DNA from: an archaeon
Lineage (GTDB): Archaea > Nanobdellota > Nanobdellia > SCGC-AAA011-G17 > GW2011-AR17
NCBI GenBank assembly: GCA_018653605.1
Contig: JABHYY010000041.1
Span: 2,874-66,873 of the forward strand
DNA: 64,000 nt
Reading direction: 5' to 3'
In this document: positions 1 through 64,000 of the stretch, one piece after another
How positions within the stretch are numbered: the stretch's first letter is position 1
How the letters are laid out: every line of letters starts with the position of its first letter
Translations under genes and position numbers: made by a program
Notes under the pieces: generated by a model
What the model saw: only the letters and a program-made list of their open reading frames with translations
What the model was told of the DNA's origin: nothing
Databases searched by the model: none

Positions 1-387
1 GTTCATCTACTTCTGGTCTATTTAATATGTTTAATTTCTCTCCAATCTCTTGGTCTTGTTCTCTTGTTAACCAACCTTGCCTAATATTCATTTCTCTGTA
101 AATTTGTGAATCATATATGCACCTATCTCCAATTATTAATTTTTCTGGATGTTTTAGTGCTTGGATAAAGTATTCATAACTTTCAAATGCTCTTTGGGCA
201 TGTTTTAATGCTTGTCTGTGAAAAAAATCAGTTTCAATAACTTCTTCAGCACCTCCCCAATAAAATTGTGGACTTTTTGTTATTGTTTCTGGTGAAATTG
301 CATAAGGTATTTCTTGAATAAGCCTTCTTATGAAAGTAGACTTTCCAGAAGCTTGCGGACCTGATACAAAAACTAGGTTGTTTAATT
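1..387 (-). CDS. P-loop nucleoside/nucleotide kinase-like protein (N-terminal part; gene runs off window start)
   Basis: Manual reverse-complement translation gives MKLNNLVFVSGPQASGKSTFIRRL... with a Walker A (GPQASGKST). About 80 aa further on there is a DRCIYDSQIY stretch resembling the ERS motif of deoxynucleoside kinases. It immediately follows the upstream gene with a 1-nt junction (ends 388, starts 387). Confidence 0.45.
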
Positions 388-1284
388 TCATTTTAGATAG
401 TCAAATTTCTTTTCTCTTGTGAATTGTGCATTTACAATTTTAGCATACCCACTTTCAACACCAATTGAAGCATTTTTTATTATTTGTGATAAAGCTAATA
501 ATTCTGAAACCATTTGCCTTTCAGATCTAAACTCTAAACCTTGATAGGAAGGATGAATACAACTACTATATTCTATTTCAATTTGAAATCTTTCAGAAGG
601 TTTTTTATTTCTTGGTTCTATTTCACAATAGTCAAAAAGGACCATAAATAGTCTTCCTGTTTCTACAGATATAAATTCTGTTCTTGCTCTGTTTCTTTTA
701 ATTCTACCTAAATATCTAGAACCTTCTAAGATAACTCTCTCAATTTCGCTAAAAACATCTGTTTGTGGAACTTCTCTAAGAACTCTTTCTTCTCTTTTTA
801 GAACATATTCTTCATCATCAAACCCAAATTTTGGAGTTTCTGTATCTTCTTTATATTTTAAACTACTTCTTCTTCCTCCTGCCATAATTACTAAAGATTC
901 TCCTTCTTCAGTTCCATAAAACAAGTTGGTAGAATTTCTTTCTTCAGCATCTAGATTAGAAATAAATTCCCCTTCAATACATCGCTCAAGGATAGCCTCT
1001 AAAAAATTATTCAAATAATGTCTTTGTTTATTTAATAAGGATCCAGTTATATCTAATTTTACTTCATATTCAAGACCTGGAAATTCAATTACTGCTTCTT
1101 GATCAGAATGGGAAATTACATGATCTACAAAATGGTATCCAGAGTGTTGTTCTCTTTCTTCAGCATAAAGAGCAAGGAAGGTCTCTTTATCTAAAGTAGA
1201 ATTGAAAACTTTATGTAATTTACCTAATTTTTCACATAACCTCTTACTTTCTTTAATTTCAGCCCTAGTACGTGGAACACCCAT
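388..1284 (-). CDS. Hypothetical protein, possibly CYTH/triphosphate-tunnel-like (weak)
   Basis: Long ORF. The track start at 1299 is TTG, so the ATG six codons in is the likelier start. EYEVKL near residue 78 and QIEIEY near residue 235 weakly resemble the ExExK/EhEhE signature of CYTH enzymes. Co-oriented with and abutting the downstream P-loop kinase. Confidence 0.5.
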   Translation of the reverse strand: MGVPRTRAEIKESKRLCEKLGKLHKVFNSTLDKETFLALYAEEREQHSGYHFVDHVISHSDQEAVIEFPGLEYEVKLDITGSLLNKQRHYLNNFLEAILERCIEGEFISNLDAEERNSTNLFYGTEEGESLVIMAGGRRSSLKYKEDTETPKFGFDDEEYVLKREERVLREVPQTDVFSEIERVILEGSRYLGRIKRNRARTEFISVETGRLFMVLFDYCEIEPRNKKPSERFQIEIEYSSCIHPSYQGLEFRSERQMVSELLALSQIIKNASIGVESGYAKIVNAQFTREKKFDYLK

Positions 1285-1335
1285 AAACACTAATAACAAT
1301 AAAGTTTATATATACTTTAAGTACTCTTTAAGTAC

Positions 1336-2085
1336 ATGAATAAACAAGAGTTTTTTGAATCATTAGGATTTTCTAAATATGAAACAAAAGCAATTATTTC
1401 TTTAATCAAACTTAAGGTAGCTAATTCTAAAGAGATTAGTTTTGATTCTGGAGTTCCACAAAACAAATTATATGAAATACTAAGAAGTTTTGAAAAAAAG
1501 GGGCTACTCGCTAAGGTTCCCCTTGATGTAAAAACATATAGATTGATCAATTTGAAAACATATGTTGATAAAAGGCTTAAAGAGAAGGAAGATAATCTGA
1601 AAAGTCTAAAATCTGAATCAAAACATATAAATGAGCAAGGTGATGAAGGTCATTTTATATTTTCTCTGATTAGAGGACAAAAAACTATTATGAACAAACT
1701 TGCTGAAAATAATATTAAAACAGAAAAAGAAATTTTGGGTGTACAAAGAAGTTGGAAGGTGTGGGGAAAGGGGATTGAAGCAATGAAAGAGGCTGTCAAA
1801 AATGGAGTTAAGGTTAAGTTAATTGGTGAGATTAATGAATCAACAAAAGAGAGAGCTATGGAATGGAAAAAGATTGGTTGTGAGATTAGAGGATATAATA
1901 AGAAATATGGTGAGTTCCCTCTAAGGTTTGGAATTTTTGATAAAAAAGAGGCAAGAATTACTATAGGTAAGCCAGAAATAGAAGATAGGAAAAATTATAT
2001 TACAATATGGACAAAATCCCAGCCATTGGTTAATGTATTACATGAACAGTTTATGGCTATGTGGAAGAATTCTAAGAAGTTTTAA
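1336..2085 (+). CDS. TrmB-family HTH transcriptional regulator
   Basis: N-terminal LGFSKYETKAIISLIKLKVANSKEISFDSGVPQNKLYEILRSFEKKGLL matches the TrmB-type HTH. Length and C-terminal domain are consistent with TrmB. Confidence 0.65.
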   Translation: MNKQEFFESLGFSKYETKAIISLIKLKVANSKEISFDSGVPQNKLYEILRSFEKKGLLAKVPLDVKTYRLINLKTYVDKRLKEKEDNLKSLKSESKHINEQGDEGHFIFSLIRGQKTIMNKLAENNIKTEKEILGVQRSWKVWGKGIEAMKEAVKNGVKVKLIGEINESTKERAMEWKKIGCEIRGYNKKYGEFPLRFGIFDKKEARITIGKPEIEDRKNYITIWTKSQPLVNVLHEQFMAMWKNSKKF

Positions 2086-2390
2086 TTTTAAGGAATTAAA
2101 GGGTATGGTGATTAAATACCTCATTTTATAGTTAATTTAGAATGGTGCCTAACTAACTATGAAAAGACCATTTCATCTATGACTCCTTTTCATATCATCT
2201 TTGTCCTCATTTAGGTGTTTTTGCTTTGCTTAAAAGTTTTAAGAAAACCTTGCTTAAATATTTTAATCAATTAAATATTGCTTAACCTATATATAGGATC
2301 TGAAATATATTTGAAGACCTATAGATTTTATGTCCAATATATAGTGTATACAATATATATATTTATATACTATTCAATTATCTATATTGT

Positions 2391-2705
2391 ATGTCTAACG
2401 AATCACCTCAAATCATCTCTCTGAAAGGTTTCCTTACCTTTCAAATATTACATGAATTAACTAAAGCCAAGCTGTGTGGGGATGAATTAGCAGATATCAT
2501 TGGTTCCAAAAAGGGGTCAAAGTTAACTCCTGGAACCATATATCCTGCTTTAAAATTCTTAAGGAAAAAGAAGCTAGTAAAGCATAAAAAAATAGGGCGA
2601 AAAAAAATCTATACAATTACTGAAAAAGGAACAAAAGAGTGTGAAATTGTAAGAAAAAATTTCTTGAAAATATTCAAAACTGTGCTTAAAACATCTAAGA
2701 AATGA
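2391..2705 (+). CDS. PadR-family winged-helix transcriptional regulator
   Basis: The GTIYPALKFLRKKKLV motif is typical of the PadR recognition helix/wing. Size 104 aa. Confidence 0.65.
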   Translation: MSNESPQIISLKGFLTFQILHELTKAKLCGDELADIIGSKKGSKLTPGTIYPALKFLRKKKLVKHKKIGRKKIYTITEKGTKECEIVRKNFLKIFKTVLKTSKK

Positions 2706-2753
2706 TTAAATATTTTAACAACACAATTTTTAAGTTTTGATCAAAAGTTTTAG

Positions 2754-3611
2754 TCACTTCTTTTTTTCATTTTTCCAAACATCACCTGCTCTTTCAAAAG
2801 CCATTTTACCCTGATACTTGGAAGCCTTTACATAAATCTGGGTTGTTGCAATATCACTGTGACCTGCATAGGATTTTATCAAGAAAGAATCAACACCTTG
2901 ATCAGCCATATGCTGTAATCTTGTGTGTCTAAGCATGTGAGGCCTTAAATCACGCGAAATTAGCTCTTTCCCTAGCTTTTTTAGGTTATACCATACAGTG
3001 ATGGGCTTTATTTTGAAAATAAGCTCATTTGGGCTTGCAATTTGCTCTGATTTCAAATACTTTTTTAGAATTTTTGCTGTAGTTTTCTGAAAAAATACTG
3101 TTCTTGGTTTGTTTCCTTTACCTAAAAGGAACACTTCTCTCGTCGATAAATCTAGATCTTTTAACTTTAAATTTGTTAATTCTGAAACTCTTGCACCTGT
3201 ATCGTACAACATTCTAATTATCAAATTGTCTCTTAAATTTTCTATGTTCTCAACAAGATAGAGCAGTTCTTTTTTGGATAAAACTGATTTAGCTAGCTTT
3301 TGTTGATCTGTTAGGGCTGTTGAGGTGGTTCTTTCAAAGCTTACAATCTCTTTGATGTCTCTTTCTTCATAGCCTAAAGATTTCAAGTATAACCAAAGTG
3401 CATATCTTGCTATGGGATAGCCCCTTTTACGCAGGTAAGCTGCATACTTAAGTTTTAATTCTTTAACATTTTCACCTGGGAAAGACTCTGGGATGTGCTT
3501 AGCTAAGGTAAAGACTCCATGAATGGTCCTTTTTCCTAGTTTTTTTCCAGATTTCTCTCTGCTAAAATCTTTTAAGTAATGCTCGAATAGTTTTAGTTGG
3601 TGTGTTTCCAT
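2754..3611 (-). CDS. xerA: Tyrosine recombinase (XerA/XerCD-like integrase)
   Basis: The C-terminal catalytic region reads RPHMLRHTRLQHMADQG...LIKSYAGHSDIATTQIYVKA, which carries the R-H-R-Y signature. At 285 aa it is typical of archaeal XerA. Confidence 0.8.
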   Translation of the reverse strand: METHQLKLFEHYLKDFSREKSGKKLGKRTIHGVFTLAKHIPESFPGENVKELKLKYAAYLRKRGYPIARYALWLYLKSLGYEERDIKEIVSFERTTSTALTDQQKLAKSVLSKKELLYLVENIENLRDNLIIRMLYDTGARVSELTNLKLKDLDLSTREVFLLGKGNKPRTVFFQKTTAKILKKYLKSEQIASPNELIFKIKPITVWYNLKKLGKELISRDLRPHMLRHTRLQHMADQGVDSFLIKSYAGHSDIATTQIYVKASKYQGKMAFERAGDVWKNEKKK

Positions 3612-3742
3612 GGTAAGTGATTAAATTATAGATTGTATATAATTTAAAGCTTTCGGTTTAGCTTTTTGGAGTTTTATCGACGATAAAGGGTGTTTTTATA
3701 GGTTTTATTGTGTTTGTATTTTTTTAAGTTTTTTGAAAAAAA

Positions 3743-4201
3743 TTAATTTTTTGTTTTTAGAAAACCACCATGATAATACAAAAAATAAACCAATTCACCT
3801 TTGTAAAAAATTTCTTCTTTCCCTTCAAACATCTCTAATGTTCCATTGTTAACATCAACATATTTGAAGTCACCTTCTTCTAATTCGGAAGGGCCTCTGA
3901 ATGGCCTTTTTTCTTCAACTAAATTAAGAGCTTTTTTTAAGAAAGTGTAGATCTCTTTTGCTGGGACTTGTTCCCCAAATATCTTCCCATAGTAATTCAT
4001 TGCCCAGATTAATTGGTCTTCTTTCCATACAATTTCTTCACCTACAAAAGGATCAAATCCAAAATATCTATCCCTATATTTGAAAGTAGCTTCTTTGAAA
4101 ATTAACTCTTTTGATCCATCTTCCAATACTTTTTCTCCACCTTCTCCAGTACTAGCATATGTTGCTTTTTTTGCTTTAATTAAGAACTCTTTTAATTCCA
4201 T
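3743..4201 (-). CDS. DUF5680-like protein
   Basis: Motifs KKATYASTGEGG and WAMNYYGKIFGE plus PFRGPSE...GDFKY resemble the DUF5680 family as I remember it. Confidence 0.45.
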   Translation of the reverse strand: MELKEFLIKAKKATYASTGEGGEKVLEDGSKELIFKEATFKYRDRYFGFDPFVGEEIVWKEDQLIWAMNYYGKIFGEQVPAKEIYTFLKKALNLVEEKRPFRGPSELEEGDFKYVDVNNGTLEMFEGKEEIFYKGELVYFLYYHGGFLKTKN

Positions 4202-4202
4202 T

Positions 4203-4772
4203 TTATTCTTGTTTTTTCTTCTTTCTTAAAGTAGATTTTTTTATATTTTCTAGAAATATATCTTGATCTTTTTTAAGATGGACATAAGCACATTTCTTTA
4301 TAACTTTCTTTGTAACATAATCTTTTTCTTCTAACTTTTTGATTAATTGTGCCATAGCAGAACGAGATTTTGAATACTCTTTATCAGGATAAACTTCTGC
4401 AGCTAATTGTCTTAAAGTTATCCAATCATTATTATCTCTATTAAGCAAAGCAAGTTTTTCACAGACATCATTTTCTGCTAAAGACAATTCTTTATGAGGC
4501 CCTATTTCAGGGATATTTTCAAGAAAATCTTCTTCAGAAAAGGATTCTTTTTGTTCCTTTTCTTGTGATTGTGATGTTAAAAAAGCCTCTAATTTCTCTA
4601 ACCTGCCAAGCACATCTTGGAGATCTTTATCATGAGAATCATGCTTATCTTTAAAATGGTTTATCCATTTTCCAAGATGACTCATATCTTTTTTTATGTT
4701 AGAAAAAGAACCTTTAATTGCTTCATGAGAAACCTCATTATTACCTCTTTTTTTAAATAACCACCAAACCAT
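4203..4772 (-). CDS. Hypothetical coiled-coil + C-terminal winged-helix protein
   Basis: Central charged coiled-coil-like segment, and C-terminal ITLRQLAAEVYPDKEYSKSRSAMAQLIKKLEEKDYV resembling a wHTH. Sits next to a repeat-dense intergenic region. Confidence 0.45.
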   Translation of the reverse strand: MVWWLFKKRGNNEVSHEAIKGSFSNIKKDMSHLGKWINHFKDKHDSHDKDLQDVLGRLEKLEAFLTSQSQEKEQKESFSEEDFLENIPEIGPHKELSLAENDVCEKLALLNRDNNDWITLRQLAAEVYPDKEYSKSRSAMAQLIKKLEEKDYVTKKVIKKCAYVHLKKDQDIFLENIKKSTLRKKKKQE

Positions 4773-4805
4773 ATTTTATTTCAAGTAAGACTTATTTATT
4801 AACTT

Positions 4806-5110
4806 TTTGGATGGTTTAGCAATGGTTTAGTAGTTGTCAAGTTAACGTTTACTAACGTTAGCATGTACGTCAACTTGACGTCAAGTTGACAACTACTTGA
4901 CAAAAACTATACCTAAAAAGAGCTAAGAATGAAGAATTTTAAAGAATAAAAAATAAAGAGATAATTATTGTTTAGTTATTGTTTAGTTATTGTTTAGAAA
5001 TGGTTTAGTAGAGTTATAGACACTCATAGACACTAGCAAAAAAAACAAGAATATGTGCCTAAGTGCCCAATGTATATATAAGATATAACAAGTGTGTGCC
5101 TAATGAATTA
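4806..5110. repeat. Repeat-dense intergenic region (GTTTAG direct repeats, 22-bp perfect palindrome, gtgcctaag motifs)
   Basis: atggtttag occurs 3 times and ttattgtttag 3 times in tandem (4966-4998). A perfect palindrome gtcaacttgacgtcaagttgac lies at about 4869-4890, flanked by partial inverted arms gtagttgtcaagtt and aagttgacaactac. atagacactc is repeated twice. gtgcctaag is at 5054 and a similar gtgcctaat at 5096. Confidence 0.7.
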
Positions 5111-5138
5111 AACACATAAAAAACAATAGAAATGAGAG

Positions 5139-5825
5139 TTAAAAGTCATCTGAAAGGTTTCTTTGTGAGGGATCTAACCTATAGAAAATATTCATAAGCT
5201 TCTTTTTGAGACTTAAATTCCTTATTTCTTCAGGTATTCTGAGGATCACAATTTTATTATTATATTTGCCTTTCTCGACGGGAAAACCCTTTTTTATTAG
5301 GGCACTGACATAAGTTCTAATGCATCCAGGAGTGATTTTAAGGGCATTAGCGACAGTATCATATGTAACTTGGCCTATGTCATCTTCTTGTTGGAAGATT
5401 GTCATGAATGTAATGAATTCTTGCTTTGATAGGAGGGAAAGAAGCCTCGGAAGGTCCTCTTGAAACCCCTTAAAATCATGTGAATAAGGAGTGAATGAAT
5501 AACCAGCAAGTGAATAACCATCTAATGAACCCCCCTTTCTTCCACTGGAGTCTTCACTCTTTAGTGGTTTTTCAAGAATCTGGCCTAATTCTTCAGAATT
5601 TTGGAGATTCAAGTCATTTTTAGGCCTAAAATCATCTATTTTTTGCAAAAGTGAGAGTATTTTGCTATTTTGAGCCTCAATTTGCTTGTTTTGTACCTTA
5701 ATTTGCTCATTTTGAGAAATAATAAACTCTCTATTTTGCTTAATTTCCCCCTCTAAAGCCTCTATATCCTCTCTAACATGCTGAAATGAGACTTTAATTG
5801 ATTTTTTTAGATTAGAATCTAGCAT
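5139..5825 (-). CDS. Hypothetical coiled-coil + C-terminal wHTH DNA-binding protein
   Basis: N-terminal heptad-like Q/N/E/K-rich segment (EALEGEIKQNREFIISQNEQIKVQNKQIEAQNSKILSLLQKI). C-terminal VTYDTVANALKITPGCIRTYVSALIKKGFPV looks like an HTH. Same architecture as 4203..4772. Confidence 0.45.
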   Translation of the reverse strand: MLDSNLKKSIKVSFQHVREDIEALEGEIKQNREFIISQNEQIKVQNKQIEAQNSKILSLLQKIDDFRPKNDLNLQNSEELGQILEKPLKSEDSSGRKGGSLDGYSLAGYSFTPYSHDFKGFQEDLPRLLSLLSKQEFITFMTIFQQEDDIGQVTYDTVANALKITPGCIRTYVSALIKKGFPVEKGKYNNKIVILRIPEEIRNLSLKKKLMNIFYRLDPSQRNLSDDF

Positions 5826-5873
5826 TATTACCCCCAGAAAACTATGAAGTGAGAGTTAATATAAATAAATTAT

Positions 5874-6000
5874 GTGTCCAGAGTGTGCATAATGATGTGT
5901 ATATAAGTGTCCAGAGTGTGTCCAGAGTGTGTCCAGAGTGTGTCCAGAGTGTGTCCAGAGTGTGCCTAAGTGCCTAGAGTGTGTCCAGGATGTGCCTAAG
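5874..6000. repeat. 11-bp tandem direct repeats (gtgtccagagt x5 perfect plus degenerate copies) ending in gtgcctaag motifs
   Basis: Five perfect head-to-tail copies at 5907-5961, one degenerate copy at 5874-5888, followed by gtgcctaagtgcctagagtgtgtccaggatgtgcctaag. Lies in the promoter region of the minus-strand gene 5139..5825. Confidence 0.85.
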
Positions 6001-6043
6001 AAGTGAATAAGTGAATAACTAAGTGTTTAAAATAAAGAAAAAA

Positions 6044-6499
6044 TTATCCAGTGTATTCACTAACTGGACTTTTAGGTTTTTGTTTAGGAGGCTCTCCTGC
6101 TTTAAGAATGGGTAGTCTTATATGAGGTGGTAAACCTACTTCTTGAGTTAATAGAAGTGTTTTAATATTACATCTCATTAGAACATTATTCATTACTAAT
6201 TGAGTTATTTCAGGATCGAATTTCTTATCCTTTTTCCAACCATTAAATACTTCATCTACCTTCTTAGCACTCTCAGCAAATAACAAATGTCCTTCAATAA
6301 GAACTTCTGCTTGTTGGGGATCATACTTTACAGAGAACTCGTAATTAAATCTTAATGCGGGTTCTTTTTTCCCTCCCACTGAAAGGTCTTGTTTTTTTAC
6401 GTCTAAAATTTTCATTCCAGAGTCCACTTTTATAGGGGGCTCTAATTCTTTTTTCTTTTCAACTAAAAACTTGTCAAAGTTAAATCCTATTATTGGCAT
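6044..6499 (-). CDS. Hypothetical protein
   Basis: 151-aa ORF with normal local codon usage. No motif recognised. Confidence 0.4.
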   Translation of the reverse strand: MPIIGFNFDKFLVEKKKELEPPIKVDSGMKILDVKKQDLSVGGKKEPALRFNYEFSVKYDPQQAEVLIEGHLLFAESAKKVDEVFNGWKKDKKFDPEITQLVMNNVLMRCNIKTLLLTQEVGLPPHIRLPILKAGEPPKQKPKSPVSEYTG

Positions 6500-6549
6500 T
6501 TCATATCACCACTATAAAAGAAAATTAAAGTGTTTTTAAAGATTATGGT

Positions 6550-8217
6550 TTACATTTGCTCTACTGTTTCTATGCCTAATAACCACAAACAAGAGCCCAT
6601 TATATTGATGTAGGAATCAACAAGAATATATCTTGCTTTTTGTAACTCATCATTCTCTGCTTTTATTACAGGACATAGTTCATAGAACCTATTAAATGAA
6701 GAAGCAAGATTGTAAGCATATACTGTAATTGCATGAGGGCTATAAGTCTTTGCTGCTTTCTCTAATACAGAAGATAATTCACTAAACTCCCTTACTAGCC
6801 CTTGCTCTGCAGGATGTATTAAAAGATTATAATTGATCTTAGAACTCTTTTTTAATTGTTTTTTTATCTTCTTAGCCCTTACTAAAGAGTATTGTAAATA
6901 AGGACCTGTCTCACCCTCAAAAGATATTGATTCTTTAGGGTTAAATGTAAAATCCTTATGTGCTGAATGTTTTAATAAGTAAAATTTTAATGCAGATAAA
7001 GAAATCTTTCTAGCTAATTCTTCTGTTTTTGTCTTGCTTAATTTGTTTCTTTTTTCTACTTCTTTCCTTGCAAGATTAAACAAATCATCCATAAGGTCGT
7101 CAGCATCTACAACAGTACCTTCTCTAGATTTCATTTTACCTTCTGGAAGAGATACCATACCATAACTTAAATGGTAACAGTCTTTTGCATATTTGTAGCC
7201 TAGTAGATCTAATATTTTGAAAAGGACTTTGAAGTGATAATTCTGTTCGTTCCCAACTACATAAACAGATTTGTTGAATTTGAATTCATTGTATTTTAAA
7301 TTGGCAAGATAAAGGTCTTGAGTAATATATACAGAAGTTCCATCTGCCCTTAGAAGAATCTTTTCTCCTAACTCTCCTCCAAGGTCAATCAGAGTTGCAC
7401 CTGTATCATCTTTCTTAAACAAACCTTTTTTTGTGTTCTCAAGTACTATCTCCTTTCCTTTAAAGTAAGTTTTACTCTCATAATATTCTTTATCAAATTT
7501 TATCCCAAAAGTTTTGTATGTTTCTTTGAACCCTTCAAAAGCCCACTTGTTCATCTTTTTCCAAAGCTTGATTGTTTCTTTGTCTCCTAGTTCCCATTTC
7601 CTTAACATCTCTCTTGCTTCATCTTCTAGCTTTGGTTCTTTTTTTGCTTTTTGTGCAAATAAAACATAATAATCCCCTATGAAATGGTCTGATTTCTTGT
7701 TTGGTTCTTTGCCTTTACCCCACTTTTGGTAGGCTAACATAGACTTACATATATGTATCCCTCTATCATTGTTTAGGTTTAATCTTTTAATTTTGGAACC
7801 TTGAGATTCTAAAATTCTTGAAACTGATTCTCCTAGTGCCATATTCCTTAAGTGGCCTAGATGTAAAGGTTTGTTTGTGTTTGGAGATGGGAATTCTACA
7901 AGAGTTGTTTTCTTATTGTTATTTTTGAAAGCGTATTTCTCTTTGGTTGTTTGCTTTAGAATTGCTTCACTTCTTTTTGTTTTGTTAACAAAGAAGTTTA
8001 AGTATGGACCTGTTGCTTTGATCTCTTTAATATTAGTATTGGGCTTGATTTTTTTTGCTAAATCTTGTGCTATTTGCTGGGGAGCCTTTTTGTAAGCTTT
8101 AGCTAATGTAAAACAAGGTAAGGCATAATCTCCCATTTCTGGATTAGATGGAACTTCTAATAAATCTTCTTTTATTTCTTTTTTTAATAATTTTAATATT
8201 TCTTTTCTGAAATCCAT
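6550..8217 (-). CDS. argS: Arginine--tRNA ligase
   Basis: Class I HIGH-type motif PSPNTNKPLHLGHLRN, KMSKS-like GKMKSREGT, C-terminal DALR-like anticodon-binding region. 555 aa. Confidence 0.85.
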   Translation of the reverse strand: MDFRKEILKLLKKEIKEDLLEVPSNPEMGDYALPCFTLAKAYKKAPQQIAQDLAKKIKPNTNIKEIKATGPYLNFFVNKTKRSEAILKQTTKEKYAFKNNNKKTTLVEFPSPNTNKPLHLGHLRNMALGESVSRILESQGSKIKRLNLNNDRGIHICKSMLAYQKWGKGKEPNKKSDHFIGDYYVLFAQKAKKEPKLEDEAREMLRKWELGDKETIKLWKKMNKWAFEGFKETYKTFGIKFDKEYYESKTYFKGKEIVLENTKKGLFKKDDTGATLIDLGGELGEKILLRADGTSVYITQDLYLANLKYNEFKFNKSVYVVGNEQNYHFKVLFKILDLLGYKYAKDCYHLSYGMVSLPEGKMKSREGTVVDADDLMDDLFNLARKEVEKRNKLSKTKTEELARKISLSALKFYLLKHSAHKDFTFNPKESISFEGETGPYLQYSLVRAKKIKKQLKKSSKINYNLLIHPAEQGLVREFSELSSVLEKAAKTYSPHAITVYAYNLASSFNRFYELCPVIKAENDELQKARYILVDSYINIMGSCLWLLGIETVEQM

Positions 8218-8235
8218 AGAAGTAATAAAGAATCT

Positions 8236-8718
8236 CTAATTATTAAGCTTTTTGTAGATCTTTATGAAAAGATCGTCTTCAATATTTAATCCTAATTGTA
8301 AAAGAGTGTTTGCTAACTCCTTTGCTCTATCTTTAAGCTCTGTTTTTTTGAACCTGAAGTTGTATGCTTTGTTTAATGTATAGTTGCATAGAAAGCCCTC
8401 ATTTAACTCAAAATTGAAAGAAGGTACTAGGTAAGGATTTAGTCTGAACTTTATTGGTTGGAAATATCTTTTGTTCTTTTCTATCCCATGGTTCTTTAGC
8501 TCGTGTTCTATTAGATCTTGTATAATTGTTCTATAGGGAGTTAGTTTAAAGTATTTTATTGGTTTTTCAAAAGGTATACTGTCTGTTTTCTCTAGTCTAG
8601 TGCACTTTCCAAGGTATTTTGTAGCTCTTTGTCGGGTTGCTTTTTTCCTTTTATACCATTTGTTCTCAATGGCATATAAATAGCTGTTTCCCTTGATAAT
8701 TTTTGTTCTTAGAAACAT
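8236..8718 (-). CDS. Hypothetical basic protein
   Basis: 160-aa ORF with a K/R-rich N-terminus. No recognised domain. Confidence 0.4.
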   Translation of the reverse strand: MFLRTKIIKGNSYLYAIENKWYKRKKATRQRATKYLGKCTRLEKTDSIPFEKPIKYFKLTPYRTIIQDLIEHELKNHGIEKNKRYFQPIKFRLNPYLVPSFNFELNEGFLCNYTLNKAYNFRFKKTELKDRAKELANTLLQLGLNIEDDLFIKIYKKLNN

Positions 8719-8759
8719 CCTTTCATGGTGCCTAACTTAATTTATAAGAATTTCGGTGT

Positions 8760-9206
8760 TTAGGGGTTTTTCCAGTCGTCGACAAATATTTCATGATAAC
8801 CATCAGGGAGTTTTGTTATTATCCTCGATATGCCTGCGTTGATTATCATCCTTTTACAGAAGACACAGGGTTTTGATAAAGCAACTGTTTTGTTCTTAGT
8901 GTTCTCTCCATACATGTAAAGTGTTGAACCTATCATCTGTTCTCTTGGTGCGAAAATGATTGCGTTTGCTTCTGCATGAACTGATTTGCACAGTTCATAC
9001 TTTTCACCTGAAGGAATGTTTAAGTTTTCTCTTTCACAGAAACCAATGTCTATGCAGTGAGGGATGCCTGAAGGGGTTGATGCCCAACCTGTGCTTATGA
9101 TCTTATTATCATTTACTATGATTGTTCCAAACTTTCTTCTGATGCAAGTAGATTTTTGTGCTACTTCTCTTGCAATGTTTAGATAAAATTCATCTTTGTT
9201 TCCCAT
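8760..9206 (-). CDS. dCMP deaminase (cytidine/deoxycytidylate deaminase family)
   Basis: Zinc-ligand motifs HAEANAI and PCVFCKRMI (H-A-E ... P-C-x-x-C). 148 aa, typical of ComEB/dCMP deaminase. Confidence 0.8.
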   Translation of the reverse strand: MGNKDEFYLNIAREVAQKSTCIRRKFGTIIVNDNKIISTGWASTPSGIPHCIDIGFCERENLNIPSGEKYELCKSVHAEANAIIFAPREQMIGSTLYMYGENTKNKTVALSKPCVFCKRMIINAGISRIITKLPDGYHEIFVDDWKNP

Positions 9207-9267
9207 GTTTTAATATATGTATTGAAAGTATAAAAAGATTTATATGGTTTGAAAAAAAATCAAAGTT

Positions 9268-11562
9268 ATGAAATTTCCTGTTGTTGATGCTTTTTTGATT
9301 GAAAGGGGTTCTGGAAAGATTGGTGTTTGTTGTAACACTCTTTCTCCTGACTCTGTTGAGGTTGAGAGTGATGATGTTGCTGTGATTGGTAGATTGGTTG
9401 TAAATAGAGATGGGGCTGAAAGAATGATTATTAACTCTCTTGTTCATCCTCAGATTGAATATTTAATTCTGTTTGGTGAAGAGAGTGCAAGTTTTTGTCC
9501 GAGCACTAATCTATTGTTAGCTATTATGGATGGTTATGAAGATGGTAGAATTAAAGGAGGGAGAGGATTGGCTGCACTCTATCCTAACATAAGTGTTGAA
9601 TTGTTAGAAAAATTTAAAGAAAATGTTATTGTTTTACCTATGTTCTTGAATAAAGATACAAAAGATGTTGTTGGAAAGTATTTGGATTGGTTAAAAGGAA
9701 AGGTTGGTGATGAAATTTATAGTAAATTGGTTGAAATTAATTCTAAGAAAAAAATTTATTTTGATTCTTTGAATGAAATGGTTGGATTGATCGAAAAAGT
9801 TCCTGCTAAAAAAATTAAGGAATTTGCTTTAGATCCTAAAGAGTTTCAACATTTGCAACCACCTATTATAGTTTTGGAAGGGGATGATGAAATTCAAGAT
9901 GTTAAATTTAAAGTTGTTAGAGTTGATGATGGGATCTTGTTGAATATATATATAGGTGAATGGGTTTATTCTTTGAAAGGGAATGATAGTTTTTTGATGG
10001 CTTATTCCTTAAATGAATTTTTGAATAAAAAAAAAGTTAAGTTAAATGTTGTTGATTGTTTGTTAATTGGTACTGAATTGTCTCGTATTGAAGTTGAGAT
10101 TAGAAGTGGTATCAAAAGTGAAGGCTTTGTTCAATCTAATCTATCTGAAGGAGAGGTAATTCCATTGCTTAAGGAAACTGATTTGAAAGCTGATAAAGAG
10201 TATTATTATAAGGTTGGTTTGAAAGATGATAAGGTTTATGTACAAAGTTTAGCAAATGATAATTCTAAAGAGGCTTATGAGTATCGATGTGATAAATTGT
10301 GGCCTTTGGTTCAAAAGATTGCTGAAGATTCTAGGTTTGAAGATTATGAACAAAAAACTTTGCATTGTATTGATGTTGGGATTGAAATGGCTAGGGCTTG
10401 TATTGCTTTGAATAATGGAATGAACTATTTTCAAGACTTTAGGAATTTGTTTAAAGTGAATAAAGATAAACTGCCTTTATTGATTGTTAAAGGGAATAAT
10501 TTCTTGGGTACACATCAAAAGATAATTACTGAATTGTATACAAAAGGGTTAACTATGACTCACCCAGATAATCATAAAGGTACAATGAGGTCTGGTTGTG
10601 TTCTTGCTGTGTATAGAAATTCTGATAAGGTGTTTGATGTAATGCCTGATGTGTATGCTTCTGATAATCAAAGTACTTCTGAAATGAGAAGGTTGTATAG
10701 GGAACAGTTGTTGTCTGCTGATTGTGCTGGAACTTATACTTATGGTGAAAGAACTAGAAAGTATTTTGGGAAGGATCAGTTAGTGGAAGCTGTTAGGGTT
10801 CTGAAGGAAAAGAAAGTGTTTGTTGTTCAAAGGTTTGATTTTAATGAGGATATGGGTGTAAAGGAAGTTGATGGGAATTTGAAGTTTACTAAAGACCCTT
10901 GTTTAACTCATGATATTTATTTTGTGTTGGGTGGGAAGTTACATAGTCTTCATATAGCAAGAGCACATAATATTGTTAATGCTTATCCTGAGAACCTTTT
11001 TGGGTTGCATGATTCTTATGATTCATTTGTAGCTAAGGAATTAGGTGTGGAGTTAGGTGATTTGTTTATGTTGTCTAATAGAGCAAATATTTTACTTTTG
11101 ACTGAAGAGCAGAAGACTCGAAAGTTTATTGCTGAGGTTTCTAAAGAAATGAAAGATCTGGAAAGTCCTGTTGGCCCTAACAAAGAGTTTGGAAAAGGTA
11201 TTAGTTATGGTGAGTTTGTTATGGAAGAGGTTTTTGAAGTTGAACATAGTGATTTGGAAAGGTTGGAGAATTATAATGGTGAAGATATTATTGCGAGAGC
11301 TATTAAGTATTTGAAATTGAAAGGTAATTGTCATAATAATCCTATATTAGGTACTTATGATCCTAGGAAAGGTTCTTGTGGAAGGTTATTATTTTTTCAA
11401 GCTAATGAAAGAGGAGGAAAGTTGTTTGCAAGTGCTGTATTCTTAGGAAAGGGAGAGAAGGATAAAGAATTATGTGATTATATTGCAACAAAGTACAAAA
11501 AAGAGTTGGGTGTTGAATTAGGTGATGTCTTTATGTTTCACATTGGAGTTGAAAATGATTAA
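9268..11562 (+). CDS. Fusion protein: N-terminal MtrA-like (H4MPT methyltransferase subunit A homology) domain + central region + thymidylate synthase (ThyA/dCMP-hydroxymethylase) fold domain + C-terminal extension with partial duplication
   Basis: Residues about 10-130 align with the MtrA N-domain as recalled (IGVCCNTLS..., [36 protein letters not shown]..., [24 protein letters not shown]). Residues about 390-650 align with E. coli ThyA: YGERTRKY vs [35 protein letters not shown] vs [50 protein letters not shown] vs [35 protein letters not shown] vs CDLEVGDFVWTG. The catalytic Cys is conserved (codon 10900-10902). The ELGVELGD(L/V)FM element recurs at the extreme C-terminus. Confidence 0.6.
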   Translation: [764 protein letters not shown]

Positions 11563-12181
11563 AGTTATTGGATTTGATTTAGATCAGACTTTGTATCCAA
11601 AATCTTATCATATTGATGAAGCTATTCAGCTTTATATTTATGAAAAAATTTCTGAATTTAAAAAATGTAGTTTAGAAGAGGCTAAGGAATTGTTTTGTAG
11701 TTATTATCCTGAATTAAGTGGTAGTAAGGCTTTGATGAAGTTAGGTGTGCCCGATGCAAGGAATATTATACAAGAGGCTTTGGAGAGAGCTGATATTGAC
11801 AAATATTTAGAACCTAATGAAGAATTGAAAAAATTGTTGCTGAAATTGAAAGATAAGTATATTGTTGATTTGATTACTGGTTCTAATAAAGGAATTGCTT
11901 TGAAAAAGTTAGCAAGGTTAGATATTCCTATTGAATTGTTTAATGTTGCGATCACTGGAGAGATTGCTAAATCAGATGGAACGGCTTATAGAGAATGGTT
12001 AAAAAATTATGGTTATGATGCTTCTGAGTTTCTTTATATTGGAGATAGAAAAAGTACTGATGTTGATGTTCCTAAAGAATTAGGAATAAATTCTTTTTTG
12101 GTTAATGTGACTAAATTTGATGAAAATCTTGAAATTAAGCAATTTAAATCTATACTTGATATAGGCGAAGTTCTACTATAG
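11555..12181 (+). CDS. HAD-superfamily hydrolase (phosphatase)
   Basis: Starts MIKVIGFDLDQTLY, which carries HAD motif I DxDxT. The ATG at 11555 overlaps the upstream stop (ATGATTAA). The track start at 11522 is probably too far 5-prime. Confidence 0.7.
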   Translation: MIKVIGFDLDQTLYPKSYHIDEAIQLYIYEKISEFKKCSLEEAKELFCSYYPELSGSKALMKLGVPDARNIIQEALERADIDKYLEPNEELKKLLLKLKDKYIVDLITGSNKGIALKKLARLDIPIELFNVAITGEIAKSDGTAYREWLKNYGYDASEFLYIGDRKSTDVDVPKELGINSFLVNVTKFDENLEIKQFKSILDIGEVLL

Positions 12182-12196
12182 AAATGCTTTTAATAT

Positions 12197-13114
12197 TTGA
12201 AGTCAGAATTGTTTTATATGGCTCCTAATATTACTTTTGAAAAAATTCTTCCAAAAGAAGACATTCTTAAGATGCTTAATAATATTGTTTTTAGAGGAGT
12301 TTATGATTCTGAAGGAAACCCTTTGAGGCCTTATGAAGGAGCTAAATTTTCAATGGTCAAGATCCTACCACCTGAAAGACCTACATCTTTTCCTAGAATT
12401 ATGCATAATTTTCAGCAACATCCTTTGTTTACTGCACAGCCTACTATTTATGCTGATCAAACAGAGATTATGGATAATGTTGATAATTTTTTGAAAACAA
12501 TTGATAAGAGGATTTTTAATATTGGTTTTGAAGGTGTACAATATTATTGGGAAGGTAGGGGAAGATTTCATATTATCCCTCCAATTATTGAAAAACATGT
12601 TTACCCTTTGAAAGATGGTTTTTTAGATTTTGAAAAAATGTCTAAGAGATTTGAAGGAGCATTTGTTAAAGATGCTAAAGGTGAGTTGCATCCTTTGTTT
12701 GAAAAAGTAATTAGAGATTTTTATATTGACCATGGAAGTAAGGTCAGTTACATGAATGTATTTCATCATAATGCAGAATTGATTAATTATGGCTTGAGGT
12801 TTAATGGAAATCATGAATTTTTTATTATTTGTGATGGTAGCCATAGAATAGATTTTGCTTTAGAACATTTAGATGAACCAACTAATGCTATTGTTGTTGA
12901 ATCTGATAATCTTCTCCCATACTATGCTTTTCCTATGCCCTTTAGACCTGTAACAAGATTGACTAGTAAAAAAGCTGAAAGAATGTATCCAAGATTAGAA
13001 AGAGATAAAGTGCATCTTCTTAATTCTTTTATTAAAAAGGTGTTACATTATGATTGGGTTAAGGGAGGATTACATGTTAGCTCATTACGAAATAAAAAAT
13101 TTCAACCTTGGTAA
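12197..13114 (+). CDS. ParB/sulfiredoxin-like (DGxHR motif) domain protein
   Basis: HEFFIICDGSHRIDFALEHLDEPTNAIVVE at about 12826-12900 resembles the ParB-like nuclease/Srx motif (LIDGHHRxxAAxxLGLxxIPAIVV). The N-terminal 200 aa are unassigned. Confidence 0.5.
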   Translation: MKSELFYMAPNITFEKILPKEDILKMLNNIVFRGVYDSEGNPLRPYEGAKFSMVKILPPERPTSFPRIMHNFQQHPLFTAQPTIYADQTEIMDNVDNFLKTIDKRIFNIGFEGVQYYWEGRGRFHIIPPIIEKHVYPLKDGFLDFEKMSKRFEGAFVKDAKGELHPLFEKVIRDFYIDHGSKVSYMNVFHHNAELINYGLRFNGNHEFFIICDGSHRIDFALEHLDEPTNAIVVESDNLLPYYAFPMPFRPVTRLTSKKAERMYPRLERDKVHLLNSFIKKVLHYDWVKGGLHVSSLRNKKFQPW

Positions 13115-13928
13115 GTTAAAAGAAAGTTTGGATAGGTGTTGGTTGAATAAGGGTAAGTTTCATTCTAGTTCTGTTGCAATAACTTCAAATGGTGAATATT
13201 ATTCTGGGTTAATGGAATCAAAAACTCATTTGTTGGATATAAGTTCTGAGCAAGGTGCTTTGGTTTGTGCTGTATCTTGTAAAGATCCTCATGTTAAGGA
13301 AATTGTAACTTTGGTTGCTGGAGAGTTTAGTTTGAATCCTATTATTGTTAAGGTGTTATGTGATCATGTTCGAAGAACTGGAACTTATATTAAATATAAA
13401 GTTTACAATTTGGAAGGTTCTGAGTTGTTGAATTTGGATGTGATGGATACTTATTATAGGCCTGAGATTAAGGTGTTAGAAAAAATTAGTTCCTGGGAAA
13501 AAAGAGAGTGTAAAAAGAAGTATGATGAGTCAAAAGATTTGAAAGAGCAATTAAAAGAGTGTGCTCTTTTGGGTATGGAGACTCATTTTTCTTCAAGTAC
13601 AAAAACATGTTATGGGGGTTCTGTTTTATCTGGTGGTTGGATTTATTTTGGTGGAGTGTACAGTAGTTTTGATCATAGGATGAATTTGCATTCTGAGATG
13701 AGTGCTTTTTTTTGTGCTTTGGCTGATGGTTGTAAGGATGTTGAAGCTATTGGATTGGTTAGTACTAAATTTGTTTCAGAAGTTCCACAAATGTGTGGGT
13801 GTTGTAGGCAGTTTTTTTCTGAAATAAATAAAGAAGTTATGTTTTATGGATTTAGTATGGATGGTACAAAAGTGTTTGAGAAAAATTTGAAAGAGTATTT
13901 GCCTTCTGCTTGGGATTCTAATATTTAG
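13050..13928 (+). CDS. Tandem cytidine-deaminase-fold protein (degenerate N-terminal copy + intact C-terminal CDA domain)
   Basis: C-terminal half: [11 protein letters not shown] ... [13 protein letters not shown] ... EYLPSAW aligns with B. subtilis Cdd (CAERTAL ... PCGACRQ ... ELLPGAF). N-terminal half keeps the fold spacing ([21 protein letters not shown]) but lacks the Zn ligands. Overlaps the upstream gene by about 65 nt, so the start is uncertain. Confidence 0.6.
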
Positions 13929-15799
13929 TTCTTACCATTTAACTTTTTTAATAATCTTTCTTTGCCTTTCCAAACCAAAGCTTGTTTTAGAACTTGTGAA
14001 ATGTTTGAAACAGGAATTATTTTAATTTTCTTTTGATCTTCTTTGGATAATACTAAATCTTGTTCATTTGATTTTGGGATTATAACTCTTTTAATACCTG
14101 CATCTATTGCTGCTTCTACCTTTGCTGTAACCCCTCCGATAGCAAGTACTTCTCCTCTAATAGATAATGATCCAGTCATTGCTGTATCTTGTCTTATTGG
14201 AACTTGTTTAAGTGCTGAAACTATTGATGTTGCTACTGCTATTGAAGCTGAATCTCCTTCAACACCACCATCTGCTGTTTGTAAAAATTGTACAAAAATA
14301 TCATAATTTTCTTTTACATCTTCATTAAAATATTTTAGGATTATAACTGAAACATTTTTTACTGCTTCTTTTGCAATCTCTCCAAGCTTACCTGTTGCAA
14401 CAAACTCTGTTTTTTTACCACCAAGTGTAACTTCTGATTCAATGGGTAATACAATTCCTGAAAAAGCTGCATCTGAACCAATTACTGCTAAACCATTTAC
14501 TCTTCCAACTTGAACACCTTTTGTTTTAATTACTTCATATTTCTTTTTTGCTTCAATATACTTATCTGCAATTTGTTGTTCCAAAGTTCTTGAAAGTTTT
14601 TTTGCTTGGTTTACATGAATAGGTTTAACATATTTTTCATTTTCTTCTAAAGCTAGGTCACCTGCAGCCCTTACTAAACCACCAAGTTCTCTTAATCTAA
14701 CTGTTAACTTTCCTGAGGTTGAAGCCATCTTCTTTGCTTCATTAATAATTACTTCAACAGCTTGTTTGGTAAAGTGAGGAATTTTTCCATCTTTGATAAC
14801 TTCTTGTGCAACAAACATTGCAAGCTTTTCTTTATTTTCCTTTGTGTCATCCATTGTATCATTCATATAAACTTCATAACCATAACCTCTTATTCTTGAT
14901 CTTAAAGCTGGATGCATGTGTTTGACTGTTTCATAGTTTCCTGCTGCAACTAAAACAAAATCACATGGAACTGGTTGTGATCTTGTCATTGCACCTGAAG
15001 ATCTTTCTGATTGTCCTGTGATGGAATATTTTTTTTCTTGAATTGCTGAAAGTAATTCTTGTTGTGAATGTGGATTTAATGTTGAAATTTCATCTATGAA
15101 TAAAACTCCACCTGATGCTCTATGAATCATTCCTGGAACAAGCCTTTCATGTGCAGGTGTTCCTAAACCTCCTGATTGTAAAGGATCATGAAGACAGTCA
15201 CCTAATAATGCACCTGCATGTGCACCTGTTGCTTCTAAGAAAGGTGCTTTTTTCTTATTTGAATTATCAAGTAATAATTTTGGTGTTTGGGTTTTGTTCA
15301 TTCCACCCATTTTTTTACTTAAGTTTAAGAAAATCATGAAACCTATTATGAATACAATACTAGTTATCATGGATGCTGCGTATACAATAGGTGAATCAAA
15401 TGGAAATATCTCTTTTGCGTATAAATAGTATGGTAAAATTGATGCTATGATTACGAAAATGAAAAGTATTATGTTTTGGTTTCTGAATGTTCCCATAGAT
15501 TGAAGTTTTGCTTGAGTTACTATTTGTTTACCTTTACCTTTTGAAACTGTTCTGATTAAAGGGACATTTTCATCTGTTTGATTATGGTAAGATAAGATGT
15601 CTTTTAATTTTTCATTTGGTAGAAGTTCGGCTAGTGCTTGGCCAATCATTGACTTTCCTGTACCTGGAGAACCTATTAATAATACATGCCTTCTTTGCTT
15701 TGATGCTTTTTTTATTATTTTTGTTGCATCTTCTTGACCTATAATTTGATTTACTATTTCTTTTGATACTTTTAGATCGGCTGTTGTCTTATATTGCAT
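13925..15799 (-). CDS. lonB: Archaeal membrane-bound Lon protease (LonB)
   Basis: Walker [13 protein letters not shown]; two TM helices inserted in the AAA domain ([18 protein letters not shown]..., [14 protein letters not shown]); C-terminal Lon proteolytic domain with DGDSASIA (catalytic Ser) and a downstream Lys. 624 aa. Confidence 0.9.
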
Positions 15800-15875
15800 G
15801 ATTTAGAGGAGAAGTAAGGTTTTCTTTATATAGTTTGTGATGGGTGTTTTGTTTGTTTGACGCCTATGTTAGCTA

Positions 15876-16130
15876 TTATTTATACTTCAATTTTAAATAT
15901 AATATTGATCCTGCTAAAATTAAACCAATTCCATTCATTATAGCTACTGGACCATTTTTAATTAATATTGCATAAGTTATCCATAATATTAATCCAGCAA
16001 CATATATTATATATCTTGATAGAGACAAATCTTTTGTTGATTTGGTTTTCCAACTTTTTATTGTTTGAGGTAATAAAGAAATAACTACTAATGTTCCTGC
16101 TAAATAACCTAAAATATCAATAAAAAACAT
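15876..16130 (-). CDS. PQ-loop / SemiSWEET-like 3-TM membrane protein
   Basis: 84 aa with three predicted TM helices and LPQTIKSWKTKSTKDLSLS, a PQ-loop motif as in bacterial SemiSWEETs. Confidence 0.55.
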   Translation of the reverse strand: MFFIDILGYLAGTLVVISLLPQTIKSWKTKSTKDLSLSRYIIYVAGLILWITYAILIKNGPVAIMNGIGLILAGSILYLKLKYK

Positions 16131-16140
16131 AAGAAAAAAA

Positions 16141-16401
16141 TTAAACTATGTCGTCTTCTGAAACTACTACAAAGTCACCTACTGCGATAACTGCTGAAAA
16201 AGGTACACACCAGTTTCCATTCTTATCTTGTTCAATATCTAATTGATCTATGTAGCTTGTAGGATTCTTAAGAATAATCTGCATTAATTCACCTGTTCTT
16301 GTTTCAAAATTAATATTTCCAACCACACCAAATTTTTTACCTGATTTGGTTACAACTGTTTTATCCATAAGATGTTTTGAGTATTTTTTATCGTCTTCCA
16401 T
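16141..16401 (-). CDS. PRC-barrel domain protein
   Basis: LMDKTVVTKSGKKFGVVGNINFETRTGEL is typical of PRC-barrel proteins. 86 aa. Confidence 0.55.
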   Translation of the reverse strand: MEDDKKYSKHLMDKTVVTKSGKKFGVVGNINFETRTGELMQIILKNPTSYIDQLDIEQDKNGNWCVPFSAVIAVGDFVVVSEDDIV

Positions 16402-16450
16402 TTGAGTTCCTCCTAGTTAAGCTAATTGTATAAGTCATTTAAATAGTTTA

Positions 16451-16765
16451 TTATTCTTCAATGTTCTTATCTACAAAATCTTCTGCCTCTTCTTTGGCAT
16501 CTTCAAAGATTTCAATCTCATCCCAGGCTGGTAAATCTACATTATCCTTTAATGCATCTACTACAGCTGCTCCTGTTTGAGTAAAACTGTTTTCTGGTGC
16601 AAAAAATTCACCTAAATCTATGTATGCTGCTCCAACAAGCAACAATATAACTCCAATTACTAAATATAATAAAATCTGTGAAACACTTTTACCTATTCTA
16701 TGCTTAAAAATCTCTAATAATACAATAATTACTACAAATGCTATTAATAATATAAGTACTTTCAT
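16451..16765 (-). CDS. Small membrane protein (2 TM) with acidic C-terminal tail
   Basis: Hydrophobic helices MKVLILLIAFVVIIVLL and LLYLVIGVILLLVGAAYI, then an acidic tail. Confidence 0.4.
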   Translation of the reverse strand: MKVLILLIAFVVIIVLLEIFKHRIGKSVSQILLYLVIGVILLLVGAAYIDLGEFFAPENSFTQTGAAVVDALKDNVDLPAWDEIEIFEDAKEEAEDFVDKNIEE

Positions 16766-16813
16766 ATTTACTATATGTGTTGTAATGGTATAAATAGTTT
16801 ACTGTGGTTTTTA

Positions 16814-17245
16814 TTGACCCCCTCACACCTTGATTGCGTATGGAGATTTGGTTTTGGTTTTGGTTGTTGTGTTTGTATTAATTTTATTAGTTGTTTCTTA
16901 TGGAAATAAGTTAAATTAAATAGGTTTTAGAGAGGGAAAAGAGGGTAAAATAATATAATATATTGCTTCATTATTATTATTATTATTATTATTCTAATTC
17001 TTTAATATATTTATAATAGAAGCTCTAATTCTCAAGAATTTTATTTTCTCTTTTTTATTTTATTTATATGTTTTTCTATATTATATTATATTATATTATA
17101 TTAGTATTAATATAATATATATATTGTATTGTGTTATCATTATATAGTTCTATTGGAAACAAAGGGGTTGATTTAAAAAGGGATGAATTTGGTGATCCAT
17201 TATTTATGTTGAAATGATTTCCATAGGAAATGATGGAGGGGGTGT
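16814..17245. promoter_or_regulatory. oriC: Predicted chromosomal replication origin (oriC): three ORB/G-string-like elements flanking an AT-rich DUE, adjacent to orc1/cdc6
   Basis: Element 1 at about 16814-16834 is inverted: its reverse complement reads atcaaggtgtgaGGGGGTcaa. Element 2 at about 17153-17171 is ttggaaacaaaGGGGTtga. Element 3 at about 17224-17245 is ataggaaatgatggaGGGGGTg. Between them, 16930-17140 is very AT-rich with (tta)n and (attat)n microsatellites. Genes to the left are all on the minus strand and genes to the right on the plus strand. orc1/cdc6 starts 52 bp downstream. Confidence 0.6.
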
Positions 17246-17296
17246 TTATTTTTAATAATGAAAATGCTTAAATAGTTTATTTGTGTATTTGGAGAT

Positions 17297-18508
17297 ATGG
17301 TAAAAAAAGGAGTTGATAGTTTTTTTGATGATTTTCTGAAAAAGGAACCTTTGTTTAAAGATAAGTCTGTATTGCAAGCTAATTATAGTCCAGATAATAT
17401 TCCTCATAGGGAAGAACATATTGAAAAGGTTGCTGGAATATTAGCTCCTGCTCTTAGAGTTGAAAAGCCATCTAATATGTTTATTTATGGGAAAACAGGT
17501 TCTGGCAAGACTTTAGTTGTTAAGCATGTAACTGAAAGTATGGAAAAGATTGCTGAAAAAAATGGTCTTGCTATAAAAATATTTTATTTGAATTGTAAAA
17601 TGAAAAGAGTTGCTGATACTGAATATAGGTTGATTGCTGAAATGGCTAGAGCTTTAGGTGTTGAAATACCTGCAACTGGTTTGCCTACAGATGAAGTTTA
17701 TAGAATTTTTGTTGATAATTTAGAGAAGAGAAAGATTTTGTTAGTTTTAATATTAGATGAGATTGATCAGTTGGTTTCAAAAGCAGGAGATCAAGTTTTG
17801 TATTCTTTAACTAGGTTTAATTCTGAATTAAAAAATAGTTTGATTTCAATTGTTGGAATAAGTAATGATTTAATGTTTACAAATTATTTAGATCCGAGAG
17901 TTAAAAGTTCTTTATCTGAAGAAGAGTTGGTTTTTCCTCCTTATAATGCAATTCAATTGCAAGCAATATTGAAAGAAAGAGCTAAAGATGCTTTTAGGGA
18001 AGGAGTTATTGTTGATGGGGTTTTAGAAAAGTGTGCTGCATATGCTGCAAGGGAACATGGTGATGCAAGAAGAGCTTTAGAATTATTAAGGGTTGCTGGT
18101 GAATTAACTGAAAGAAAAAATAGTAAACAAATTAGTATAGATATATTAGATGAAGCTGAAGAGAAGGTTGAAAGAGATAGAGTTCATGATATTATTTTAA
18201 GTCAACCTAAACAATCACAAATTACTTTGTTAGCAATATTTGAAGCTGTAAAACAAATTGGTAACAAACCTTTATTTACAGGGGATGTATATGAGTTGTA
18301 TAAAGAATTATGTTTTAAAGTAAAGATTAAACCTCTTACACAAAGGCGTATTTCGGATCTTGTTGCTGAGCTTGATATGCTTGGAATAATTCATGCAAAA
18401 GTTATTAGTAAAGGAAGATATGGTCGAACAAGACAGTTTGGGTTGGGTGTACCTCCTTCAACAGTTCCGAAACTTGAAAAGTTGTTGAAAGAGGTTTTAA
18501 ATGTCTGA
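17297..18508 (+). CDS. cdc6: Orc1/Cdc6 replication initiator
   Basis: Walker A IYGKTGSGKTLVVKHV, Walker B LVLILDEIDQL, AAA+ lid and C-terminal winged-helix. 403 aa. A TATA-like ttaaatag lies about 25 bp upstream of the ATG, suggesting a leaderless transcript. Confidence 0.9.
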   Translation: MVKKGVDSFFDDFLKKEPLFKDKSVLQANYSPDNIPHREEHIEKVAGILAPALRVEKPSNMFIYGKTGSGKTLVVKHVTESMEKIAEKNGLAIKIFYLNCKMKRVADTEYRLIAEMARALGVEIPATGLPTDEVYRIFVDNLEKRKILLVLILDEIDQLVSKAGDQVLYSLTRFNSELKNSLISIVGISNDLMFTNYLDPRVKSSLSEEELVFPPYNAIQLQAILKERAKDAFREGVIVDGVLEKCAAYAAREHGDARRALELLRVAGELTERKNSKQISIDILDEAEEKVERDRVHDIILSQPKQSQITLLAIFEAVKQIGNKPLFTGDVYELYKELCFKVKIKPLTQRRISDLVAELDMLGIIHAKVISKGRYGRTRQFGLGVPPSTVPKLEKLLKEVLNV

Positions 18509-19964
18509 AATTAAAAAATTAGTTGGTTTTTTGTTTGAAAAGAATTACATAGTTACACCTGAAGTTTTGAAAAGTGTTCCGAGTGATTTTAATTTTGATA
18601 TTTTTTATGAAAATGTTGGTTCTACTATGAAAAGGCAAGATAAAGGGGTAGTTTTTGATAAAAGTTTGTTGTTTGTTGAGGAAGATGAAGTAAAAACTAA
18701 TTTGAAAATTGTTTGGAATTATGATAAAGAACCTGGTAAAGTTGAAGTAAAAGATTTTGTAACTTATTATAAGAATAGATATAATCAATTAAAAAAAATT
18801 TTAATGCAAAGAGAAGGGTTACAAGGTTGTGTTTCAATTTCAAGGGCTTTAAGAAAAGGTTCTGATGAAGTTGTTTCAATAATTGGTTTTGTTTATAATG
18901 TTGGAATTACAAAGTCAGGTCATATTATGTTGGAGTTAGAAGATCCTACTGGAAAAATAAAAGTTTTGTTGAGTAATAAAAATAAAGAGCTAATGGAACT
19001 TGGTAAGGAGATTGTTCACGACGAGGTTATTGGTGTTAGTGGAGGAACAGGGAGTGATATTATTTTTGCAAGAGATGTTTATTTACCAGATATTGCTTTG
19101 AAAGAATATAAAAAATGTGCTGATGATGTTAATGTAGTTTTTGCAGCCGATATGCATATTGGTAGTACTTTATTTATTCCTGAAGATTTTGAAAGGTTTG
19201 TTAAGTGGTTGAATATGGAATATGGTGATGAAGAACAAAAAGAGATAGCAAAAAAAGTGAAGTATTTATTTTTTGCTGGAGATATTGTTGATGGTGTTGG
19301 AATTTATCCTGGGCATGAGAAGGAAACAAATATTACAGATATTGTTGAACAGTATAATGTTTGTTTTGATTATATTTCTAGAATTAGAAAAGATATTAAG
19401 ATTGTTATTTGTGGTGGGAATCATGATGCTTTAAGATTGTCTGAACCTCAACCTGCTTTGAATAGAGAGTTTGCAGCAAAGTTGTATAGTTTGCCTAATG
19501 TACATATGGTAACAAATCCTTCTATAATAAATATTCATGCTGTTGATGGATTTGTTGGGTTTGATGTTTTATTATATCATGGAATGGGTTTTGATTATTA
19601 TGTTAACAATGTTGATTATATAAGAAATAATGGTGGATATGATAGAGCTGATTTAATGATGGAATTTTTGTTAAAGAAAAGGCACCTTTGTCCGACGCAC
19701 ATTGCAGGTTTGTCAATGCCTGATATAGAGAGTGATCCTTTAGTTATTGAACAAGTTCCTGACTTTTTTGTATCAGGACATATGCATCATGATGTGTTGG
19801 TTGGTAATTATAAAAATGTTTGTTTAGTTGGGTGTGGTAGTTTTCAAAGCATGTCTTCTTTTCAAGAAAAAATGGGACATGAAAACATAATCCCTTCAAA
19901 AGTTCCAATTATTAATCTTAAAACAAGAAAAATAAAAGTTTTAGATTTTAGTGAAACAGACTGA
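18501..19964 (+). CDS. polB: DNA polymerase II (PolD) small subunit DP1
   Basis: Calcineurin-like/Mre11-type phosphoesterase motifs (FAADMHIGS, FFAGDIVDG, ICGGNHDA) after an N-terminal OB-like region. Overlaps the orc1 stop by 8 nt, as in the operon form. Confidence 0.85.
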   Translation: MSEIKKLVGFLFEKNYIVTPEVLKSVPSDFNFDIFYENVGSTMKRQDKGVVFDKSLLFVEEDEVKTNLKIVWNYDKEPGKVEVKDFVTYYKNRYNQLKKILMQREGLQGCVSISRALRKGSDEVVSIIGFVYNVGITKSGHIMLELEDPTGKIKVLLSNKNKELMELGKEIVHDEVIGVSGGTGSDIIFARDVYLPDIALKEYKKCADDVNVVFAADMHIGSTLFIPEDFERFVKWLNMEYGDEEQKEIAKKVKYLFFAGDIVDGVGIYPGHEKETNITDIVEQYNVCFDYISRIRKDIKIVICGGNHDALRLSEPQPALNREFAAKLYSLPNVHMVTNPSIINIHAVDGFVGFDVLLYHGMGFDYYVNNVDYIRNNGGYDRADLMMEFLLKKRHLCPTHIAGLSMPDIESDPLVIEQVPDFFVSGHMHHDVLVGNYKNVCLVGCGSFQSMSSFQEKMGHENIIPSKVPIINLKTRKIKVLDFSETD

Positions 19965-20083
19965 AACAAGAAAATTATTATATAATTATTTATTATTTTA
20001 TTTTAAGGTAAAGATTATAAAGTGCTTTTCATTATTTTATTTGATACTTATGTTAATTCATAAAAAAAGGGGGAAGTGTAAAA

Positions 20084-23000
20084 ATGAATTCTAAAAATAA
20101 AATAATAGTCGTAGCTATGTTAATTGTGTGTATGTCAATCTTAATGGTAAATTCTGTTGCCGCATTAAATTGTTGGGATAAAGATGGAACAACTATGGAT
20201 GAGTGTACAGATTATGATGTAAATGTTAATGGAGAAGCAGATGATTGTTGGTGGGATAGTTGGGGATCCTATTGTATGGAAAAAGGTTGTTGGGATCAAT
20301 CATCTCAAGAATCTTGTAATGCTGAAAACGATACTGGGTGTATTTGGAAATCAGAATCAGATATGGGATGGAATACTGGATGGTGTACTGATTTAGCTGA
20401 TTGTTGGAACCAATGGGATTATGATGGATGTACTGGTGTGAGTGGATGTGCTTGGAAAAATGCTTCTTGTCAAGGGCCTCCTGGTTGTGATGATGTTTTA
20501 AGTGAAACAAGTTGTTATGGTTCTTCTTTAGGATGTTGGTGGGATTATGGCTCTTATTGTTATTCTCCTGGATGTTGGGATTATGGAGGAAGTTCAGATT
20601 GTGGAAATGCTACTGGATGTAATTGGGTATCAGATGCTTATTGTACTGAATTAGGTGGAGGATCTTATTTTTTTAATAACCAAACATCTTGTGAAATAGC
20701 TGGATTTATTTGGGAAAGTTGGGGTAGTGGAGATGATGGATATTGTTATCAACCTAATTGTTATGATTATAGTGATACTTTAACTTGTAATAATGCATCA
20801 AGTGGAGATTGTGCTTGGAGTGTTTATGATTATTGTTATGAAAAGTCTTGTTGGAATTATTGGAATCAAACAGCTTGTACAGATAATGGTGATAGTGTAG
20901 TAGGTGGTTGTGATTGGACTAATTCTGGTTATTGTTCAGAACCAAGTTGTCCAAGTTTTGATGGGAATGCAACTGGTTGTAATGCAAGTGTAGGGTGTAT
21001 TTGGGATGCTGATAATAGTCAATGTCAATATGAAGGGTGTTGGAATTATTATGATACAGGATCTTGTGCAAATGTTACTGGTTGTCAATGGAAAGAAACT
21101 TCTTGTATGGGAAGTTCTGGTTGTGAAAATTTAGAGACATATGATGCTTGTTATGATTCTTCTTTATCTTGTTGGTGGGATTATGGAGATTATTGTGAAG
21201 AAACAGATTGTTGGGATTTTGATGATAATCAAAGTTATTGTGAAACAGATAGTTTGACATATAATTTAGATTGTACTTGGGATTCTTATTGGGGAGAATG
21301 TTGGGAAAATTGGTGTGGTGAGTATTCAACTGAAAACTCATGTAATGATAGTGTTTCTGGTGATTGTTATTGGGATGCAAATGCAAATTATTGTTATGAA
21401 GAAAATTGTTGGGGTTATTCTGATGAAACAAATTGTGAAAATAGAGGATGTGCTTGGGATGGAGATTATGGGTATTGTGAACAAGCATCTGCTGCAAGTT
21501 GTTATGATTTAACTCAAAGCGAATGTACTAATGGAACTTATAGTACAAGTTGTAAGTGGGATTATGGTTGGGGTGGAACTGATGGATGGTGTTCTGATAG
21601 AGGGTGTTGGGATCTTTATGATTCAACAAGTTGTTCAAATGCTAGTCTTGATGTAAGTTGTGAATGGGTAACTGATTCCGGTGGTTGGTGTGAAGAAGAA
21701 GGTACAAATTGTTGGGATTATTATACAGAAGAAAATTGTGGTGCAAATAATTGTACTTGGGATGCTGCTTATAATAGTTGTTATGAAAAAGGTTGTTGGG
21801 ACCATTGGACAAATTCAAGTTGTGCAGCTGATTCAAGTTGTCAATGGTCAACTGGTTCTGCTGACTGGGGATGGTGTGAAAAAGTTTCATGTTGGTCATG
21901 GGATAATACAAATGAATCTGGTTGTGAAAACAATAGCTATAGTTTAAGTTGTGAATGGGACAATAGTAGTAGTGGATGGTGTATGGGTCCATGGCAAAAT
22001 AACTGTTGGGAATTAGATGCTTGGCAAGGTGGAAATGCTTCTGCTTGTAATGCTTTAAACACAACTGGAGAAAATTGTACTTGGCAAGCAATGAGTGGAT
22101 GGTGTTATGAATCAAGCAAAACTTTTAGCGATTTTACATCAGAAGGTGAATGTTTGAGTAGTGGTTGGGGTAGTTGGAATGGAAGTGATTGTGTTGTTTC
22201 AGAACAAACTGATTTTCAAAACCCTGGTTGTTGGATATTTGATGGTAAACCAACTGAGTGTAATGGTATACAAGGATGTACTTATAATACAACAAGTACT
22301 GAATGTAGTGGCTTAGACATATTAGGAATACAGTGTGAAAATATTAGTAGTGTAATTGCAAATAATGTAACTAATACTACATTGTGTGAAGTTTTACCTA
22401 TGTTGTCAACTTGTTGTAAGTATCAAGGTGGACAGTGTGCAACAAGTTATGATACAGCTTGTTGGGATCAAATGGCTGATCCTCCAGAAGGTGCAACATT
22501 TTGTTCTGATTTTAATGTAATAGATAGTAGGCCTTTGTGTGATCAGATTTCAGGTGAACCTTGGTATATGCCTTGTACATGGAATAATGTAAGTACTGAA
22601 TGTGGATTTAAAGGTGATCTTACAGATGATTTAGATAATATTAAAACTAAGAAAGAGTGTGCGTTTGTAGGTGGAACTTGGAAAACTGAAAGTGTTTGTG
22701 ATGATGCATCTAATTGTCCTTATGCTGAAACTTGGTGTGAAATAGAAACAGGTTCATCTTTGTATGGATGTGATATGTCTTGTTGGGCTTGTAATACATC
22801 TACTTCTTGTCGTTCATCTACTAAAGGTTATTGTATGTGGGTGCAAGATACAAGTTTAACTCAAGGAGGATACTGTGATATTCCAGAAACTATAGAAACT
22901 TTTGGAGATTGTGATACATCTTGTCCTTCATGTGAATACTATAGTGGTGGTACTTTTACACCAGAAGAAGCTTGTTTAGCAAGTAAGAATCAATGTAAGT

Positions 23001-26000
23001 GGGATAATTCAACTGAAAGTTGTATTGAGAAAAAAAGTAAAGGTTGTGGAGATGATTGTTTCTATTGTTATAATCTAGATGATTGTAATATGAATGGTGG
23101 TGGAGCTCAAGGAACTTGTAAGTGGGATAATAGTGATGGAATGTGTACTCCTGCTAATTTTGATAGTGAGATTTGTTTTGATGGAAGTGACAACGACAAT
23201 GATGAATTAGTTGATTGTGAAGATCCAGAATGTACTTTTGATCCTTTCTGTGGAGGAGGAGAAATGGGAGAATGTTGGTTATACCAAGATAGTACTAGTT
23301 GTGGAATTCAAAGTGATTGTGAGTGGATACAAGATCCTTGGACAAGTGATTATAGATGTGGTATGAAAGGTGAATCTTGTTGGATGTATCAAACAAATGT
23401 TACTGGTTGTGGTTCAGATGTAAATTGTAAGTGGTATGAAAATACTTTTTGTGAAATAAATCACTCTTTATCTGAAACTTGTTTTCAAAAAACAACTGAG
23501 AGTGGTTGTGAGGCAGTAAGTTCTTGTAAGTGGCAAGCTGATCCATACAGTCCGCAAGATGGATGGTGTGACTTTGCAATGTTTGAATGTCATTGGAACT
23601 CTACATTAGGTGGAAGCAGAACTAATTGTGAATCTAATTCATTGTGTAGTTGGGTAACTGATCCTTGGTCCGGTAGTGGATGGTGTGATCCTAAATGCTT
23701 TGCAAAAGATAGTGATGGCGATGAGTTGTATACAACACAAAGTTCTTGTGAAGGTGCAGTAACAGGTGGACTTTGTGAATGGTCTTCTGGATGGTGTGAA
23801 CCAAATGTTACTTCTACTGGTTCTGTAGATGGAAGAGATTGTCCTTCATACGATGGTAACATGACTTCTTGTGAAGAGCAGCCTGGTTGTGCTTGGTTTG
23901 AACAACACATGTCTGGAAGTGATCATGTTGATAGTGAAGAAGGTGGTTTCTTTGGATCACAATGTGATGTTAAACATGAGTTAGCTGTAGATTGTTGGAT
24001 GTTGAGAAATCAAACAGAATGTAATTTTACCAATAGAACAAATGGATATAATAATACAGGTGATCAAGATGCATGTAGGTGGATTACTGAAGGTAGTTGG
24101 TCTTGGTGTGAACAAATAGGTTGGCATTGTGGTCCCACTTATTCACCATTTAATATGACTACTTATCAACCAGAAACTGATACAGCTGCATGTGCTGCAG
24201 ATCCTTATTGTATGGTTGATACAGATGAATATATGGGTAATCAAGAAGTTTGTGTCTCAAATTGTTTTAATGTTAGTTTGGGTCAGTCTGATTGTGAAAG
24301 TGTAAATACGCAATTAGGAAGTCAGATGTGTGTGTGGTATGGTTTTGGTGGAGGTGGTGGAGAATCTACTGGTGGATGGTGTGATCCAAAAGGTTCAGAA
24401 GCAATATTTGAAAGTATGGAAAGTGGTGTACCTTACATGTTAGGAAGTGATGTATGTGGTGCTGGTTCCGATGATGCTGCATTGAATGATTGGATAGATC
24501 TTTGTGGTGCTGGTATAAAAGAAACCAATGATGACTATATGATGGGTATGGGTTTGTCGTCTATGACTTATGCCGGAGTTTGTAATGGTGAATCACTTTG
24601 GGATGGAAGTACTGGAAGTGGAAGAAAAGCTACTAAAGGTTATTGGTATTTAGATACTGATGGAACTACAGACAATAATTGTTATTCAGATGATGGTGCA
24701 GAGAATGGATTTGAGTTTAAGTTGGTTGCTGAATGGACTTGGTCTGATGAAGGCTTAAAAGAAATGTTAAGTGCAAAGAGATGTTCTAATAGTAGTTGGG
24801 TTGCAGCAAATATTAGATTGGATACACATGCTAAAAAAATGTGTCAAGAAATGCAAGGAATGATTGTTACTGTTAAGAAAGCTGACTTGAATAATTTCCC
24901 TAGTTTGTTTGATATAAGTCATCCAATGAGAATATATTCTGTATCTGCAGGTGAAAATAATACTGCAACTGCTCCAGCCGATAGTGTGGGTCCAAATTAT
25001 TATAAATCTGGAACTGTAGATTTTAAGTTAGAACATTGTGATTCTATTGGTAAAGTTGACAAGGATGGCGATGGTTTTTATTCCTATGAAGATCCAGATT
25101 GTAAGCACATGTATATGGATGAAGAATTTGGTATGAAAGGAACTGAAGATTGTACAAACTTGATTGATGACGATAGAGATGGTGCAATAGATTGTACTGA
25201 TATACAATGTAAAGATGAAGTTGTTTGTGGTTCAGCATTTGCAGTTAATGCAACTGATAAAGAAGCACCTGAAGTAATTGAAATTGATGCAGATGAAAAT
25301 TCTAATACTGCACAAATTGTTGTTAAGACAGAAGAGAGAGCGAATGTTACTTTGAAGTTCTACAATAACGACAGTACTGGTTCAAGAATTAATTCAACAA
25401 TTAGAGCTGAAGGAATGCAGAAAGGAAACTTTACTGATGAAAGAGAAAGGTTTGTGTTTAATAGTGTAATTAGTCTAAATAACTTTACAACTAATACAGA
25501 TATGTTGAATTATACATTAGATAATGCAACCACCTATTATTATAGGGTTGAAGTTTGTGATGTGTCTGGTAATTGTGGAGAGTCTGGATTAAGAAACTTT
25601 ACAACAAAAGCTGTAACAGAAAGATCTACTATTAAAGTTACTGATAGTGATTCAGGACAGACTTGGCAAATAGATAATGGAAGTGGAACATATGCTAATC
25701 CAGGTAGTGCTTGTTCTTCATCAAGTACTTCAACATTAGGTGAGCCTATTGATCCGGATCAAATTAGTGAAGTTGATTTGAGAATGCAGTTGACTAATGC
25801 AGATAGTTTAGCAATGGAAGTAAGACTTGAAGGTGTTGAAACTGGTTCAGATGTTATTGCTCCTTTAGATTTAGATATTGGAACTTTAACTGGTTCAGAG
25901 TCTGATGTAACTGAAGATTACTTTGCAATTGATGAAAGTGATTGGGGAGGTAATGATGGTATCTATAGTGTGGGTCATCCTGACACATTAGTGTTGAGTT

Positions 26001-26476
26001 ATCCTGGTGATGATACTGAGTTGTGGGATTGTGCAGCTTTATCTGGAAGCACTCCAATAAATTGTACTAACATTACTGGTTATGCAATAAGAAGTTATAG
26101 TTCAGGTACTGACATTACTGAATGGACAATTTCAAATCCACCAATACATATTTGGTCTTACATTATAGATCAAACACCTGTTGCAGCTGCGGCTGAAGAA
26201 AGTTCTAGTTCTTCTGGTGGTGGCGGTAGTGGTGGCGCTGGTTCAACTACAAGTGATGAAGAAGAGGAAGAAGAAAGCACAGATCCTGTAAGTGAAGTTA
26301 TTGATGGTGTTGTAGAAGATGTTGGAGATGTTGCTGGTGAAGCAGGACAAAGGGTAGCTGAGTTTGCAGAAGATGTAGGTGAAAGTTTTACTGACTTTGG
26401 TTGGTTATGGTTTGCACTTGCTTCAGTGATTGCAGTTGGAGTTGTGTTGTTTATAGTCTTTAGAAAAAAGGCTTAA
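20084..26476 (+). CDS. Giant (2130 aa) secreted Cys/Trp-rich repeat surface protein with TSP3-like Ca-binding motifs, FN3-like module and C-terminal acidic stretch + TM anchor
   Basis: N-terminal signal peptide MNSKNKIIVVAMLIVCMSILMVNSVAA. Dozens of C..W...GCW(D/N) repeats. DGSDNDNDELVDCEDPECTFDPFC and DDDRDGAIDCTDIQCKDEVVC motifs. FN3-like segment ...YYYRVEVCDVSGNCGESGLRNFTT. The C-terminus is a poly-Glu stretch, then QRVAEF, then a TM helix (GWLWFALASVIAVGVVLFIVF), then RKKA. Confidence 0.8.
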   Translation: MNSKNKIIVVAMLIVCMSILMVNSVAALNCWDKDGTTMDECTDYDVNVNGEADDCWWDSWGSYCMEKGCWDQSSQESCNAENDTGCIWKSESDMGWNTGWCTDLADCWNQWDYDGCTGVSGCAWKNASCQGPPGCDDVLSETSCYGSSLGCWWDYGSYCYSPGCWDYGGSSDCGNATGCNWVSDAYCTELGGGSYFFNNQTSCEIAGFIWESWGSGDDGYCYQPNCYDYSDTLTCNNASSGDCAWSVYDYCYEKSCWNYWNQTACTDNGDSVVGGCDWTNSGYCSEPSCPSFDGNATGCNASVGCIWDADNSQCQYEGCWNYYDTGSCANVTGCQWKETSCMGSSGCENLETYDACYDSSLSCWWDYGDYCEETDCWDFDDNQSYCETDSLTYNLDCTWDSYWGECWENWCGEYSTENSCNDSVSGDCYWDANANYCYEENCWGYSDETNCENRGCAWDGDYGYCEQASAASCYDLTQSECTNGTYSTSCKWDYGWGGTDGWCSDRGCWDLYDSTSCSNASLDVSCEWVTDSGGWCEEEGTNCWDYYTEENCGANNCTWDAAYNSCYEKGCWDHWTNSSCAADSSCQWSTGSADWGWCEKVSCWSWDNTNESGCENNSYSLSCEWDNSSSGWCMGPWQNNCWELDAWQGGNASACNALNTTGENCTWQAMSGWCYESSKTFSDFTSEGECLSSGWGSWNGSDCVVSEQTDFQNPGCWIFDGKPTECNGIQGCTYNTTSTECSGLDILGIQCENISSVIANNVTNTTLCEVLPMLSTCCKYQGGQCATSYDTACWDQMADPPEGATFCSDFNVIDSRPLCDQISGEPWYMPCTWNNVSTECGFKGDLTDDLDNIKTKKECAFVGGTWKTESVCDDASNCPYAETWCEIETGSSLYGCDMSCWACNTSTSCRSSTKGYCMWVQDTSLTQGGYCDIPETIETFGDCDTSCPSCEYYSGGTFTPEEACLASKNQCKWDNSTESCIEKKSKGCGDDCFYCYNLDDCNMNGGGAQGTCKWDNSDGMCTPANFDSEICFDGSDNDNDELVDCEDPECTFDPFCGGGEMGECWLYQDSTSCGIQSDCEWIQDPWTSDYRCGMKGESCWMYQTNVTGCGSDVNCKWYENTFCEINHSLSETCFQKTTESGCEAVSSCKWQADPYSPQDGWCDFAMFECHWNSTLGGSRTNCESNSLCSWVTDPWSGSGWCDPKCFAKDSDGDELYTTQSSCEGAVTGGLCEWSSGWCEPNVTSTGSVDGRDCPSYDGNMTSCEEQPGCAWFEQHMSGSDHVDSEEGGFFGSQCDVKHELAVDCWMLRNQTECNFTNRTNGYNNTGDQDACRWITEGSWSWCEQIGWHCGPTYSPFNMTTYQPETDTAACAADPYCMVDTDEYMGNQEVCVSNCFNVSLGQSDCESVNTQLGSQMCVWYGFGGGGGESTGGWCDPKGSEAIFESMESGVPYMLGSDVCGAGSDDAALNDWIDLCGAGIKETNDDYMMGMGLSSMTYAGVCNGESLWDGSTGSGRKATKGYWYLDTDGTTDNNCYSDDGAENGFEFKLVAEWTWSDEGLKEMLSAKRCSNSSWVAANIRLDTHAKKMCQEMQGMIVTVKKADLNNFPSLFDISHPMRIYSVSAGENNTATAPADSVGPNYYKSGTVDFKLEHCDSIGKVDKDGDGFYSYEDPDCKHMYMDEEFGMKGTEDCTNLIDDDRDGAIDCTDIQCKDEVVCGSAFAVNATDKEAPEVIEIDADENSNTAQIVVKTEERANVTLKFYNNDSTGSRINSTIRAEGMQKGNFTDERERFVFNSVISLNNFTTNTDMLNYTLDNATTYYYRVEVCDVSGNCGESGLRNFTTKAVTERSTIKVTDSDSGQTWQIDNGSGTYANPGSACSSSSTSTLGEPIDPDQISEVDLRMQLTNADSLAMEVRLEGVETGSDVIAPLDLDIGTLTGSESDVTEDYFAIDESDWGGNDGIYSVGHPDTLVLSYPGDDTELWDCAALSGSTPINCTNITGYAIRSYSSGTDITEWTISNPPIHIWSYIIDQTPVAAAAEESSSSSGGGGSGGAGSTTSDEEEEEESTDPVSEVIDGVVEDVGDVAGEAGQRVAEFAEDVGESFTDFGWLWFALASVIAVGVVLFIVFRKKA

Positions 26477-26605
26477 TTTTTTATTTTTTTATTTTTTATA
26501 GAGAACAAAGAGTTTTTATTTTTGTGAAACCAATTGAAACCAAATTCTTTTTATTTTTCAGAAAGTTTAGAAAACTTTATAAATCGCTTTGCTATAATTT
26601 AATGA

Positions 26606-29600
26606 ATGTTAAAAGGGGTGAGGGGTAATCTGCATAGTATTCTTTTAGTTGGTTTAATAGTTATAGTTTTCGCAGGTTTATTTTATGGTGGAATAACTGG
26701 ATTTTATACAAGTCCTTTTGGTGGTGGTCCAATACCTTTTAATAATTTTGATCAGTTTGATACTTCTGCAATTAACTTATCTCTTTATCAGTTGACTTTG
26801 GTTGTTGGTGATCCAGGAGTAAGTTCTACTCTTAATGTTTCTGTTAATAGTAATTTTCTTTTTAATGTAACTCATACTGGAACAACTGTAGGTAGTGGTG
26901 CAACAAAATTATATATTAATACAAATATTCAACAAGCAAATGTTTATACCTATATTAATATGACTGATACTAGTAGTACAGTTAGTGCAAGTGCCGAAGC
27001 TTCTTCTGGAATTGAATTATCAGATGATTCATTTACTCGTGGTGCTTGTTATTTAAATTTAGCAAACACTAGTCAGTTTAGATTGGTTGCTAGTAATATT
27101 ACTGGTCCAGTACCTTATGCAAATGTTGGTGCAGGAGTTGGAAATTTATCTTTACAATATGATGTGCCTACTACAATGATTAATTGTACTTTTAGGTGGG
27201 CAGGGGGAGTACAGTCTATTTTAGTTCCTACAAATTTAAATGTAATAAATATTAAGCCTAAATTATTTGCTGATTTAGATAGACCTGCTGGCGGTCCCGG
27301 TCCAATTAATGGCTCTGGTCAGGTTGAATCTTATTTTGATTTTTGGAATGTTACTGCAGTTTTACCTGCAGCTCCACCTCCACCTCCAGCAACAATGGAA
27401 CAACCTTTCTTTGAAACTTTTACAGGCCCTGGTGTTAATGTAAGTAGATTTACTATGCCTGCACAAATGAATGGATTTAATTTTAGTCAAAGTAATAATA
27501 TGATTGTTATGAATGGTACTACTACAAATACTGAACTTTTTATGAGTTTATCTAATGCAAATGCTATATCTATTTCTACACAACTTACTCTAAGTAGTGT
27601 ATTTAATTTAACTGGAAATATTGGGGTTGCTGGAACAGATTCTGTACTTTACAAATTAGGTTTGGCTGGAACTCCTACTTCTAGCTATTGTGCTATGGAT
27701 CTTAAATTTGATGGGACTTATTACTTTTGTGCTGATGGAAATTGTACTGTGGTTCCTAAGGGTTGGGGAAATTTGACTTTTGATTATCAACCTATCGGTA
27801 CTTTAGTTACTTGTACTTATACTAATAATATGACTGTTGTTGAAAGAACTACTGTTGGTGGTCATACAACTTCTACTATTACAAATACTTTGCATATTTC
27901 TAATGCAAGTGATTCTGGTTATGTTACAATTGATGATCTTAATTATACTGTTGCTGTTGCTCCTCCTGTTGTTGTTTTTGAAAATCCTTTTTTTGAAACT
28001 TTTACTCCTCCTGTTGTTAATGTAAGTAGGTTTACTGTGCCTACTCCTGTTCCTGGTTTTAATTTTAGTCAAAGTGCTGGTATGATAGTAATGAATGGTA
28101 CTGCTGTTGGATTGAATCCAGTTACAATTTTGGATAATGTAAATGCTATCAGCATTGTTTCATCAACTATTTTAAGTAGTGTTTTTAATTTGACAGGTAG
28201 TGTTGCAAATGTTGGAACAGATGCAACTACTTATAGATTTGGTTTATTTAGTGGTTCTCCTAGCTTTTGTAATGTTGCTCTTAAGCAAAGTGGAAGTTAT
28301 CAATTCTGTGCTAATAAGAATTGTACTGGAATTCCTAAGGGGTGGGGTAATTTAACTTTTACTTTTGATCCTGCAGGAGGTTTGGTAACTTGTACTTTTA
28401 CTAACAATGTAACTGTTGTTTCTAGAACAATTACAGGGTCACATACTTCATCTACAATTAGAAATGGGTTAATAATTTCAAATGTTAGTGATTCTGGTTA
28501 TCTTACTATTGATGATTTGAATTATAGTATTGTTGTTGCTGCTCCTCCTGTTTCTGAACAACCTTTTTATGACACCTTTACAGGTGTTTTGAATAATAGT
28601 AGGTGGACTGGAGCTAATCCTCTTGCTCCTGGTTTTAATTTTAGTTTAGGTAATAATATGATTGTAATGAATGGTACTGCTGTAGGGCTTGCTGCTTTTT
28701 CAGCTTTCAGCAGTAAAATAAATATAAATGTTGTGAATCCTATTGAAGTTAGAAGTGATTTTAATTTAACTGGGAATATTGCTAATGTTGGAACTGATAG
28801 TGTTCGTTATTTGTTAGTATTGACTAATGGTGCTGGCCCTTCAACTTTTTGTACAATTAATATTGATAATGTTAGTCAGTTAGTGTGTGCAAATTCAAAC
28901 TGTACTGCTATTACTAGTACAACTGGTACTCTTTCAGCATACTATAATCATGGATCTAATTTAGCAAATTGTTCTTTTATTGATGGTGAAACTGTTGTTG
29001 GTAGAACTATTGCTGCTAATCATGGAACAATTACTATTTCAAATCAATTGTCTATCTCTAATATAAGTGATTCTGGTTATTTGACTGTTGATAATTTGAA
29101 CTATAGTAGCAATGTTCCTAATCCTCCTAGTGCAGCTGCTGCTCCAGATACACTTGGAGAATTTACAGAAGCTTTTACTGGAAAAAATATTGATGGGAAT
29201 TTTTTTAATGCTCCAAGTAATTCAAAAGGTTTAGTGATTACTCAAAATAATACTTTGATTATTACTGGTGCTACTGTGGGTAGTGATGCTTTTGCTTATC
29301 TTAATTCTCAAGATGTAACTGATGCTACTGATGATTATGTTTTTAGTGTTGTTACTAATTTAACTGGAACTGTTACTGGAGGAAAAAAAGTTCGTGCTGA
29401 ACTTTATACACGACCAGATGAAGCTTCTCCTAGGGATGGATGTAGATTACAACTTAGTGATAATGTATATACTATTTGCCATAGAGATAGTGGTAATTGT
29501 AGTGTTGTACCTTCTGGTGTTGGGACAATGATTTATTCTTATGATAAATCTGTAGCTTTGCTTTCTTGTGCTTTTAATAGTACTAATTATACTGTTGTTA

Positions 29601-32600
29601 GTAATCTTTCAATTGCAGTTGAAGATGGTCCTGTTTATCTTGCTGGATATGTTCAAAGTACCGGTGATACTTTAAATTTAACTTTTGATGATTTAAGTTA
29701 TCTTCCAGGTGAACAAGCAAGTCTTTTGACTGAATTTTATGAAACTTTTGATGGTGCTTCTCCAAATTTTGGTTTGTTTGATTCTGGTGATACTGTTGGA
29801 TCTGGAATTAATGCTATTCAAAATAATGCTTTAATTGTTTCAGGAACTGCTTCTTCTACTAATTCAAATTTCCATTTACCTACAACTAATGCTGTTGATG
29901 TTTCAGATTCCTTTATTGTATCAGCTTATGTAAATGTTACTAGTGTTGTGCCTTCTGGTTTGATTGCAGCTGAATTATTTAATGAAGATGTAGCAGAAGA
30001 TAATTATGGTTGTATGCTTCTTAGTACAGATGGAAGTAGTTATTCTGTATGTACTGATGGAGGAGCTTTAAATTGTAGTATTGTTAGTGCGAGTGAAGGA
30101 AATTTGACTTATTACCGTCATAAAACTTCAAATAAAGTTTATTGTTTATTTGATCCTGTTGGTGCTGGAAGTACTGTAGTTGTTTCTGAAACTTTAAATG
30201 TGCAAGTTGGTCCTATTTATATGAGAGGGTATGTACAAAATTCAGGAGCTAGTATTGTTGCAATTTATGATAATTTAAATTATACTACTGGTGAGATGAC
30301 TCTTCCGGGTGGTAGTCCTCCTGAACCTGATGAAGGTTTTGGAATGTGTTCAAGTTTTAATGGTAATCAAGCTTCTTGTTTGAGCTCTTCAGATAATGTT
30401 GTTTGTGCTTGGTTAAATCCTGGTCAAGAATGGTGTTCTCCTACAAGTAGTGGTTGTTGTGACCAAGTTTCTTGTCAAGCTTATAATGGAGATATAACTG
30501 GATGTAATAATGTTGCTAGTGACTTGGGTTGTAGTTGGAATGATAATCAGTATAATCAAAATATGTGGTGTCCAATAAGTTCATCAAATCCTTACATGCC
30601 AAATGGTATGCCTGTTATTGGAACTAATATTGGTTGTTGTACATCAGAGATGTGTAGTGATGCTGCTGGAACTAATCAAACTTATTGTGATGGTAGTGAG
30701 ACTAATTTTATGAATAGTATTTGTAGTTGGGAAACTCAAGCTACAAATCCTTATTGTCCTGATGCAACTGGTTGTTGTGGGTTGCCTGATTGTGGTGATG
30801 TAACAACTCAAACTGATTGTGAATATTTAATGTCAAAAGGACAGTCTTGCGATTGGAGTGGTTCTATTTGTTCAAGTGGTGGATATGATAGTTATGATGG
30901 TGCTGATAGTTGTGTTGATGGAGGAGGAACTTGGAATGGAACTGCTTGTGAAACTCCTGATTATACTGATGAAGCAAGTAATGCAAGGTGTTGGTTTGCT
31001 GATAATCAAGTAAGTGTATGTGGTAATATAACTGGTTGTGTATATTGTGTTGCTGGAAGTGGTTATGCTGGAATTGCAAATGAAACTAGTTTTTGTTTTA
31101 ACAAACAAGCTAATTGGTGTGAAGGACATTCACCTGGTGCTTTTGCAGAGGGTGATCCTGAAGCTATGACTTGTTCTGATATTCAATTAGGTGTGACTTG
31201 TGATTGTGGTCCTGTGCCTGGTTGTCATTGGACAAATAGTAGTGCTACAACTGGAGCTTTTTGTTCTTCAGGTGTGCCTCAATGTGATTTAGATTATGAT
31301 AGTTTAGAATTTCAACAGTGTGAAGATGCAACAACTTCAGGTGATTGTAACAATTTAGCTGCTGATTATTTCTTACCTTGTACTTGGAATACTGGTGAGA
31401 ATGCATGTTTATTTGATTTTATGGCTGGAGGTTCTGGTGATCAAAAAGGAAGTATGGATTTTGAATTTACAGATATTATGGATGAAGAAAATTGTCAGTT
31501 TGCTGGAGGAAGTTGGAATAATGTTGTGATTGATTCTTATGGTAATACTGATAGTTGGTGTGACTTTGGATTTGGTGCTGGAATGGATACTTGTAATAAT
31601 TCTTGTTGGGCATGTGAGATGCAAAGTGATGGAACTGGTTGGGGTAGTTCTACTTTAGCACAAAATGAATGTGAAACTTCAAATGCAGTTGTAAATGGTT
31701 GTGAATTTATTTCTTTTGGTGGAACTCAAGGAATGGGAGATAGGTGGGGATGGTGTGATTATCCTGGTGGTTCTGAGTTCTTTGGTGGAAGTTGTGAGAC
31801 TATGTGTTATGATTGTTTTGGTGATGATATGTGTACAACTAGTGCAGCTGATTGTGGTTGGACAGAGGATCCTTATGGTGGGGGTTGGTGTGATCCTAGT
31901 TCATTAGCTAATTTACAAGATCCTACTTTGAATTGTCTTGCTGCAAAAACTGAAACTCAATGTGGAACTTTAGCAGATGAAACTGTTTGTCAATGGAATA
32001 GTACTTATGTAATAGATCCATTTAATGGTCAAAGTATGTCTGTTTGTATTGAAGATGGTGCAAGTCCTGAGATTTGTTTTATGCCTGGTGATGAAGATGA
32101 AAATGGTTTAGCAGATTGTCAAGATCCAGTTTGTAGTTCAGATCCAATGTGTGGATTTGGAATGGGCTTTGGTGGTGAAATGATGACTGATAGTTTTATG
32201 TTGCCACCTGGTATGGAACAAGATCTTTGTTTTGCTTATGATGATACAAATCAATCTACTTGTGAAGCTTATGTAATAAACCAAACACTTGTATTTAATG
32301 GTAGTACAAGAGGATTTGCTGGATTGCCTGCTCACTTGAATAATCAAGTGCTTTGTTATTATCATACAGCTCCATCTGGTGCTCAAGAAACCGAATGGTG
32401 TGATCCTGTATTCCATGAAATGATGATGGGTGATATGGATAATGCTCCACCTATTATGCTTGGAACTGATGCAACTGGTGATGCTTCATCTATAGATTGT
32501 TTGGACATTACTGAATTAGGTATTAAAAATGAAATGCAAAAAATGGTTATAGGTGTTCCTGTTGTAAATATTACTGACTTTGCTGGATGTGATAAAAAGA

Positions 32601-34447
32601 TTCCTGGAAACTCTACACAGAATGGAACTTTCTATAGATATTTAGATACTGATGATAATGGAGCTACTGGTTGTACTGCGAATGGTGGTAGTGAAGGTGA
32701 TATTGATTTAGATGGATATGATTATAAAATTGTAATGCAAGGTACTTGGAATGGAACTAGTAGTAACAATGTTTTAAGTGCATATGAATGTGCTGATTCA
32801 ACAGCGAATACTTGGGCGCCTAAGAGTGCAGCTTTAACATTTAAAGATGACTTCTGTTTAATGGAAGGTGGTCCTGGTTCTCAAGGGATTAATGCAGTTA
32901 TTTTAACTAAAAATGATTTTGGAATTGGTAGTGATAATTTAAGAATTTATATTACAACTGTGTTTGATGATGAAACAGATCCTATTGATACATTAGGTCC
33001 ATTTTATTTTACTCCTGGATCTATTGATTTTATAGGTGAGGATTGTTTTGGATTTGTTGATAAGGATGGAGATGGTGATCTTCCAAGTGATGATGCTGAT
33101 TGTTCATTTATTAATAATTTAGGATTTATGCCTTTTGAAGATTGTGGAGATGGTATTGATAACAATGCAGATGGTTTAACTGATTGTAATGATTATATGT
33201 GTACTTTTACACCAATGTGTAATGGGAATTTTGGATTTAGTGCAAGTGGAACTGATAATACTGCACCACAAGTAATTTATCATACAGTTGATGCTTTTGA
33301 TATAGGTGCATTTGTTAAGTTTGATACAAATGAACCTGCAAATGGAAGTGTGTTGTTTTATTCAAATGATTCAACTTGTACAACCTTGAATAAGAGTTTA
33401 CATGACACTGGTGACCCTATGTGTATTGGTGCATGGTGTGACTTTGATGATTATAAATTATGGCATGATTTACCAATTGATAATTTTGCTGGAGCACCGC
33501 CTGCTTGGAAATTAGGTTATGATTTGACTAATGGAACAACTTATTTCTATAGGTATAAAGTATGTGATCCTGATAGTAACTGTGCTACAAGTGCTTGTGT
33601 TAACTTTACAACTAAAGGAATTCAGCCTCAATATTATTTTGATATGGAACCACCTACAGGATTTTCTGTAAAAATGCCTTGGGATATTGAAGGAAGTGGT
33701 TTTGCAAAACAAGTTAATTTTAGTGTTGCAAAAAATATTGATATTAATATTACATGTGCTGATGCTGGTTATGAAATTAGATTAGTTGGTGCTGACATTA
33801 AAGGTGCACAAGATCTTGATGTAAGTAGTATTGTTTGTAGTGGATCAACTGGTTTGATTGGTATGACTTCAACTGTTTGGAATCAGTTATTGTTTGGATT
33901 GAGTGTTGATTATGTTGAAATTACTTGGGCTGTTGAAGAAGGTGCGACAACTGCACAACACTGTGATAATGATGGTTTGAATTGTGTTGATGTAAATGAT
34001 TATTTAGATTGTGTTACTACTGATACTTCCTGGACATGTAAAATTCCTTTAACTTTAGGATTCTCTACTTACAAAGTTGTAACTCCTACAGGTGAGGTTG
34101 CGTCTGCTACTGTTTCTGCTGGAAGTGGTGGAGCTACTGCAGAAGGTCTTTCTAATGATGAAGAGGAAGAAGAGGAAGAGGCTGATAATATTGTTGAAGA
34201 AGTTGTTGATGATGTAGCTGAAGCTGTTGATGAAGGTGTACAAAGAGTTAGTGAGTTTGTTGGAGATATTGTTGGTGAGGAAGTTGTTCAGAATACTTGG
34301 GTTTGGGTTGTTGTAGGTGGGTTGCTTGGATTAGGTGTTATAACTTTTGTTGTTTTGAAAAAAACAGGTTGTTGTAAACCTAAGAAAAAAGCTAAGAAGA
34401 AAGTTAGTAAGAAAGTGTCTAAGAAGAGAAAGGTTAAAAAACATTAA
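26606..34447 (+). CDS. Giant (2613 aa) surface protein: N-terminal signal-anchor, five tandem ~190-aa sequon-rich modules, Cys-rich region, TSP3-like motifs, FN3-like module, C-terminal acidic stretch + TM + polybasic tail
   Basis: Repeated modules each start FFETFTGPGVNVSRFT / FFETFTPPVVNVSRFT / FYDTFTGVLNNSRWT... and end GY(V/L)T(I/V)DDLNY. There are many NxS/T sequons. The Cys-rich region is paralogous to the previous gene (DCQDPVCSSDPMC, DCNDYMCTFTPMC). The C-terminus is a poly-Glu stretch (DEEEEEEEADN), then QRVSEF, then a TM helix (WVWVVVGGLLGLGVITFVV), then a KK-rich tail. Confidence 0.8.
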   Translation: MLKGVRGNLHSILLVGLIVIVFAGLFYGGITGFYTSPFGGGPIPFNNFDQFDTSAINLSLYQLTLVVGDPGVSSTLNVSVNSNFLFNVTHTGTTVGSGATKLYINTNIQQANVYTYINMTDTSSTVSASAEASSGIELSDDSFTRGACYLNLANTSQFRLVASNITGPVPYANVGAGVGNLSLQYDVPTTMINCTFRWAGGVQSILVPTNLNVINIKPKLFADLDRPAGGPGPINGSGQVESYFDFWNVTAVLPAAPPPPPATMEQPFFETFTGPGVNVSRFTMPAQMNGFNFSQSNNMIVMNGTTTNTELFMSLSNANAISISTQLTLSSVFNLTGNIGVAGTDSVLYKLGLAGTPTSSYCAMDLKFDGTYYFCADGNCTVVPKGWGNLTFDYQPIGTLVTCTYTNNMTVVERTTVGGHTTSTITNTLHISNASDSGYVTIDDLNYTVAVAPPVVVFENPFFETFTPPVVNVSRFTVPTPVPGFNFSQSAGMIVMNGTAVGLNPVTILDNVNAISIVSSTILSSVFNLTGSVANVGTDATTYRFGLFSGSPSFCNVALKQSGSYQFCANKNCTGIPKGWGNLTFTFDPAGGLVTCTFTNNVTVVSRTITGSHTSSTIRNGLIISNVSDSGYLTIDDLNYSIVVAAPPVSEQPFYDTFTGVLNNSRWTGANPLAPGFNFSLGNNMIVMNGTAVGLAAFSAFSSKININVVNPIEVRSDFNLTGNIANVGTDSVRYLLVLTNGAGPSTFCTINIDNVSQLVCANSNCTAITSTTGTLSAYYNHGSNLANCSFIDGETVVGRTIAANHGTITISNQLSISNISDSGYLTVDNLNYSSNVPNPPSAAAAPDTLGEFTEAFTGKNIDGNFFNAPSNSKGLVITQNNTLIITGATVGSDAFAYLNSQDVTDATDDYVFSVVTNLTGTVTGGKKVRAELYTRPDEASPRDGCRLQLSDNVYTICHRDSGNCSVVPSGVGTMIYSYDKSVALLSCAFNSTNYTVVSNLSIAVEDGPVYLAGYVQSTGDTLNLTFDDLSYLPGEQASLLTEFYETFDGASPNFGLFDSGDTVGSGINAIQNNALIVSGTASSTNSNFHLPTTNAVDVSDSFIVSAYVNVTSVVPSGLIAAELFNEDVAEDNYGCMLLSTDGSSYSVCTDGGALNCSIVSASEGNLTYYRHKTSNKVYCLFDPVGAGSTVVVSETLNVQVGPIYMRGYVQNSGASIVAIYDNLNYTTGEMTLPGGSPPEPDEGFGMCSSFNGNQASCLSSSDNVVCAWLNPGQEWCSPTSSGCCDQVSCQAYNGDITGCNNVASDLGCSWNDNQYNQNMWCPISSSNPYMPNGMPVIGTNIGCCTSEMCSDAAGTNQTYCDGSETNFMNSICSWETQATNPYCPDATGCCGLPDCGDVTTQTDCEYLMSKGQSCDWSGSICSSGGYDSYDGADSCVDGGGTWNGTACETPDYTDEASNARCWFADNQVSVCGNITGCVYCVAGSGYAGIANETSFCFNKQANWCEGHSPGAFAEGDPEAMTCSDIQLGVTCDCGPVPGCHWTNSSATTGAFCSSGVPQCDLDYDSLEFQQCEDATTSGDCNNLAADYFLPCTWNTGENACLFDFMAGGSGDQKGSMDFEFTDIMDEENCQFAGGSWNNVVIDSYGNTDSWCDFGFGAGMDTCNNSCWACEMQSDGTGWGSSTLAQNECETSNAVVNGCEFISFGGTQGMGDRWGWCDYPGGSEFFGGSCETMCYDCFGDDMCTTSAADCGWTEDPYGGGWCDPSSLANLQDPTLNCLAAKTETQCGTLADETVCQWNSTYVIDPFNGQSMSVCIEDGASPEICFMPGDEDENGLADCQDPVCSSDPMCGFGMGFGGEMMTDSFMLPPGMEQDLCFAYDDTNQSTCEAYVINQTLVFNGSTRGFAGLPAHLNNQVLCYYHTAPSGAQETEWCDPVFHEMMMGDMDNAPPIMLGTDATGDASSIDCLDITELGIKNEMQKMVIGVPVVNITDFAGCDKKIPGNSTQNGTFYRYLDTDDNGATGCTANGGSEGDIDLDGYDYKIVMQGTWNGTSSNNVLSAYECADSTANTWAPKSAALTFKDDFCLMEGGPGSQGINAVILTKNDFGIGSDNLRIYITTVFDDETDPIDTLGPFYFTPGSIDFIGEDCFGFVDKDGDGDLPSDDADCSFINNLGFMPFEDCGDGIDNNADGLTDCNDYMCTFTPMCNGNFGFSASGTDNTAPQVIYHTVDAFDIGAFVKFDTNEPANGSVLFYSNDSTCTTLNKSLHDTGDPMCIGAWCDFDDYKLWHDLPIDNFAGAPPAWKLGYDLTNGTTYFYRYKVCDPDSNCATSACVNFTTKGIQPQYYFDMEPPTGFSVKMPWDIEGSGFAKQVNFSVAKNIDINITCADAGYEIRLVGADIKGAQDLDVSSIVCSGSTGLIGMTSTVWNQLLFGLSVDYVEITWAVEEGATTAQHCDNDGLNCVDVNDYLDCVTTDTSWTCKIPLTLGFSTYKVVTPTGEVASATVSAGSGGATAEGLSNDEEEEEEEADNIVEEVVDDVAEAVDEGVQRVSEFVGDIVGEEVVQNTWVWVVVGGLLGLGVITFVVLKKTGCCKPKKKAKKKVSKKVSKKRKVKKH

Positions 34448-34463
34448 ATTCTTTATTATTTGT

Positions 34464-36293
34464 ATGAGGTGGTACTTAATTATTTGTTTTATAGTAATAT
34501 TAATGTTTAGTGTTAGTGCTCTTCCTGCACAGCCTTTTACTTTTGTTTGTGATGGTGAAATTTGTGATGAGGAAGATAGTGGGGATTATGAAATTCTTTT
34601 TAATACTGGTGGAAGAGGTGACTCCTATGCTGAAACAGAAGATGGTTATCCTGTAATGCTTGATAAGAAAAAGATTTATTTTGCTGAGCAGGGTTCTGAT
34701 GGGAAGTTAAGACCTACAAGGCATAAGATGGGAACTGCTGATCCTGAAAAGTTGAAGTTAATTAAAATTGCTGAGATGGATAGAAAAAGATTGATGGAGA
34801 TACCACCTGAGTTCCGTCCTGAAAGACCTTTGGATGATAGGCAAGAAGCTTTGAGGAAAAAGATTTTGCGTGAGAGAAGGTTGATGGAAGAGAACAGTGT
34901 TACTGGTGGGGTGGTTGCTGAGGAAGGAAGTTCTTTGAAAGTGTTAGTTGTGTTTATGGAATTTTCTGATCAAAAACATTCTGTTGATTTTGATTCTTTT
35001 GATAGTTATTTAGAAGGGTTGTCTGATTATTATTATTCTGAATCTAATGGAGATTTATTGTTAGATTTTTATCCTGTAAAGAATTGGTATTTGGCGCAAA
35101 ATGAGATGGGTTATTATGGTGGTGATTATGAAAGTAAAGCGGATGATCTGGTTGATGAGGCTGTTAATATGATTGATTTGTCTGGTGGTTATGATGATGA
35201 TGGAGATGGTGTTTTAGATGGGCCTTTATTAGTTATACATGCTGGTGCTGCTGATGAAACTGTTGGAGGTAATACTGATTTGATTTGGAGTTTTTATTCT
35301 TCTACTGGAGGTTTGGAATCAAATGGTGTTGAAGTGTTGGATTATGTTCTTTTGAGTGAAGAGTTTGTTCTTGGTACTGCTGCACATGAGTTTGGACATT
35401 TTTTGGGTTTGCCTGATTTGTATGATACTGATCCTGATGATGGTGAGTCAAAAGGTTGTGGTTTTTTTTGTTTGATGGGTTATGGTTGTTATCTTAGTGA
35501 GATTTCTGGGTTGAGTCCTTGGAGTCAATATTATTTAAGTTGGGATGGTGGGTTGCTTGAGGTTGATGGTTCTGGTACTTTTGAAATTGGTTATAGTGGT
35601 TCTTTGAAAGTTCCTATTGATGTTAATGAATATTTTTTAGTTGAGAATAGAGAAGAAAGTTCTTTTTTTGGTGAAAAAGTTGGTGGAGTTTTTATTTGGC
35701 ACATTGATGAGGCTGTTATGGAAGAACAAGGTAGTTGGATGGGTTGTAAAGGTTCTAGATTGGATTGTAATGTTGTTAATGCAAATGAAGTTCATAAGTT
35801 AGTTGATTTTGAAGAGGCTGATAATTTTGGATTGGATGAGGATAGTGATGTGAGTGATTATGGTGGTGAGGATGATGTGTGGGGTAGTAGTGCTGTATTT
35901 TATTCTGGTTCAGCTCCAAGTACTTTTACTTATGCTGGCGTTGAAAGTGGAGTTTCAATTGAGGTTTTGAGTTCTATTGGAGAGTTGATGGAGGTAGGTG
36001 TTAGTTTTGGTGGTGAGGAGAGTGTTGCTGAAGGAGTAAGTGGTGTTTCAAGTCCTGAGGTTAGTGGTGAAGATTATTCTGATGATCGTGATGTTATGCA
36101 GTTTGCTGGTTCTATTGATGGTGAAGATGTAGATGATGTTCCTTTTGAAGAAGAAGAGGAAGTTAGTGGAGATAGGGATGGTACTACAACTTCTGAAGAA
36201 GGTGGTTCTAATTTGTTAATATGGATAATTATTGGGGTTATTATTTTAATTGTTATTTCTATTATTAGTATTTTGTTTTTGTCTAAAAGCTGA
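34464..36293 (+). CDS. Secreted, membrane-anchored zinc metallopeptidase (HEFGHFLGLPD motif; M6/M7-like)
   Basis: Signal peptide MRWYLIICFIVILMFSVSALPA. AAHEFGHFLGLPDLYD is a HExxHxxGxxD zinc motif as in snapalysin/InhA-type peptidases. C-terminal poly-Glu then a TM helix (LLIWIIIGVIILIVISIISILFL). Confidence 0.7.
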   Translation: MRWYLIICFIVILMFSVSALPAQPFTFVCDGEICDEEDSGDYEILFNTGGRGDSYAETEDGYPVMLDKKKIYFAEQGSDGKLRPTRHKMGTADPEKLKLIKIAEMDRKRLMEIPPEFRPERPLDDRQEALRKKILRERRLMEENSVTGGVVAEEGSSLKVLVVFMEFSDQKHSVDFDSFDSYLEGLSDYYYSESNGDLLLDFYPVKNWYLAQNEMGYYGGDYESKADDLVDEAVNMIDLSGGYDDDGDGVLDGPLLVIHAGAADETVGGNTDLIWSFYSSTGGLESNGVEVLDYVLLSEEFVLGTAAHEFGHFLGLPDLYDTDPDDGESKGCGFFCLMGYGCYLSEISGLSPWSQYYLSWDGGLLEVDGSGTFEIGYSGSLKVPIDVNEYFLVENREESSFFGEKVGGVFIWHIDEAVMEEQGSWMGCKGSRLDCNVVNANEVHKLVDFEEADNFGLDEDSDVSDYGGEDDVWGSSAVFYSGSAPSTFTYAGVESGVSIEVLSSIGELMEVGVSFGGEESVAEGVSGVSSPEVSGEDYSDDRDVMQFAGSIDGEDVDDVPFEEEEEVSGDRDGTTTSEEGGSNLLIWIIIGVIILIVISIISILFLSKS

Positions 36294-36347
36294 TATGTAT
36301 GTTTAACTATAGGAAAGTTTAATTAATGTTTTTTAGATTGTATTGAT

Positions 36348-39300
36348 ATGGCTGAATTTTCTGAGAGAATAGGGAAGTATTTGGAGACGATTAATGTAGA
36401 GGTTCTAAAGTGTTATGATATTGCTAATGAAGCCAAAAGCAAAGGATTTGACCCAAATAAGAGGGTTATGATGCCTCTTGCTAAGAACATGGCAGAGAGA
36501 GTAGAGGGTTTGATTGGTTCTGTTGCTCCAGAGATTTTGGGTAAGGGTGTGCCTAAGAGGATTCAAGAGCTTGAGAAAGAGTATGGGATGCAGGATTGGA
36601 GAGTTGCTCTCAAAATTGCTGAAGAGGTTGCTCTTGAAAAATTTTGTAAGTTTGAAGATAAAATTCGTGCAATGGAGATTGGTATTAGGACAGGGTTTGC
36701 ATATGTTACTGTTGGTGTTGTTGCTTCACCTTTAGAAGGTTTTATTGGATTAAAAGTTCGTGAAAGGATGGATGGACAGGGTGAGTATCTTGCTTTGATT
36801 TATGGTGGTCCGATTCGTAGTGCTGGTGGAACTGGTGCTAGTGTTTCTATTTTGATTGCTGATTATGTTAGAAAGATAATGGGGTATAAAGAGTATGATG
36901 CAACTGAGAAGGAAGTTAAAAGAGCTTATTCTGAATTGTGTGATTATCATGAGCGAGTTACTAACTTGCAGTATTTTCCTTCTGAAGAAGAGATAAAGTA
37001 TTTGGTTGAACATTTGCCTATTCAGTTAGATGGTGATCCTTCTGAAAAATGGGATGTTTCAAATTATAAAGATCTTTCTCGTCGTGTTGCTAATAGAATT
37101 AGTAATGGGTTTTGTTTGATTACTGCTGAATGTTTGGGTTTGAAAGCTCCTAAAGTTTGGAAACAATTGGCTAAGTGGGGAAAGGACATGGATATGGAAC
37201 AATGGAATTTTATGAAAGATTTTGTTGATTTACAAAAAGAGGTTAGGGCTCGTGGTGTTAAGGTTAGTAAAAAAGTTGAAGCAAAATTAAAGCCTGATAC
37301 AAATTACATTAAAGATTTGGTTGCTGGTCGTCCTGTGTTTACTCATCCTATGAGAAATGGTGGGTTTAGGTTGCGTTATGGTCGTGGTCGGGTTTCTGGT
37401 TTTTCTGCTGATAGTGTTAATCCTGCAACAATGGTTGTTAGTGATGATTTTATTGCTGTTGGTACACAGTTTAAAGTTGAAAGGCCAGGTAAAGCAACTG
37501 TTGCAAATGTTTGTGATACTATTGATGGGCCAATTGTTAAATTGAAAAATGGTTCTGTTGTTTGTTTGAATACTTATGAAGATGCTCGGTTGGTTGCGAA
37601 AGAAGTTGATGAAATAATTTATCTTGGTGATTTGTTAGTGAACTATGGTGATTTTTTGGATAGAGCACATAAGTTGATCCCTTGTGGTTTTGTTGAAGAA
37701 TGGTGGGCTATGCTTGTTGAGAAAAAAATAAGTGAAGGTAGTCAAAGTATTGATGGTGTTGAAGATGTGATTAAGTTCCCTCTGAAAAATAGATTAAGTT
37801 TAGATCAAGCTATTGAATATAGTGAGAAGTTAGGTGTTCCTTTGTATCCAAAGTATATTTATTTCTGGGATTCAATTTCTGTTGATGATTTTAAAAAATT
37901 GTATCTTGTTTTGAAGGATTCTTCTTTTGATGGAATGAAGATGGTTGTTGCTGATCTTTCTGTGAAAAGAAGTTTGGAGTTGATTGGTTGTGAACATAAG
38001 TTGGTTGGTGATGAACATTTAATTATTGATGATGCTAGAGCTTTGGTTTTCAATCTTGGTGGGTTTGAGAAAGAGTTGGTTGTAAAGGATGATGTTTTGG
38101 AGATGGTGAATTCTTTGTGTAAGTTTGAAGTTAAAGATAAGTGTGGAACTTTTGTTGGTGCTCGGATGGGTCGACCTGAAAAAGCTAAGATGAGAAAGAT
38201 GAAAGGTAGTCCTCATGTTTTGTTTCCTGTTGGTGATGAGGGTGGAAGGTTGAGATGTTTCCAGAGTTCTTTAGAGGCTGGAAAAGTTTCTAGCAATTTT
38301 CCTTATTATATTTGTGAGTGTGGGAAGCAAACAATTTATCCTGTTTGTGAAAATTGTGGTAAGAGAGGGAAGCAAAAATTTTGGTGTAGAGGTTGTAAGG
38401 AGTTGAAGGATGAAGAAGAGTGTGAAAAACATGATAAGTGTTCTAAGTCTGTTTATCAACAGATTGATATTAAACATTATTTTTATAAGGCACTTGAGGT
38501 GATTGGTTCTCGTCAGTATCCTAGTTTGATTAAAGGTGTTCGTGGTATGAGTAGTGTTGGAAAGATTCCTGAACATTTGGTTCGTGGTATTTTAAGAGCA
38601 AAAAATTCTGTGCATGTGAATAAAGATGGAACTATTCGGTATGATATGATTGAATTGCCATTGACTCATTTTAAACCTAAGGAGATTGGAACTCCTATTG
38701 AAAAATTGAAAGAGTTAGGGTATTTGAAAGATGTTTATGGTGAAGATTTGGTTAATGATGAACAAATTTTGGAGTTGATTGCACAGGATGTTGTTTTGCC
38801 TGCACCTGTTGATGCTCCTGAACAAGGTGCTGATGAAGTTTTGTTTAGGGTTGGTGGGTTTATTGATGATTTGTTGGTTCATTTGTATAAAATGGATCCT
38901 TATTATAAGTTTGAAAAGAAAAGTGATTTGATTGGACATTTGATTGTTGCAATGAGTCCGCATACTTCTGCTGGTATTGTTTCTCGGATAATTGGTTTTT
39001 CTAAAGCTCAAGGTTTGTATGCTCATCCTTTGTTGCATAGTATTATGCGTAGAGATTGTGTGCATCCAAGTACTGAATTGGTTATTGGTGAAGACAAAAA
39101 ATTAGTTAAAATTGGAGATTATGTTGAAGATTTGATAAAAAGGGGTGCAAAAACAAAAAGAATTGATCTGGTTGGCACTTTGTCTGTTGAAAATATTGAT
39201 GATGTTTGTGTTTATGGTGTTGATTCTAAAACTTTTGAGTTTAAAGAAAAAAAAGTTAAGTCTTTTATTAAAGGACCTGTTAACAATAAATGGGTTGTTG

Positions 39301-40310
39301 TAAAATCTTTGAAGGGGAAGGAATTTGTTATGACGCCAGATCATAATCACCTTTCAATTGTTAATGGAAACTTTAAAATTATTAAGGCTAAAGAGGTTTC
39401 TGTAAAGGATAAGTTGATTGTGTGGGATGGAAAAGTGTTGTCAGAGCAAATAGTTGAAGTAAGTAGTTTATCTGACCCTGTGAATAGTTATTGTTTGGAT
39501 GTTGAAGATGAAGAGTTGATTGAAAAGAGTGTTCTTTGGGGAGATAATATAATTAATCTTAGATGTGATGGTGATGAAGCAGGGTGTATGTTGTTAATGG
39601 ATTGTTTATTGAATTTTTCAATGAAATATTTGCCTAACACTCGAGGGATTAGTCAGGATGCTCCTTTGGTTTTAACTTCTAGGTTAGTTCCTTCTGAAGT
39701 TGATGATATGGTGTTTAATATGGATATTTGTGATCATTATCCTTTAGAGTTGTATGAGGCTGCTGAAGAGTATAAGTATCCTTGGGATATTAAGATACAT
39801 ATTTTAGAGAATGATTTGGGTACTGAGAAACAGTATGAAGGTATGATGTTTACACATGATACTTCTGATTTTAATAATGGTGTGTTGGTTAGTGCGTATA
39901 AGACTTTGCCTTCAATGAGGGAGAAAGTGTTGGGTCAAATGGAAGTTGGTCGGAAGATTCGTGCTGTTGATGTTGATGATGTTGCTCGGTTGGTTATTGA
40001 AAGGCATTTTATTCGTGATATTAAAGGTAACTTGCGTAAGTTTTCTCAGCAAGGTTTTAGATGTGTAAAGTGTAATGAAATTTATCGTCGTCCTCCTTTA
40101 GCTGGAAAGTGTTTAGCTTGTTCTGGAAAGTTAGTGTTTACAATTGCTGAGGGTTCTATTTGTAAATACTTACAGCCTGCATTGGATCTTGCTAAGAAAT
40201 ATAATCTTCCTGCTTATTTGCAACAGAGTTTGGTTTTGCTTAAGAATAGAATTGAAAGTGTGTTTGGAAAAGATCCTGAAAAGCAAGAAGGTTTGGGTAA
40301 GTGGTTCTAG
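36348..40310 (+). CDS. polC: DNA polymerase II (PolD) large subunit DP2, with intein-like insertion
   Basis: 1320 aa. Conserved DP2 N-terminus (MAEFSERIGKYLETINVEVLKCYDIANEA...), a Zn-finger cluster (CECGKQTIYPVCENCG...), the catalytic-region motif ...HSIMRRD | insertion | LRCDGDEAGCMLLMDCLLNFS, and C-terminal Zn-binding (CVKCNEIYRRPPLAGKCLAC). Confidence 0.9.
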   Translation: MAEFSERIGKYLETINVEVLKCYDIANEAKSKGFDPNKRVMMPLAKNMAERVEGLIGSVAPEILGKGVPKRIQELEKEYGMQDWRVALKIAEEVALEKFCKFEDKIRAMEIGIRTGFAYVTVGVVASPLEGFIGLKVRERMDGQGEYLALIYGGPIRSAGGTGASVSILIADYVRKIMGYKEYDATEKEVKRAYSELCDYHERVTNLQYFPSEEEIKYLVEHLPIQLDGDPSEKWDVSNYKDLSRRVANRISNGFCLITAECLGLKAPKVWKQLAKWGKDMDMEQWNFMKDFVDLQKEVRARGVKVSKKVEAKLKPDTNYIKDLVAGRPVFTHPMRNGGFRLRYGRGRVSGFSADSVNPATMVVSDDFIAVGTQFKVERPGKATVANVCDTIDGPIVKLKNGSVVCLNTYEDARLVAKEVDEIIYLGDLLVNYGDFLDRAHKLIPCGFVEEWWAMLVEKKISEGSQSIDGVEDVIKFPLKNRLSLDQAIEYSEKLGVPLYPKYIYFWDSISVDDFKKLYLVLKDSSFDGMKMVVADLSVKRSLELIGCEHKLVGDEHLIIDDARALVFNLGGFEKELVVKDDVLEMVNSLCKFEVKDKCGTFVGARMGRPEKAKMRKMKGSPHVLFPVGDEGGRLRCFQSSLEAGKVSSNFPYYICECGKQTIYPVCENCGKRGKQKFWCRGCKELKDEEECEKHDKCSKSVYQQIDIKHYFYKALEVIGSRQYPSLIKGVRGMSSVGKIPEHLVRGILRAKNSVHVNKDGTIRYDMIELPLTHFKPKEIGTPIEKLKELGYLKDVYGEDLVNDEQILELIAQDVVLPAPVDAPEQGADEVLFRVGGFIDDLLVHLYKMDPYYKFEKKSDLIGHLIVAMSPHTSAGIVSRIIGFSKAQGLYAHPLLHSIMRRDCVHPSTELVIGEDKKLVKIGDYVEDLIKRGAKTKRIDLVGTLSVENIDDVCVYGVDSKTFEFKEKKVKSFIKGPVNNKWVVVKSLKGKEFVMTPDHNHLSIVNGNFKIIKAKEVSVKDKLIVWDGKVLSEQIVEVSSLSDPVNSYCLDVEDEELIEKSVLWGDNIINLRCDGDEAGCMLLMDCLLNFSMKYLPNTRGISQDAPLVLTSRLVPSEVDDMVFNMDICDHYPLELYEAAEEYKYPWDIKIHILENDLGTEKQYEGMMFTHDTSDFNNGVLVSAYKTLPSMREKVLGQMEVGRKIRAVDVDDVARLVIERHFIRDIKGNLRKFSQQGFRCVKCNEIYRRPPLAGKCLACSGKLVFTIAEGSICKYLQPALDLAKKYNLPAYLQQSLVLLKNRIESVFGKDPEKQEGLGKWF
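39057..39557 (+). mobile_element. Hint-domain (mini-intein-like) insertion in PolD DP2 catalytic motif
   Basis: About 167 aa inserted between RRD and (LR)CDGDE. It starts with Cys (CVHPSTELVIGEDKKLVKIGDYVEDLI, block A-like), contains VMTPDHNHLSIV...KDKLIVWDG (block B TxxH) and a block F/G-like YCLDVEDEE...SVLWGDNIIN. No LAGLIDADG/HNH endonuclease domain is evident. The C-terminal junction is non-canonical (IIN then L-R then C). Confidence 0.45.
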
Positions 40311-40642
40311 TGAATTATTCCTAACCAAGTTCCTTTTTGAGTTATTCCTGAGATGCAAATAATATCTCCTTTTTCAAAACTTTTTAGATCTATATTTGGA
40401 GTAATCCTTAATTCTGGTTCTTTAACTCTTTTTGCTAATGTTTTATATTTGATTATGTACTCTATTGTTCCCCAAGGGTTTTCTTCTTCTTTTCCATCAA
40501 TAATTCTAAAAAGAGTTGGGATGTTACTTTGGTCTATTTTTACTCTAGCTTCTTCTTTAGTAATTCTTGTTTCTCTAGTTGAGATTAAGAATGAAATAGT
40601 TTTTTTAATTGAAGAACTTATATGTTTTATCTTTGTAGGCAT
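40307..40642 (-). CDS. Hypothetical small beta-rich protein
   Basis: 111-aa ORF overlapping the DP2 stop by 4 nt. No confident domain, possibly a PUA/ASCH-like barrel. Confidence 0.35.
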   Translation of the reverse strand: MPTKIKHISSSIKKTISFLISTRETRITKEEARVKIDQSNIPTLFRIIDGKEEENPWGTIEYIIKYKTLAKRVKEPELRITPNIDLKSFEKGDIICISGITQKGTWLGIIH

Positions 40643-40754
40643 ATATTTTTATAATACTTTTTTGTTTATATATTTTTTGTATGTGTAGGGAGTTTATTTG
40701 TGTTGACTGCAGTGTTAGCATAGTTTTATATATTTTGACTTACTTTTTTTTGTT

Positions 40755-41276
40755 ATGATAGAATGTAGAGCAATTATTAAGGATGTTTTAGAAGCTAGGA
40801 AAGTAGTTGAATCACTTGGTGGAAACTTTTTGAGTAATTATGCCTTTAAAGATATAATTTTTGTTCCTTCTGTTGGAGATTTTAATTTAACAGATGATTT
40901 TGTTCGGGTTAGAGTTTATTCTAAAACAAATTGGCCTACTAAAAATGTGATTGTTGTTAGAAAGCAAACAAAATTTGTAGAAGGTGGGAAAGTTAGTGAT
41001 GTTGTTCTGAAAAAAGAGTTTGATACTGAAGAGGAGGCTCTTTCTTTTCTTGAAAAGAATGTTTCTGGTTTTGAAAAAGGATTTGAATATTCTCGAGAAG
41101 GTTGGCAGTATGAGTTGAATGGATTAAAAATATTTATTGAAGATGTTGAAGGGTTTAAACCTTCTGTTGAAGTTATTTCTAAAGATGAGAAAAGTTTGGA
41201 AGAAATATTTAGTAAATTAAATGTTTTAGAAAGGTGTAATGAATCTCTTCCAGAATTAATAAAGAAAAAAAATTAA
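40755..41276 (+). CDS. CYTH-domain protein (CyaB/thiamine-triphosphatase-like triphosphate tunnel enzyme)
   Basis: N-terminal MIECRAIIKD (ExExK-like) and C-terminal SVEVISKDE (EhEhS/E), in a 173-aa size typical of CYTH. Confidence 0.45.
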   Translation: MIECRAIIKDVLEARKVVESLGGNFLSNYAFKDIIFVPSVGDFNLTDDFVRVRVYSKTNWPTKNVIVVRKQTKFVEGGKVSDVVLKKEFDTEEEALSFLEKNVSGFEKGFEYSREGWQYELNGLKIFIEDVEGFKPSVEVISKDEKSLEEIFSKLNVLERCNESLPELIKKKN

Positions 41277-41647
41277 AGCAATTGCTTTATTTTCTCAATA
41301 TTTTCTGCTACCTTGTTACCTGTGTCTGTTAAGGAAATTGTTTTTATTCTTCCTTGCTTTTCAAAACTAACAAGACTTGCTTTTTCCATTTCTTGGAGAA
41401 TCTTTACTGCATGTGAATAAGTGCAGTCTACTTCTTTTGCAAGGACACTACCATATTTATTCCTTGTGTTTTGTCTTAGCGCAACTAATATCATTGCTGG
41501 TTTTTTTCTGAAGAAAACTTCGAAAATTTCTTTATCTTTTTTTACCATTTTTTTACCCTCTCCGTGTTTATCTCCCTCTTTTATCACTTCTCTTTTATAT
41601 ATGTTAAAGAATATGTATCTGGTATTTAAAGGTTTGGTTGTAATCAT
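41273..41647 (-). CDS. Winged-helix transcriptional regulator (MarR/ArsR-like)
   Basis: PAMILVALRQNTRNKYGSVLAKEVDCTYSHAVKILQEMEKASLVSFEKQGRIKTISLTDTG is an HTH plus wing. Confidence 0.5.
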   Translation of the reverse strand: MITTKPLNTRYIFFNIYKREVIKEGDKHGEGKKMVKKDKEIFEVFFRKKPAMILVALRQNTRNKYGSVLAKEVDCTYSHAVKILQEMEKASLVSFEKQGRIKTISLTDTGNKVAENIEKIKQLL

Positions 41648-41694
41648 TAGAAAGTAGTTTCTCCAATATATTTAAAAAGAAATGGTGATTTATA

Positions 41695-42978
41695 ATGGTT
41701 ATGTTTGACATTAAAATTATTAGAAATGATATTGAAATTGCCAAGAAAGACCTTGAGAAGCGAGGAGATAAAGAAAAATTAGATTGGTTACAAAATGTTT
41801 CTGATAAAGATGTTGAGTTTAGAAAGTTGAAAGTTGAGCTGGATGGGTTGCGAAAGGAGAGGAATAAGATTTCTTTGAGTATTGCTGAAGCAAAGAAAAA
41901 GGGTGATGATGTTAAAAAAATATTAGCTGATGCAAAAGAGTTGCCTAAAAAAATTGCTGATATTGAATTAAGAGTTGGAAAGTTACAAGATGATACTAAA
42001 TTTTATTTAATGAGGTTGCCAAACATTTTACACGAGAGTGTTCCTAAAGGAAAAGATGATACTGAGAATGTTGAAATTAAAACTGTTGGTAAAATCCCTA
42101 AGTTTACTTTTGATATAAAAAATCATGTTGATATTGTTGAAGGGTTAGGGTTGGCTGATTTTGATCGGAGTGGAAAGATTGCTGGTAATGGTTTTTATTT
42201 TTTGAAAGGTGATTTAGTGTTTTTAGAGCAAGCTCTTATTAGGTTTGCTTTGGATATAGTTTCTAAGAAAGGTTATTTGCCTGTTTATCCGCCCTTAATG
42301 ATGAGACGAAAGGCTTACGAAGGTGTAACTGATTTAAGTGATTTTGAAACTATGATGTATAAGATTGAAGATGATGATGAGTATTTGATTGCAACTTCAG
42401 AACATCCTTTAGTTGGTCAACATATGGATGAGATTTTTGAGTCTGGTGTGTTACCTGTTAAGTATGCTGGTATAAGTCCTTGTTTTAGAAAAGAGATTGG
42501 TTCACATGGTGTTGATGAAAAAGGGATTTTTAGAGTTCATCAATTTAACAAAGTTGAACAGATTATATTTTGTAAGCCAGCTGATAGTTGGAAGTTGCAT
42601 GAAGAGTTAATTAAGAATGCTGAAGAAATTTTTAAGAAGCTAGCATTGCCTTATAGGGTTGTTAATATTTGTACTGGTGACATTGGTACTGTTGCTGCAA
42701 AGAAGTATGATTTAGAAGCTTGGTTGCCACATCAGAAAAGGTATAGAGAGATGGTAAGTTGTAGTAATTGTACTGATTACCAAGCTCGAAGGTTGAGGAT
42801 TCGGTATAATAGTAAAGATGGAGTTAAGTTGGTCCATACTTTGAATTCTACTGCTATTGCTCTTGGTCGTGTTATGGTTGCTATTATTGAGAACAATCAG
42901 TTGAAAGATGGTTCTGTTAAGATTCCTAAAGTTTTAGTTCCTTATATGGGTGGCAAAACTAAGTTAGAGAAAATATAA
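41695..42978 (+). CDS. serS: Serine--tRNA ligase
   Basis: N-terminal coiled-coil tRNA-binding arm (MFDIKIIRNDIEIAKKDLEKRG...). Class II core includes FRKEIGSHGVDEKGIFRVHQFNKVEQ and motif 3 GRVMVAIIEN. The ATG at 41701 may be the true start. Confidence 0.85.
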   Translation: MVMFDIKIIRNDIEIAKKDLEKRGDKEKLDWLQNVSDKDVEFRKLKVELDGLRKERNKISLSIAEAKKKGDDVKKILADAKELPKKIADIELRVGKLQDDTKFYLMRLPNILHESVPKGKDDTENVEIKTVGKIPKFTFDIKNHVDIVEGLGLADFDRSGKIAGNGFYFLKGDLVFLEQALIRFALDIVSKKGYLPVYPPLMMRRKAYEGVTDLSDFETMMYKIEDDDEYLIATSEHPLVGQHMDEIFESGVLPVKYAGISPCFRKEIGSHGVDEKGIFRVHQFNKVEQIIFCKPADSWKLHEELIKNAEEIFKKLALPYRVVNICTGDIGTVAAKKYDLEAWLPHQKRYREMVSCSNCTDYQARRLRIRYNSKDGVKLVHTLNSTAIALGRVMVAIIENNQLKDGSVKIPKVLVPYMGGKTKLEKI

Positions 42979-43011
42979 ATTCTTTTAAAGTTTTATTTTT
43001 ATATATTATTT

Positions 43012-43461
43012 ATGAGTTTGATTGAACATATTGTTCCAGATGTAAATGTATTACAAAGTTTGATTGATGATTTAGAAGGAGCTCTTTTAGTTATTGCTCA
43101 TGCTGATGGACATTTAGATCCTAAGTGGATTGATGAAAGGCAAAGAGAGATTGCGGAGGAGTATGGAGGTGTTGCTGATGCAATACCTGTCCTTAAACCT
43201 ACAGAAGGACTATCTGCTAGAGGTTTTTTTTTCATAGGTGAAGCTTATGATGGTTTTATGGGTCTTGCAAGTGTAGTTTATGGTTATGAATGTGAAGCCA
43301 CTAGATCACAGAGTAAAGGTTGTGATGCTATTTGTGGTTCTTGTGAATTTGGTCATTATGATCCTGAGGTAGTTAGAGAGGAAGCTGAAAATATAGTTAA
43401 TGAATATATACTTATTCCTCCACCAGAAGATCCTATTTGGCAAGAAGAGGAAGTTGCTTAG
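43012..43461 (+). CDS. Hypothetical acidic protein
   Basis: 149-aa ORF with a CDAICGSCEFGH Cys cluster. No assignable family. Confidence 0.4.
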   Translation: MSLIEHIVPDVNVLQSLIDDLEGALLVIAHADGHLDPKWIDERQREIAEEYGGVADAIPVLKPTEGLSARGFFFIGEAYDGFMGLASVVYGYECEATRSQSKGCDAICGSCEFGHYDPEVVREEAENIVNEYILIPPPEDPIWQEEEVA

Positions 43462-43504
43462 AAGTACAATAATTCTTTTAAAGTTTATTTAGATTTTTGT
43501 TAGT

Positions 43505-45928
43505 ATGGATCCAAATAATTTAACACCTGCAATGAGACAGTATGCTGATCTTAAACAGAAGTATGCTGATTGTGTAATTATGTTTAGAATGGGTGATTTT
43601 TATGAAATGTTTTATGAAGATGCTAAGACTGCATCAAAAGAGTTAGAGATTACTTTGACATCTAGGGGAAAGGGTGAGAAAAAAGCTCCTTTGGCTGGAA
43701 TACCTCATCATGCTTTGGAACAGTATTTAGGTAGGCTTGTTAAGAAAGGTTATAAAGTTGCAATTTGCGAACAGTTAGAAGATCCTAAGTTAGCAAAGGG
43801 TTTGGTTAAACGAGGTGTTGTTCGAGTTGTTACACCTGGAACACTTATTGGGTCTGGTGATCTTGATGCTAGTTCTAATAATTATTTGATGTCAGTGTTT
43901 GCAAATGGTGATGAGTATGCTGCAAGTTTTTGTGATGTTTCAACTGGAGAGTTTTTTGTTTTTTCTGGTGGTTTTGATTTGGTTAAGGATGAGGTTTTGA
44001 GGTTTAGACCTGCTGAGTGTGTTTTGCCTGAAAGTTTGTTGGTTGATCAGGAGTTGGTTAAGAATTTGAAAAGGTTGGGTGTGTTTGTGACTGATCATAG
44101 TGATAGGTTTTTTGGTTTTGATTATGCAAAGTCTACTTTGTTAAGACATTTTAAAGTTCTTGGTTTGGATGGGTTTGGAGTTTCTAATGATATTGAGGTA
44201 AAAGTTGCTGGTGGGTTGTTGAATTATGTTTTGTCTACTCAAATGAATGATTTGTTGCACATTAAAAGTTTGAAAAAAGTTGTTAAGCAAGATAGAATGT
44301 TTTTGGATGCTGTTGCAATTAAGAATTTGGAGTTGGTTGAGGGTGTTTCTGAGAAAGGAAGTTTGTTTTATGTTTTGAATAGGACTTGTACTAACATGGG
44401 TGTTAGGTTGTTAAAGAAATGGTTGAAAAGTCCTTTAATGAATAGAGTTAAGATTGAAGAGAGGTATGATGCTGTTGAGTTTTTTGTTAAAAATTTAATT
44501 GTTAGGGGTGATTTGCAGAATGTTTTGAAAGGTGTTGGTGATGTTGAAAGGTTGGTTGGTAAGGTTGGTTATGGTAATTGTGGTGGTCGTGATTTGGTTG
44601 CTTTGAAAAATTCTCTTTTGAATGTTCAAAAAATTAATTTTGATTCTGGGTTGTTGAAGGAGTTGAGTTGTTTTGGTGATTTTCAAGGTGTTATTGATAT
44701 TGTTTCTGAGTCAATAAAAGATGATTGTGCTGTTTCTATTAGGGAAGGTGGAGTGATTAAGTTAGATTATAATTCTAGGTTGAAAGAGTTACATGATATT
44801 AAGTTTGGTGGGAAAAAGTTTATTTCTCGTTTAGAGGCTCAAGAGAGGGAGAGGACTGGGATTAAGAATCTTCGTATTGGTTTTAATCGTGTTTTTGGAT
44901 ATTATATTGATGTTTCTAAGTCTAATTTGCATCTTGTTCCTAAAGATTATATTCGAAAACAAACTCTTGTTAATAATGAGAGGTATGTTACTGAAGATTT
45001 GAAGAAAGAGGAAGAGAAAATCTTGACTGCTGAAGAGAAGATTAAAAATTTGGAGTATGAATTGTTTATGGCTGTTGTTGAAAAGATTAAGGATTATATT
45101 TCTGTTCTTCAGGATGTTGCTTCTAAAGTTGCTGAGTTGGATGTTCTTTTGAGTTTTGCTTTTGTTAGTGTTGAGAATAATTATGTTCGTCCTGTTTTAG
45201 ATGATTCTGATGTTTTGGAGATTAAAGATGGTAGGCATGCTGTTGTTGAGCTTGAAGAGGATTATGTTCCTAATGATACTAGTTTGAATGTTGGTGAGGT
45301 TATGATTATTACTGGGCCTAACTTTGCTGGTAAAAGTTGTTATATGAGACAGGTTGCTTTGATTGTTATTATGGCACAGGTTGGTTGTTTTGTTCCTGGT
45401 GTTGTTAAAATGGGGTTGGTTGATAGAGTTTTTACTAGGGTTGGTGCGCAAGATGATTTGTTTTCTGGGAAAAGTACTTTTATGGTTGAAATGGAAGAGG
45501 TTGCTAATATTTTGAATAATGCTTCTTCTAAAAGTTTGATAGTGTTTGATGAGGTTGGAAGGGGAACTTCTACTTATGATGGTGTTTCAATTGCATGGGC
45601 TGTTGTTGAGTATGTTTATAATAAAGTTAAAGCTAAAACTATGTTTGCAACTCATTATCATGTTTTGAATTCTATGGCTAGTGATTTAGATGGTGTTAAG
45701 AATTATAATATTTCTGTGAAAGAAGAGAAGGATGAGATTGTGTTTTTGCGAAAGTTGGTTGCTGGTGGTACTGATAAGAGTTTTGGTGTTTATGTTGCTA
45801 AGTTGGCTGGTGTTCCTTTGGATGTTGTTTCTCGTGCTCGGGAGATTCAGGAGAAGCTTGAGTCAAAAGATAAGTTTTCTGGTCGGGTTGGTGGGAAGAT
45901 GTTGGATAAGCAGAAGAGTTTGTTTTAA
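43505..45928 (+). CDS. mutS: DNA mismatch repair protein MutS (bacterial type)
   Basis: N-terminal mismatch-binding domain TPAMRQYADLKQKYADCVIMFRMGDFYEMFYEDA. ATPase domain with GPNFAGKS, STFMVEMEE, FDEVGRGTSTYDG and FATHYH. Confidence 0.9.
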   Translation: MDPNNLTPAMRQYADLKQKYADCVIMFRMGDFYEMFYEDAKTASKELEITLTSRGKGEKKAPLAGIPHHALEQYLGRLVKKGYKVAICEQLEDPKLAKGLVKRGVVRVVTPGTLIGSGDLDASSNNYLMSVFANGDEYAASFCDVSTGEFFVFSGGFDLVKDEVLRFRPAECVLPESLLVDQELVKNLKRLGVFVTDHSDRFFGFDYAKSTLLRHFKVLGLDGFGVSNDIEVKVAGGLLNYVLSTQMNDLLHIKSLKKVVKQDRMFLDAVAIKNLELVEGVSEKGSLFYVLNRTCTNMGVRLLKKWLKSPLMNRVKIEERYDAVEFFVKNLIVRGDLQNVLKGVGDVERLVGKVGYGNCGGRDLVALKNSLLNVQKINFDSGLLKELSCFGDFQGVIDIVSESIKDDCAVSIREGGVIKLDYNSRLKELHDIKFGGKKFISRLEAQERERTGIKNLRIGFNRVFGYYIDVSKSNLHLVPKDYIRKQTLVNNERYVTEDLKKEEEKILTAEEKIKNLEYELFMAVVEKIKDYISVLQDVASKVAELDVLLSFAFVSVENNYVRPVLDDSDVLEIKDGRHAVVELEEDYVPNDTSLNVGEVMIITGPNFAGKSCYMRQVALIVIMAQVGCFVPGVVKMGLVDRVFTRVGAQDDLFSGKSTFMVEMEEVANILNNASSKSLIVFDEVGRGTSTYDGVSIAWAVVEYVYNKVKAKTMFATHYHVLNSMASDLDGVKNYNISVKEEKDEIVFLRKLVAGGTDKSFGVYVAKLAGVPLDVVSRAREIQEKLESKDKFSGRVGGKMLDKQKSLF

Positions 45929-46006
45929 TTTTTGGGCTTGCTGTTGTTTAGCTTAGAATGCTATGTTTAGAAAAAGTTTATATACTATCTGTTCTTTTTA
46001 CTTATT

Positions 46007-46465
46007 ATGGGATTATGGAAAAGAATATTTGGATCAAAAAAAACTGAAGATCAGAAACAACCAGAAGAGGAAACTGTGCAAGTTATCCAAATTGATCAAA
46101 AAGTTATTGATTTTATCCCTCAATTAATACTTTTAATTGATAGATTCTTAGAGTCATTGTCTCATGGTTTAGAATTACAACATAGTGGAACAAAGAGAAT
46201 GGCTAATGCCGGATTAAGAGGTATGAAAAAGGTATTGAATAAGATATTGAAAACAAAAAGAATTTCATCAGATTATGCAGAGATTAGAGATCTTATGGCT
46301 TTTTGGGCCACATTAATGCAAAGATTGCGTAAACTACCTTATTTTGAGACTAGTTTTGGTGATGAGGCTGGAGAAATTAGGGATGGACTTGGTATGCTTG
46401 AAAGGTTGTTAGGGCTTGAAAATTCTATTTTAAAAGAAACATTTAGTAATCTTAAAAAAGAATAA
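46007..46465 (+). CDS. Hypothetical protein
   Basis: 152-aa ORF, no recognised domain. Confidence 0.4.
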   Translation: MGLWKRIFGSKKTEDQKQPEEETVQVIQIDQKVIDFIPQLILLIDRFLESLSHGLELQHSGTKRMANAGLRGMKKVLNKILKTKRISSDYAEIRDLMAFWATLMQRLRKLPYFETSFGDEAGEIRDGLGMLERLLGLENSILKETFSNLKKE

Positions 46466-46470
46466 TTTTT

Positions 46471-46680
46471 TTAGTAATATTTCTTCCAGATTTTCCAAAC
46501 TATCAATAAGAGAACTATTAGTGCAACATATAGATACCAACTAAATTCTAATGCATCACTTAGGAATCGTGGCCAAATATTTATCAATAAAAGTGTAGAA
46601 AGTAATGTAATTATAATTATGCCTTTTATTTCATAATATCTTAAAGTATATTTTTTTTCAAACAATTCTTTTATTTTCAT
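46471..46680 (-). CDS. Small 2-TM membrane protein
   Basis: 69-aa hydrophobic ORF. Confidence 0.3.
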   Translation of the reverse strand: MKIKELFEKKYTLRYYEIKGIIIITLLSTLLLINIWPRFLSDALEFSWYLYVALIVLLLIVWKIWKKYY

Positions 46681-46738
46681 TACTATTATGTGTGTCTTAT
46701 GAAGTTTATAATCTTTGTGAATAAAAAAAGAAAATAAT

Positions 46739-46936
46739 TTACATTCCTAGGAATTTAAGTGCTTCAAATACTAGAAAAGTTGGCCAAACTATTGCTTTTA
46801 AGAATCCCAATACACCTGCCCAAAAACCTGTTGCAGTTGATATATAGTATATTACTGCACCAATAAATCCAAAAAAGTATATTGCACTTCCTGTACATGA
46901 ACCAGCCATTTCGTGTTTACATTTTGTTTTTTTCAT
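46739..46936 (-). CDS. Small 2-TM membrane protein
   Basis: 65-aa hydrophobic ORF. Confidence 0.3.
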   Translation of the reverse strand: MKKTKCKHEMAGSCTGSAIYFFGFIGAVIYYISTATGFWAGVLGFLKAIVWPTFLVFEALKFLGM

Positions 46937-47135
46937 TTAATTTTACCTCTTATTTTAATTAGTGTATATACTATTTAAATATTTTCTTTGATTAGAGATG
47001 AATAGAAGAGTTATTTGTTTTTAATATAATGCCTGTAGTATCCAATAAAATTACTTATTAAAAATGTTCCTTCTGCTATAGCTCCTACTGGTGAAAAAAT
47101 AATCTTGAGGTGAAAAAATAAAGTTTATTTTTCAA

Positions 47136-48506
47136 TTACTTTTTTAATAATTTTAACTCATTATGACTATAATCTATGGATTTTTCAGTTTTATTGTATA
47201 ATGCCTTAAAATTTTTATAGGAATCTGTTTTTGCAAGCATATTTAAAAATTTTGACTTTAATTGCTGATTTGCAAGAGCATATTTTGTTGGTGGAAGTTT
47301 TAATAAAAATCCGATAAATTTCTTTAAAATATCCTGAGTAATTGAATTATTCCCTTCAAAAAGATAATTTTGTAATCTATTTTTATCTATAGCTTCTAGA
47401 ATCATTAGTTCGAAATTATCTTTAGGAACAGGACTAATTTTTTCTTTTCTAATCATGGTTAGGTTCTTGACTTGACAGGAATTAACACAAACACCACAAC
47501 CAATACAAATGTTTTGATTTATTTTGATATATTCTTTATTCTTATTTTTGATAATCTTTATTGCATCCACAGGACATTTTTTGATACAAGTTTCACAAAG
47601 AGTACAAGTTTTCATTGAATTTTTTGCAACGAAATTACTAGTAAGATCTATCCCTGCCCTATATCTTTTATAAAATCCTATTGCTTCACAACAGCAAGAA
47701 CAACAATTACATATCCAATTAACGTTGTTTTGGACATTGTCCCCTATTTGAACAAGGCCTAATTTAACACATCTGTCTAAGTTTTCAAGTGCTTTTTTCT
47801 TAGATATTTTTTTAGCAATACCATGTTTATGCAAATTCTCTGCAGCTTTATTAAAAGACATACAAGTATTCTGAGGGAAATTACATTTTTTCCCTTCATG
47901 TTCTTTTTTATGTCTACAATAGCATCTACCAAGAGTTATACAGCTGGAAGTAGAAATTACTTTTTTAGCCCTTTCATAATCTAATATTAATGTTTTGGGT
48001 TTAAGTGTATCCTCTTGAATAAAAACTCTATAAAATAAAGGATATACACTAATCCCTTTTTTTAAATACTCATCATCTTTATCAAGATAATCTGCTAGCA
48101 GTTCAGATAAAACTTGTTCATTAAATTTTCCATCAGTTCTCATTAAAGCTAATTCAAAAAATCCTACCATTGGAGGAGCTAAAAAATAATACTGTTCTTT
48201 TCCATTATACATATCTACTAATAAACCTTTATCAGCCATTTGATTTAATTCTTTTTTTGTTTCAGTTATATTTTTCCCCCATAGTTTACTAGCATCAGTA
48301 GCAGTAAAAAGATTTAATGGAAGAAGAGAAGCGTCTTTAGCTTCTTTTTCAGAGAATAATATTTTTAGAATTTTAAATAAGATTTTACTTTCTGGGGCAG
48401 ATTGAGGATTTTCATCAAGCCTCTTTTGTAAATCATAATATGCTTTTGATGTTAAATGACCCATACTTTTTAAAACCCAGTCTTTGTTTATAAATCTTTT
48501 TAACAT
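47136..48506 (-). CDS. Fe-S protein: N-terminal unknown domain + Cys cluster (CNCCSCCC) + 2x[4Fe-4S] ferredoxin domain
   Basis: CTLCETCIKKCP and CIGCGVCVNSCQ are CxxCxxCxxxCP ferredoxin motifs. An additional NWICNCCSCCCEAIGFY cluster is present. 456 aa. Confidence 0.6.
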   Translation of the reverse strand: MLKRFINKDWVLKSMGHLTSKAYYDLQKRLDENPQSAPESKILFKILKILFSEKEAKDASLLPLNLFTATDASKLWGKNITETKKELNQMADKGLLVDMYNGKEQYYFLAPPMVGFFELALMRTDGKFNEQVLSELLADYLDKDDEYLKKGISVYPLFYRVFIQEDTLKPKTLILDYERAKKVISTSSCITLGRCYCRHKKEHEGKKCNFPQNTCMSFNKAAENLHKHGIAKKISKKKALENLDRCVKLGLVQIGDNVQNNVNWICNCCSCCCEAIGFYKRYRAGIDLTSNFVAKNSMKTCTLCETCIKKCPVDAIKIIKNKNKEYIKINQNICIGCGVCVNSCQVKNLTMIRKEKISPVPKDNFELMILEAIDKNRLQNYLFEGNNSITQDILKKFIGFLLKLPPTKYALANQQLKSKFLNMLAKTDSYKNFKALYNKTEKSIDYSHNELKLLKK

Positions 48507-48929
48507 TAAATTTTAGGCAGAAGATTATTTCTAATAAATTTTTTAAAACTTAAAGTTTTGACTATCTATCTTGGAAGGACTAAGTGTGTGCCAGTTTTAA
48601 AACTCAATTGAAACTAACATGTATTAAATCTAGTCCCACTCAAAAAGACTCATACTAATTCCTCAAAATTATAAAGAATTAACCCTTTTCTAAACTCCCC
48701 ACATATCTTTTTTCTATTTTGGATTATACTCTTTTTTGAGAATTAACTTTTATACTTTAACAATTTAAAGGAATTAACTTTTTAAAAAGAGACAAAAATC
48801 AATAAACTGGAATTAATCCCTTAGTAAATTAGGGAAATTCTTTGTATTGACTACATTTGAACATAGACTTCAAAGCAAGTACAAGCAAGCACAATAATTC
48901 TTTTAAACAAGATTTGAATATATAAAACT

Positions 48930-50579
48930 ATGATAAAAGTTCTAGATGAAAAGCTTGTAAACAAGATTGCTGCTGGTGAAGTTATTGAAAAACCTGTGAA
49001 TGTGGTAAAGGAGTTGGTAGAAAACAGTTTGGATTCTGGTGCTGATGATATTTTAATTGAAGTTAAGGAAAATTTGATCAAAATTGAAGATAATGGTTGT
49101 GGAATGAGTAAAGAGGATTTGGTTCTTTGTATGAAAAGGCATGCTACTAGTAAGATTAGTTCTTTTGATGATTTGAATGGAGTTAGGAGTATGGGTTTTA
49201 GAGGTGAGGCTTTGAGTAGTATTGCTGCTGTTTCTGATATTAGTATTGTTTCTAAACAAAGTGGTGCGATGGAAGGTGGGATGGTGCATGTTGAGTTTGG
49301 TTTTCTTAGAGAGAGTAAAACTGTTGGTTCTTCTGAAGGTACTAAAATTGAAGTTAGGGATTTGTTTCATAACACTCCTGTTAGAAAAAAGTTTTTGGAT
49401 ACAAAAGAGAGTGAGAGGATTGTTGAGTGTGTGATGAAGATTGCTTTAGGGAATGAAGGAGTTAGGTTTAAGTTGGTTAAAGATGATAAAATTATTTTTG
49501 ATGTGTACAAAGGAAGTTTGTTAGATAGGGTTGTTGGGTTGTATGGTTCTGATTTTGTTAAGGATTTGGTTGAAATTGAGTTTGAAGATAAAGGGATTAG
49601 TATTTCTGGTTATGTTTCAAAACCTTCTTTGTTAAGAAAGGATAAAAGTATGCAAAGTTTTTTTGTGAACAATAGGTTGGTGGATGGTGCTGAAGCTTCT
49701 ATTGCTTTGTATGATGCTTACAAAAGTTTGTTGTTTGTGAATAGGCATCCTGTTGTTGTTTTGCATTTGAAAATGGAGGGTGTTGATGTTAATGTGCATC
49801 CTACTAAGAGAGAGATTCGGTTTGAAAATCCTAATTTGGTGTATAAGGTTATGTTTGATGCGATTCGAAGTGTGTTTCAGGAACAAGAGATGGTTTTTGA
49901 TGTGCAGGATAAGTTTGATTTTGGTGAGCCTGAGAAAAAAGTTGTTGAAGAGAGAGTTGTTGAGGTTAGTAAGCAACAGGGTTTGGTTGAAAGTTCTGAA
50001 GAAGGGTTTGTTCGTTTGCCTAAGTTGAAGTTGTTGGGTTGTGTTGGAAAAACTTATTGGGTTGCTGAAAATTCTGAAGGGTTGTTGTTGATTGATCAGC
50101 ATGTTGTGCAGGAAAGAATTTTGTACGAAAAGTTTATGAAACAGTTTGTTGATAATTCAGTTGAGGTGCAAGAGTTGTTGAATGGTGAGGTTATGGATCT
50201 TGATCCAAAGAATGCTTGTGTTCTAAGAGGGAATTTGGAGAGGCTTGCTGAGTTTGGGTTTAAGATTGAAGAGTTTGGTGGTGATAGTTTTTTAATTAGG
50301 TCTGTGCCAGTTATTTTTGGTGATGTTTTTGGTAAAGAGTTGTTGTTGGATCTTTTTGTTGATATGAAAAGTGTTGTAGATTATAAAGAGAAGGTTGTGA
50401 CAAGAATGGCTTGTCGCGCTTCTATTAAAGCTGGGGATGAGGTGTCTGAATATCGGCTGATGAGTTTATTAAAAGAGTTGGATAAGTGTGAGTTGCCTTA
50501 CACTTGTCCACATGGTCGGCCAATTATTATTAAACTTTCAATGTCTGATTTGGAAAAGATGTTTAGAAGGAAAGCTTAG
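48930..50579 (+). CDS. mutL: DNA mismatch repair protein MutL
   Basis: GHKL ATPase N-terminus IAAGEVIEKPVNVVKELVENSLDSGADDILIEV...DNGCGM. The C-terminal dimerisation region has a CPHGRP-type motif. Confidence 0.85.
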   Translation: MIKVLDEKLVNKIAAGEVIEKPVNVVKELVENSLDSGADDILIEVKENLIKIEDNGCGMSKEDLVLCMKRHATSKISSFDDLNGVRSMGFRGEALSSIAAVSDISIVSKQSGAMEGGMVHVEFGFLRESKTVGSSEGTKIEVRDLFHNTPVRKKFLDTKESERIVECVMKIALGNEGVRFKLVKDDKIIFDVYKGSLLDRVVGLYGSDFVKDLVEIEFEDKGISISGYVSKPSLLRKDKSMQSFFVNNRLVDGAEASIALYDAYKSLLFVNRHPVVVLHLKMEGVDVNVHPTKREIRFENPNLVYKVMFDAIRSVFQEQEMVFDVQDKFDFGEPEKKVVEERVVEVSKQQGLVESSEEGFVRLPKLKLLGCVGKTYWVAENSEGLLLIDQHVVQERILYEKFMKQFVDNSVEVQELLNGEVMDLDPKNACVLRGNLERLAEFGFKIEEFGGDSFLIRSVPVIFGDVFGKELLLDLFVDMKSVVDYKEKVVTRMACRASIKAGDEVSEYRLMSLLKELDKCELPYTCPHGRPIIIKLSMSDLEKMFRRKA

Positions 50580-50606
50580 AGTATAATAATTTTTATAAAG
50601 AGTGTT

Positions 50607-50984
50607 TTGATTATTTCTTTTATGGTAAGTGTTGTTAGAACTATTGGTGGTATTGCTTTGGCAGTTGGGTTAGGTAGTGCTGTTGGTGGTTGTAGTTGGT
50701 TAAACGAGAATTATGAAAAGGCCGATAGGATTGAAGAAAAAGCTGCTGGTGCTGATAAAGTTTTAAGTTCTGCAGAATTAGTACAAATGGCTAGGGATTT
50801 GGGTTATGAAGGTGTAATTAGACATGGTGATCATATTTATATAGATTCTAATTCTCTTAAATTGTGTGTTGCTGGTAGTTGTACAAAACTTAGTGATGAA
50901 GTTGTTGGTGCTTATTTGGCAGAAAAAGCTGGTGATGATGATGATTCAGGTAAAGTGTATTCTACAGTAATTATTTTTCCTTAG
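50607..50984 (+). CDS. Small secreted/lipoprotein-like protein
   Basis: Signal-like N-terminus ending ...GSAVGGCSWL, possibly a lipobox-type Cys. 125 aa. Confidence 0.4.
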   Translation: MIISFMVSVVRTIGGIALAVGLGSAVGGCSWLNENYEKADRIEEKAAGADKVLSSAELVQMARDLGYEGVIRHGDHIYIDSNSLKLCVAGSCTKLSDEVVGAYLAEKAGDDDDSGKVYSTVIIFP

Positions 50985-51102
50985 TTTTAGAAGGGTCAAT
51001 AGTAGCTTTGACTACAATGGGTTTCTTTGTTAAAATATTTTAAAGAGTATGCAATTCAAGCCAATAGAAAGATTTATAAGTACTCGATAGTGACAAAAAA
51101 TT

Positions 51103-51696
51103 ATGAAATTACTAGTTGTAGGGGATATTCATGGAGATAAAGGTTTAGCTAAAGAGCTCTCTGAAAAAGCTGAGAAAGAGGGTGTTGATTTTGTTGTTTT
51201 ATGTGGTGATGTTTCTGAATCTGATGAAAATTTTGAGGGTATTGTTGGTTTGTTTAAACAAAAAGTGTTTTTGGTTCCTGGGAATCATGATTCTGATGCT
51301 ACTGTTGATTTTTTGGCTGAGTTGTATAAAGGTAAGAATTTGGAAGGGTATGGGTATAAGCTTGGTGATGTTGGATTGTTTGGTTCTGGTTCTGTTGTTC
51401 AAGGTATTTTTCAAAAACCTGAAGCTGAAATTTTTGATATGTTAAGAAAAGGTGCTGAGTATGTTAAAGATTGTAAAACTAAAATTTTGGTGAGTCACAC
51501 TCATCCTGTTGGTACAAAAATGGAAAGGTTTTCTGAGTTTGTGCATGGAAGTGAAGGTTTGAGAAAAGCTATTGATGTTTTGAAACCAAATATGGTTTTT
51601 TGTTCGCATGTGCATGAAGCTGAAGGTATTGAAGAGATGATTGGTGAGACAAGAGTGATTAATGTTGGTAGGAAAGGTAAGATTATTGAGGTTTAG
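51103..51696 (+). CDS. Metallophosphoesterase (calcineurin-like)
   Basis: Motifs VVGDIHGD, LCGDV, VPGNHD, SHTHP and CSHVHE. Confidence 0.7.
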   Translation: MKLLVVGDIHGDKGLAKELSEKAEKEGVDFVVLCGDVSESDENFEGIVGLFKQKVFLVPGNHDSDATVDFLAELYKGKNLEGYGYKLGDVGLFGSGSVVQGIFQKPEAEIFDMLRKGAEYVKDCKTKILVSHTHPVGTKMERFSEFVHGSEGLRKAIDVLKPNMVFCSHVHEAEGIEEMIGETRVINVGRKGKIIEV

Positions 51697-51699
51697 AAA

Positions 51700-52548
51700 A
51701 TGATACTTTATACTGGTGGTTGTGATCTTGATGATTATATTACTGATGCAGAGAATGTGTTAGATGTTCAGGGTTGGTCTAAAGAAAATTTTCATGGTGC
51801 ATCTGCTTCTTTTTATTCTAATGAAACTTTTTTTGGTTTTAAATTTTTAATGAAATTGTTTAATGATACTTTTGCTGGTAGTGTCAGAAGACAACATTTG
51901 ATTAATAGAGAAATTAAAATTTTGAATGTTTGTACTGAAAATGATCTTTCAGGTTTTCCTAGACTTTATGGTTCTGGTGAAATTGAAGGGGATGATTATT
52001 TAATTATGAATTTTTTTCAAGGGAGAGAAGTTGTTAAATTAATTTCTGATCCAAATTTTGATAGATCTTCTTTTATTCCTTATTTGCCTCAATTGGCTGA
52101 TGATATTGGTGGATTACATGGTGTTGATTATATTCATAGAGATATTAAACCTGCAAATTTATTGTTATTAGAAGATGGATTTAGAATTGTTGATTTGGGA
52201 ATTGCTGTTTCTGTTGATGGAGATTTTAGAATTGGAAGAACTGCTGGAACTCCTGGTTACATGTCTCCTGAACATTGTGATGGTTTGAAATTGTCTCCTA
52301 CATCTGATGTTTATGCTTTGGGCATGACTTTGTATCAAATGCTTTTTGGTAAGCATCCCTTCTTCAAAGCTACTTCTACAAAAGAAGTAATGAATTGGCA
52401 AATTAATAAAATGCCTAGACCTTTGAGTGAATTTGTTTTTGTTCCTGAAGGTTTGAGTAGAGTTGTAATGAAAGCTTTGGCAAAATATCCTGATGATAGG
52501 TTTAGGAATGGTCATGAAATGGCTGATGCTTTAGCGAGGGTTTGTTGA
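51700..52548 (+). CDS. Hanks-type Ser/Thr protein kinase (atypical N-lobe)
   Basis: HRDIKPANLLL catalytic loop, DLG (DFG variant), GTPGYMSPE activation segment. No canonical GxGxxG loop. Confidence 0.7.
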   Translation: MILYTGGCDLDDYITDAENVLDVQGWSKENFHGASASFYSNETFFGFKFLMKLFNDTFAGSVRRQHLINREIKILNVCTENDLSGFPRLYGSGEIEGDDYLIMNFFQGREVVKLISDPNFDRSSFIPYLPQLADDIGGLHGVDYIHRDIKPANLLLLEDGFRIVDLGIAVSVDGDFRIGRTAGTPGYMSPEHCDGLKLSPTSDVYALGMTLYQMLFGKHPFFKATSTKEVMNWQINKMPRPLSEFVFVPEGLSRVVMKALAKYPDDRFRNGHEMADALARVC

Positions 52549-52549
52549 A

Positions 52550-53446
52550 ATGAGAAATTTTTTAACTGGGCTTTGGGAGGCAGCAAGAAAAGAAGATGAT
52601 TATTCTTTTGCTGATGTTAAAAGTTTTTTAGAAGATTTTGGTCCAAATTCTTGGGTTTATAGACCTGAGCTTAGAGGTGCAAATTCTAGAATTTTTACTC
52701 GTGAAAAGGAGTATGGGGATAGTGAACTAATGAAAGTTTTTCCTAAAGTGGCTATTACAAAACCCATTAAGCGTGAAGTGTTTAGAAGAGAGGTTGTTGC
52801 TTATATGAAATGTCAAGAATATTCTTTGTCAGGTTTTCCAATTTATACTCTCGAAGGGACTGTTATGGGAAGATTTTTTTTAGTTTTGCCTTATATTGAA
52901 GGAGATAATTTAGAACAAGCTTTGTGGAAAGAGGATTTTTCTCCTAAAGATGTTGAAGAATACTTGCCTAAACTTGCAAGAGATGTTGGTGGAGCTCATC
53001 TTGTTGAATTGGTTCATAGAGATCTTAAACCTGCAAACATTGTGGTTGGTTCTGATGGGTTATATATTGTTGATTTGGGTTTGATGATAAGTTCTGTAAG
53101 GGGAAGAGATTCTTTTTTTACTAGGAATTTGCTTGTTGGAACTCCTAGTAATATGGCACCTGAACAAATTAAAAGAGAACCTGTAAGTCCTAGGTCTGAT
53201 GTTTATTCTTTGGGTACTGTTTTATATCATATATATGCTGGTAGGAATCCTTTTAGAGAGAATAGTACTTTTGATCCAAGAAAAATTTTAAGAAGACAGT
53301 TGTATGGAAAAATGGAACCATTGGCAGATGTTTGTGATGTTTCAGTTGAGATGAATGATCTTGTTATGAAGTGTTTAGAGATTGAACCTTCTAAAAGACC
53401 TGCTGATGGATTGACTTTAAGTAGGGCTTTGGAAGAGGTTTTGTAG
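52550..53446 (+). CDS. Hanks-type Ser/Thr protein kinase paralog
   Basis: HRDLKPANIVV, DLG, GTPSNMAPE. Start is 2 nt after the previous stop. Confidence 0.7.
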   Translation: MRNFLTGLWEAARKEDDYSFADVKSFLEDFGPNSWVYRPELRGANSRIFTREKEYGDSELMKVFPKVAITKPIKREVFRREVVAYMKCQEYSLSGFPIYTLEGTVMGRFFLVLPYIEGDNLEQALWKEDFSPKDVEEYLPKLARDVGGAHLVELVHRDLKPANIVVGSDGLYIVDLGLMISSVRGRDSFFTRNLLVGTPSNMAPEQIKREPVSPRSDVYSLGTVLYHIYAGRNPFRENSTFDPRKILRRQLYGKMEPLADVCDVSVEMNDLVMKCLEIEPSKRPADGLTLSRALEEVL

Positions 53447-53447
53447 A

Positions 53448-54200
53448 ATGAGTTTTGAATTCCATCATAGTCATTTTAATGGATGTTTTGCTGATTTTGA
53501 AATTAGGGGAGATGATATTTTAAGAAAAAAAACTAAACTTAGAGGTTTAAGATATTTTTTAAATGAAGCAAAAACACATAAATTTTATTCTATGGCTGAG
53601 GTTTCATATGTACCAAATTTTTTAGGAGCTGGTGTGGAATGGAATTTGAGACCTTATATTGAAATGGAGTTAATTAAAGGATTAAATTTAGAAGAAATAA
53701 GTAAAGAAGAAGGGAGATTAGTGCGTAGGATTCCTTTGTTAGTTAAGATGGCTGATGTTGTTGCTGGTTTTCATTCTTTTGGGAAGTTGCATAGGGATCT
53801 TAAACCAAAAAATTTTTTAGAAGATGAACAAGGTAATGTTTATTTGATTGATTTGGGATTAGCTGCTTCCTTAGGCCATAAAGATCATTGGTTGGCTGAT
53901 GGTACACCCGCTTATATGTCACCGGAAGCAGTAAGTGCAAAACCTTTGTATGTTTCTTCTGACATTTATTCTTTAGGTATGATTTTTTATGCTTTGTTAG
54001 CTGGTCATCCCTTTCAAGATACTTCAAGTATTGAACAAATTATGAAGTGGCAAATTAAAAAAATGCCTAGACCTTTAATTGAAGTTGCTAATGTTTCTGA
54101 AAAAGTAAGTGATGCTGTTATGAAGTGTTTAAGGAAAGATCCTGATAGAAGATATAAGTCTGCAGAATACTTAAGAGATGATTTGGTAGCAGTTTTGTAG
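53448..54200 (+). CDS. Hanks-type Ser/Thr protein kinase paralog
   Basis: HRDLKPKNFL, DLG, GTPAYMSPE. Shares the C-lobe motif WQIKKMPRPL with the first paralog. Confidence 0.7.
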   Translation: MSFEFHHSHFNGCFADFEIRGDDILRKKTKLRGLRYFLNEAKTHKFYSMAEVSYVPNFLGAGVEWNLRPYIEMELIKGLNLEEISKEEGRLVRRIPLLVKMADVVAGFHSFGKLHRDLKPKNFLEDEQGNVYLIDLGLAASLGHKDHWLADGTPAYMSPEAVSAKPLYVSSDIYSLGMIFYALLAGHPFQDTSSIEQIMKWQIKKMPRPLIEVANVSEKVSDAVMKCLRKDPDRRYKSAEYLRDDLVAVL

Positions 54201-54353
54201 AAAGAAAAAAAATTGAAAGAAACGGGGGGAGGTGTGTTCTTTCTAATAGTAAAGATGTCTGATGCGGTTTATAAAGTGAAAGAAGTCTAAATATAGATCT
54301 ATAATCTATATTTTGGGAAAGGTTTTTATAAGGATGAGGGTTTTTGATAGGTA

Positions 54354-56411
54354 ATGACAGCTTTGATAATAGCAGAAAAACCATCAGCATGTAAGAAGAT
54401 AGCTGAAGCTTTAGCTGATAAAACTGTTGTGAAAAGCACTTATATGCGTAAAATACCTTATTATGAGATTGAGCATAAAGGGAAAAAGGTTATTGTTGTT
54501 TGTGCTGTTGGGCATTTGTATGGTGTTGCTGAGAAAAATAAAAAAGGTTGGACTTATCCTGTTTTTAATATTGAATGGAAACCTAGTTTTGAAGTTAGCA
54601 AGGGTAGTGCTTATACTAAACTGTATTTGAATTGTATTAAGAAGTGTGCAAAAGGTGCAAAAGAAATTATTTTGGCTACTGACTATGATGTTGAGGGTGA
54701 AACTATTGGTTGGAATATTGTAAGGTTTGGTTTGGGTAAGAAAAGTGCTGCAAGAATGAAGTTTTCTACTACTACAAAAGAAGATTTGTTAGGTGCTTAT
54801 GAAAATCAAAAGAAATCTTTAGATCTTAGGATGGCTGAGTCTGGTATTACAAGACATGAGTTAGACTTTTTTTGGGGTATTAACTTGTCTCGTGCTTTAA
54901 CTTTGGCTTTGAAAAGTGCAATGGGTGGGTTTAGGGTTCTTAGTTCTGGTCGAGTGCAAGGTCCTGCTTTGAAAATATTAGCTGAAAGAGAGAAAGAAAT
55001 TGCTAAATTTAAACCTGTTCCTTATTGGGAATTAGAATTGATTTGTAAAGAGTTATCAGCTTGGCATAAAGAGGGAAAATTTTGGGATAAAAAAAATGTT
55101 GATTTGATTGTTAAAAAGTGTAAAGGCAAGGATGCTAAAATATCTAAAGTTACAAGGAAAAGGTTTAAACATGATGCACCTCATCCGTTTGACCTGACTT
55201 CATTGCAAGTTGAGGCTTATAGGCTTTTCAGGATCCAGCCTAAGGAAACTTTATCAATTGCACAGGAGTTGTATTCAAATTCTTATATTTCTTATCCAAG
55301 AACTTCAAGTAATCAGTTGTCTGATAAGATTGGGTATTCTAAAATTTTGAAAGCAATGTCAAAACAAGATTTTTATAGGGATCTTTGTAAGGATTTGTTG
55401 AAGAAGAAAACTTTGAAACCTAATAATGGGAAGAAAAAGGATGCTGCACATCCTGCTATTTATTGTACTGGTGAGGTTCCTAAGAAGTTGGAAGAGAGAG
55501 AGAGAAAGATTTATGATTTGATTGTGAAAAGGTTTATGGCTACTTTTGCTGAGCCTGCTGTTAGAGAGAGTATGACTGTTACTGTTGATTGTGGTGGTGA
55601 AAATTTCCTTGCAAAAGGTGTTCGAACTGTTGAGGAAGGATGGTATAAGTATTATAGGCCTTATGTAAAAGTTGAAGAGCAAGAGTTTATTGTTAAGGAA
55701 GGTCAAGAATTGAATGTTAAAGAGTTGAAGTTGCATTCTAAAGAGACTCAACCTCCAAAAAGGTACACTCCTGCTTCTATAATTAAAGAGTTGGAGAAGA
55801 GAGGGTTGGGTACCAAGGCAACTAGGTCTGAAATTATTGAGCATCTGTTTGATAGAGGTTATTTGAAAAGGAATGGTTCAATTGCGGCTACTGGGTTGGG
55901 TATTAAGACTGTAGAGATTTTGGAAAAGTTTGTTCCTGAAATATTGGATGAAAAATTAACTCGAAGGTTTGAGAATGATATGGTTAATATTCAAGAGGGT
56001 AAAAAGAAAGAGAAGGATGTGTTGGATGATGCTGAGGCCTTTTTGGGTAAGTTGTTGAAGAAGTTTAAAGCTAATGAAAAAGAGATTGGTGAATTTTTGA
56101 AAGATGCTTTTGTGAAAACTCGTGATGAAGAGAGTTTTGTTATGGATTGTCCTGAGTGTAAAGGTAAGTTGCAGATTCGGTACACTCCTAGGTTTAAGAG
56201 TTATTTTATTGCTTGTTCAAGTTATCCTGATTGTAAGAAAAGTTTTAGTTTGCCTCGTGGTTTCTTAGCTCGTAGGTCAGATAAAGTTTGTGATGCTTGT
56301 GGGTTTCCAGAGGTTGTTTTGATTAGAAAGGGTAGTCGGCCTTGGCAGTTTTGTGTGAATCCTGAGTGTCAAAAGAAGAAAGAGTGGAAAGCTAAGCAAC
56401 AAAAAGAATAG
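54354..56411 (+). CDS. topA: Type IA DNA topoisomerase (TopA / Topo III-like)
   Basis: Toprim N-terminus (LIIAEKPSACKKIAEAL, DYDVEGE), active-site region SYISYPRTSS, and C-terminal Zn ribbons (CPECKGK...CSSYPDC; CDACGF...CVNPEC). Confidence 0.85.
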   Translation: MTALIIAEKPSACKKIAEALADKTVVKSTYMRKIPYYEIEHKGKKVIVVCAVGHLYGVAEKNKKGWTYPVFNIEWKPSFEVSKGSAYTKLYLNCIKKCAKGAKEIILATDYDVEGETIGWNIVRFGLGKKSAARMKFSTTTKEDLLGAYENQKKSLDLRMAESGITRHELDFFWGINLSRALTLALKSAMGGFRVLSSGRVQGPALKILAEREKEIAKFKPVPYWELELICKELSAWHKEGKFWDKKNVDLIVKKCKGKDAKISKVTRKRFKHDAPHPFDLTSLQVEAYRLFRIQPKETLSIAQELYSNSYISYPRTSSNQLSDKIGYSKILKAMSKQDFYRDLCKDLLKKKTLKPNNGKKKDAAHPAIYCTGEVPKKLEERERKIYDLIVKRFMATFAEPAVRESMTVTVDCGGENFLAKGVRTVEEGWYKYYRPYVKVEEQEFIVKEGQELNVKELKLHSKETQPPKRYTPASIIKELEKRGLGTKATRSEIIEHLFDRGYLKRNGSIAATGLGIKTVEILEKFVPEILDEKLTRRFENDMVNIQEGKKKEKDVLDDAEAFLGKLLKKFKANEKEIGEFLKDAFVKTRDEESFVMDCPECKGKLQIRYTPRFKSYFIACSSYPDCKKSFSLPRGFLARRSDKVCDACGFPEVVLIRKGSRPWQFCVNPECQKKKEWKAKQQKE

Positions 56412-56446
56412 AAATTGATTTAAATGGTTCTATTATTCTTTGGTTT

Positions 56447-56830
56447 ATGTTTGATCGTGCTGACTATGCAACACTTGCTGAAATTCCTGCTACTGCGGCT
56501 TCTGAGCTTGATAATTATAGACGAAGAATCCCTTTTGATTCTAGTGCAACAGACCAATTTGCTAGAATTCTTAAGAGTAGTATTCCTGTTATATCTCATT
56601 TAGATCATCATTTTGATGATAAATTGTATTGGGGTTTTGCTAGAGTTTGTAAACAAGTTGGTTATGCTATTGAAGATTTTGATGATCCTTCTGAATTATC
56701 TACTAGATTACAAATGGTTGTTAATGATTTGAAATATCCTTCTGGTTTGGATAGAGGTGAGTTGGATAATTTGGTTTCTTTTTGTAGACAATGTTCTGTA
56801 GAATTTATTGCTTTATCTGCTTCTGATTAA
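56447..56830 (+). CDS. Hypothetical protein (amino-acid composition atypical for this window)
   Basis: 127-aa ORF. It is R/A/D/S-rich, whereas neighbouring genes are K/I/N-rich. Confidence 0.4.
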   Translation: MFDRADYATLAEIPATAASELDNYRRRIPFDSSATDQFARILKSSIPVISHLDHHFDDKLYWGFARVCKQVGYAIEDFDDPSELSTRLQMVVNDLKYPSGLDRGELDNLVSFCRQCSVEFIALSASD

Positions 56831-56871
56831 AAGTTTTAGATTTTTGTGCATAACTCTTATATATAAGTTCC

Positions 56872-57261
56872 ATGTGCTATGCCATTAAGATGAGAGGTGT
56901 GATACTAGCAGGAATTATAGGTGTTTTGACTGTTCCTTCTTTTATGGTTAATGCTGGTGTTCAAAGTTCTAGGGCTTATGAAGCTCATCAAAATCAACAG
57001 ATTTTGCTTGCTTATGAACAAACTGATTTGAGTTCTCATGCTGAAATTTTTGGTGATTATGCTCGAGAATCTCTTGCTTTTTTGGCTACCCCTGATGCTT
57101 TTTTTCCAGGAACAAGTTTTTATAATGCTCCTGAAGCTCCTGTTTTTGGTCCAATGATGGATTGTATTGTTGATAGTGCTCTTGCTGGTGGAGAAACTAG
57201 AAGTTGTCTTGTTGAACCTGATGTTAAACCTTTAGAATTGGTTGCAAGCCTTCAGCAGTGA
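56872..57261 (+). CDS. Hypothetical secreted protein (composition atypical)
   Basis: Signal peptide MRGVILAGIIGVLTVPSFMVNA. Ala/Pro-rich mature part. Confidence 0.4.
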   Translation: MCYAIKMRGVILAGIIGVLTVPSFMVNAGVQSSRAYEAHQNQQILLAYEQTDLSSHAEIFGDYARESLAFLATPDAFFPGTSFYNAPEAPVFGPMMDCIVDSALAGGETRSCLVEPDVKPLELVASLQQ

Positions 57262-57790
57262 TTTTGAAAGGTAATTCTTTGTTGTTAGTTTTTAGAGTTC
57301 TTGGTTCTTTTGTTAATTCTATTGTGTACTTTGAAAAGTTTTTCCAGAGGTGGCCTGCTAAAGGAAGGTTTTGGCTTTTTTGGTTTGTGTAAACTTGTGA
57401 AGTTAGGATTACTGGTATTTTTAATTCTCTTAACATTTGTAATTGTCTTATTGTTGGTGGTGTGATTACTATTTTTTCTTGTACTTTTTTTCTGTAGTAG
57501 TGTGTGAATGAGTCTATTATTACTAGTGAAATGTTTTTCATGTCCTTTAGTGATTTTACTGTCTTGAATTGTTCGGAATATCTTTTTGGTTGTATTAAGA
57601 TTATATTGTCTAAGTTTGTTTCTGGGTTTATTTGTAGAAGTCTTTCTGGTGTGAATGAGTTTTCTGTGTCAATGAAAATAATTTTCCCTTTTGTGTGTGC
57701 TGCTTTTTGTAGGCATAGAGTAGTTTTACCTGTAGCTGGAGATCCGAATATTAAGCTGATATTATTTGGGAATTTTAGTTGTGATAGCAT
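57224..57790 (-). CDS. radB: RadB-like RecA-superfamily recombinase paralog
   Basis: Walker A LIFGSPATGKTTLCLQ, Walker B LVIIDSFT. Its roughly 190-aa size matches archaeal RadB. Confidence 0.65.
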   Translation of the reverse strand: MLSQLKFPNNISLIFGSPATGKTTLCLQKAAHTKGKIIFIDTENSFTPERLLQINPETNLDNIILIQPKRYSEQFKTVKSLKDMKNISLVIIDSFTHYYRKKVQEKIVITPPTIRQLQMLRELKIPVILTSQVYTNQKSQNLPLAGHLWKNFSKYTIELTKEPRTLKTNNKELPFKITAEGLQPILKV

Positions 57791-57888
57791 ATAATGTTCC
57801 TATGCTTTGGTTATTATATTGTTTTTGGTGTTAGAAATTTATTTAAATGAGTAATACTTAAAAAAAAGAATTAAAGGAGGGAATTATA

Positions 57889-58065
57889 ATGGTAAATAGT
57901 GCAAAAGTTAAGAAAGTTTTTAAAGCTTTATCAAGGGAAGGTGCTTATGTGAATATGAAGCTTGATGAGAATCGAGAGTTTGATGAGCAAGATACTGAGA
58001 TGTTACAAAATCTATTAACTACTTTACAAACTTTGACAAACAATTTAAGTAATGCTTTAAAATAA
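57889..58065 (+). CDS. Small hypothetical protein (58 aa)
   Basis: ATG preceded by ggaggg 8 nt upstream. Not in the supplied track because it is under 60 aa. Translation: MVNSAKVKKVFKALSREGAYVNMKLDENREFDEQDTEMLQNLLTTLQTLTNNLSNALK. Confidence 0.3.
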   Translation: MVNSAKVKKVFKALSREGAYVNMKLDENREFDEQDTEMLQNLLTTLQTLTNNLSNALK

Positions 58066-58068
58066 GTG

Positions 58069-58544
58069 TTATACAAAACAATCTAGGACTTTCCATCTTT
58101 GAAGGAATGCTGAACCTTCATCACTAACAATTAAGTGTTTTACATTTATTTGTCCTGTACTTATTGTTGAAACTCCCCATCTAATGTGTCCTTTGTCTTG
58201 TAGGTATTGTTGATCCTTAAGTTTTTCATCATATCCTCTAGAGAAATCTCTAAGTTCTCTATAATTTCTTAATAGGTCTTGTATGTATTCTATCATCTTA
58301 TTGGTCTTGTGCTTGATAACCCACAATCATTGCAAATGTAAGCATTAAATCTGTTTTGACTTCCATCTAGTCTTGTTGTATAACTTGGGCCCCATCTTTG
58401 TACATTTTGGTGTGGACAATTATTTTGTTGTAATTTTATTTCTTGAACAACCCTTTCTATGTCAACACCCTCTAAATTAAAATGTGGTAGAGGATTTGTT
58501 CTATCTGGATCTGGATGCCATAAGTTGTATAGTTGTTCTGTCAT
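58069..58544 (-). CDS. Zn-ribbon protein encoded by two overlapping frames (possible frameshift/pseudogene or overlapping gene pair)
   Basis: The upstream ORF (58293..58544) has CPHQN...CNDCG and ends 34 nt inside the downstream ORF (58069..58326), whose only available start is TTG. Confidence 0.35.
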
Positions 58545-58583
58545 AAATATGTAAGGTTAAGCTTGAATATATATTTTTGGGTG

Positions 58584-59051
58584 TTAGAAAAAATAAATTC
58601 CTATTAAAATTACTATATTTAAAATTAAAAAATAGTTTTCTGAAATACCTTTTTCTTTTTTGTACCATGAAGGTTTAGGAAATGGTTTGAAAAAACCTAT
58701 GTTAACATTTTTTTTTGAAAAAGGGGCTAATGGTGATACTTCATGTATTGTTAGGTAGTCTTGGATTATGTGTAGGGTGTAAGGTATGATAACTAAGAAA
58801 AAGTATTCTGGTTTTATTGTGCTAAGTATTAAGCCTAAAGGAATTCCTATAATGATTAAACTAAATGGTTCTTCAATCCAAGTCCTGTGGTGTTTTTTTG
58901 GTTTTTTCAAATAAATCCCAATTAATTGGTTTAAATCTAATAAGATGCTGAATATTAAGGAGAATATTAATATTTCAGTTGTTGAAATACTATTTTGAAA
59001 TATTAGGAACAATACTATGAATGATGTTAGGAAGTGGTTTAATGGATTCAT
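58584..59051 (-). CDS. Polytopic membrane protein (possibly membrane-bound metal-dependent hydrolase family)
   Basis: 4-5 predicted TM helices. Conserved His residues (HHRTW, YTLHIIQDY) are reminiscent of DUF457/YdjM-like proteins. Confidence 0.45.
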   Translation of the reverse strand: MNPLNHFLTSFIVLFLIFQNSISTTEILIFSLIFSILLDLNQLIGIYLKKPKKHHRTWIEEPFSLIIIGIPLGLILSTIKPEYFFLVIIPYTLHIIQDYLTIHEVSPLAPFSKKNVNIGFFKPFPKPSWYKKEKGISENYFLILNIVILIGIYFF

Positions 59052-59130
59052 GAATATGTTATGGTGGAATAGAATATATATGTTTTGATATTGTGTGTGT
59101 ATATAAATTTGTAAAAATAAATTTATTAAA

Positions 59131-60561
59131 ATGGATGAAAAGATACCTATTCCTGACTTGACTAGAGGAGAAGCTAGATGGGCAAGGTATAATGCTGAAA
59201 GAAAAAGGCTTTGGGAAGAGAATCAGTCTTTTGCTAAAAGGAGTATAGTTCATCGAGATTTTGATATAAGATCTGTTTTTGAACATCTTGATGTAGATCC
59301 TGATTTATTTTTAGGTTATTATCTTTTTGATGAAGCAATGTATAGGTGTGATTTTTTTGAAGAGTGGTTAGAAAATAAAAAAACAAGGGCACAGTTGAAT
59401 AAAATAATGAGGTTTTTGCCTAGTAATGATTTAGAAGATGTAGAAACAGAAAGTAGAGGTTTTTGGACTGAAGGAGAAAGACTTGGTGATAAAGTTATAA
59501 AAAGGCGAATTGCAATTGTTAAAAGATATATTGGATTGCCTGAAGCATTTGAATTAGTTGCTGAATATTCTGGGAGTTCTGAGGCTGGAAGAGATTTAGC
59601 TGAATTTGGAAGATTAGCAAGAAGAGAGCTTGGTGAATTTGAAAGATTTGTTAGGCCTATGAAAGAGACTATGCAATATAAACAAAAGGGATGTTTAGAT
59701 GATGAGTGGGCAAATGATTGTTATAGCAAAATGTATGGTTTTAGAAGATTATTACATCATCTTAGGGATGTAAAATTTAGATTAACTCGTTATAAAAAGA
59801 TGTGTAAACCATTTGAATTACAAATTAATGGCCAAAGAATTCCAATTTGTAAACCTGTTTTTCTTGATCCTGATAGAAGGGAGTGTCGTATTAAAGGTGC
59901 GTATAATCCTTTGCATTTTGTGTTTGAAAAGATTGAAGTGGGGGGAAGAAGGAAAAGAGTTCTTACAAGTTTGAATGTTCCAAATGATGTTTGTATAGAT
60001 GACAAGCATAGGCACACTTATATTTATGGGCCTAACAGTAGAGGAAAATCTGTTTATATTAATACTTCTGCTTTGAATATGCATCTTCCTATGAATGGAA
60101 GTTATTGTTTTGCTGAATCTTGTGAGATATCTTTTCCTGGAAGGTTGTATCCTTGTTTTGATTTGGGTGATACTGTTGGTCATGGACATTTTGCTACAGG
60201 TGGAAGAAAACTTGATGCAATGTTAGATGGTGTTAGAATAGATGATGTTGTTTTTTTAGATGAGCATGCTGGTGGTGCTGAGCCTGATCAAGAAGTTTTG
60301 ATTGCAAGGGGTATTACTGAAGCATTAACTAGGCATAGGATTACTTTTTTGCATGCAACTAATGATAGAAGGGTTTGGAGACATAAGGTTGGGAAAGGTA
60401 GAACAGAGGTTTTACAAGTTGCAGCTTATTCTGATGAAGAGAATAAGTTTAGGGTTTGGCCTGGTTTTGCTAAACCTGGATATTCTATGGAAATGGCTAA
60501 AGAAATGAGGATTGATCCCGAGTCTGCTTATAATAGATTGGCTGAAAGGTTTGGGAAGTAA
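59131..60561 (+). CDS. Divergent MutS-domain-V-like ABC ATPase with novel N-terminal domain
   Basis: The C-terminal 180 aa carry a MutS-type ATPase (details in the finding at 59131-60561). The N-terminal 300 aa are unassigned and R/D/E-rich. Confidence 0.55.
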   Translation: MDEKIPIPDLTRGEARWARYNAERKRLWEENQSFAKRSIVHRDFDIRSVFEHLDVDPDLFLGYYLFDEAMYRCDFFEEWLENKKTRAQLNKIMRFLPSNDLEDVETESRGFWTEGERLGDKVIKRRIAIVKRYIGLPEAFELVAEYSGSSEAGRDLAEFGRLARRELGEFERFVRPMKETMQYKQKGCLDDEWANDCYSKMYGFRRLLHHLRDVKFRLTRYKKMCKPFELQINGQRIPICKPVFLDPDRRECRIKGAYNPLHFVFEKIEVGGRRKRVLTSLNVPNDVCIDDKHRHTYIYGPNSRGKSVYINTSALNMHLPMNGSYCFAESCEISFPGRLYPCFDLGDTVGHGHFATGGRKLDAMLDGVRIDDVVFLDEHAGGAEPDQEVLIARGITEALTRHRITFLHATNDRRVWRHKVGKGRTEVLQVAAYSDEENKFRVWPGFAKPGYSMEMAKEMRIDPESAYNRLAERFGK

Positions 60562-60603
60562 TTTTAACATAATTTAATAAATGATTTGATATTATTTTAT
60601 GAT

Positions 60604-61170
60604 ATGAAAGCAATAATATTTGATTGGGGTGGTGTTCTTGCACCTTCTGATAACAAAGTAGCAATTATTAGGTTAAAGAAAAACTTTGATTTTGATGAGA
60701 ATGCTTTTCAGGATTATTTTAATAAACATGAAGATGATCTTTGTGATACTAATGAGTATAAAGATTTTTTATCTAAAGCTAGTAAAAAGTTTAATATTCC
60801 TAAAGAGTCAATTGTGAATGCTTTGAATGCAGATCCACCTGATGAAGATTTTGAAATTGCTAAAGAATTGTCTAAAAAATATAAACTGTATCTTTTATCT
60901 AATCAACTAAAGTTTAGAACTGATTATATTAAGAAAACTTTTGATTTGGATTTTTTTGATGAAGTGTTTTTTTCTAATGAAATTGGTTTAAAGAAGCCTT
61001 CTGAAAAAGCTTTTGAGTATGTTTTGAAAAAGATTGGTCAAAAATCTGAAGATTGTTTATTTATTGATGATTATTCTCCTAATATTGCTGTGGCTAAAAA
61101 ATTGGGATTCAACGTTATTCTGTTTAAGGGTTTTGAAGAGTTTAAGGTTGAGTTGGATAGGTTATTGTAG
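60604..61170 (+). CDS. HAD-like hydrolase (variant motif I FDWGGVL)
   Basis: MKAIIFDWGGVLAP resembles the HAD subfamily IA variant (YihX-like FDLGNVI). The ATG at 60604 is likelier than the track TTG at 60586. Confidence 0.6.
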   Translation: MKAIIFDWGGVLAPSDNKVAIIRLKKNFDFDENAFQDYFNKHEDDLCDTNEYKDFLSKASKKFNIPKESIVNALNADPPDEDFEIAKELSKKYKLYLLSNQLKFRTDYIKKTFDLDFFDEVFFSNEIGLKKPSEKAFEYVLKKIGQKSEDCLFIDDYSPNIAVAKKLGFNVILFKGFEEFKVELDRLL

Positions 61171-61302
61171 GGAAATTCTAAACTTTGACTACAAATTAAG
61201 CTTTAAATCCCTAAATTCTGCAAAATTAGCCGTCAAAACAAAAAATGACCCTAAACTACTGTTACGAAAAATTTATTAAAGCTCAATTAAATTTCTAGGG
61301 GT

Positions 61303-63585
61303 ATGAAAGACATTAGATTGAAGGTTATGGAAGCTCTTAGGGAGGAAGCCTATAAAGGTATTATTAGGATAGATTCTGAAACTATGCGAGAGATTGGAGT
61401 TAGGGTTGGAGATATTGTTGAGATTGAGGGTGGAAGGAAAACTTTAGGTATTGTAGATAGAGCTTATCCCACTGATGTTGGACAGACTGTTATTAGGATG
61501 GATGGAATTGTTAGGAGAAATGCTAAGACTGGGATTGGTGAGATTGTTGAAGTTAGAAAATCTGATGTTAGAGAGGCTAAGCAAGTTACTGTTGCTCCTG
61601 CACAGAAAGGTGTTACAATTAAAGTTGATCCTAGAATGTTTAAGAGAGGGTTGTTGGGTCGTGCTGTTTACAAAGGTGATATTTTTGCTTTAGGTGGAAC
61701 TAAAAGTAGGAAAAGGACTTTGTCTGATAGTCCATTTTTTGATGATGTTTTTCCACAAGAGATGCTTGAAGAGTTTATGGGGGTTGGTTCTTTTGGTATG
61801 GCTAGTTTGAAGTTTGTTGTTGCTGATACTGCTCCTAAAGATTCTGTTATTATTACTGAAGCTACTGAGTTGGTTGTGAAAGCTCGTGCTGTTGAGGTTA
61901 TTGAAGAAAGAATTCCTGATGTTTCTTATGAGGATATTGGTGGGTTGACTGAAGAGATTAAAAAAGTTAGAGAGTTGGTTGAGTTGCCTTTGAAACATCC
62001 TGAACTTTTTGAAAGGTTGGGTATTGAACCTCCTAAAGGTGTTCTTTTGCATGGGCCACCTGGTTGTGGAAAAACTCTTTTGGCAAAAGCTGTTGCTAAC
62101 GAGAGTGATGCTAATTTTATTTTAGTTAATGGTCCTGAAGTTATTAGTAAGTTTGTTGGTGAGGCTGAGAAAAAGATTAGACAAATCTTTGATGATGCTG
62201 AAAAAAAGTCACCTTCAATTATTTTTATTGATGAGATTGATGCAATTGCTTCAAAAAGAGAGGAAAGTTATGGTGAAGTTGAGAAAAGGGTTGTTGCACA
62301 GTTGTTGGCTGTTCTTGATGGTTTGAAATCTCGTGGTAAGGTTGTTATTATTGCTGCAACTAATCGTCCTAATGCAATTGATCCTGCTTTGAGAAGACCT
62401 GGGCGGTTTGATAGAGAGATTGTTATTGGTGTTCCTGATAAAAAAGGTAGATTGAATATTTTGAAAATTCATACTCGGACTATGCCTCTTGCTAAAGGTG
62501 TTAATTTGAAAAAGTGGGCAAACAAAACTCATGGTTTTGTTGGAGCTGACCTTTCTGCACTTTGTAAGGAAGCTGCATTGAATGTTGTTCGAAGAGTTTT
62601 GCCTGATATTAATATGAAAGATAATGGTTCTTTGAATCAAAAAGTTTTAGAAAAATTAATTATTGAAGATTCTGATTTTGAAGCTGCAATGAAGATGGTT
62701 TCACCTTCTGCAATGAGAGAGGTTGTTGTTGAAGCGCCTAATGTTGTTTGGAAAGATGTTGGTGGGTTGACTGCTTTGAAAAGAGATTTGAAAGAGGCTG
62801 TTGAGTGGCCAATGAAGTATGGTGCTCGGTTTAAAAAATTAGGAATTAGAAGTCCTAGAGGTGTTTTGTTGTATGGTCCACCTGGTTGTGGAAAAACTCT
62901 TTTAGCAAAAGCTGTTTCTAATGAATCAGAAGCTAACTTTATCTTAGTTAAAGGTCCTGAGTTGTTAAACAAATGGGTTGGAGAATCTGAAAAAGGTGTT
63001 CGTGAAATATTTAAGAAAGCTCGTCAGGTTTCACCTTGTATAATTTTCTTTGATGAAATTGATGCTATTGCTGGTGTTCGTGGTCGAGATAGTGGTAGCA
63101 ATGTTACTGAGAGAATTGTTAATACTATGTTAACTGAAATTGATGGGCTTGAAGAGTTGAATGATGTTGTTGTGATTGCTGCAACTAATAGACCTGATAT
63201 TTTAGATCCTGCTCTTTTGAGACCTGGGCGGTTTGATAGGATTTTGTTAGCTAATGTTCCTGATGTTAAGGCTCGTGAAGAGATCTTTAAAATCCATATA
63301 AAAAATATGCCTCTTGCTAAAGATGTTAAGTTGAAACAGTTGGTTGAGAAGACTGCTGGTTATGCAGGAAGTGATATTGAAGGTCTTGTTTGTGAGGCTG
63401 GAATGTTGGCTCTTAGAGAGGATCTTAGTGCTTCAGAAGTTGGAATGAAACATTTTGAAGAGGCTTTGACAAAAATTATTCCTTCAATCAGAGAGAAAGA
63501 TGTTGATAAGTATAAGAAGATTGAAGGTGAGTATATTAGGACTGCTCGTGGTGCTGCTATAAGTAAAGATTCTTATTTTGGTTGA
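61303..63585 (+). CDS. cdc48: Cdc48/VCP-like AAA+ ATPase
   Basis: N-terminal double-psi barrel domain, then two AAA modules: D1 ([29 protein letters not shown]) and D2 ([29 protein letters not shown]). Confidence 0.9.
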
Positions 63586-63638
63586 ATCCTTTAAGAAAGC
63601 ATTCATGGAAACATAGCGAACTTTTAGTTCACTTCTTT

Positions 63639-63917
63639 TTATTTATTTTTGAGCTTGCTATTTTTTGTGTTTAATGCTTTGGTTAGAATTGCTATTGCAA
63701 AATTAATTATTGCTGTTAGAAGAAATGCTAAGATTGCTTGTATTGCAAAATACTTTTCTGCAAAAAAATAGGCACCCAAGTTTGCTACTGCAAATAAAGC
63801 CCAAGCCAATGCACTTACTCCTTGTGCTTTTTTATTTTTTATAATTTTGTATAGTTGTATAGATGCTGCTGTGGGTAAAATTATTGCTGGTAACCATCCT
63901 ACTATGTCTATTAACAT
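63639..63917 (-). CDS. PQ-loop-like 3-TM membrane protein (second SemiSWEET-like)
   Basis: 92 aa and 3 TM. LPTAASIQLYKIIKNKKAQGVSALAWAL resembles the PQ-loop motif (compare LPQTIKSWKTKSTKDLSLS at 15876..16130). Confidence 0.4.
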   Translation of the reverse strand: MLIDIVGWLPAIILPTAASIQLYKIIKNKKAQGVSALAWALFAVANLGAYFFAEKYFAIQAILAFLLTAIINFAIAILTKALNTKNSKLKNK

Positions 63918-64000
63918 TTTGTTAGAATTACTGGTTTATCTTTTACTAACACTGTGTGCTCTGCTTGTGAAACTAAACCTTTTGTTTCTTCAATAAGTTG
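63911..64000 (-). CDS. C-terminal end of a minus-strand gene continuing beyond the window
   Basis: Reverse-complement reading gives ...QLIEETKGLVSQAEHTVLVKDKPVILTKC then a stop, overlapping the next gene start (ATGTTAA). Confidence 0.3.
   Translation of the reverse strand, partial: QLIEETKGLVSQAEHTVLVKDKPVILTKC

What the first reader, a model, noticed from the sequence alone, without database searches (positions are those of the whole stretch)
51103..54200. Metallophosphoesterase followed by three tandem Hanks-type kinase paralogues lacking the glycine-rich loop
Three back-to-back kinases with 2-nt spacing retain HRD, DLG and APE motifs, but none has a GxGxxG P-loop. The N-lobes are short and divergent. 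A phosphoesterase is encoded immediately upstream on the same strand. This looks like a self-contained phospho-signalling cassette, a kinase trio with its phosphatase, or partly a set of pseudokinases. A trio of this kind is uncommon in small archaeal genomes.
Basis: partly seen in the sequence, partly recalled or inferred. Interest (0 to 1): 0.55.

Follow-up and report, generated by a model that had tools for sequence, protein, structure and literature searches.

The report
Fast-evolving tandem Ser/Thr kinases, DPANN archaeon
Three back-to-back, probably active PknB-like protein kinases with a worn-down glycine loop sit behind a conserved housekeeping phosphoesterase in a marine ultra-small archaeon; the kinases are a recent, fast-changing insertion, not a kinase/phosphatase cassette.

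Summary
The four genes are real: a metallophosphoesterase (MPE, 51103-51696) and three kinases (K1 51700-52548, K2 52550-53446, K3 53448-54200). They are separated by 3, 1 and 1 nt. All three kinases pass Pfam Pkinase, and a confident K2 model superposes on M. tuberculosis PknB.

No strict GxGxxG exists, but the loop is degenerate rather than absent. The central glycine is kept, the third position is Ser/Ala as in PknB, and the first glycine is Phe/Leu. The beta3 Lys, alphaC Glu, HRD, KPxN, DLG, (A/S)PE and subdomain XI Arg are all present. The catalytic residues are invariant across 13 family members, so the pseudokinase reading is unlikely.

The cassette reading is not supported. The MPE has more than 1700 homologues (55-95% identity in the 120 listed) carrying DPANN labels. 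At three checked loci elsewhere it has no adjacent kinase, and it lacks the PPP signature.

The kinases occur only in a few close relatives, always between the MPE and topoisomerase I, in arrays of 0, 1, 2 or 3 genes from four paralogue groups. Their dN is 4-15 times that of their neighbours (omega 0.4-0.9 versus 0.06-0.2), with signs of gene conversion and recombination.

NCBI already annotates them as Ser/Thr kinases. Interest is modest.

The parts
51073..51079 (+). TATA-like box (TTTATAA) about 27 nt upstream of the MPE ATG. Inferred archaeal promoter of a leaderless MPE-K1-K2-K3 transcript.
   Evidence: Read directly from the sequence. A similar TTTTTATAA lies at 54323-54331, about 26 nt before the topoisomerase ATG. 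Promoter function is inferred, not shown.
51103..51696 (+). Metallophosphoesterase, 197 aa. It is a conserved DPANN-wide family of the 'Icc-related' type, with all metal-ligand motifs present (GDIHGD, CGD, GNHD, SHTHP, SHVHE).
   Evidence: Pfam Metallophos 1.6e-16 and Metallophos_2 2e-13. More than 1700 homologues, 55-95% identical in the 120 listed. Invariant D8, D36, N61, H62, H132 and H169 in 33 homologues. Omega is 0.06-0.2. No close solved structure.
51688..51692 (+). Shine-Dalgarno-like GAGGT, 7 nt before the K1 ATG, inside the last codons of the MPE gene.
   Evidence: Sequence read. Function is inferred.
51700..52548 (+). K1, a 282-aa Hanks-type Ser/Thr kinase. Loop FHG33ASASFY, beta3 K52 (FLMK), alphaC E71 (NREI), then HRDIKPAN, DLG and SPE.
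   Evidence: Pfam Pkinase 7.2e-27. Best PDB hits are StkP, PknA and PknB. Alignments. Orthologues occur in L011, L023, L025 and L027 at 51-60% identity, with omega 0.46-0.94.
52536..52541 (+). Shine-Dalgarno-like GAGGGT, 8 nt before the K2 ATG.
   Evidence: Sequence read. Function is inferred.
52550..53446 (+). K2, a 298-aa Hanks-type Ser/Thr kinase. Loop LRG43ANSRIF, beta3 K62, alphaC E81, then HRDLKPAN, DLG, APE and R283. It has a two-helix N-terminal extension.
   Evidence: Pfam Pkinase 3.4e-28. AF2 model with pLDDT 90 and pTM 0.88. Best Foldseek hits are PknB 1o6y and 2fum, TM 0.83-0.85 on the target. K62 and E81 fall in columns that are at least 90% conserved across 123 kinases. It is the only paralogue present in L007.
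53435..53439 (+). Shine-Dalgarno-like GAGGT, 8 nt before the K3 ATG.
   Evidence: Sequence read. Function is inferred.
53448..54200 (+). K3, a 250-aa Hanks-type kinase with a shortened N-lobe. Loop FNG12CFADFE, putative beta3 K27 (ILRK), putative alphaC E40 (FLNEAK), then HRDLKPKN, DLG and SPE.
   Evidence: Pfam Pkinase 1.2e-28 from profile position 70. Best PDB hit is PknB. The Lys and Glu assignment rests only on the paralogue alignment A2, because hhalign against generic kinases covers only aa 54-251. The L011/L012 orthologue is frameshifted in a T7G4 run.

Best explanation
K1, K2 and K3 are most likely soluble, single-domain, catalytically competent PknB-like (Hanks-type) Ser/Thr protein kinases. 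One ancestral kinase gene probably entered a marine DPANN lineage (Nanoarchaeota/Woesearchaeota-like) from bacteria. It landed just downstream of a conserved housekeeping metallophosphoesterase gene and upstream of topoisomerase I. It has since diversified by tandem duplication, loss, gene conversion and recombination.

The kinases are probably expressed by read-through from the MPE's TATA promoter. The MPE would be translated from a leaderless start, and each kinase has its own Shine-Dalgarno-like GAGGT.

ATP is probably still bound. The Lys-Glu pair, the catalytic loop (HRDxKPxN) and the DLG metal-binding Asp are intact. The beta1-beta2 hairpin keeps its central Gly and small residues (Ala/Ser) although two of the three canonical glycines are gone.

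Selection holds the catalytic core. The N-terminal extension, the alphaD region and the activation loop change fast, which suggests shifting partners or substrates.

The MPE is a neighbour by position, not a dedicated phosphatase.

Shown here: gene content, family membership, the K2 fold, residue conservation, the evolutionary pattern and the distribution of the MPE. Inferred: catalytic activity, co-transcription, horizontal origin and the lack of a functional link to the MPE.
For: - Family: Pfam Pkinase at 95-101 bits. The best solved relatives are the PknB, StkP and PknA catalytic domains.
- Fold: the K2 AF2 model has pLDDT 90 and its best structural matches are PknB, at TM 0.83-0.85 over about 275 columns covering both lobes.
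- Catalytic residues: K62 and E81 sit in columns that are at least 90% conserved across 123 kinases. Twenty-four residues are invariant in all 13 family members. They include alphaC Glu, HxD Asp, KPxN, DxG, APE Glu and the subdomain XI Arg.
- Selection: in K1, pN/pS is 0.27-0.36 at the catalytic loop and C-terminus but 1.1-1.5 in the N-terminal extension, alphaD and activation loop. All five K1 ORFs are intact although dN is about 0.3-0.45.
- One origin: the 13 kinases form one clade (100% bootstrap against a PknB outgroup) with four paralogue groups, each at 100% bootstrap.
- Copy number at the same locus is 0 (L014/L015), 1 (L007), 2 (L023, L025, L027) or 3 (window, L011).
- Bacterial affinity: all other homologues are bacterial-type STKs at about 30-38% identity.
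- The MPE is independent of the kinases. Its omega is the same, 0.14-0.2, with or without kinases nearby.
- Operon signals.
Against: - No biochemical data exist.
- The first and third G-loop glycines are missing everywhere, and even the central one is lost in 4 of 13 relatives (L011 K1 and the three K4 proteins). ATP affinity could therefore be impaired.
- K1 has an overall omega of 0.5-0.9, close to neutral.
- Some relatives have HKD, HHD, HVD or HLD and DMG, DVG or DYG variants.
- The K3 N-lobe could not be aligned to generic kinases by hhalign and was not modelled.
- The K2 model was built from an alignment dominated by ordinary kinases, so its resemblance to PknB is partly expected.
- Every kinase-bearing lineage keeps the first kinase 0-5 nt after the MPE, so a functional link cannot be excluded.
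- No donor lineage was identified.
Confidence: 0.62

Rival explanations
1. Self-contained phospho-signalling cassette. The MPE is the cognate protein Ser/Thr phosphatase that reverses phosphorylation by the three kinases encoded in the same operon.
For: - In all six kinase-bearing lineages the first kinase starts 0-5 nt after the MPE stop.
- The MPE keeps all metal ligands.
- Its first motif, GDIHG, matches the PPP GDxHG motif.
- PPP phosphatases belong to the same superfamily.
Against: - The MPE family is very large, with more than 1700 hits at 55-95% identity in the 120 listed.
- It occurs without kinases at all three loci checked outside the kinase-bearing lineages, including the fully syntenic L014/L015.
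- It has 'CGDVSES' instead of GDxVDRG and GNHD instead of GNHE.
- Its nearest named models are YfcE/Icc-type phosphodiesterases and SbcD, all below their cutoffs.
- Its best solved relatives are weak: aq_1956, an Ap4A-hydrolase-like N-terminus and GpdQ.
- A published PPP HMM survey recovered only three DPANN sequences (PMC8249667).
- Its omega does not differ between kinase-bearing and kinase-free lineages.
Confidence: 0.13
2. Pseudokinases. Loss of the glycine-rich loop has abolished nucleotide binding, and one or more of the three proteins act as scaffolds or allosteric partners of an active paralogue.
For: - No GxGxxG is present.
- K1 evolves almost neutrally overall, with omega up to 0.94.
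- L011 K1 has lost the central Gly.
- HRD and DLG drift in relatives.
- K3 is frameshifted in L011/L012.
- K3 has a truncated N-lobe that cannot be aligned to generic kinases.
Against: - By the usual criterion (loss of the VAIK Lys, the HRD Asp or the DFG Asp), none of the three qualifies.
- The catalytic residues are invariant in 13 sequences that are otherwise only about 30-60% identical.
- They lie in the regions of lowest pN/pS.
- A Ser or Ala at the third Gly position is normal in active kinases, including PknB.
Confidence: 0.08
3. Conflict module. The array is an anti-viral kinase system (like Stk2 or PD-T4-6) or a set of host-directed effectors of an episymbiotic archaeon. Its targets are foreign or host proteins, which would explain the turnover.
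For: - dN is 4-15 times that of flanking genes at similar dS.
- pN/pS exceeds 1 on surface regions.
- Copy number varies from 0 to 4 paralogue types among genomes whose MPE is 72-96% identical.
- There are signs of gene conversion in L023 and of a recombination breakpoint in L027.
- Other variable cargo sits at the same spot: a LAGLIDADG ORF in L023 and a Cys-rich lipoprotein in L007.
- PADLOC PD-T4-6 models score up to 1.7e-41, and the MPE hits PDC-S10 at 5e-14.
Against: - The PADLOC kinase models are generic bacterial STK profiles without thresholds.
- Nothing identifiable as a partner effector, sensor domain, signal peptide or secretion signal was seen.
- The flanks are housekeeping genes (MutS/MutL, TopoI, RadB-like, CDC48), not a defence island.
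- There are no relatives in IMG/VR and only generic ones in phages.
- Window-based pN/pS from five sequences is noisy.
- Relaxed constraint after duplication explains most of the pattern.
Confidence: 0.17

Closest known systems
Bacterial PknB/PknA/StkP-type Hanks Ser/Thr kinase catalytic domains (e.g. M. tuberculosis PknB, PDB 1o6y, 2fum, 6b2p)
   Same: - They are the best sequence and structure matches.
- They share the bilobal fold, the beta3 Lys, the 'RFxRE' alphaC motif (K2 'VFRRE'), HRDxKPxN, the GTxxYxSPE P+1/APE segment, SDVYSLG and the subdomain XI Arg.
- PknB also has Ser at the third G-loop position (GFGGMSEV).
   Different: - The window kinases have no juxtamembrane, transmembrane or PASTA sensor part. 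They are 250-298 aa and kinase domain only.
- The first G-loop Gly is replaced by Phe or Leu.
- They have DLG instead of DFG.
- K1 and K2 have a family-specific N-terminal extension of about 35 aa with two helices. K3 has a shortened beta2-beta3 hairpin and beta3-alphaC loop.
- The host is archaeal.
- Identity is only about 20-38%.
Archaeal Hanks-type kinases of Sulfolobus (ArnC, ArnD, ArnS) with the PP2A/PTP phosphatases
   Same: They are cytosolic archaeal ePKs. ArnD consists of only the kinase domain (PMC5300886). Kinase cross-phosphorylation is known in Sulfolobus (PMC5682000).
   Different: ArnC and ArnD are reported to contain all 12 typical subdomains. Their phosphatases are a true PPP (PP2A) and a PTP (PMC5007285), not this MPE type. 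There is no specific sequence affinity: the window kinases group with bacterial STKs.
Pseudokinases (kinase-fold proteins lacking the VAIK Lys, HRD Asp or DFG Asp)
   Same: A degraded glycine-rich loop is frequent in pseudokinases. Evolution is fast, and the proteins are paired with paralogues.
   Different: All three catalytic markers and the alphaC Glu are retained and conserved.
Single-gene kinase defence candidates (PADLOC PD-T4-6; mad6 of MADS)
   Same: They are soluble Ser/Thr kinases. The PADLOC profiles match at 1e-34 to 1e-41.
   Different: The matches are generic kinase-domain similarity. NCBIfam MAD6 scores 55-71 bits against a cutoff of 460. There is no defence-island context.
Calcineurin-like metallophosphoesterases of the Icc/YfcE/aq_1956 type (Pfam Metallophos, Metallophos_2, Metallophos_3); PPP protein phosphatases as the alternative
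   Same: The MPE has the five MPE motifs with all metal ligands. There is a weak full-length match to aq_1956 (2yvt).
   Different: No characterised close relative exists: the best PDB E-values are 4e-4 to 5e-3. It lacks the PPP GDxVDRG and GNHE signatures. At 197 aa it is shorter than PPP catalytic domains.

Membership tests
Hanks-type (eukaryotic-like) protein kinase, Pfam PF00069 | Significant match to the family profile above the curated threshold | tested here: met
   K1 scores 94.9, K2 99.2 and K3 100.7 bits against a cutoff of 31.7.
Hanks-type (eukaryotic-like) protein kinase, Pfam PF00069 | Bilobal kinase fold (five-stranded N-lobe with alphaC, helical C-lobe) | tested here: met
   K2 only. 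The AF2 model has pLDDT 90 and pTM 0.88, and its best Foldseek hits are PknB at TM 0.83-0.85.
Hanks-type (eukaryotic-like) protein kinase, Pfam PF00069 | Subdomain I glycine-rich loop GxGxxG | tested here: not met
   Only the central Gly is kept (K1 G33, K2 G43, K3 G12). The first position is F or L and the third is A or S. In 118 generic homologues the first position is G or A in 99 of 100.
Hanks-type (eukaryotic-like) protein kinase, Pfam PF00069 | Subdomain II Lys (beta3) and subdomain III Glu (alphaC) | tested here: met
   K2 K62 and E81 lie in columns at least 90% conserved across 123 sequences. K1 K52 and E71 are assigned by the paralogue alignment. The Glu is invariant in 13 relatives. 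For K3, K27 and E40 rest on alignment A2 only, because hhalign did not reach the N-lobe, so K3 is inconclusive.
Hanks-type (eukaryotic-like) protein kinase, Pfam PF00069 | Subdomain VIb HRDxKxxN, VII DFG, VIII APE and XI Arg | tested here: met
   The three proteins have HRDIKPAN, HRDLKPAN and HRDLKPKN. All have DLG (Leu in place of Phe), then SPE, APE and SPE. R283 (K2 numbering) is present. D, K, N, D, G, E and R are invariant in 13 relatives.
Hanks-type (eukaryotic-like) protein kinase, Pfam PF00069 | ATP-dependent phosphorylation of Ser/Thr | not testable with these tools
   This needs in vitro assays.
Pseudokinase | Loss of at least one of the VAIK Lys, HRD Asp or DFG Asp | tested here: not met
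   All three residues are present in K1 and K2. In K3 both Asp residues are present and the beta3 Lys (K27) is assigned from the paralogue alignment only. The two Asp residues are invariant in 13 relatives.
PPP-family protein Ser/Thr phosphatase (for the MPE) | Signature motifs GDxHG, GDxVDRG and GNHE (from established knowledge of the family) | tested here: not met
   The MPE has GDIHG (met), CGDVSES (no DRG) and GNHD. No PPP-type model appears among the NCBIfam hits. PPPs are almost absent from DPANN in a published HMM survey (PMC8249667), whereas this MPE family has more than 1700 hits.
PPP-family protein Ser/Thr phosphatase (for the MPE) | Co-occurrence with the kinases it would oppose (expected of a dedicated partner) | tested here: not met
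   The MPE occurs without any adjacent kinase in L014/L015, L016 and L017.
Calcineurin-like metallophosphoesterase superfamily (PF00149) | Profile match plus conserved metal-ligand motifs D-x-H, GD, GNH[DE], H and GHxH-like | tested here: met
   Metallophos scores 61.8 bits against a cutoff of 21.5. D8, H10, D36, N61, H62, H132, H169 and H171 are invariant or nearly invariant in 33 homologues.
Bud32/RIO atypical kinases (considered because of the 'GA[SN][AS]' loop) | Family profile match; no APE or activation segment | tested here: not met
   NCBIfam arch_bud32 scores 21-34 bits against a cutoff of 125, and only over the hinge and catalytic loop. Pfam RIO1 scores 16.7 against 22. The N-lobes alone hit nothing. 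APE and the full C-lobe are present.
Kinase-based anti-phage defence (PD-T4-6, MADS Mad6, BREX PglW) | Family-specific profile above threshold and defence-system partners | tested here: not met
   NCBIfam MAD6 scores 55-71 bits against 460, and PglW 31-41 against 990. The PADLOC hits are generic. The neighbours are MutL, TopoI and a RadB-like gene.

The most novel reading that the evidence does not exclude
The MPE-TopoI gap is a hot spot for a rapidly diversifying kinase array. It holds four paralogue types in arrays of 0-3 copies, with gene conversion and inter-lineage recombination. The array may serve in biological conflict, either as viral defence or as manipulation of the host cell by an episymbiotic DPANN archaeon. 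Its unusual glycine-poor nucleotide loop might be an adaptation, for example altered nucleotide use or resistance to a kinase inhibitor, rather than decay.
Probability: 0.15. Interest if true: 0.6.

Novelty: new member of a known kind. Interest (0 to 1): 0.3.

Why it matters
Very little is known about Ser/Thr phosphorylation in DPANN archaea. Their reduced genomes are usually credited only with Bud32 and RIO kinases. Here a bacterial-type Hanks kinase has been acquired and then duplicated and reshuffled at one fixed locus within a clonal, widespread marine population.

That gives a compact natural experiment on how kinases diversify. The catalytic core is held while the surfaces and the G-loop drift. 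It also provides three small, domain-only kinases with which to test how much of the glycine-rich loop an active kinase needs.

The result also carries a caution. Tight operon adjacency to a phosphoesterase does not make that enzyme a cognate phosphatase.

The proteins are already annotated as Ser/Thr kinases, so the gain is in detail rather than in kind.

Tried and rejected
- The first AF2 run on K2 used a 5-sequence alignment and gave a useless model (pLDDT 54). It was repeated with 123 sequences.
- The profile search of 1.84 billion representatives was swamped by giant multi-kinase-domain proteins ranked on summed scores. Only P0001 (the K2 type) and P0290 (the K1 type) were recognisable family members in the top 150.
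- The GTDB genome scan with K2 found no close relative, only a 26%-identical kinase in a CPR bacterium.
- The metagenome scan with the K2 orthologue alignment returned only one further true orthologue, a contig already known.
- There were no relatives in IMG/VR. GenBank phages held only generic hits at 25-31% identity.
- I considered that the 'G-A-[SN]-[AS]' loop marks a Bud32/RIO-like N-lobe grafted on a Hanks C-lobe. This is rejected. The N-lobes hit no Pfam family, the Bud32 and RIO scores are far below cutoff, and the whole K2 model matches PknB.
- hhalign of K3 against generic kinases did not extend into the N-lobe.
- The MPE profile against the PDB gave only a marginal partial GpdQ hit.
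- The afdb50 fold library was unavailable.
- Literature searches found nothing specific on DPANN Hanks-type kinases.
- The bacterial sigma-70 promoter scan was not used, because the organism is archaeal. TATA and SD motifs were read by eye.

Full report
**Observation.** The region holds four same-strand ORFs: a 197-aa metallophosphoesterase (MPE, 51103-51696) and three kinases. These are K1 (51700-52548, 282 aa), K2 (52550-53446, 298 aa) and K3 (53448-54200, 250 aa). The gaps between stop and next start are 3, 1 and 1 nt. The MPE hits Pfam Metallophos at 1.6e-16. The kinases hit Pkinase at 95-101 bits against a cutoff of 31.7, but the matches start only at profile positions 29, 21 and 70. The N-lobes alone hit no Pfam family even at E<=10. 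HRD and DLG are present in all three, followed by APE in K2 and SPE in K1 and K3. None has a literal GxGxxG. The genes are clearly real. The exact proteins occur on more than 20 metagenome contigs. NCBI carries them as 'serine/threonine protein kinase [archaeon]' and, for the MPE, 'hypothetical protein'.

**Organism and context.**
- The window is archaeal. It encodes Cdc6/Orc1, both PolD subunits, LonB, a RadB-like protein and CDC48.
- GC content is about 32%, with a strong G-over-C skew on the coding strand.
- MPE homologues are labelled Nanoarchaeota, Woesearchaeota or Nanoarchaeia, and relatives come from Tara mesopelagic samples of the 0.1-0.22 um fraction. This points to a marine DPANN archaeon.
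- The neighbours are MutS, a ferredoxin-domain protein on the minus strand, MutL and a small lipoprotein-like ORF. Then come the MPE, K1, K2, K3 and topoisomerase IA. After those come two small ORFs, a RadB-like gene on the minus strand, YdjM, a MutS_V protein and CDC48.
- No FHA, PP2C, PTP or further kinase was found in the 64 kb.

**What the kinases are.**
- The best solved relatives are the catalytic domains of PknB, StkP and PknA.
- With a 123-sequence alignment, AlphaFold2 gave a confident K2 model (pLDDT 90, pTM 0.88). Its best Foldseek hits are M. tuberculosis PknB, at TM 0.83-0.85 on the target over about 275 columns, so both lobes match.
- The model shows beta2 at 47-51, beta3 at 59-63, alphaC at 72-90, beta4 and beta5 at 101-114, and two extra N-terminal helices at 2-13 and 20-28.
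- In the deep alignment, K2 K62 and E81 fall in columns that are at least 90% conserved. These are the beta3 Lys and the alphaC Glu, within 'VFRRE', compared with PknB 'RFRRE'.

**The glycine-rich loop.** The K2 loop 'L41-R-G43-A-N-S46-R-I48-F49' aligns without gaps to the bacterial consensus 'G-R-G-G-M-G-x-V-Y'.
- The first Gly is lost. It is Phe or Leu in K1-K3, although it is Gly or Ala in 99 of 100 generic homologues.
- The central Gly, the most conserved one, is kept (K1 G33, K2 G43, K3 G12).
- The third is Ser or Ala. Ala occurs there in 21 of 105 generic homologues, and PknB itself has Ser (GFGGMSEV, verified against 6b2p_A).
- The loop is therefore degenerate rather than absent.

**K3.** It has a shorter beta2-beta3 hairpin and a shorter beta3-alphaC loop. 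Its Lys (K27, 'ILRK') and Glu (E40, 'FLNEAK') are assigned only from the paralogue alignment. hhalign against generic kinases covers just residues 54-251. That assignment is an inference.

**Active or dead?** I recovered 13 family members from seven locus types.
- They are only about 30-65% identical, yet 24 positions are invariant. These include alphaC Glu, His-x-Asp, Lys-Pro-x-Asn, Asp-x-Gly, the APE Glu, the alphaF Asp and the subdomain XI Arg.
- The beta3 Lys is present in every sequence.
- Variation touches only non-essential neighbours: HRD becomes HKD, HHD, HVD or HLD, and DLG becomes DMG, DVG or DYG.
- A sliding pN/pS analysis of five K1 orthologues gives 0.27-0.36 over the catalytic loop and C-terminus. 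It gives 1.1-1.5 over the N-terminal extension, the alphaD region and the activation loop.
- All five K1 genes are intact although dN is 0.3-0.45.
- This is the signature of working enzymes with changing surfaces, not of pseudokinases. The caveats are that L011 K1 and the K4 group have lost even the central Gly, and that no assay exists.

**Evolutionary pattern.**
- The 13 kinases form one clade (100% bootstrap against a PknB outgroup). With eight generic bacterial kinases added, the seven kinases then known also grouped at 100%. There are four paralogue groups, K1 to K4, each at 100% bootstrap.
- Arrays are K1-K2-K3 (window, L011), K1-K4 (L023, L025, L027), K2 alone (L007) and none (L014/L015). 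They always lie between the MPE and topoisomerase I.
- Against the window, the MPE is 93-96% identical in the K1-bearing relatives, 85% in L007 and 72% in L014. K1 orthologues are only 51-60% identical, K2 61-63% and K3 65%.
- At similar dS, kinase dN is 4-15 times that of the MPE, TopoI, CDC48 or RadB. Omega is 0.37-0.94 for the kinases against 0.05-0.28 for the neighbours (0.06-0.21 for the MPE).
- In L023, K1 and K4 share 84% nucleotide identity over their last 30 codons against about 55% elsewhere, which indicates gene conversion.
- L027 has a window-type MPE (95%) but an L007-type TopoI (96%, against 85% to the window). A recombination breakpoint therefore lies in the kinase region.
- The L011/L012 K3 carries a frameshift in a T7G4 run, seen in one clone from two samples.
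- The window's own population is clonal, with 0-1 SNP in 3.1 kb across six contigs.
- All other homologues are bacterial-type STKs at about 30-38% identity, with no close relatives among GTDB species representatives (one genome per species), IMG/VR contigs or GenBank phages. Acquisition from bacteria is plausible, but no donor was identified.

**The MPE.**
- It has more than 1700 homologues, 55-95% identical in the 120 listed and carrying archaeon, Nanoarchaeota or Woesearchaeota labels. All metal ligands are conserved and omega is low.
- In the fully syntenic relative L014/L015 the order is SerRS, Fer4, MPE, TopoI, RadB and CDC48, and the MPE is followed directly by TopoI.
- In L016 it precedes a DUF1858 protein, and in L017 it lies between Sua5 and DHDPS/RtcB. 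None of these loci has a kinase.
- It has GDIHG, but 'CGDVSES' rather than GDxVDRG, and GNHD rather than GNHE.
- The nearest named models are YfcE/Icc-type phosphodiesterases and SbcD, all below threshold. Solved relatives are marginal: aq_1956, an Ap4A-hydrolase-like N-terminus and GpdQ.
- A published PPP survey found almost no PPPs in DPANN (PMC8249667).
- The MPE is therefore a conserved housekeeping-type phosphoesterase of unknown substrate. The kinases were inserted behind it. It is not their dedicated phosphatase, although an opportunistic link cannot be excluded.

**Expression (inferred).**
- A TTTATAA box lies about 27 nt before the MPE ATG (51073-51079). A TTTTTATAA lies about 26 nt before the TopoI ATG (54323-54331). 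Both are typical of archaeal leaderless transcripts.
- There is no room for promoters between the MPE, K1, K2 and K3.
- Each kinase ATG is preceded at 7-8 nt by GAGGT or GAGGGT, embedded in the previous gene's last codons.
- One polycistronic MPE-K1-K2-K3 mRNA is the simplest reading.

**Comparison with known systems.**
- The kinases work like, and are members of, the Hanks-type family, closest to PknB-like bacterial STKs. One subdomain signature (GxGxxG) is formally not met.
- They differ from PknB in lacking any sensor or membrane part, in the Phe or Leu at the first loop position, in DLG, and in the N-terminal extension.
- Sulfolobus ArnC and ArnD are the nearest archaeal analogues in lifestyle. 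However, they are reported to have all 12 subdomains, and the phosphatases that act there are a PPP and a PTP (PMC5300886, PMC5007285).
- Defence-kinase profiles match only generically.

**Verdict.**
- The 'kinase trio plus its phosphatase' and 'pseudokinase' readings are not supported.
- What is there is a lineage-specific, rapidly evolving tandem array of probably active, minimal PknB-like kinases riding on a conserved gene's promoter.
- It is a new member of a known kind and already annotated as kinases, so interest is modest (0.3).
- The most novel reading still open is a conflict-related kinase array, at a probability of about 0.15.

Noticed in passing
window 15800-17296 (with 17297-19964): A 1.5-kb gene-free, AT-rich stretch lies directly upstream of cdc6/orc1 (17297-18508), which is followed by the PolD small subunit (18501-19964). 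An inverted repeat, TTTCTTATGGAAATAAGTTAAA / TTGAAATGATTTCCATAGGAAA, sits at 16894-16915 and 17209-17230. This is probably the replication origin with ORB-like elements.
   Followed up: partly
window 20084-26476 and 26606-34447: Two giant ORFs of 2130 and 2613 aa have no Pfam hit at 1e-4. An M6-peptidase-like protein follows at 34464-36293. They are probably DPANN-type surface proteins.
   Followed up: no
window 36348-40310: The PolD large subunit DP2 (1320 aa) has a weak Intein_splicing match at aa 950-1025, suggesting an intein insertion.
   Followed up: no
whole window: There is a very strong G-over-C skew on the coding strand (up to +0.5 in 2-kb windows) at about 30-36% GC. The sign follows gene orientation.
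   Followed up: no
window 2754-4201 (minus strand): A tyrosine recombinase (Phage_integrase, 6.7e-34) lies next to a DUF5680 protein. This may be the edge of an integrated element.
   Followed up: no
L023 8870-10033: A 387-aa ORF with a LAGLIDADG_3 domain (23.2 bits against a cutoff of 22.5) and a C-terminal wHTH is inserted between kinase K4 and topoisomerase I. It overlaps the TopoI start by 4 nt. It looks like a free-standing homing-endonuclease-like gene at the same variable spot.
   Followed up: partly
L027 versus window and L007: This is a mosaic locus. The MPE is 95% identical to the window clade, but TopoI is 96% identical to L007 and only 85% to the window. That implies inter-lineage recombination with a breakpoint in the kinase region.
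   Followed up: partly
L023 7001-8700: The last 30 codons of the tandem paralogues K1 and K4 are 84% identical at the nucleotide level, against about 55% elsewhere. This indicates gene conversion.
   Followed up: partly
L011 4001-4757 (= L012 1206-1962): The K3 orthologue is split by a frameshift in a T7G4 run. L011 and L012 are identical over 4.7 kb, so this is one clone seen in two samples. Whether it is a real pseudogene or a homopolymer error is undecided.
   Followed up: partly
window 50607-50984; L007 9013-9420 (minus strand): Small lipoprotein-like ORFs flank the cassette. One has the signal 'LAVGLGSAVGGCS' and the other, Cys-rich, has 'LLLLVGC'. They differ between lineages and have no Pfam hits.
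   Followed up: no
window 51103-54200 versus L001-L006: The window's population is almost clonal across metagenomes from different samples, with 0-1 SNP in 3.1 kb. The next relatives differ by 40-50% in the kinases.
   Followed up: yes
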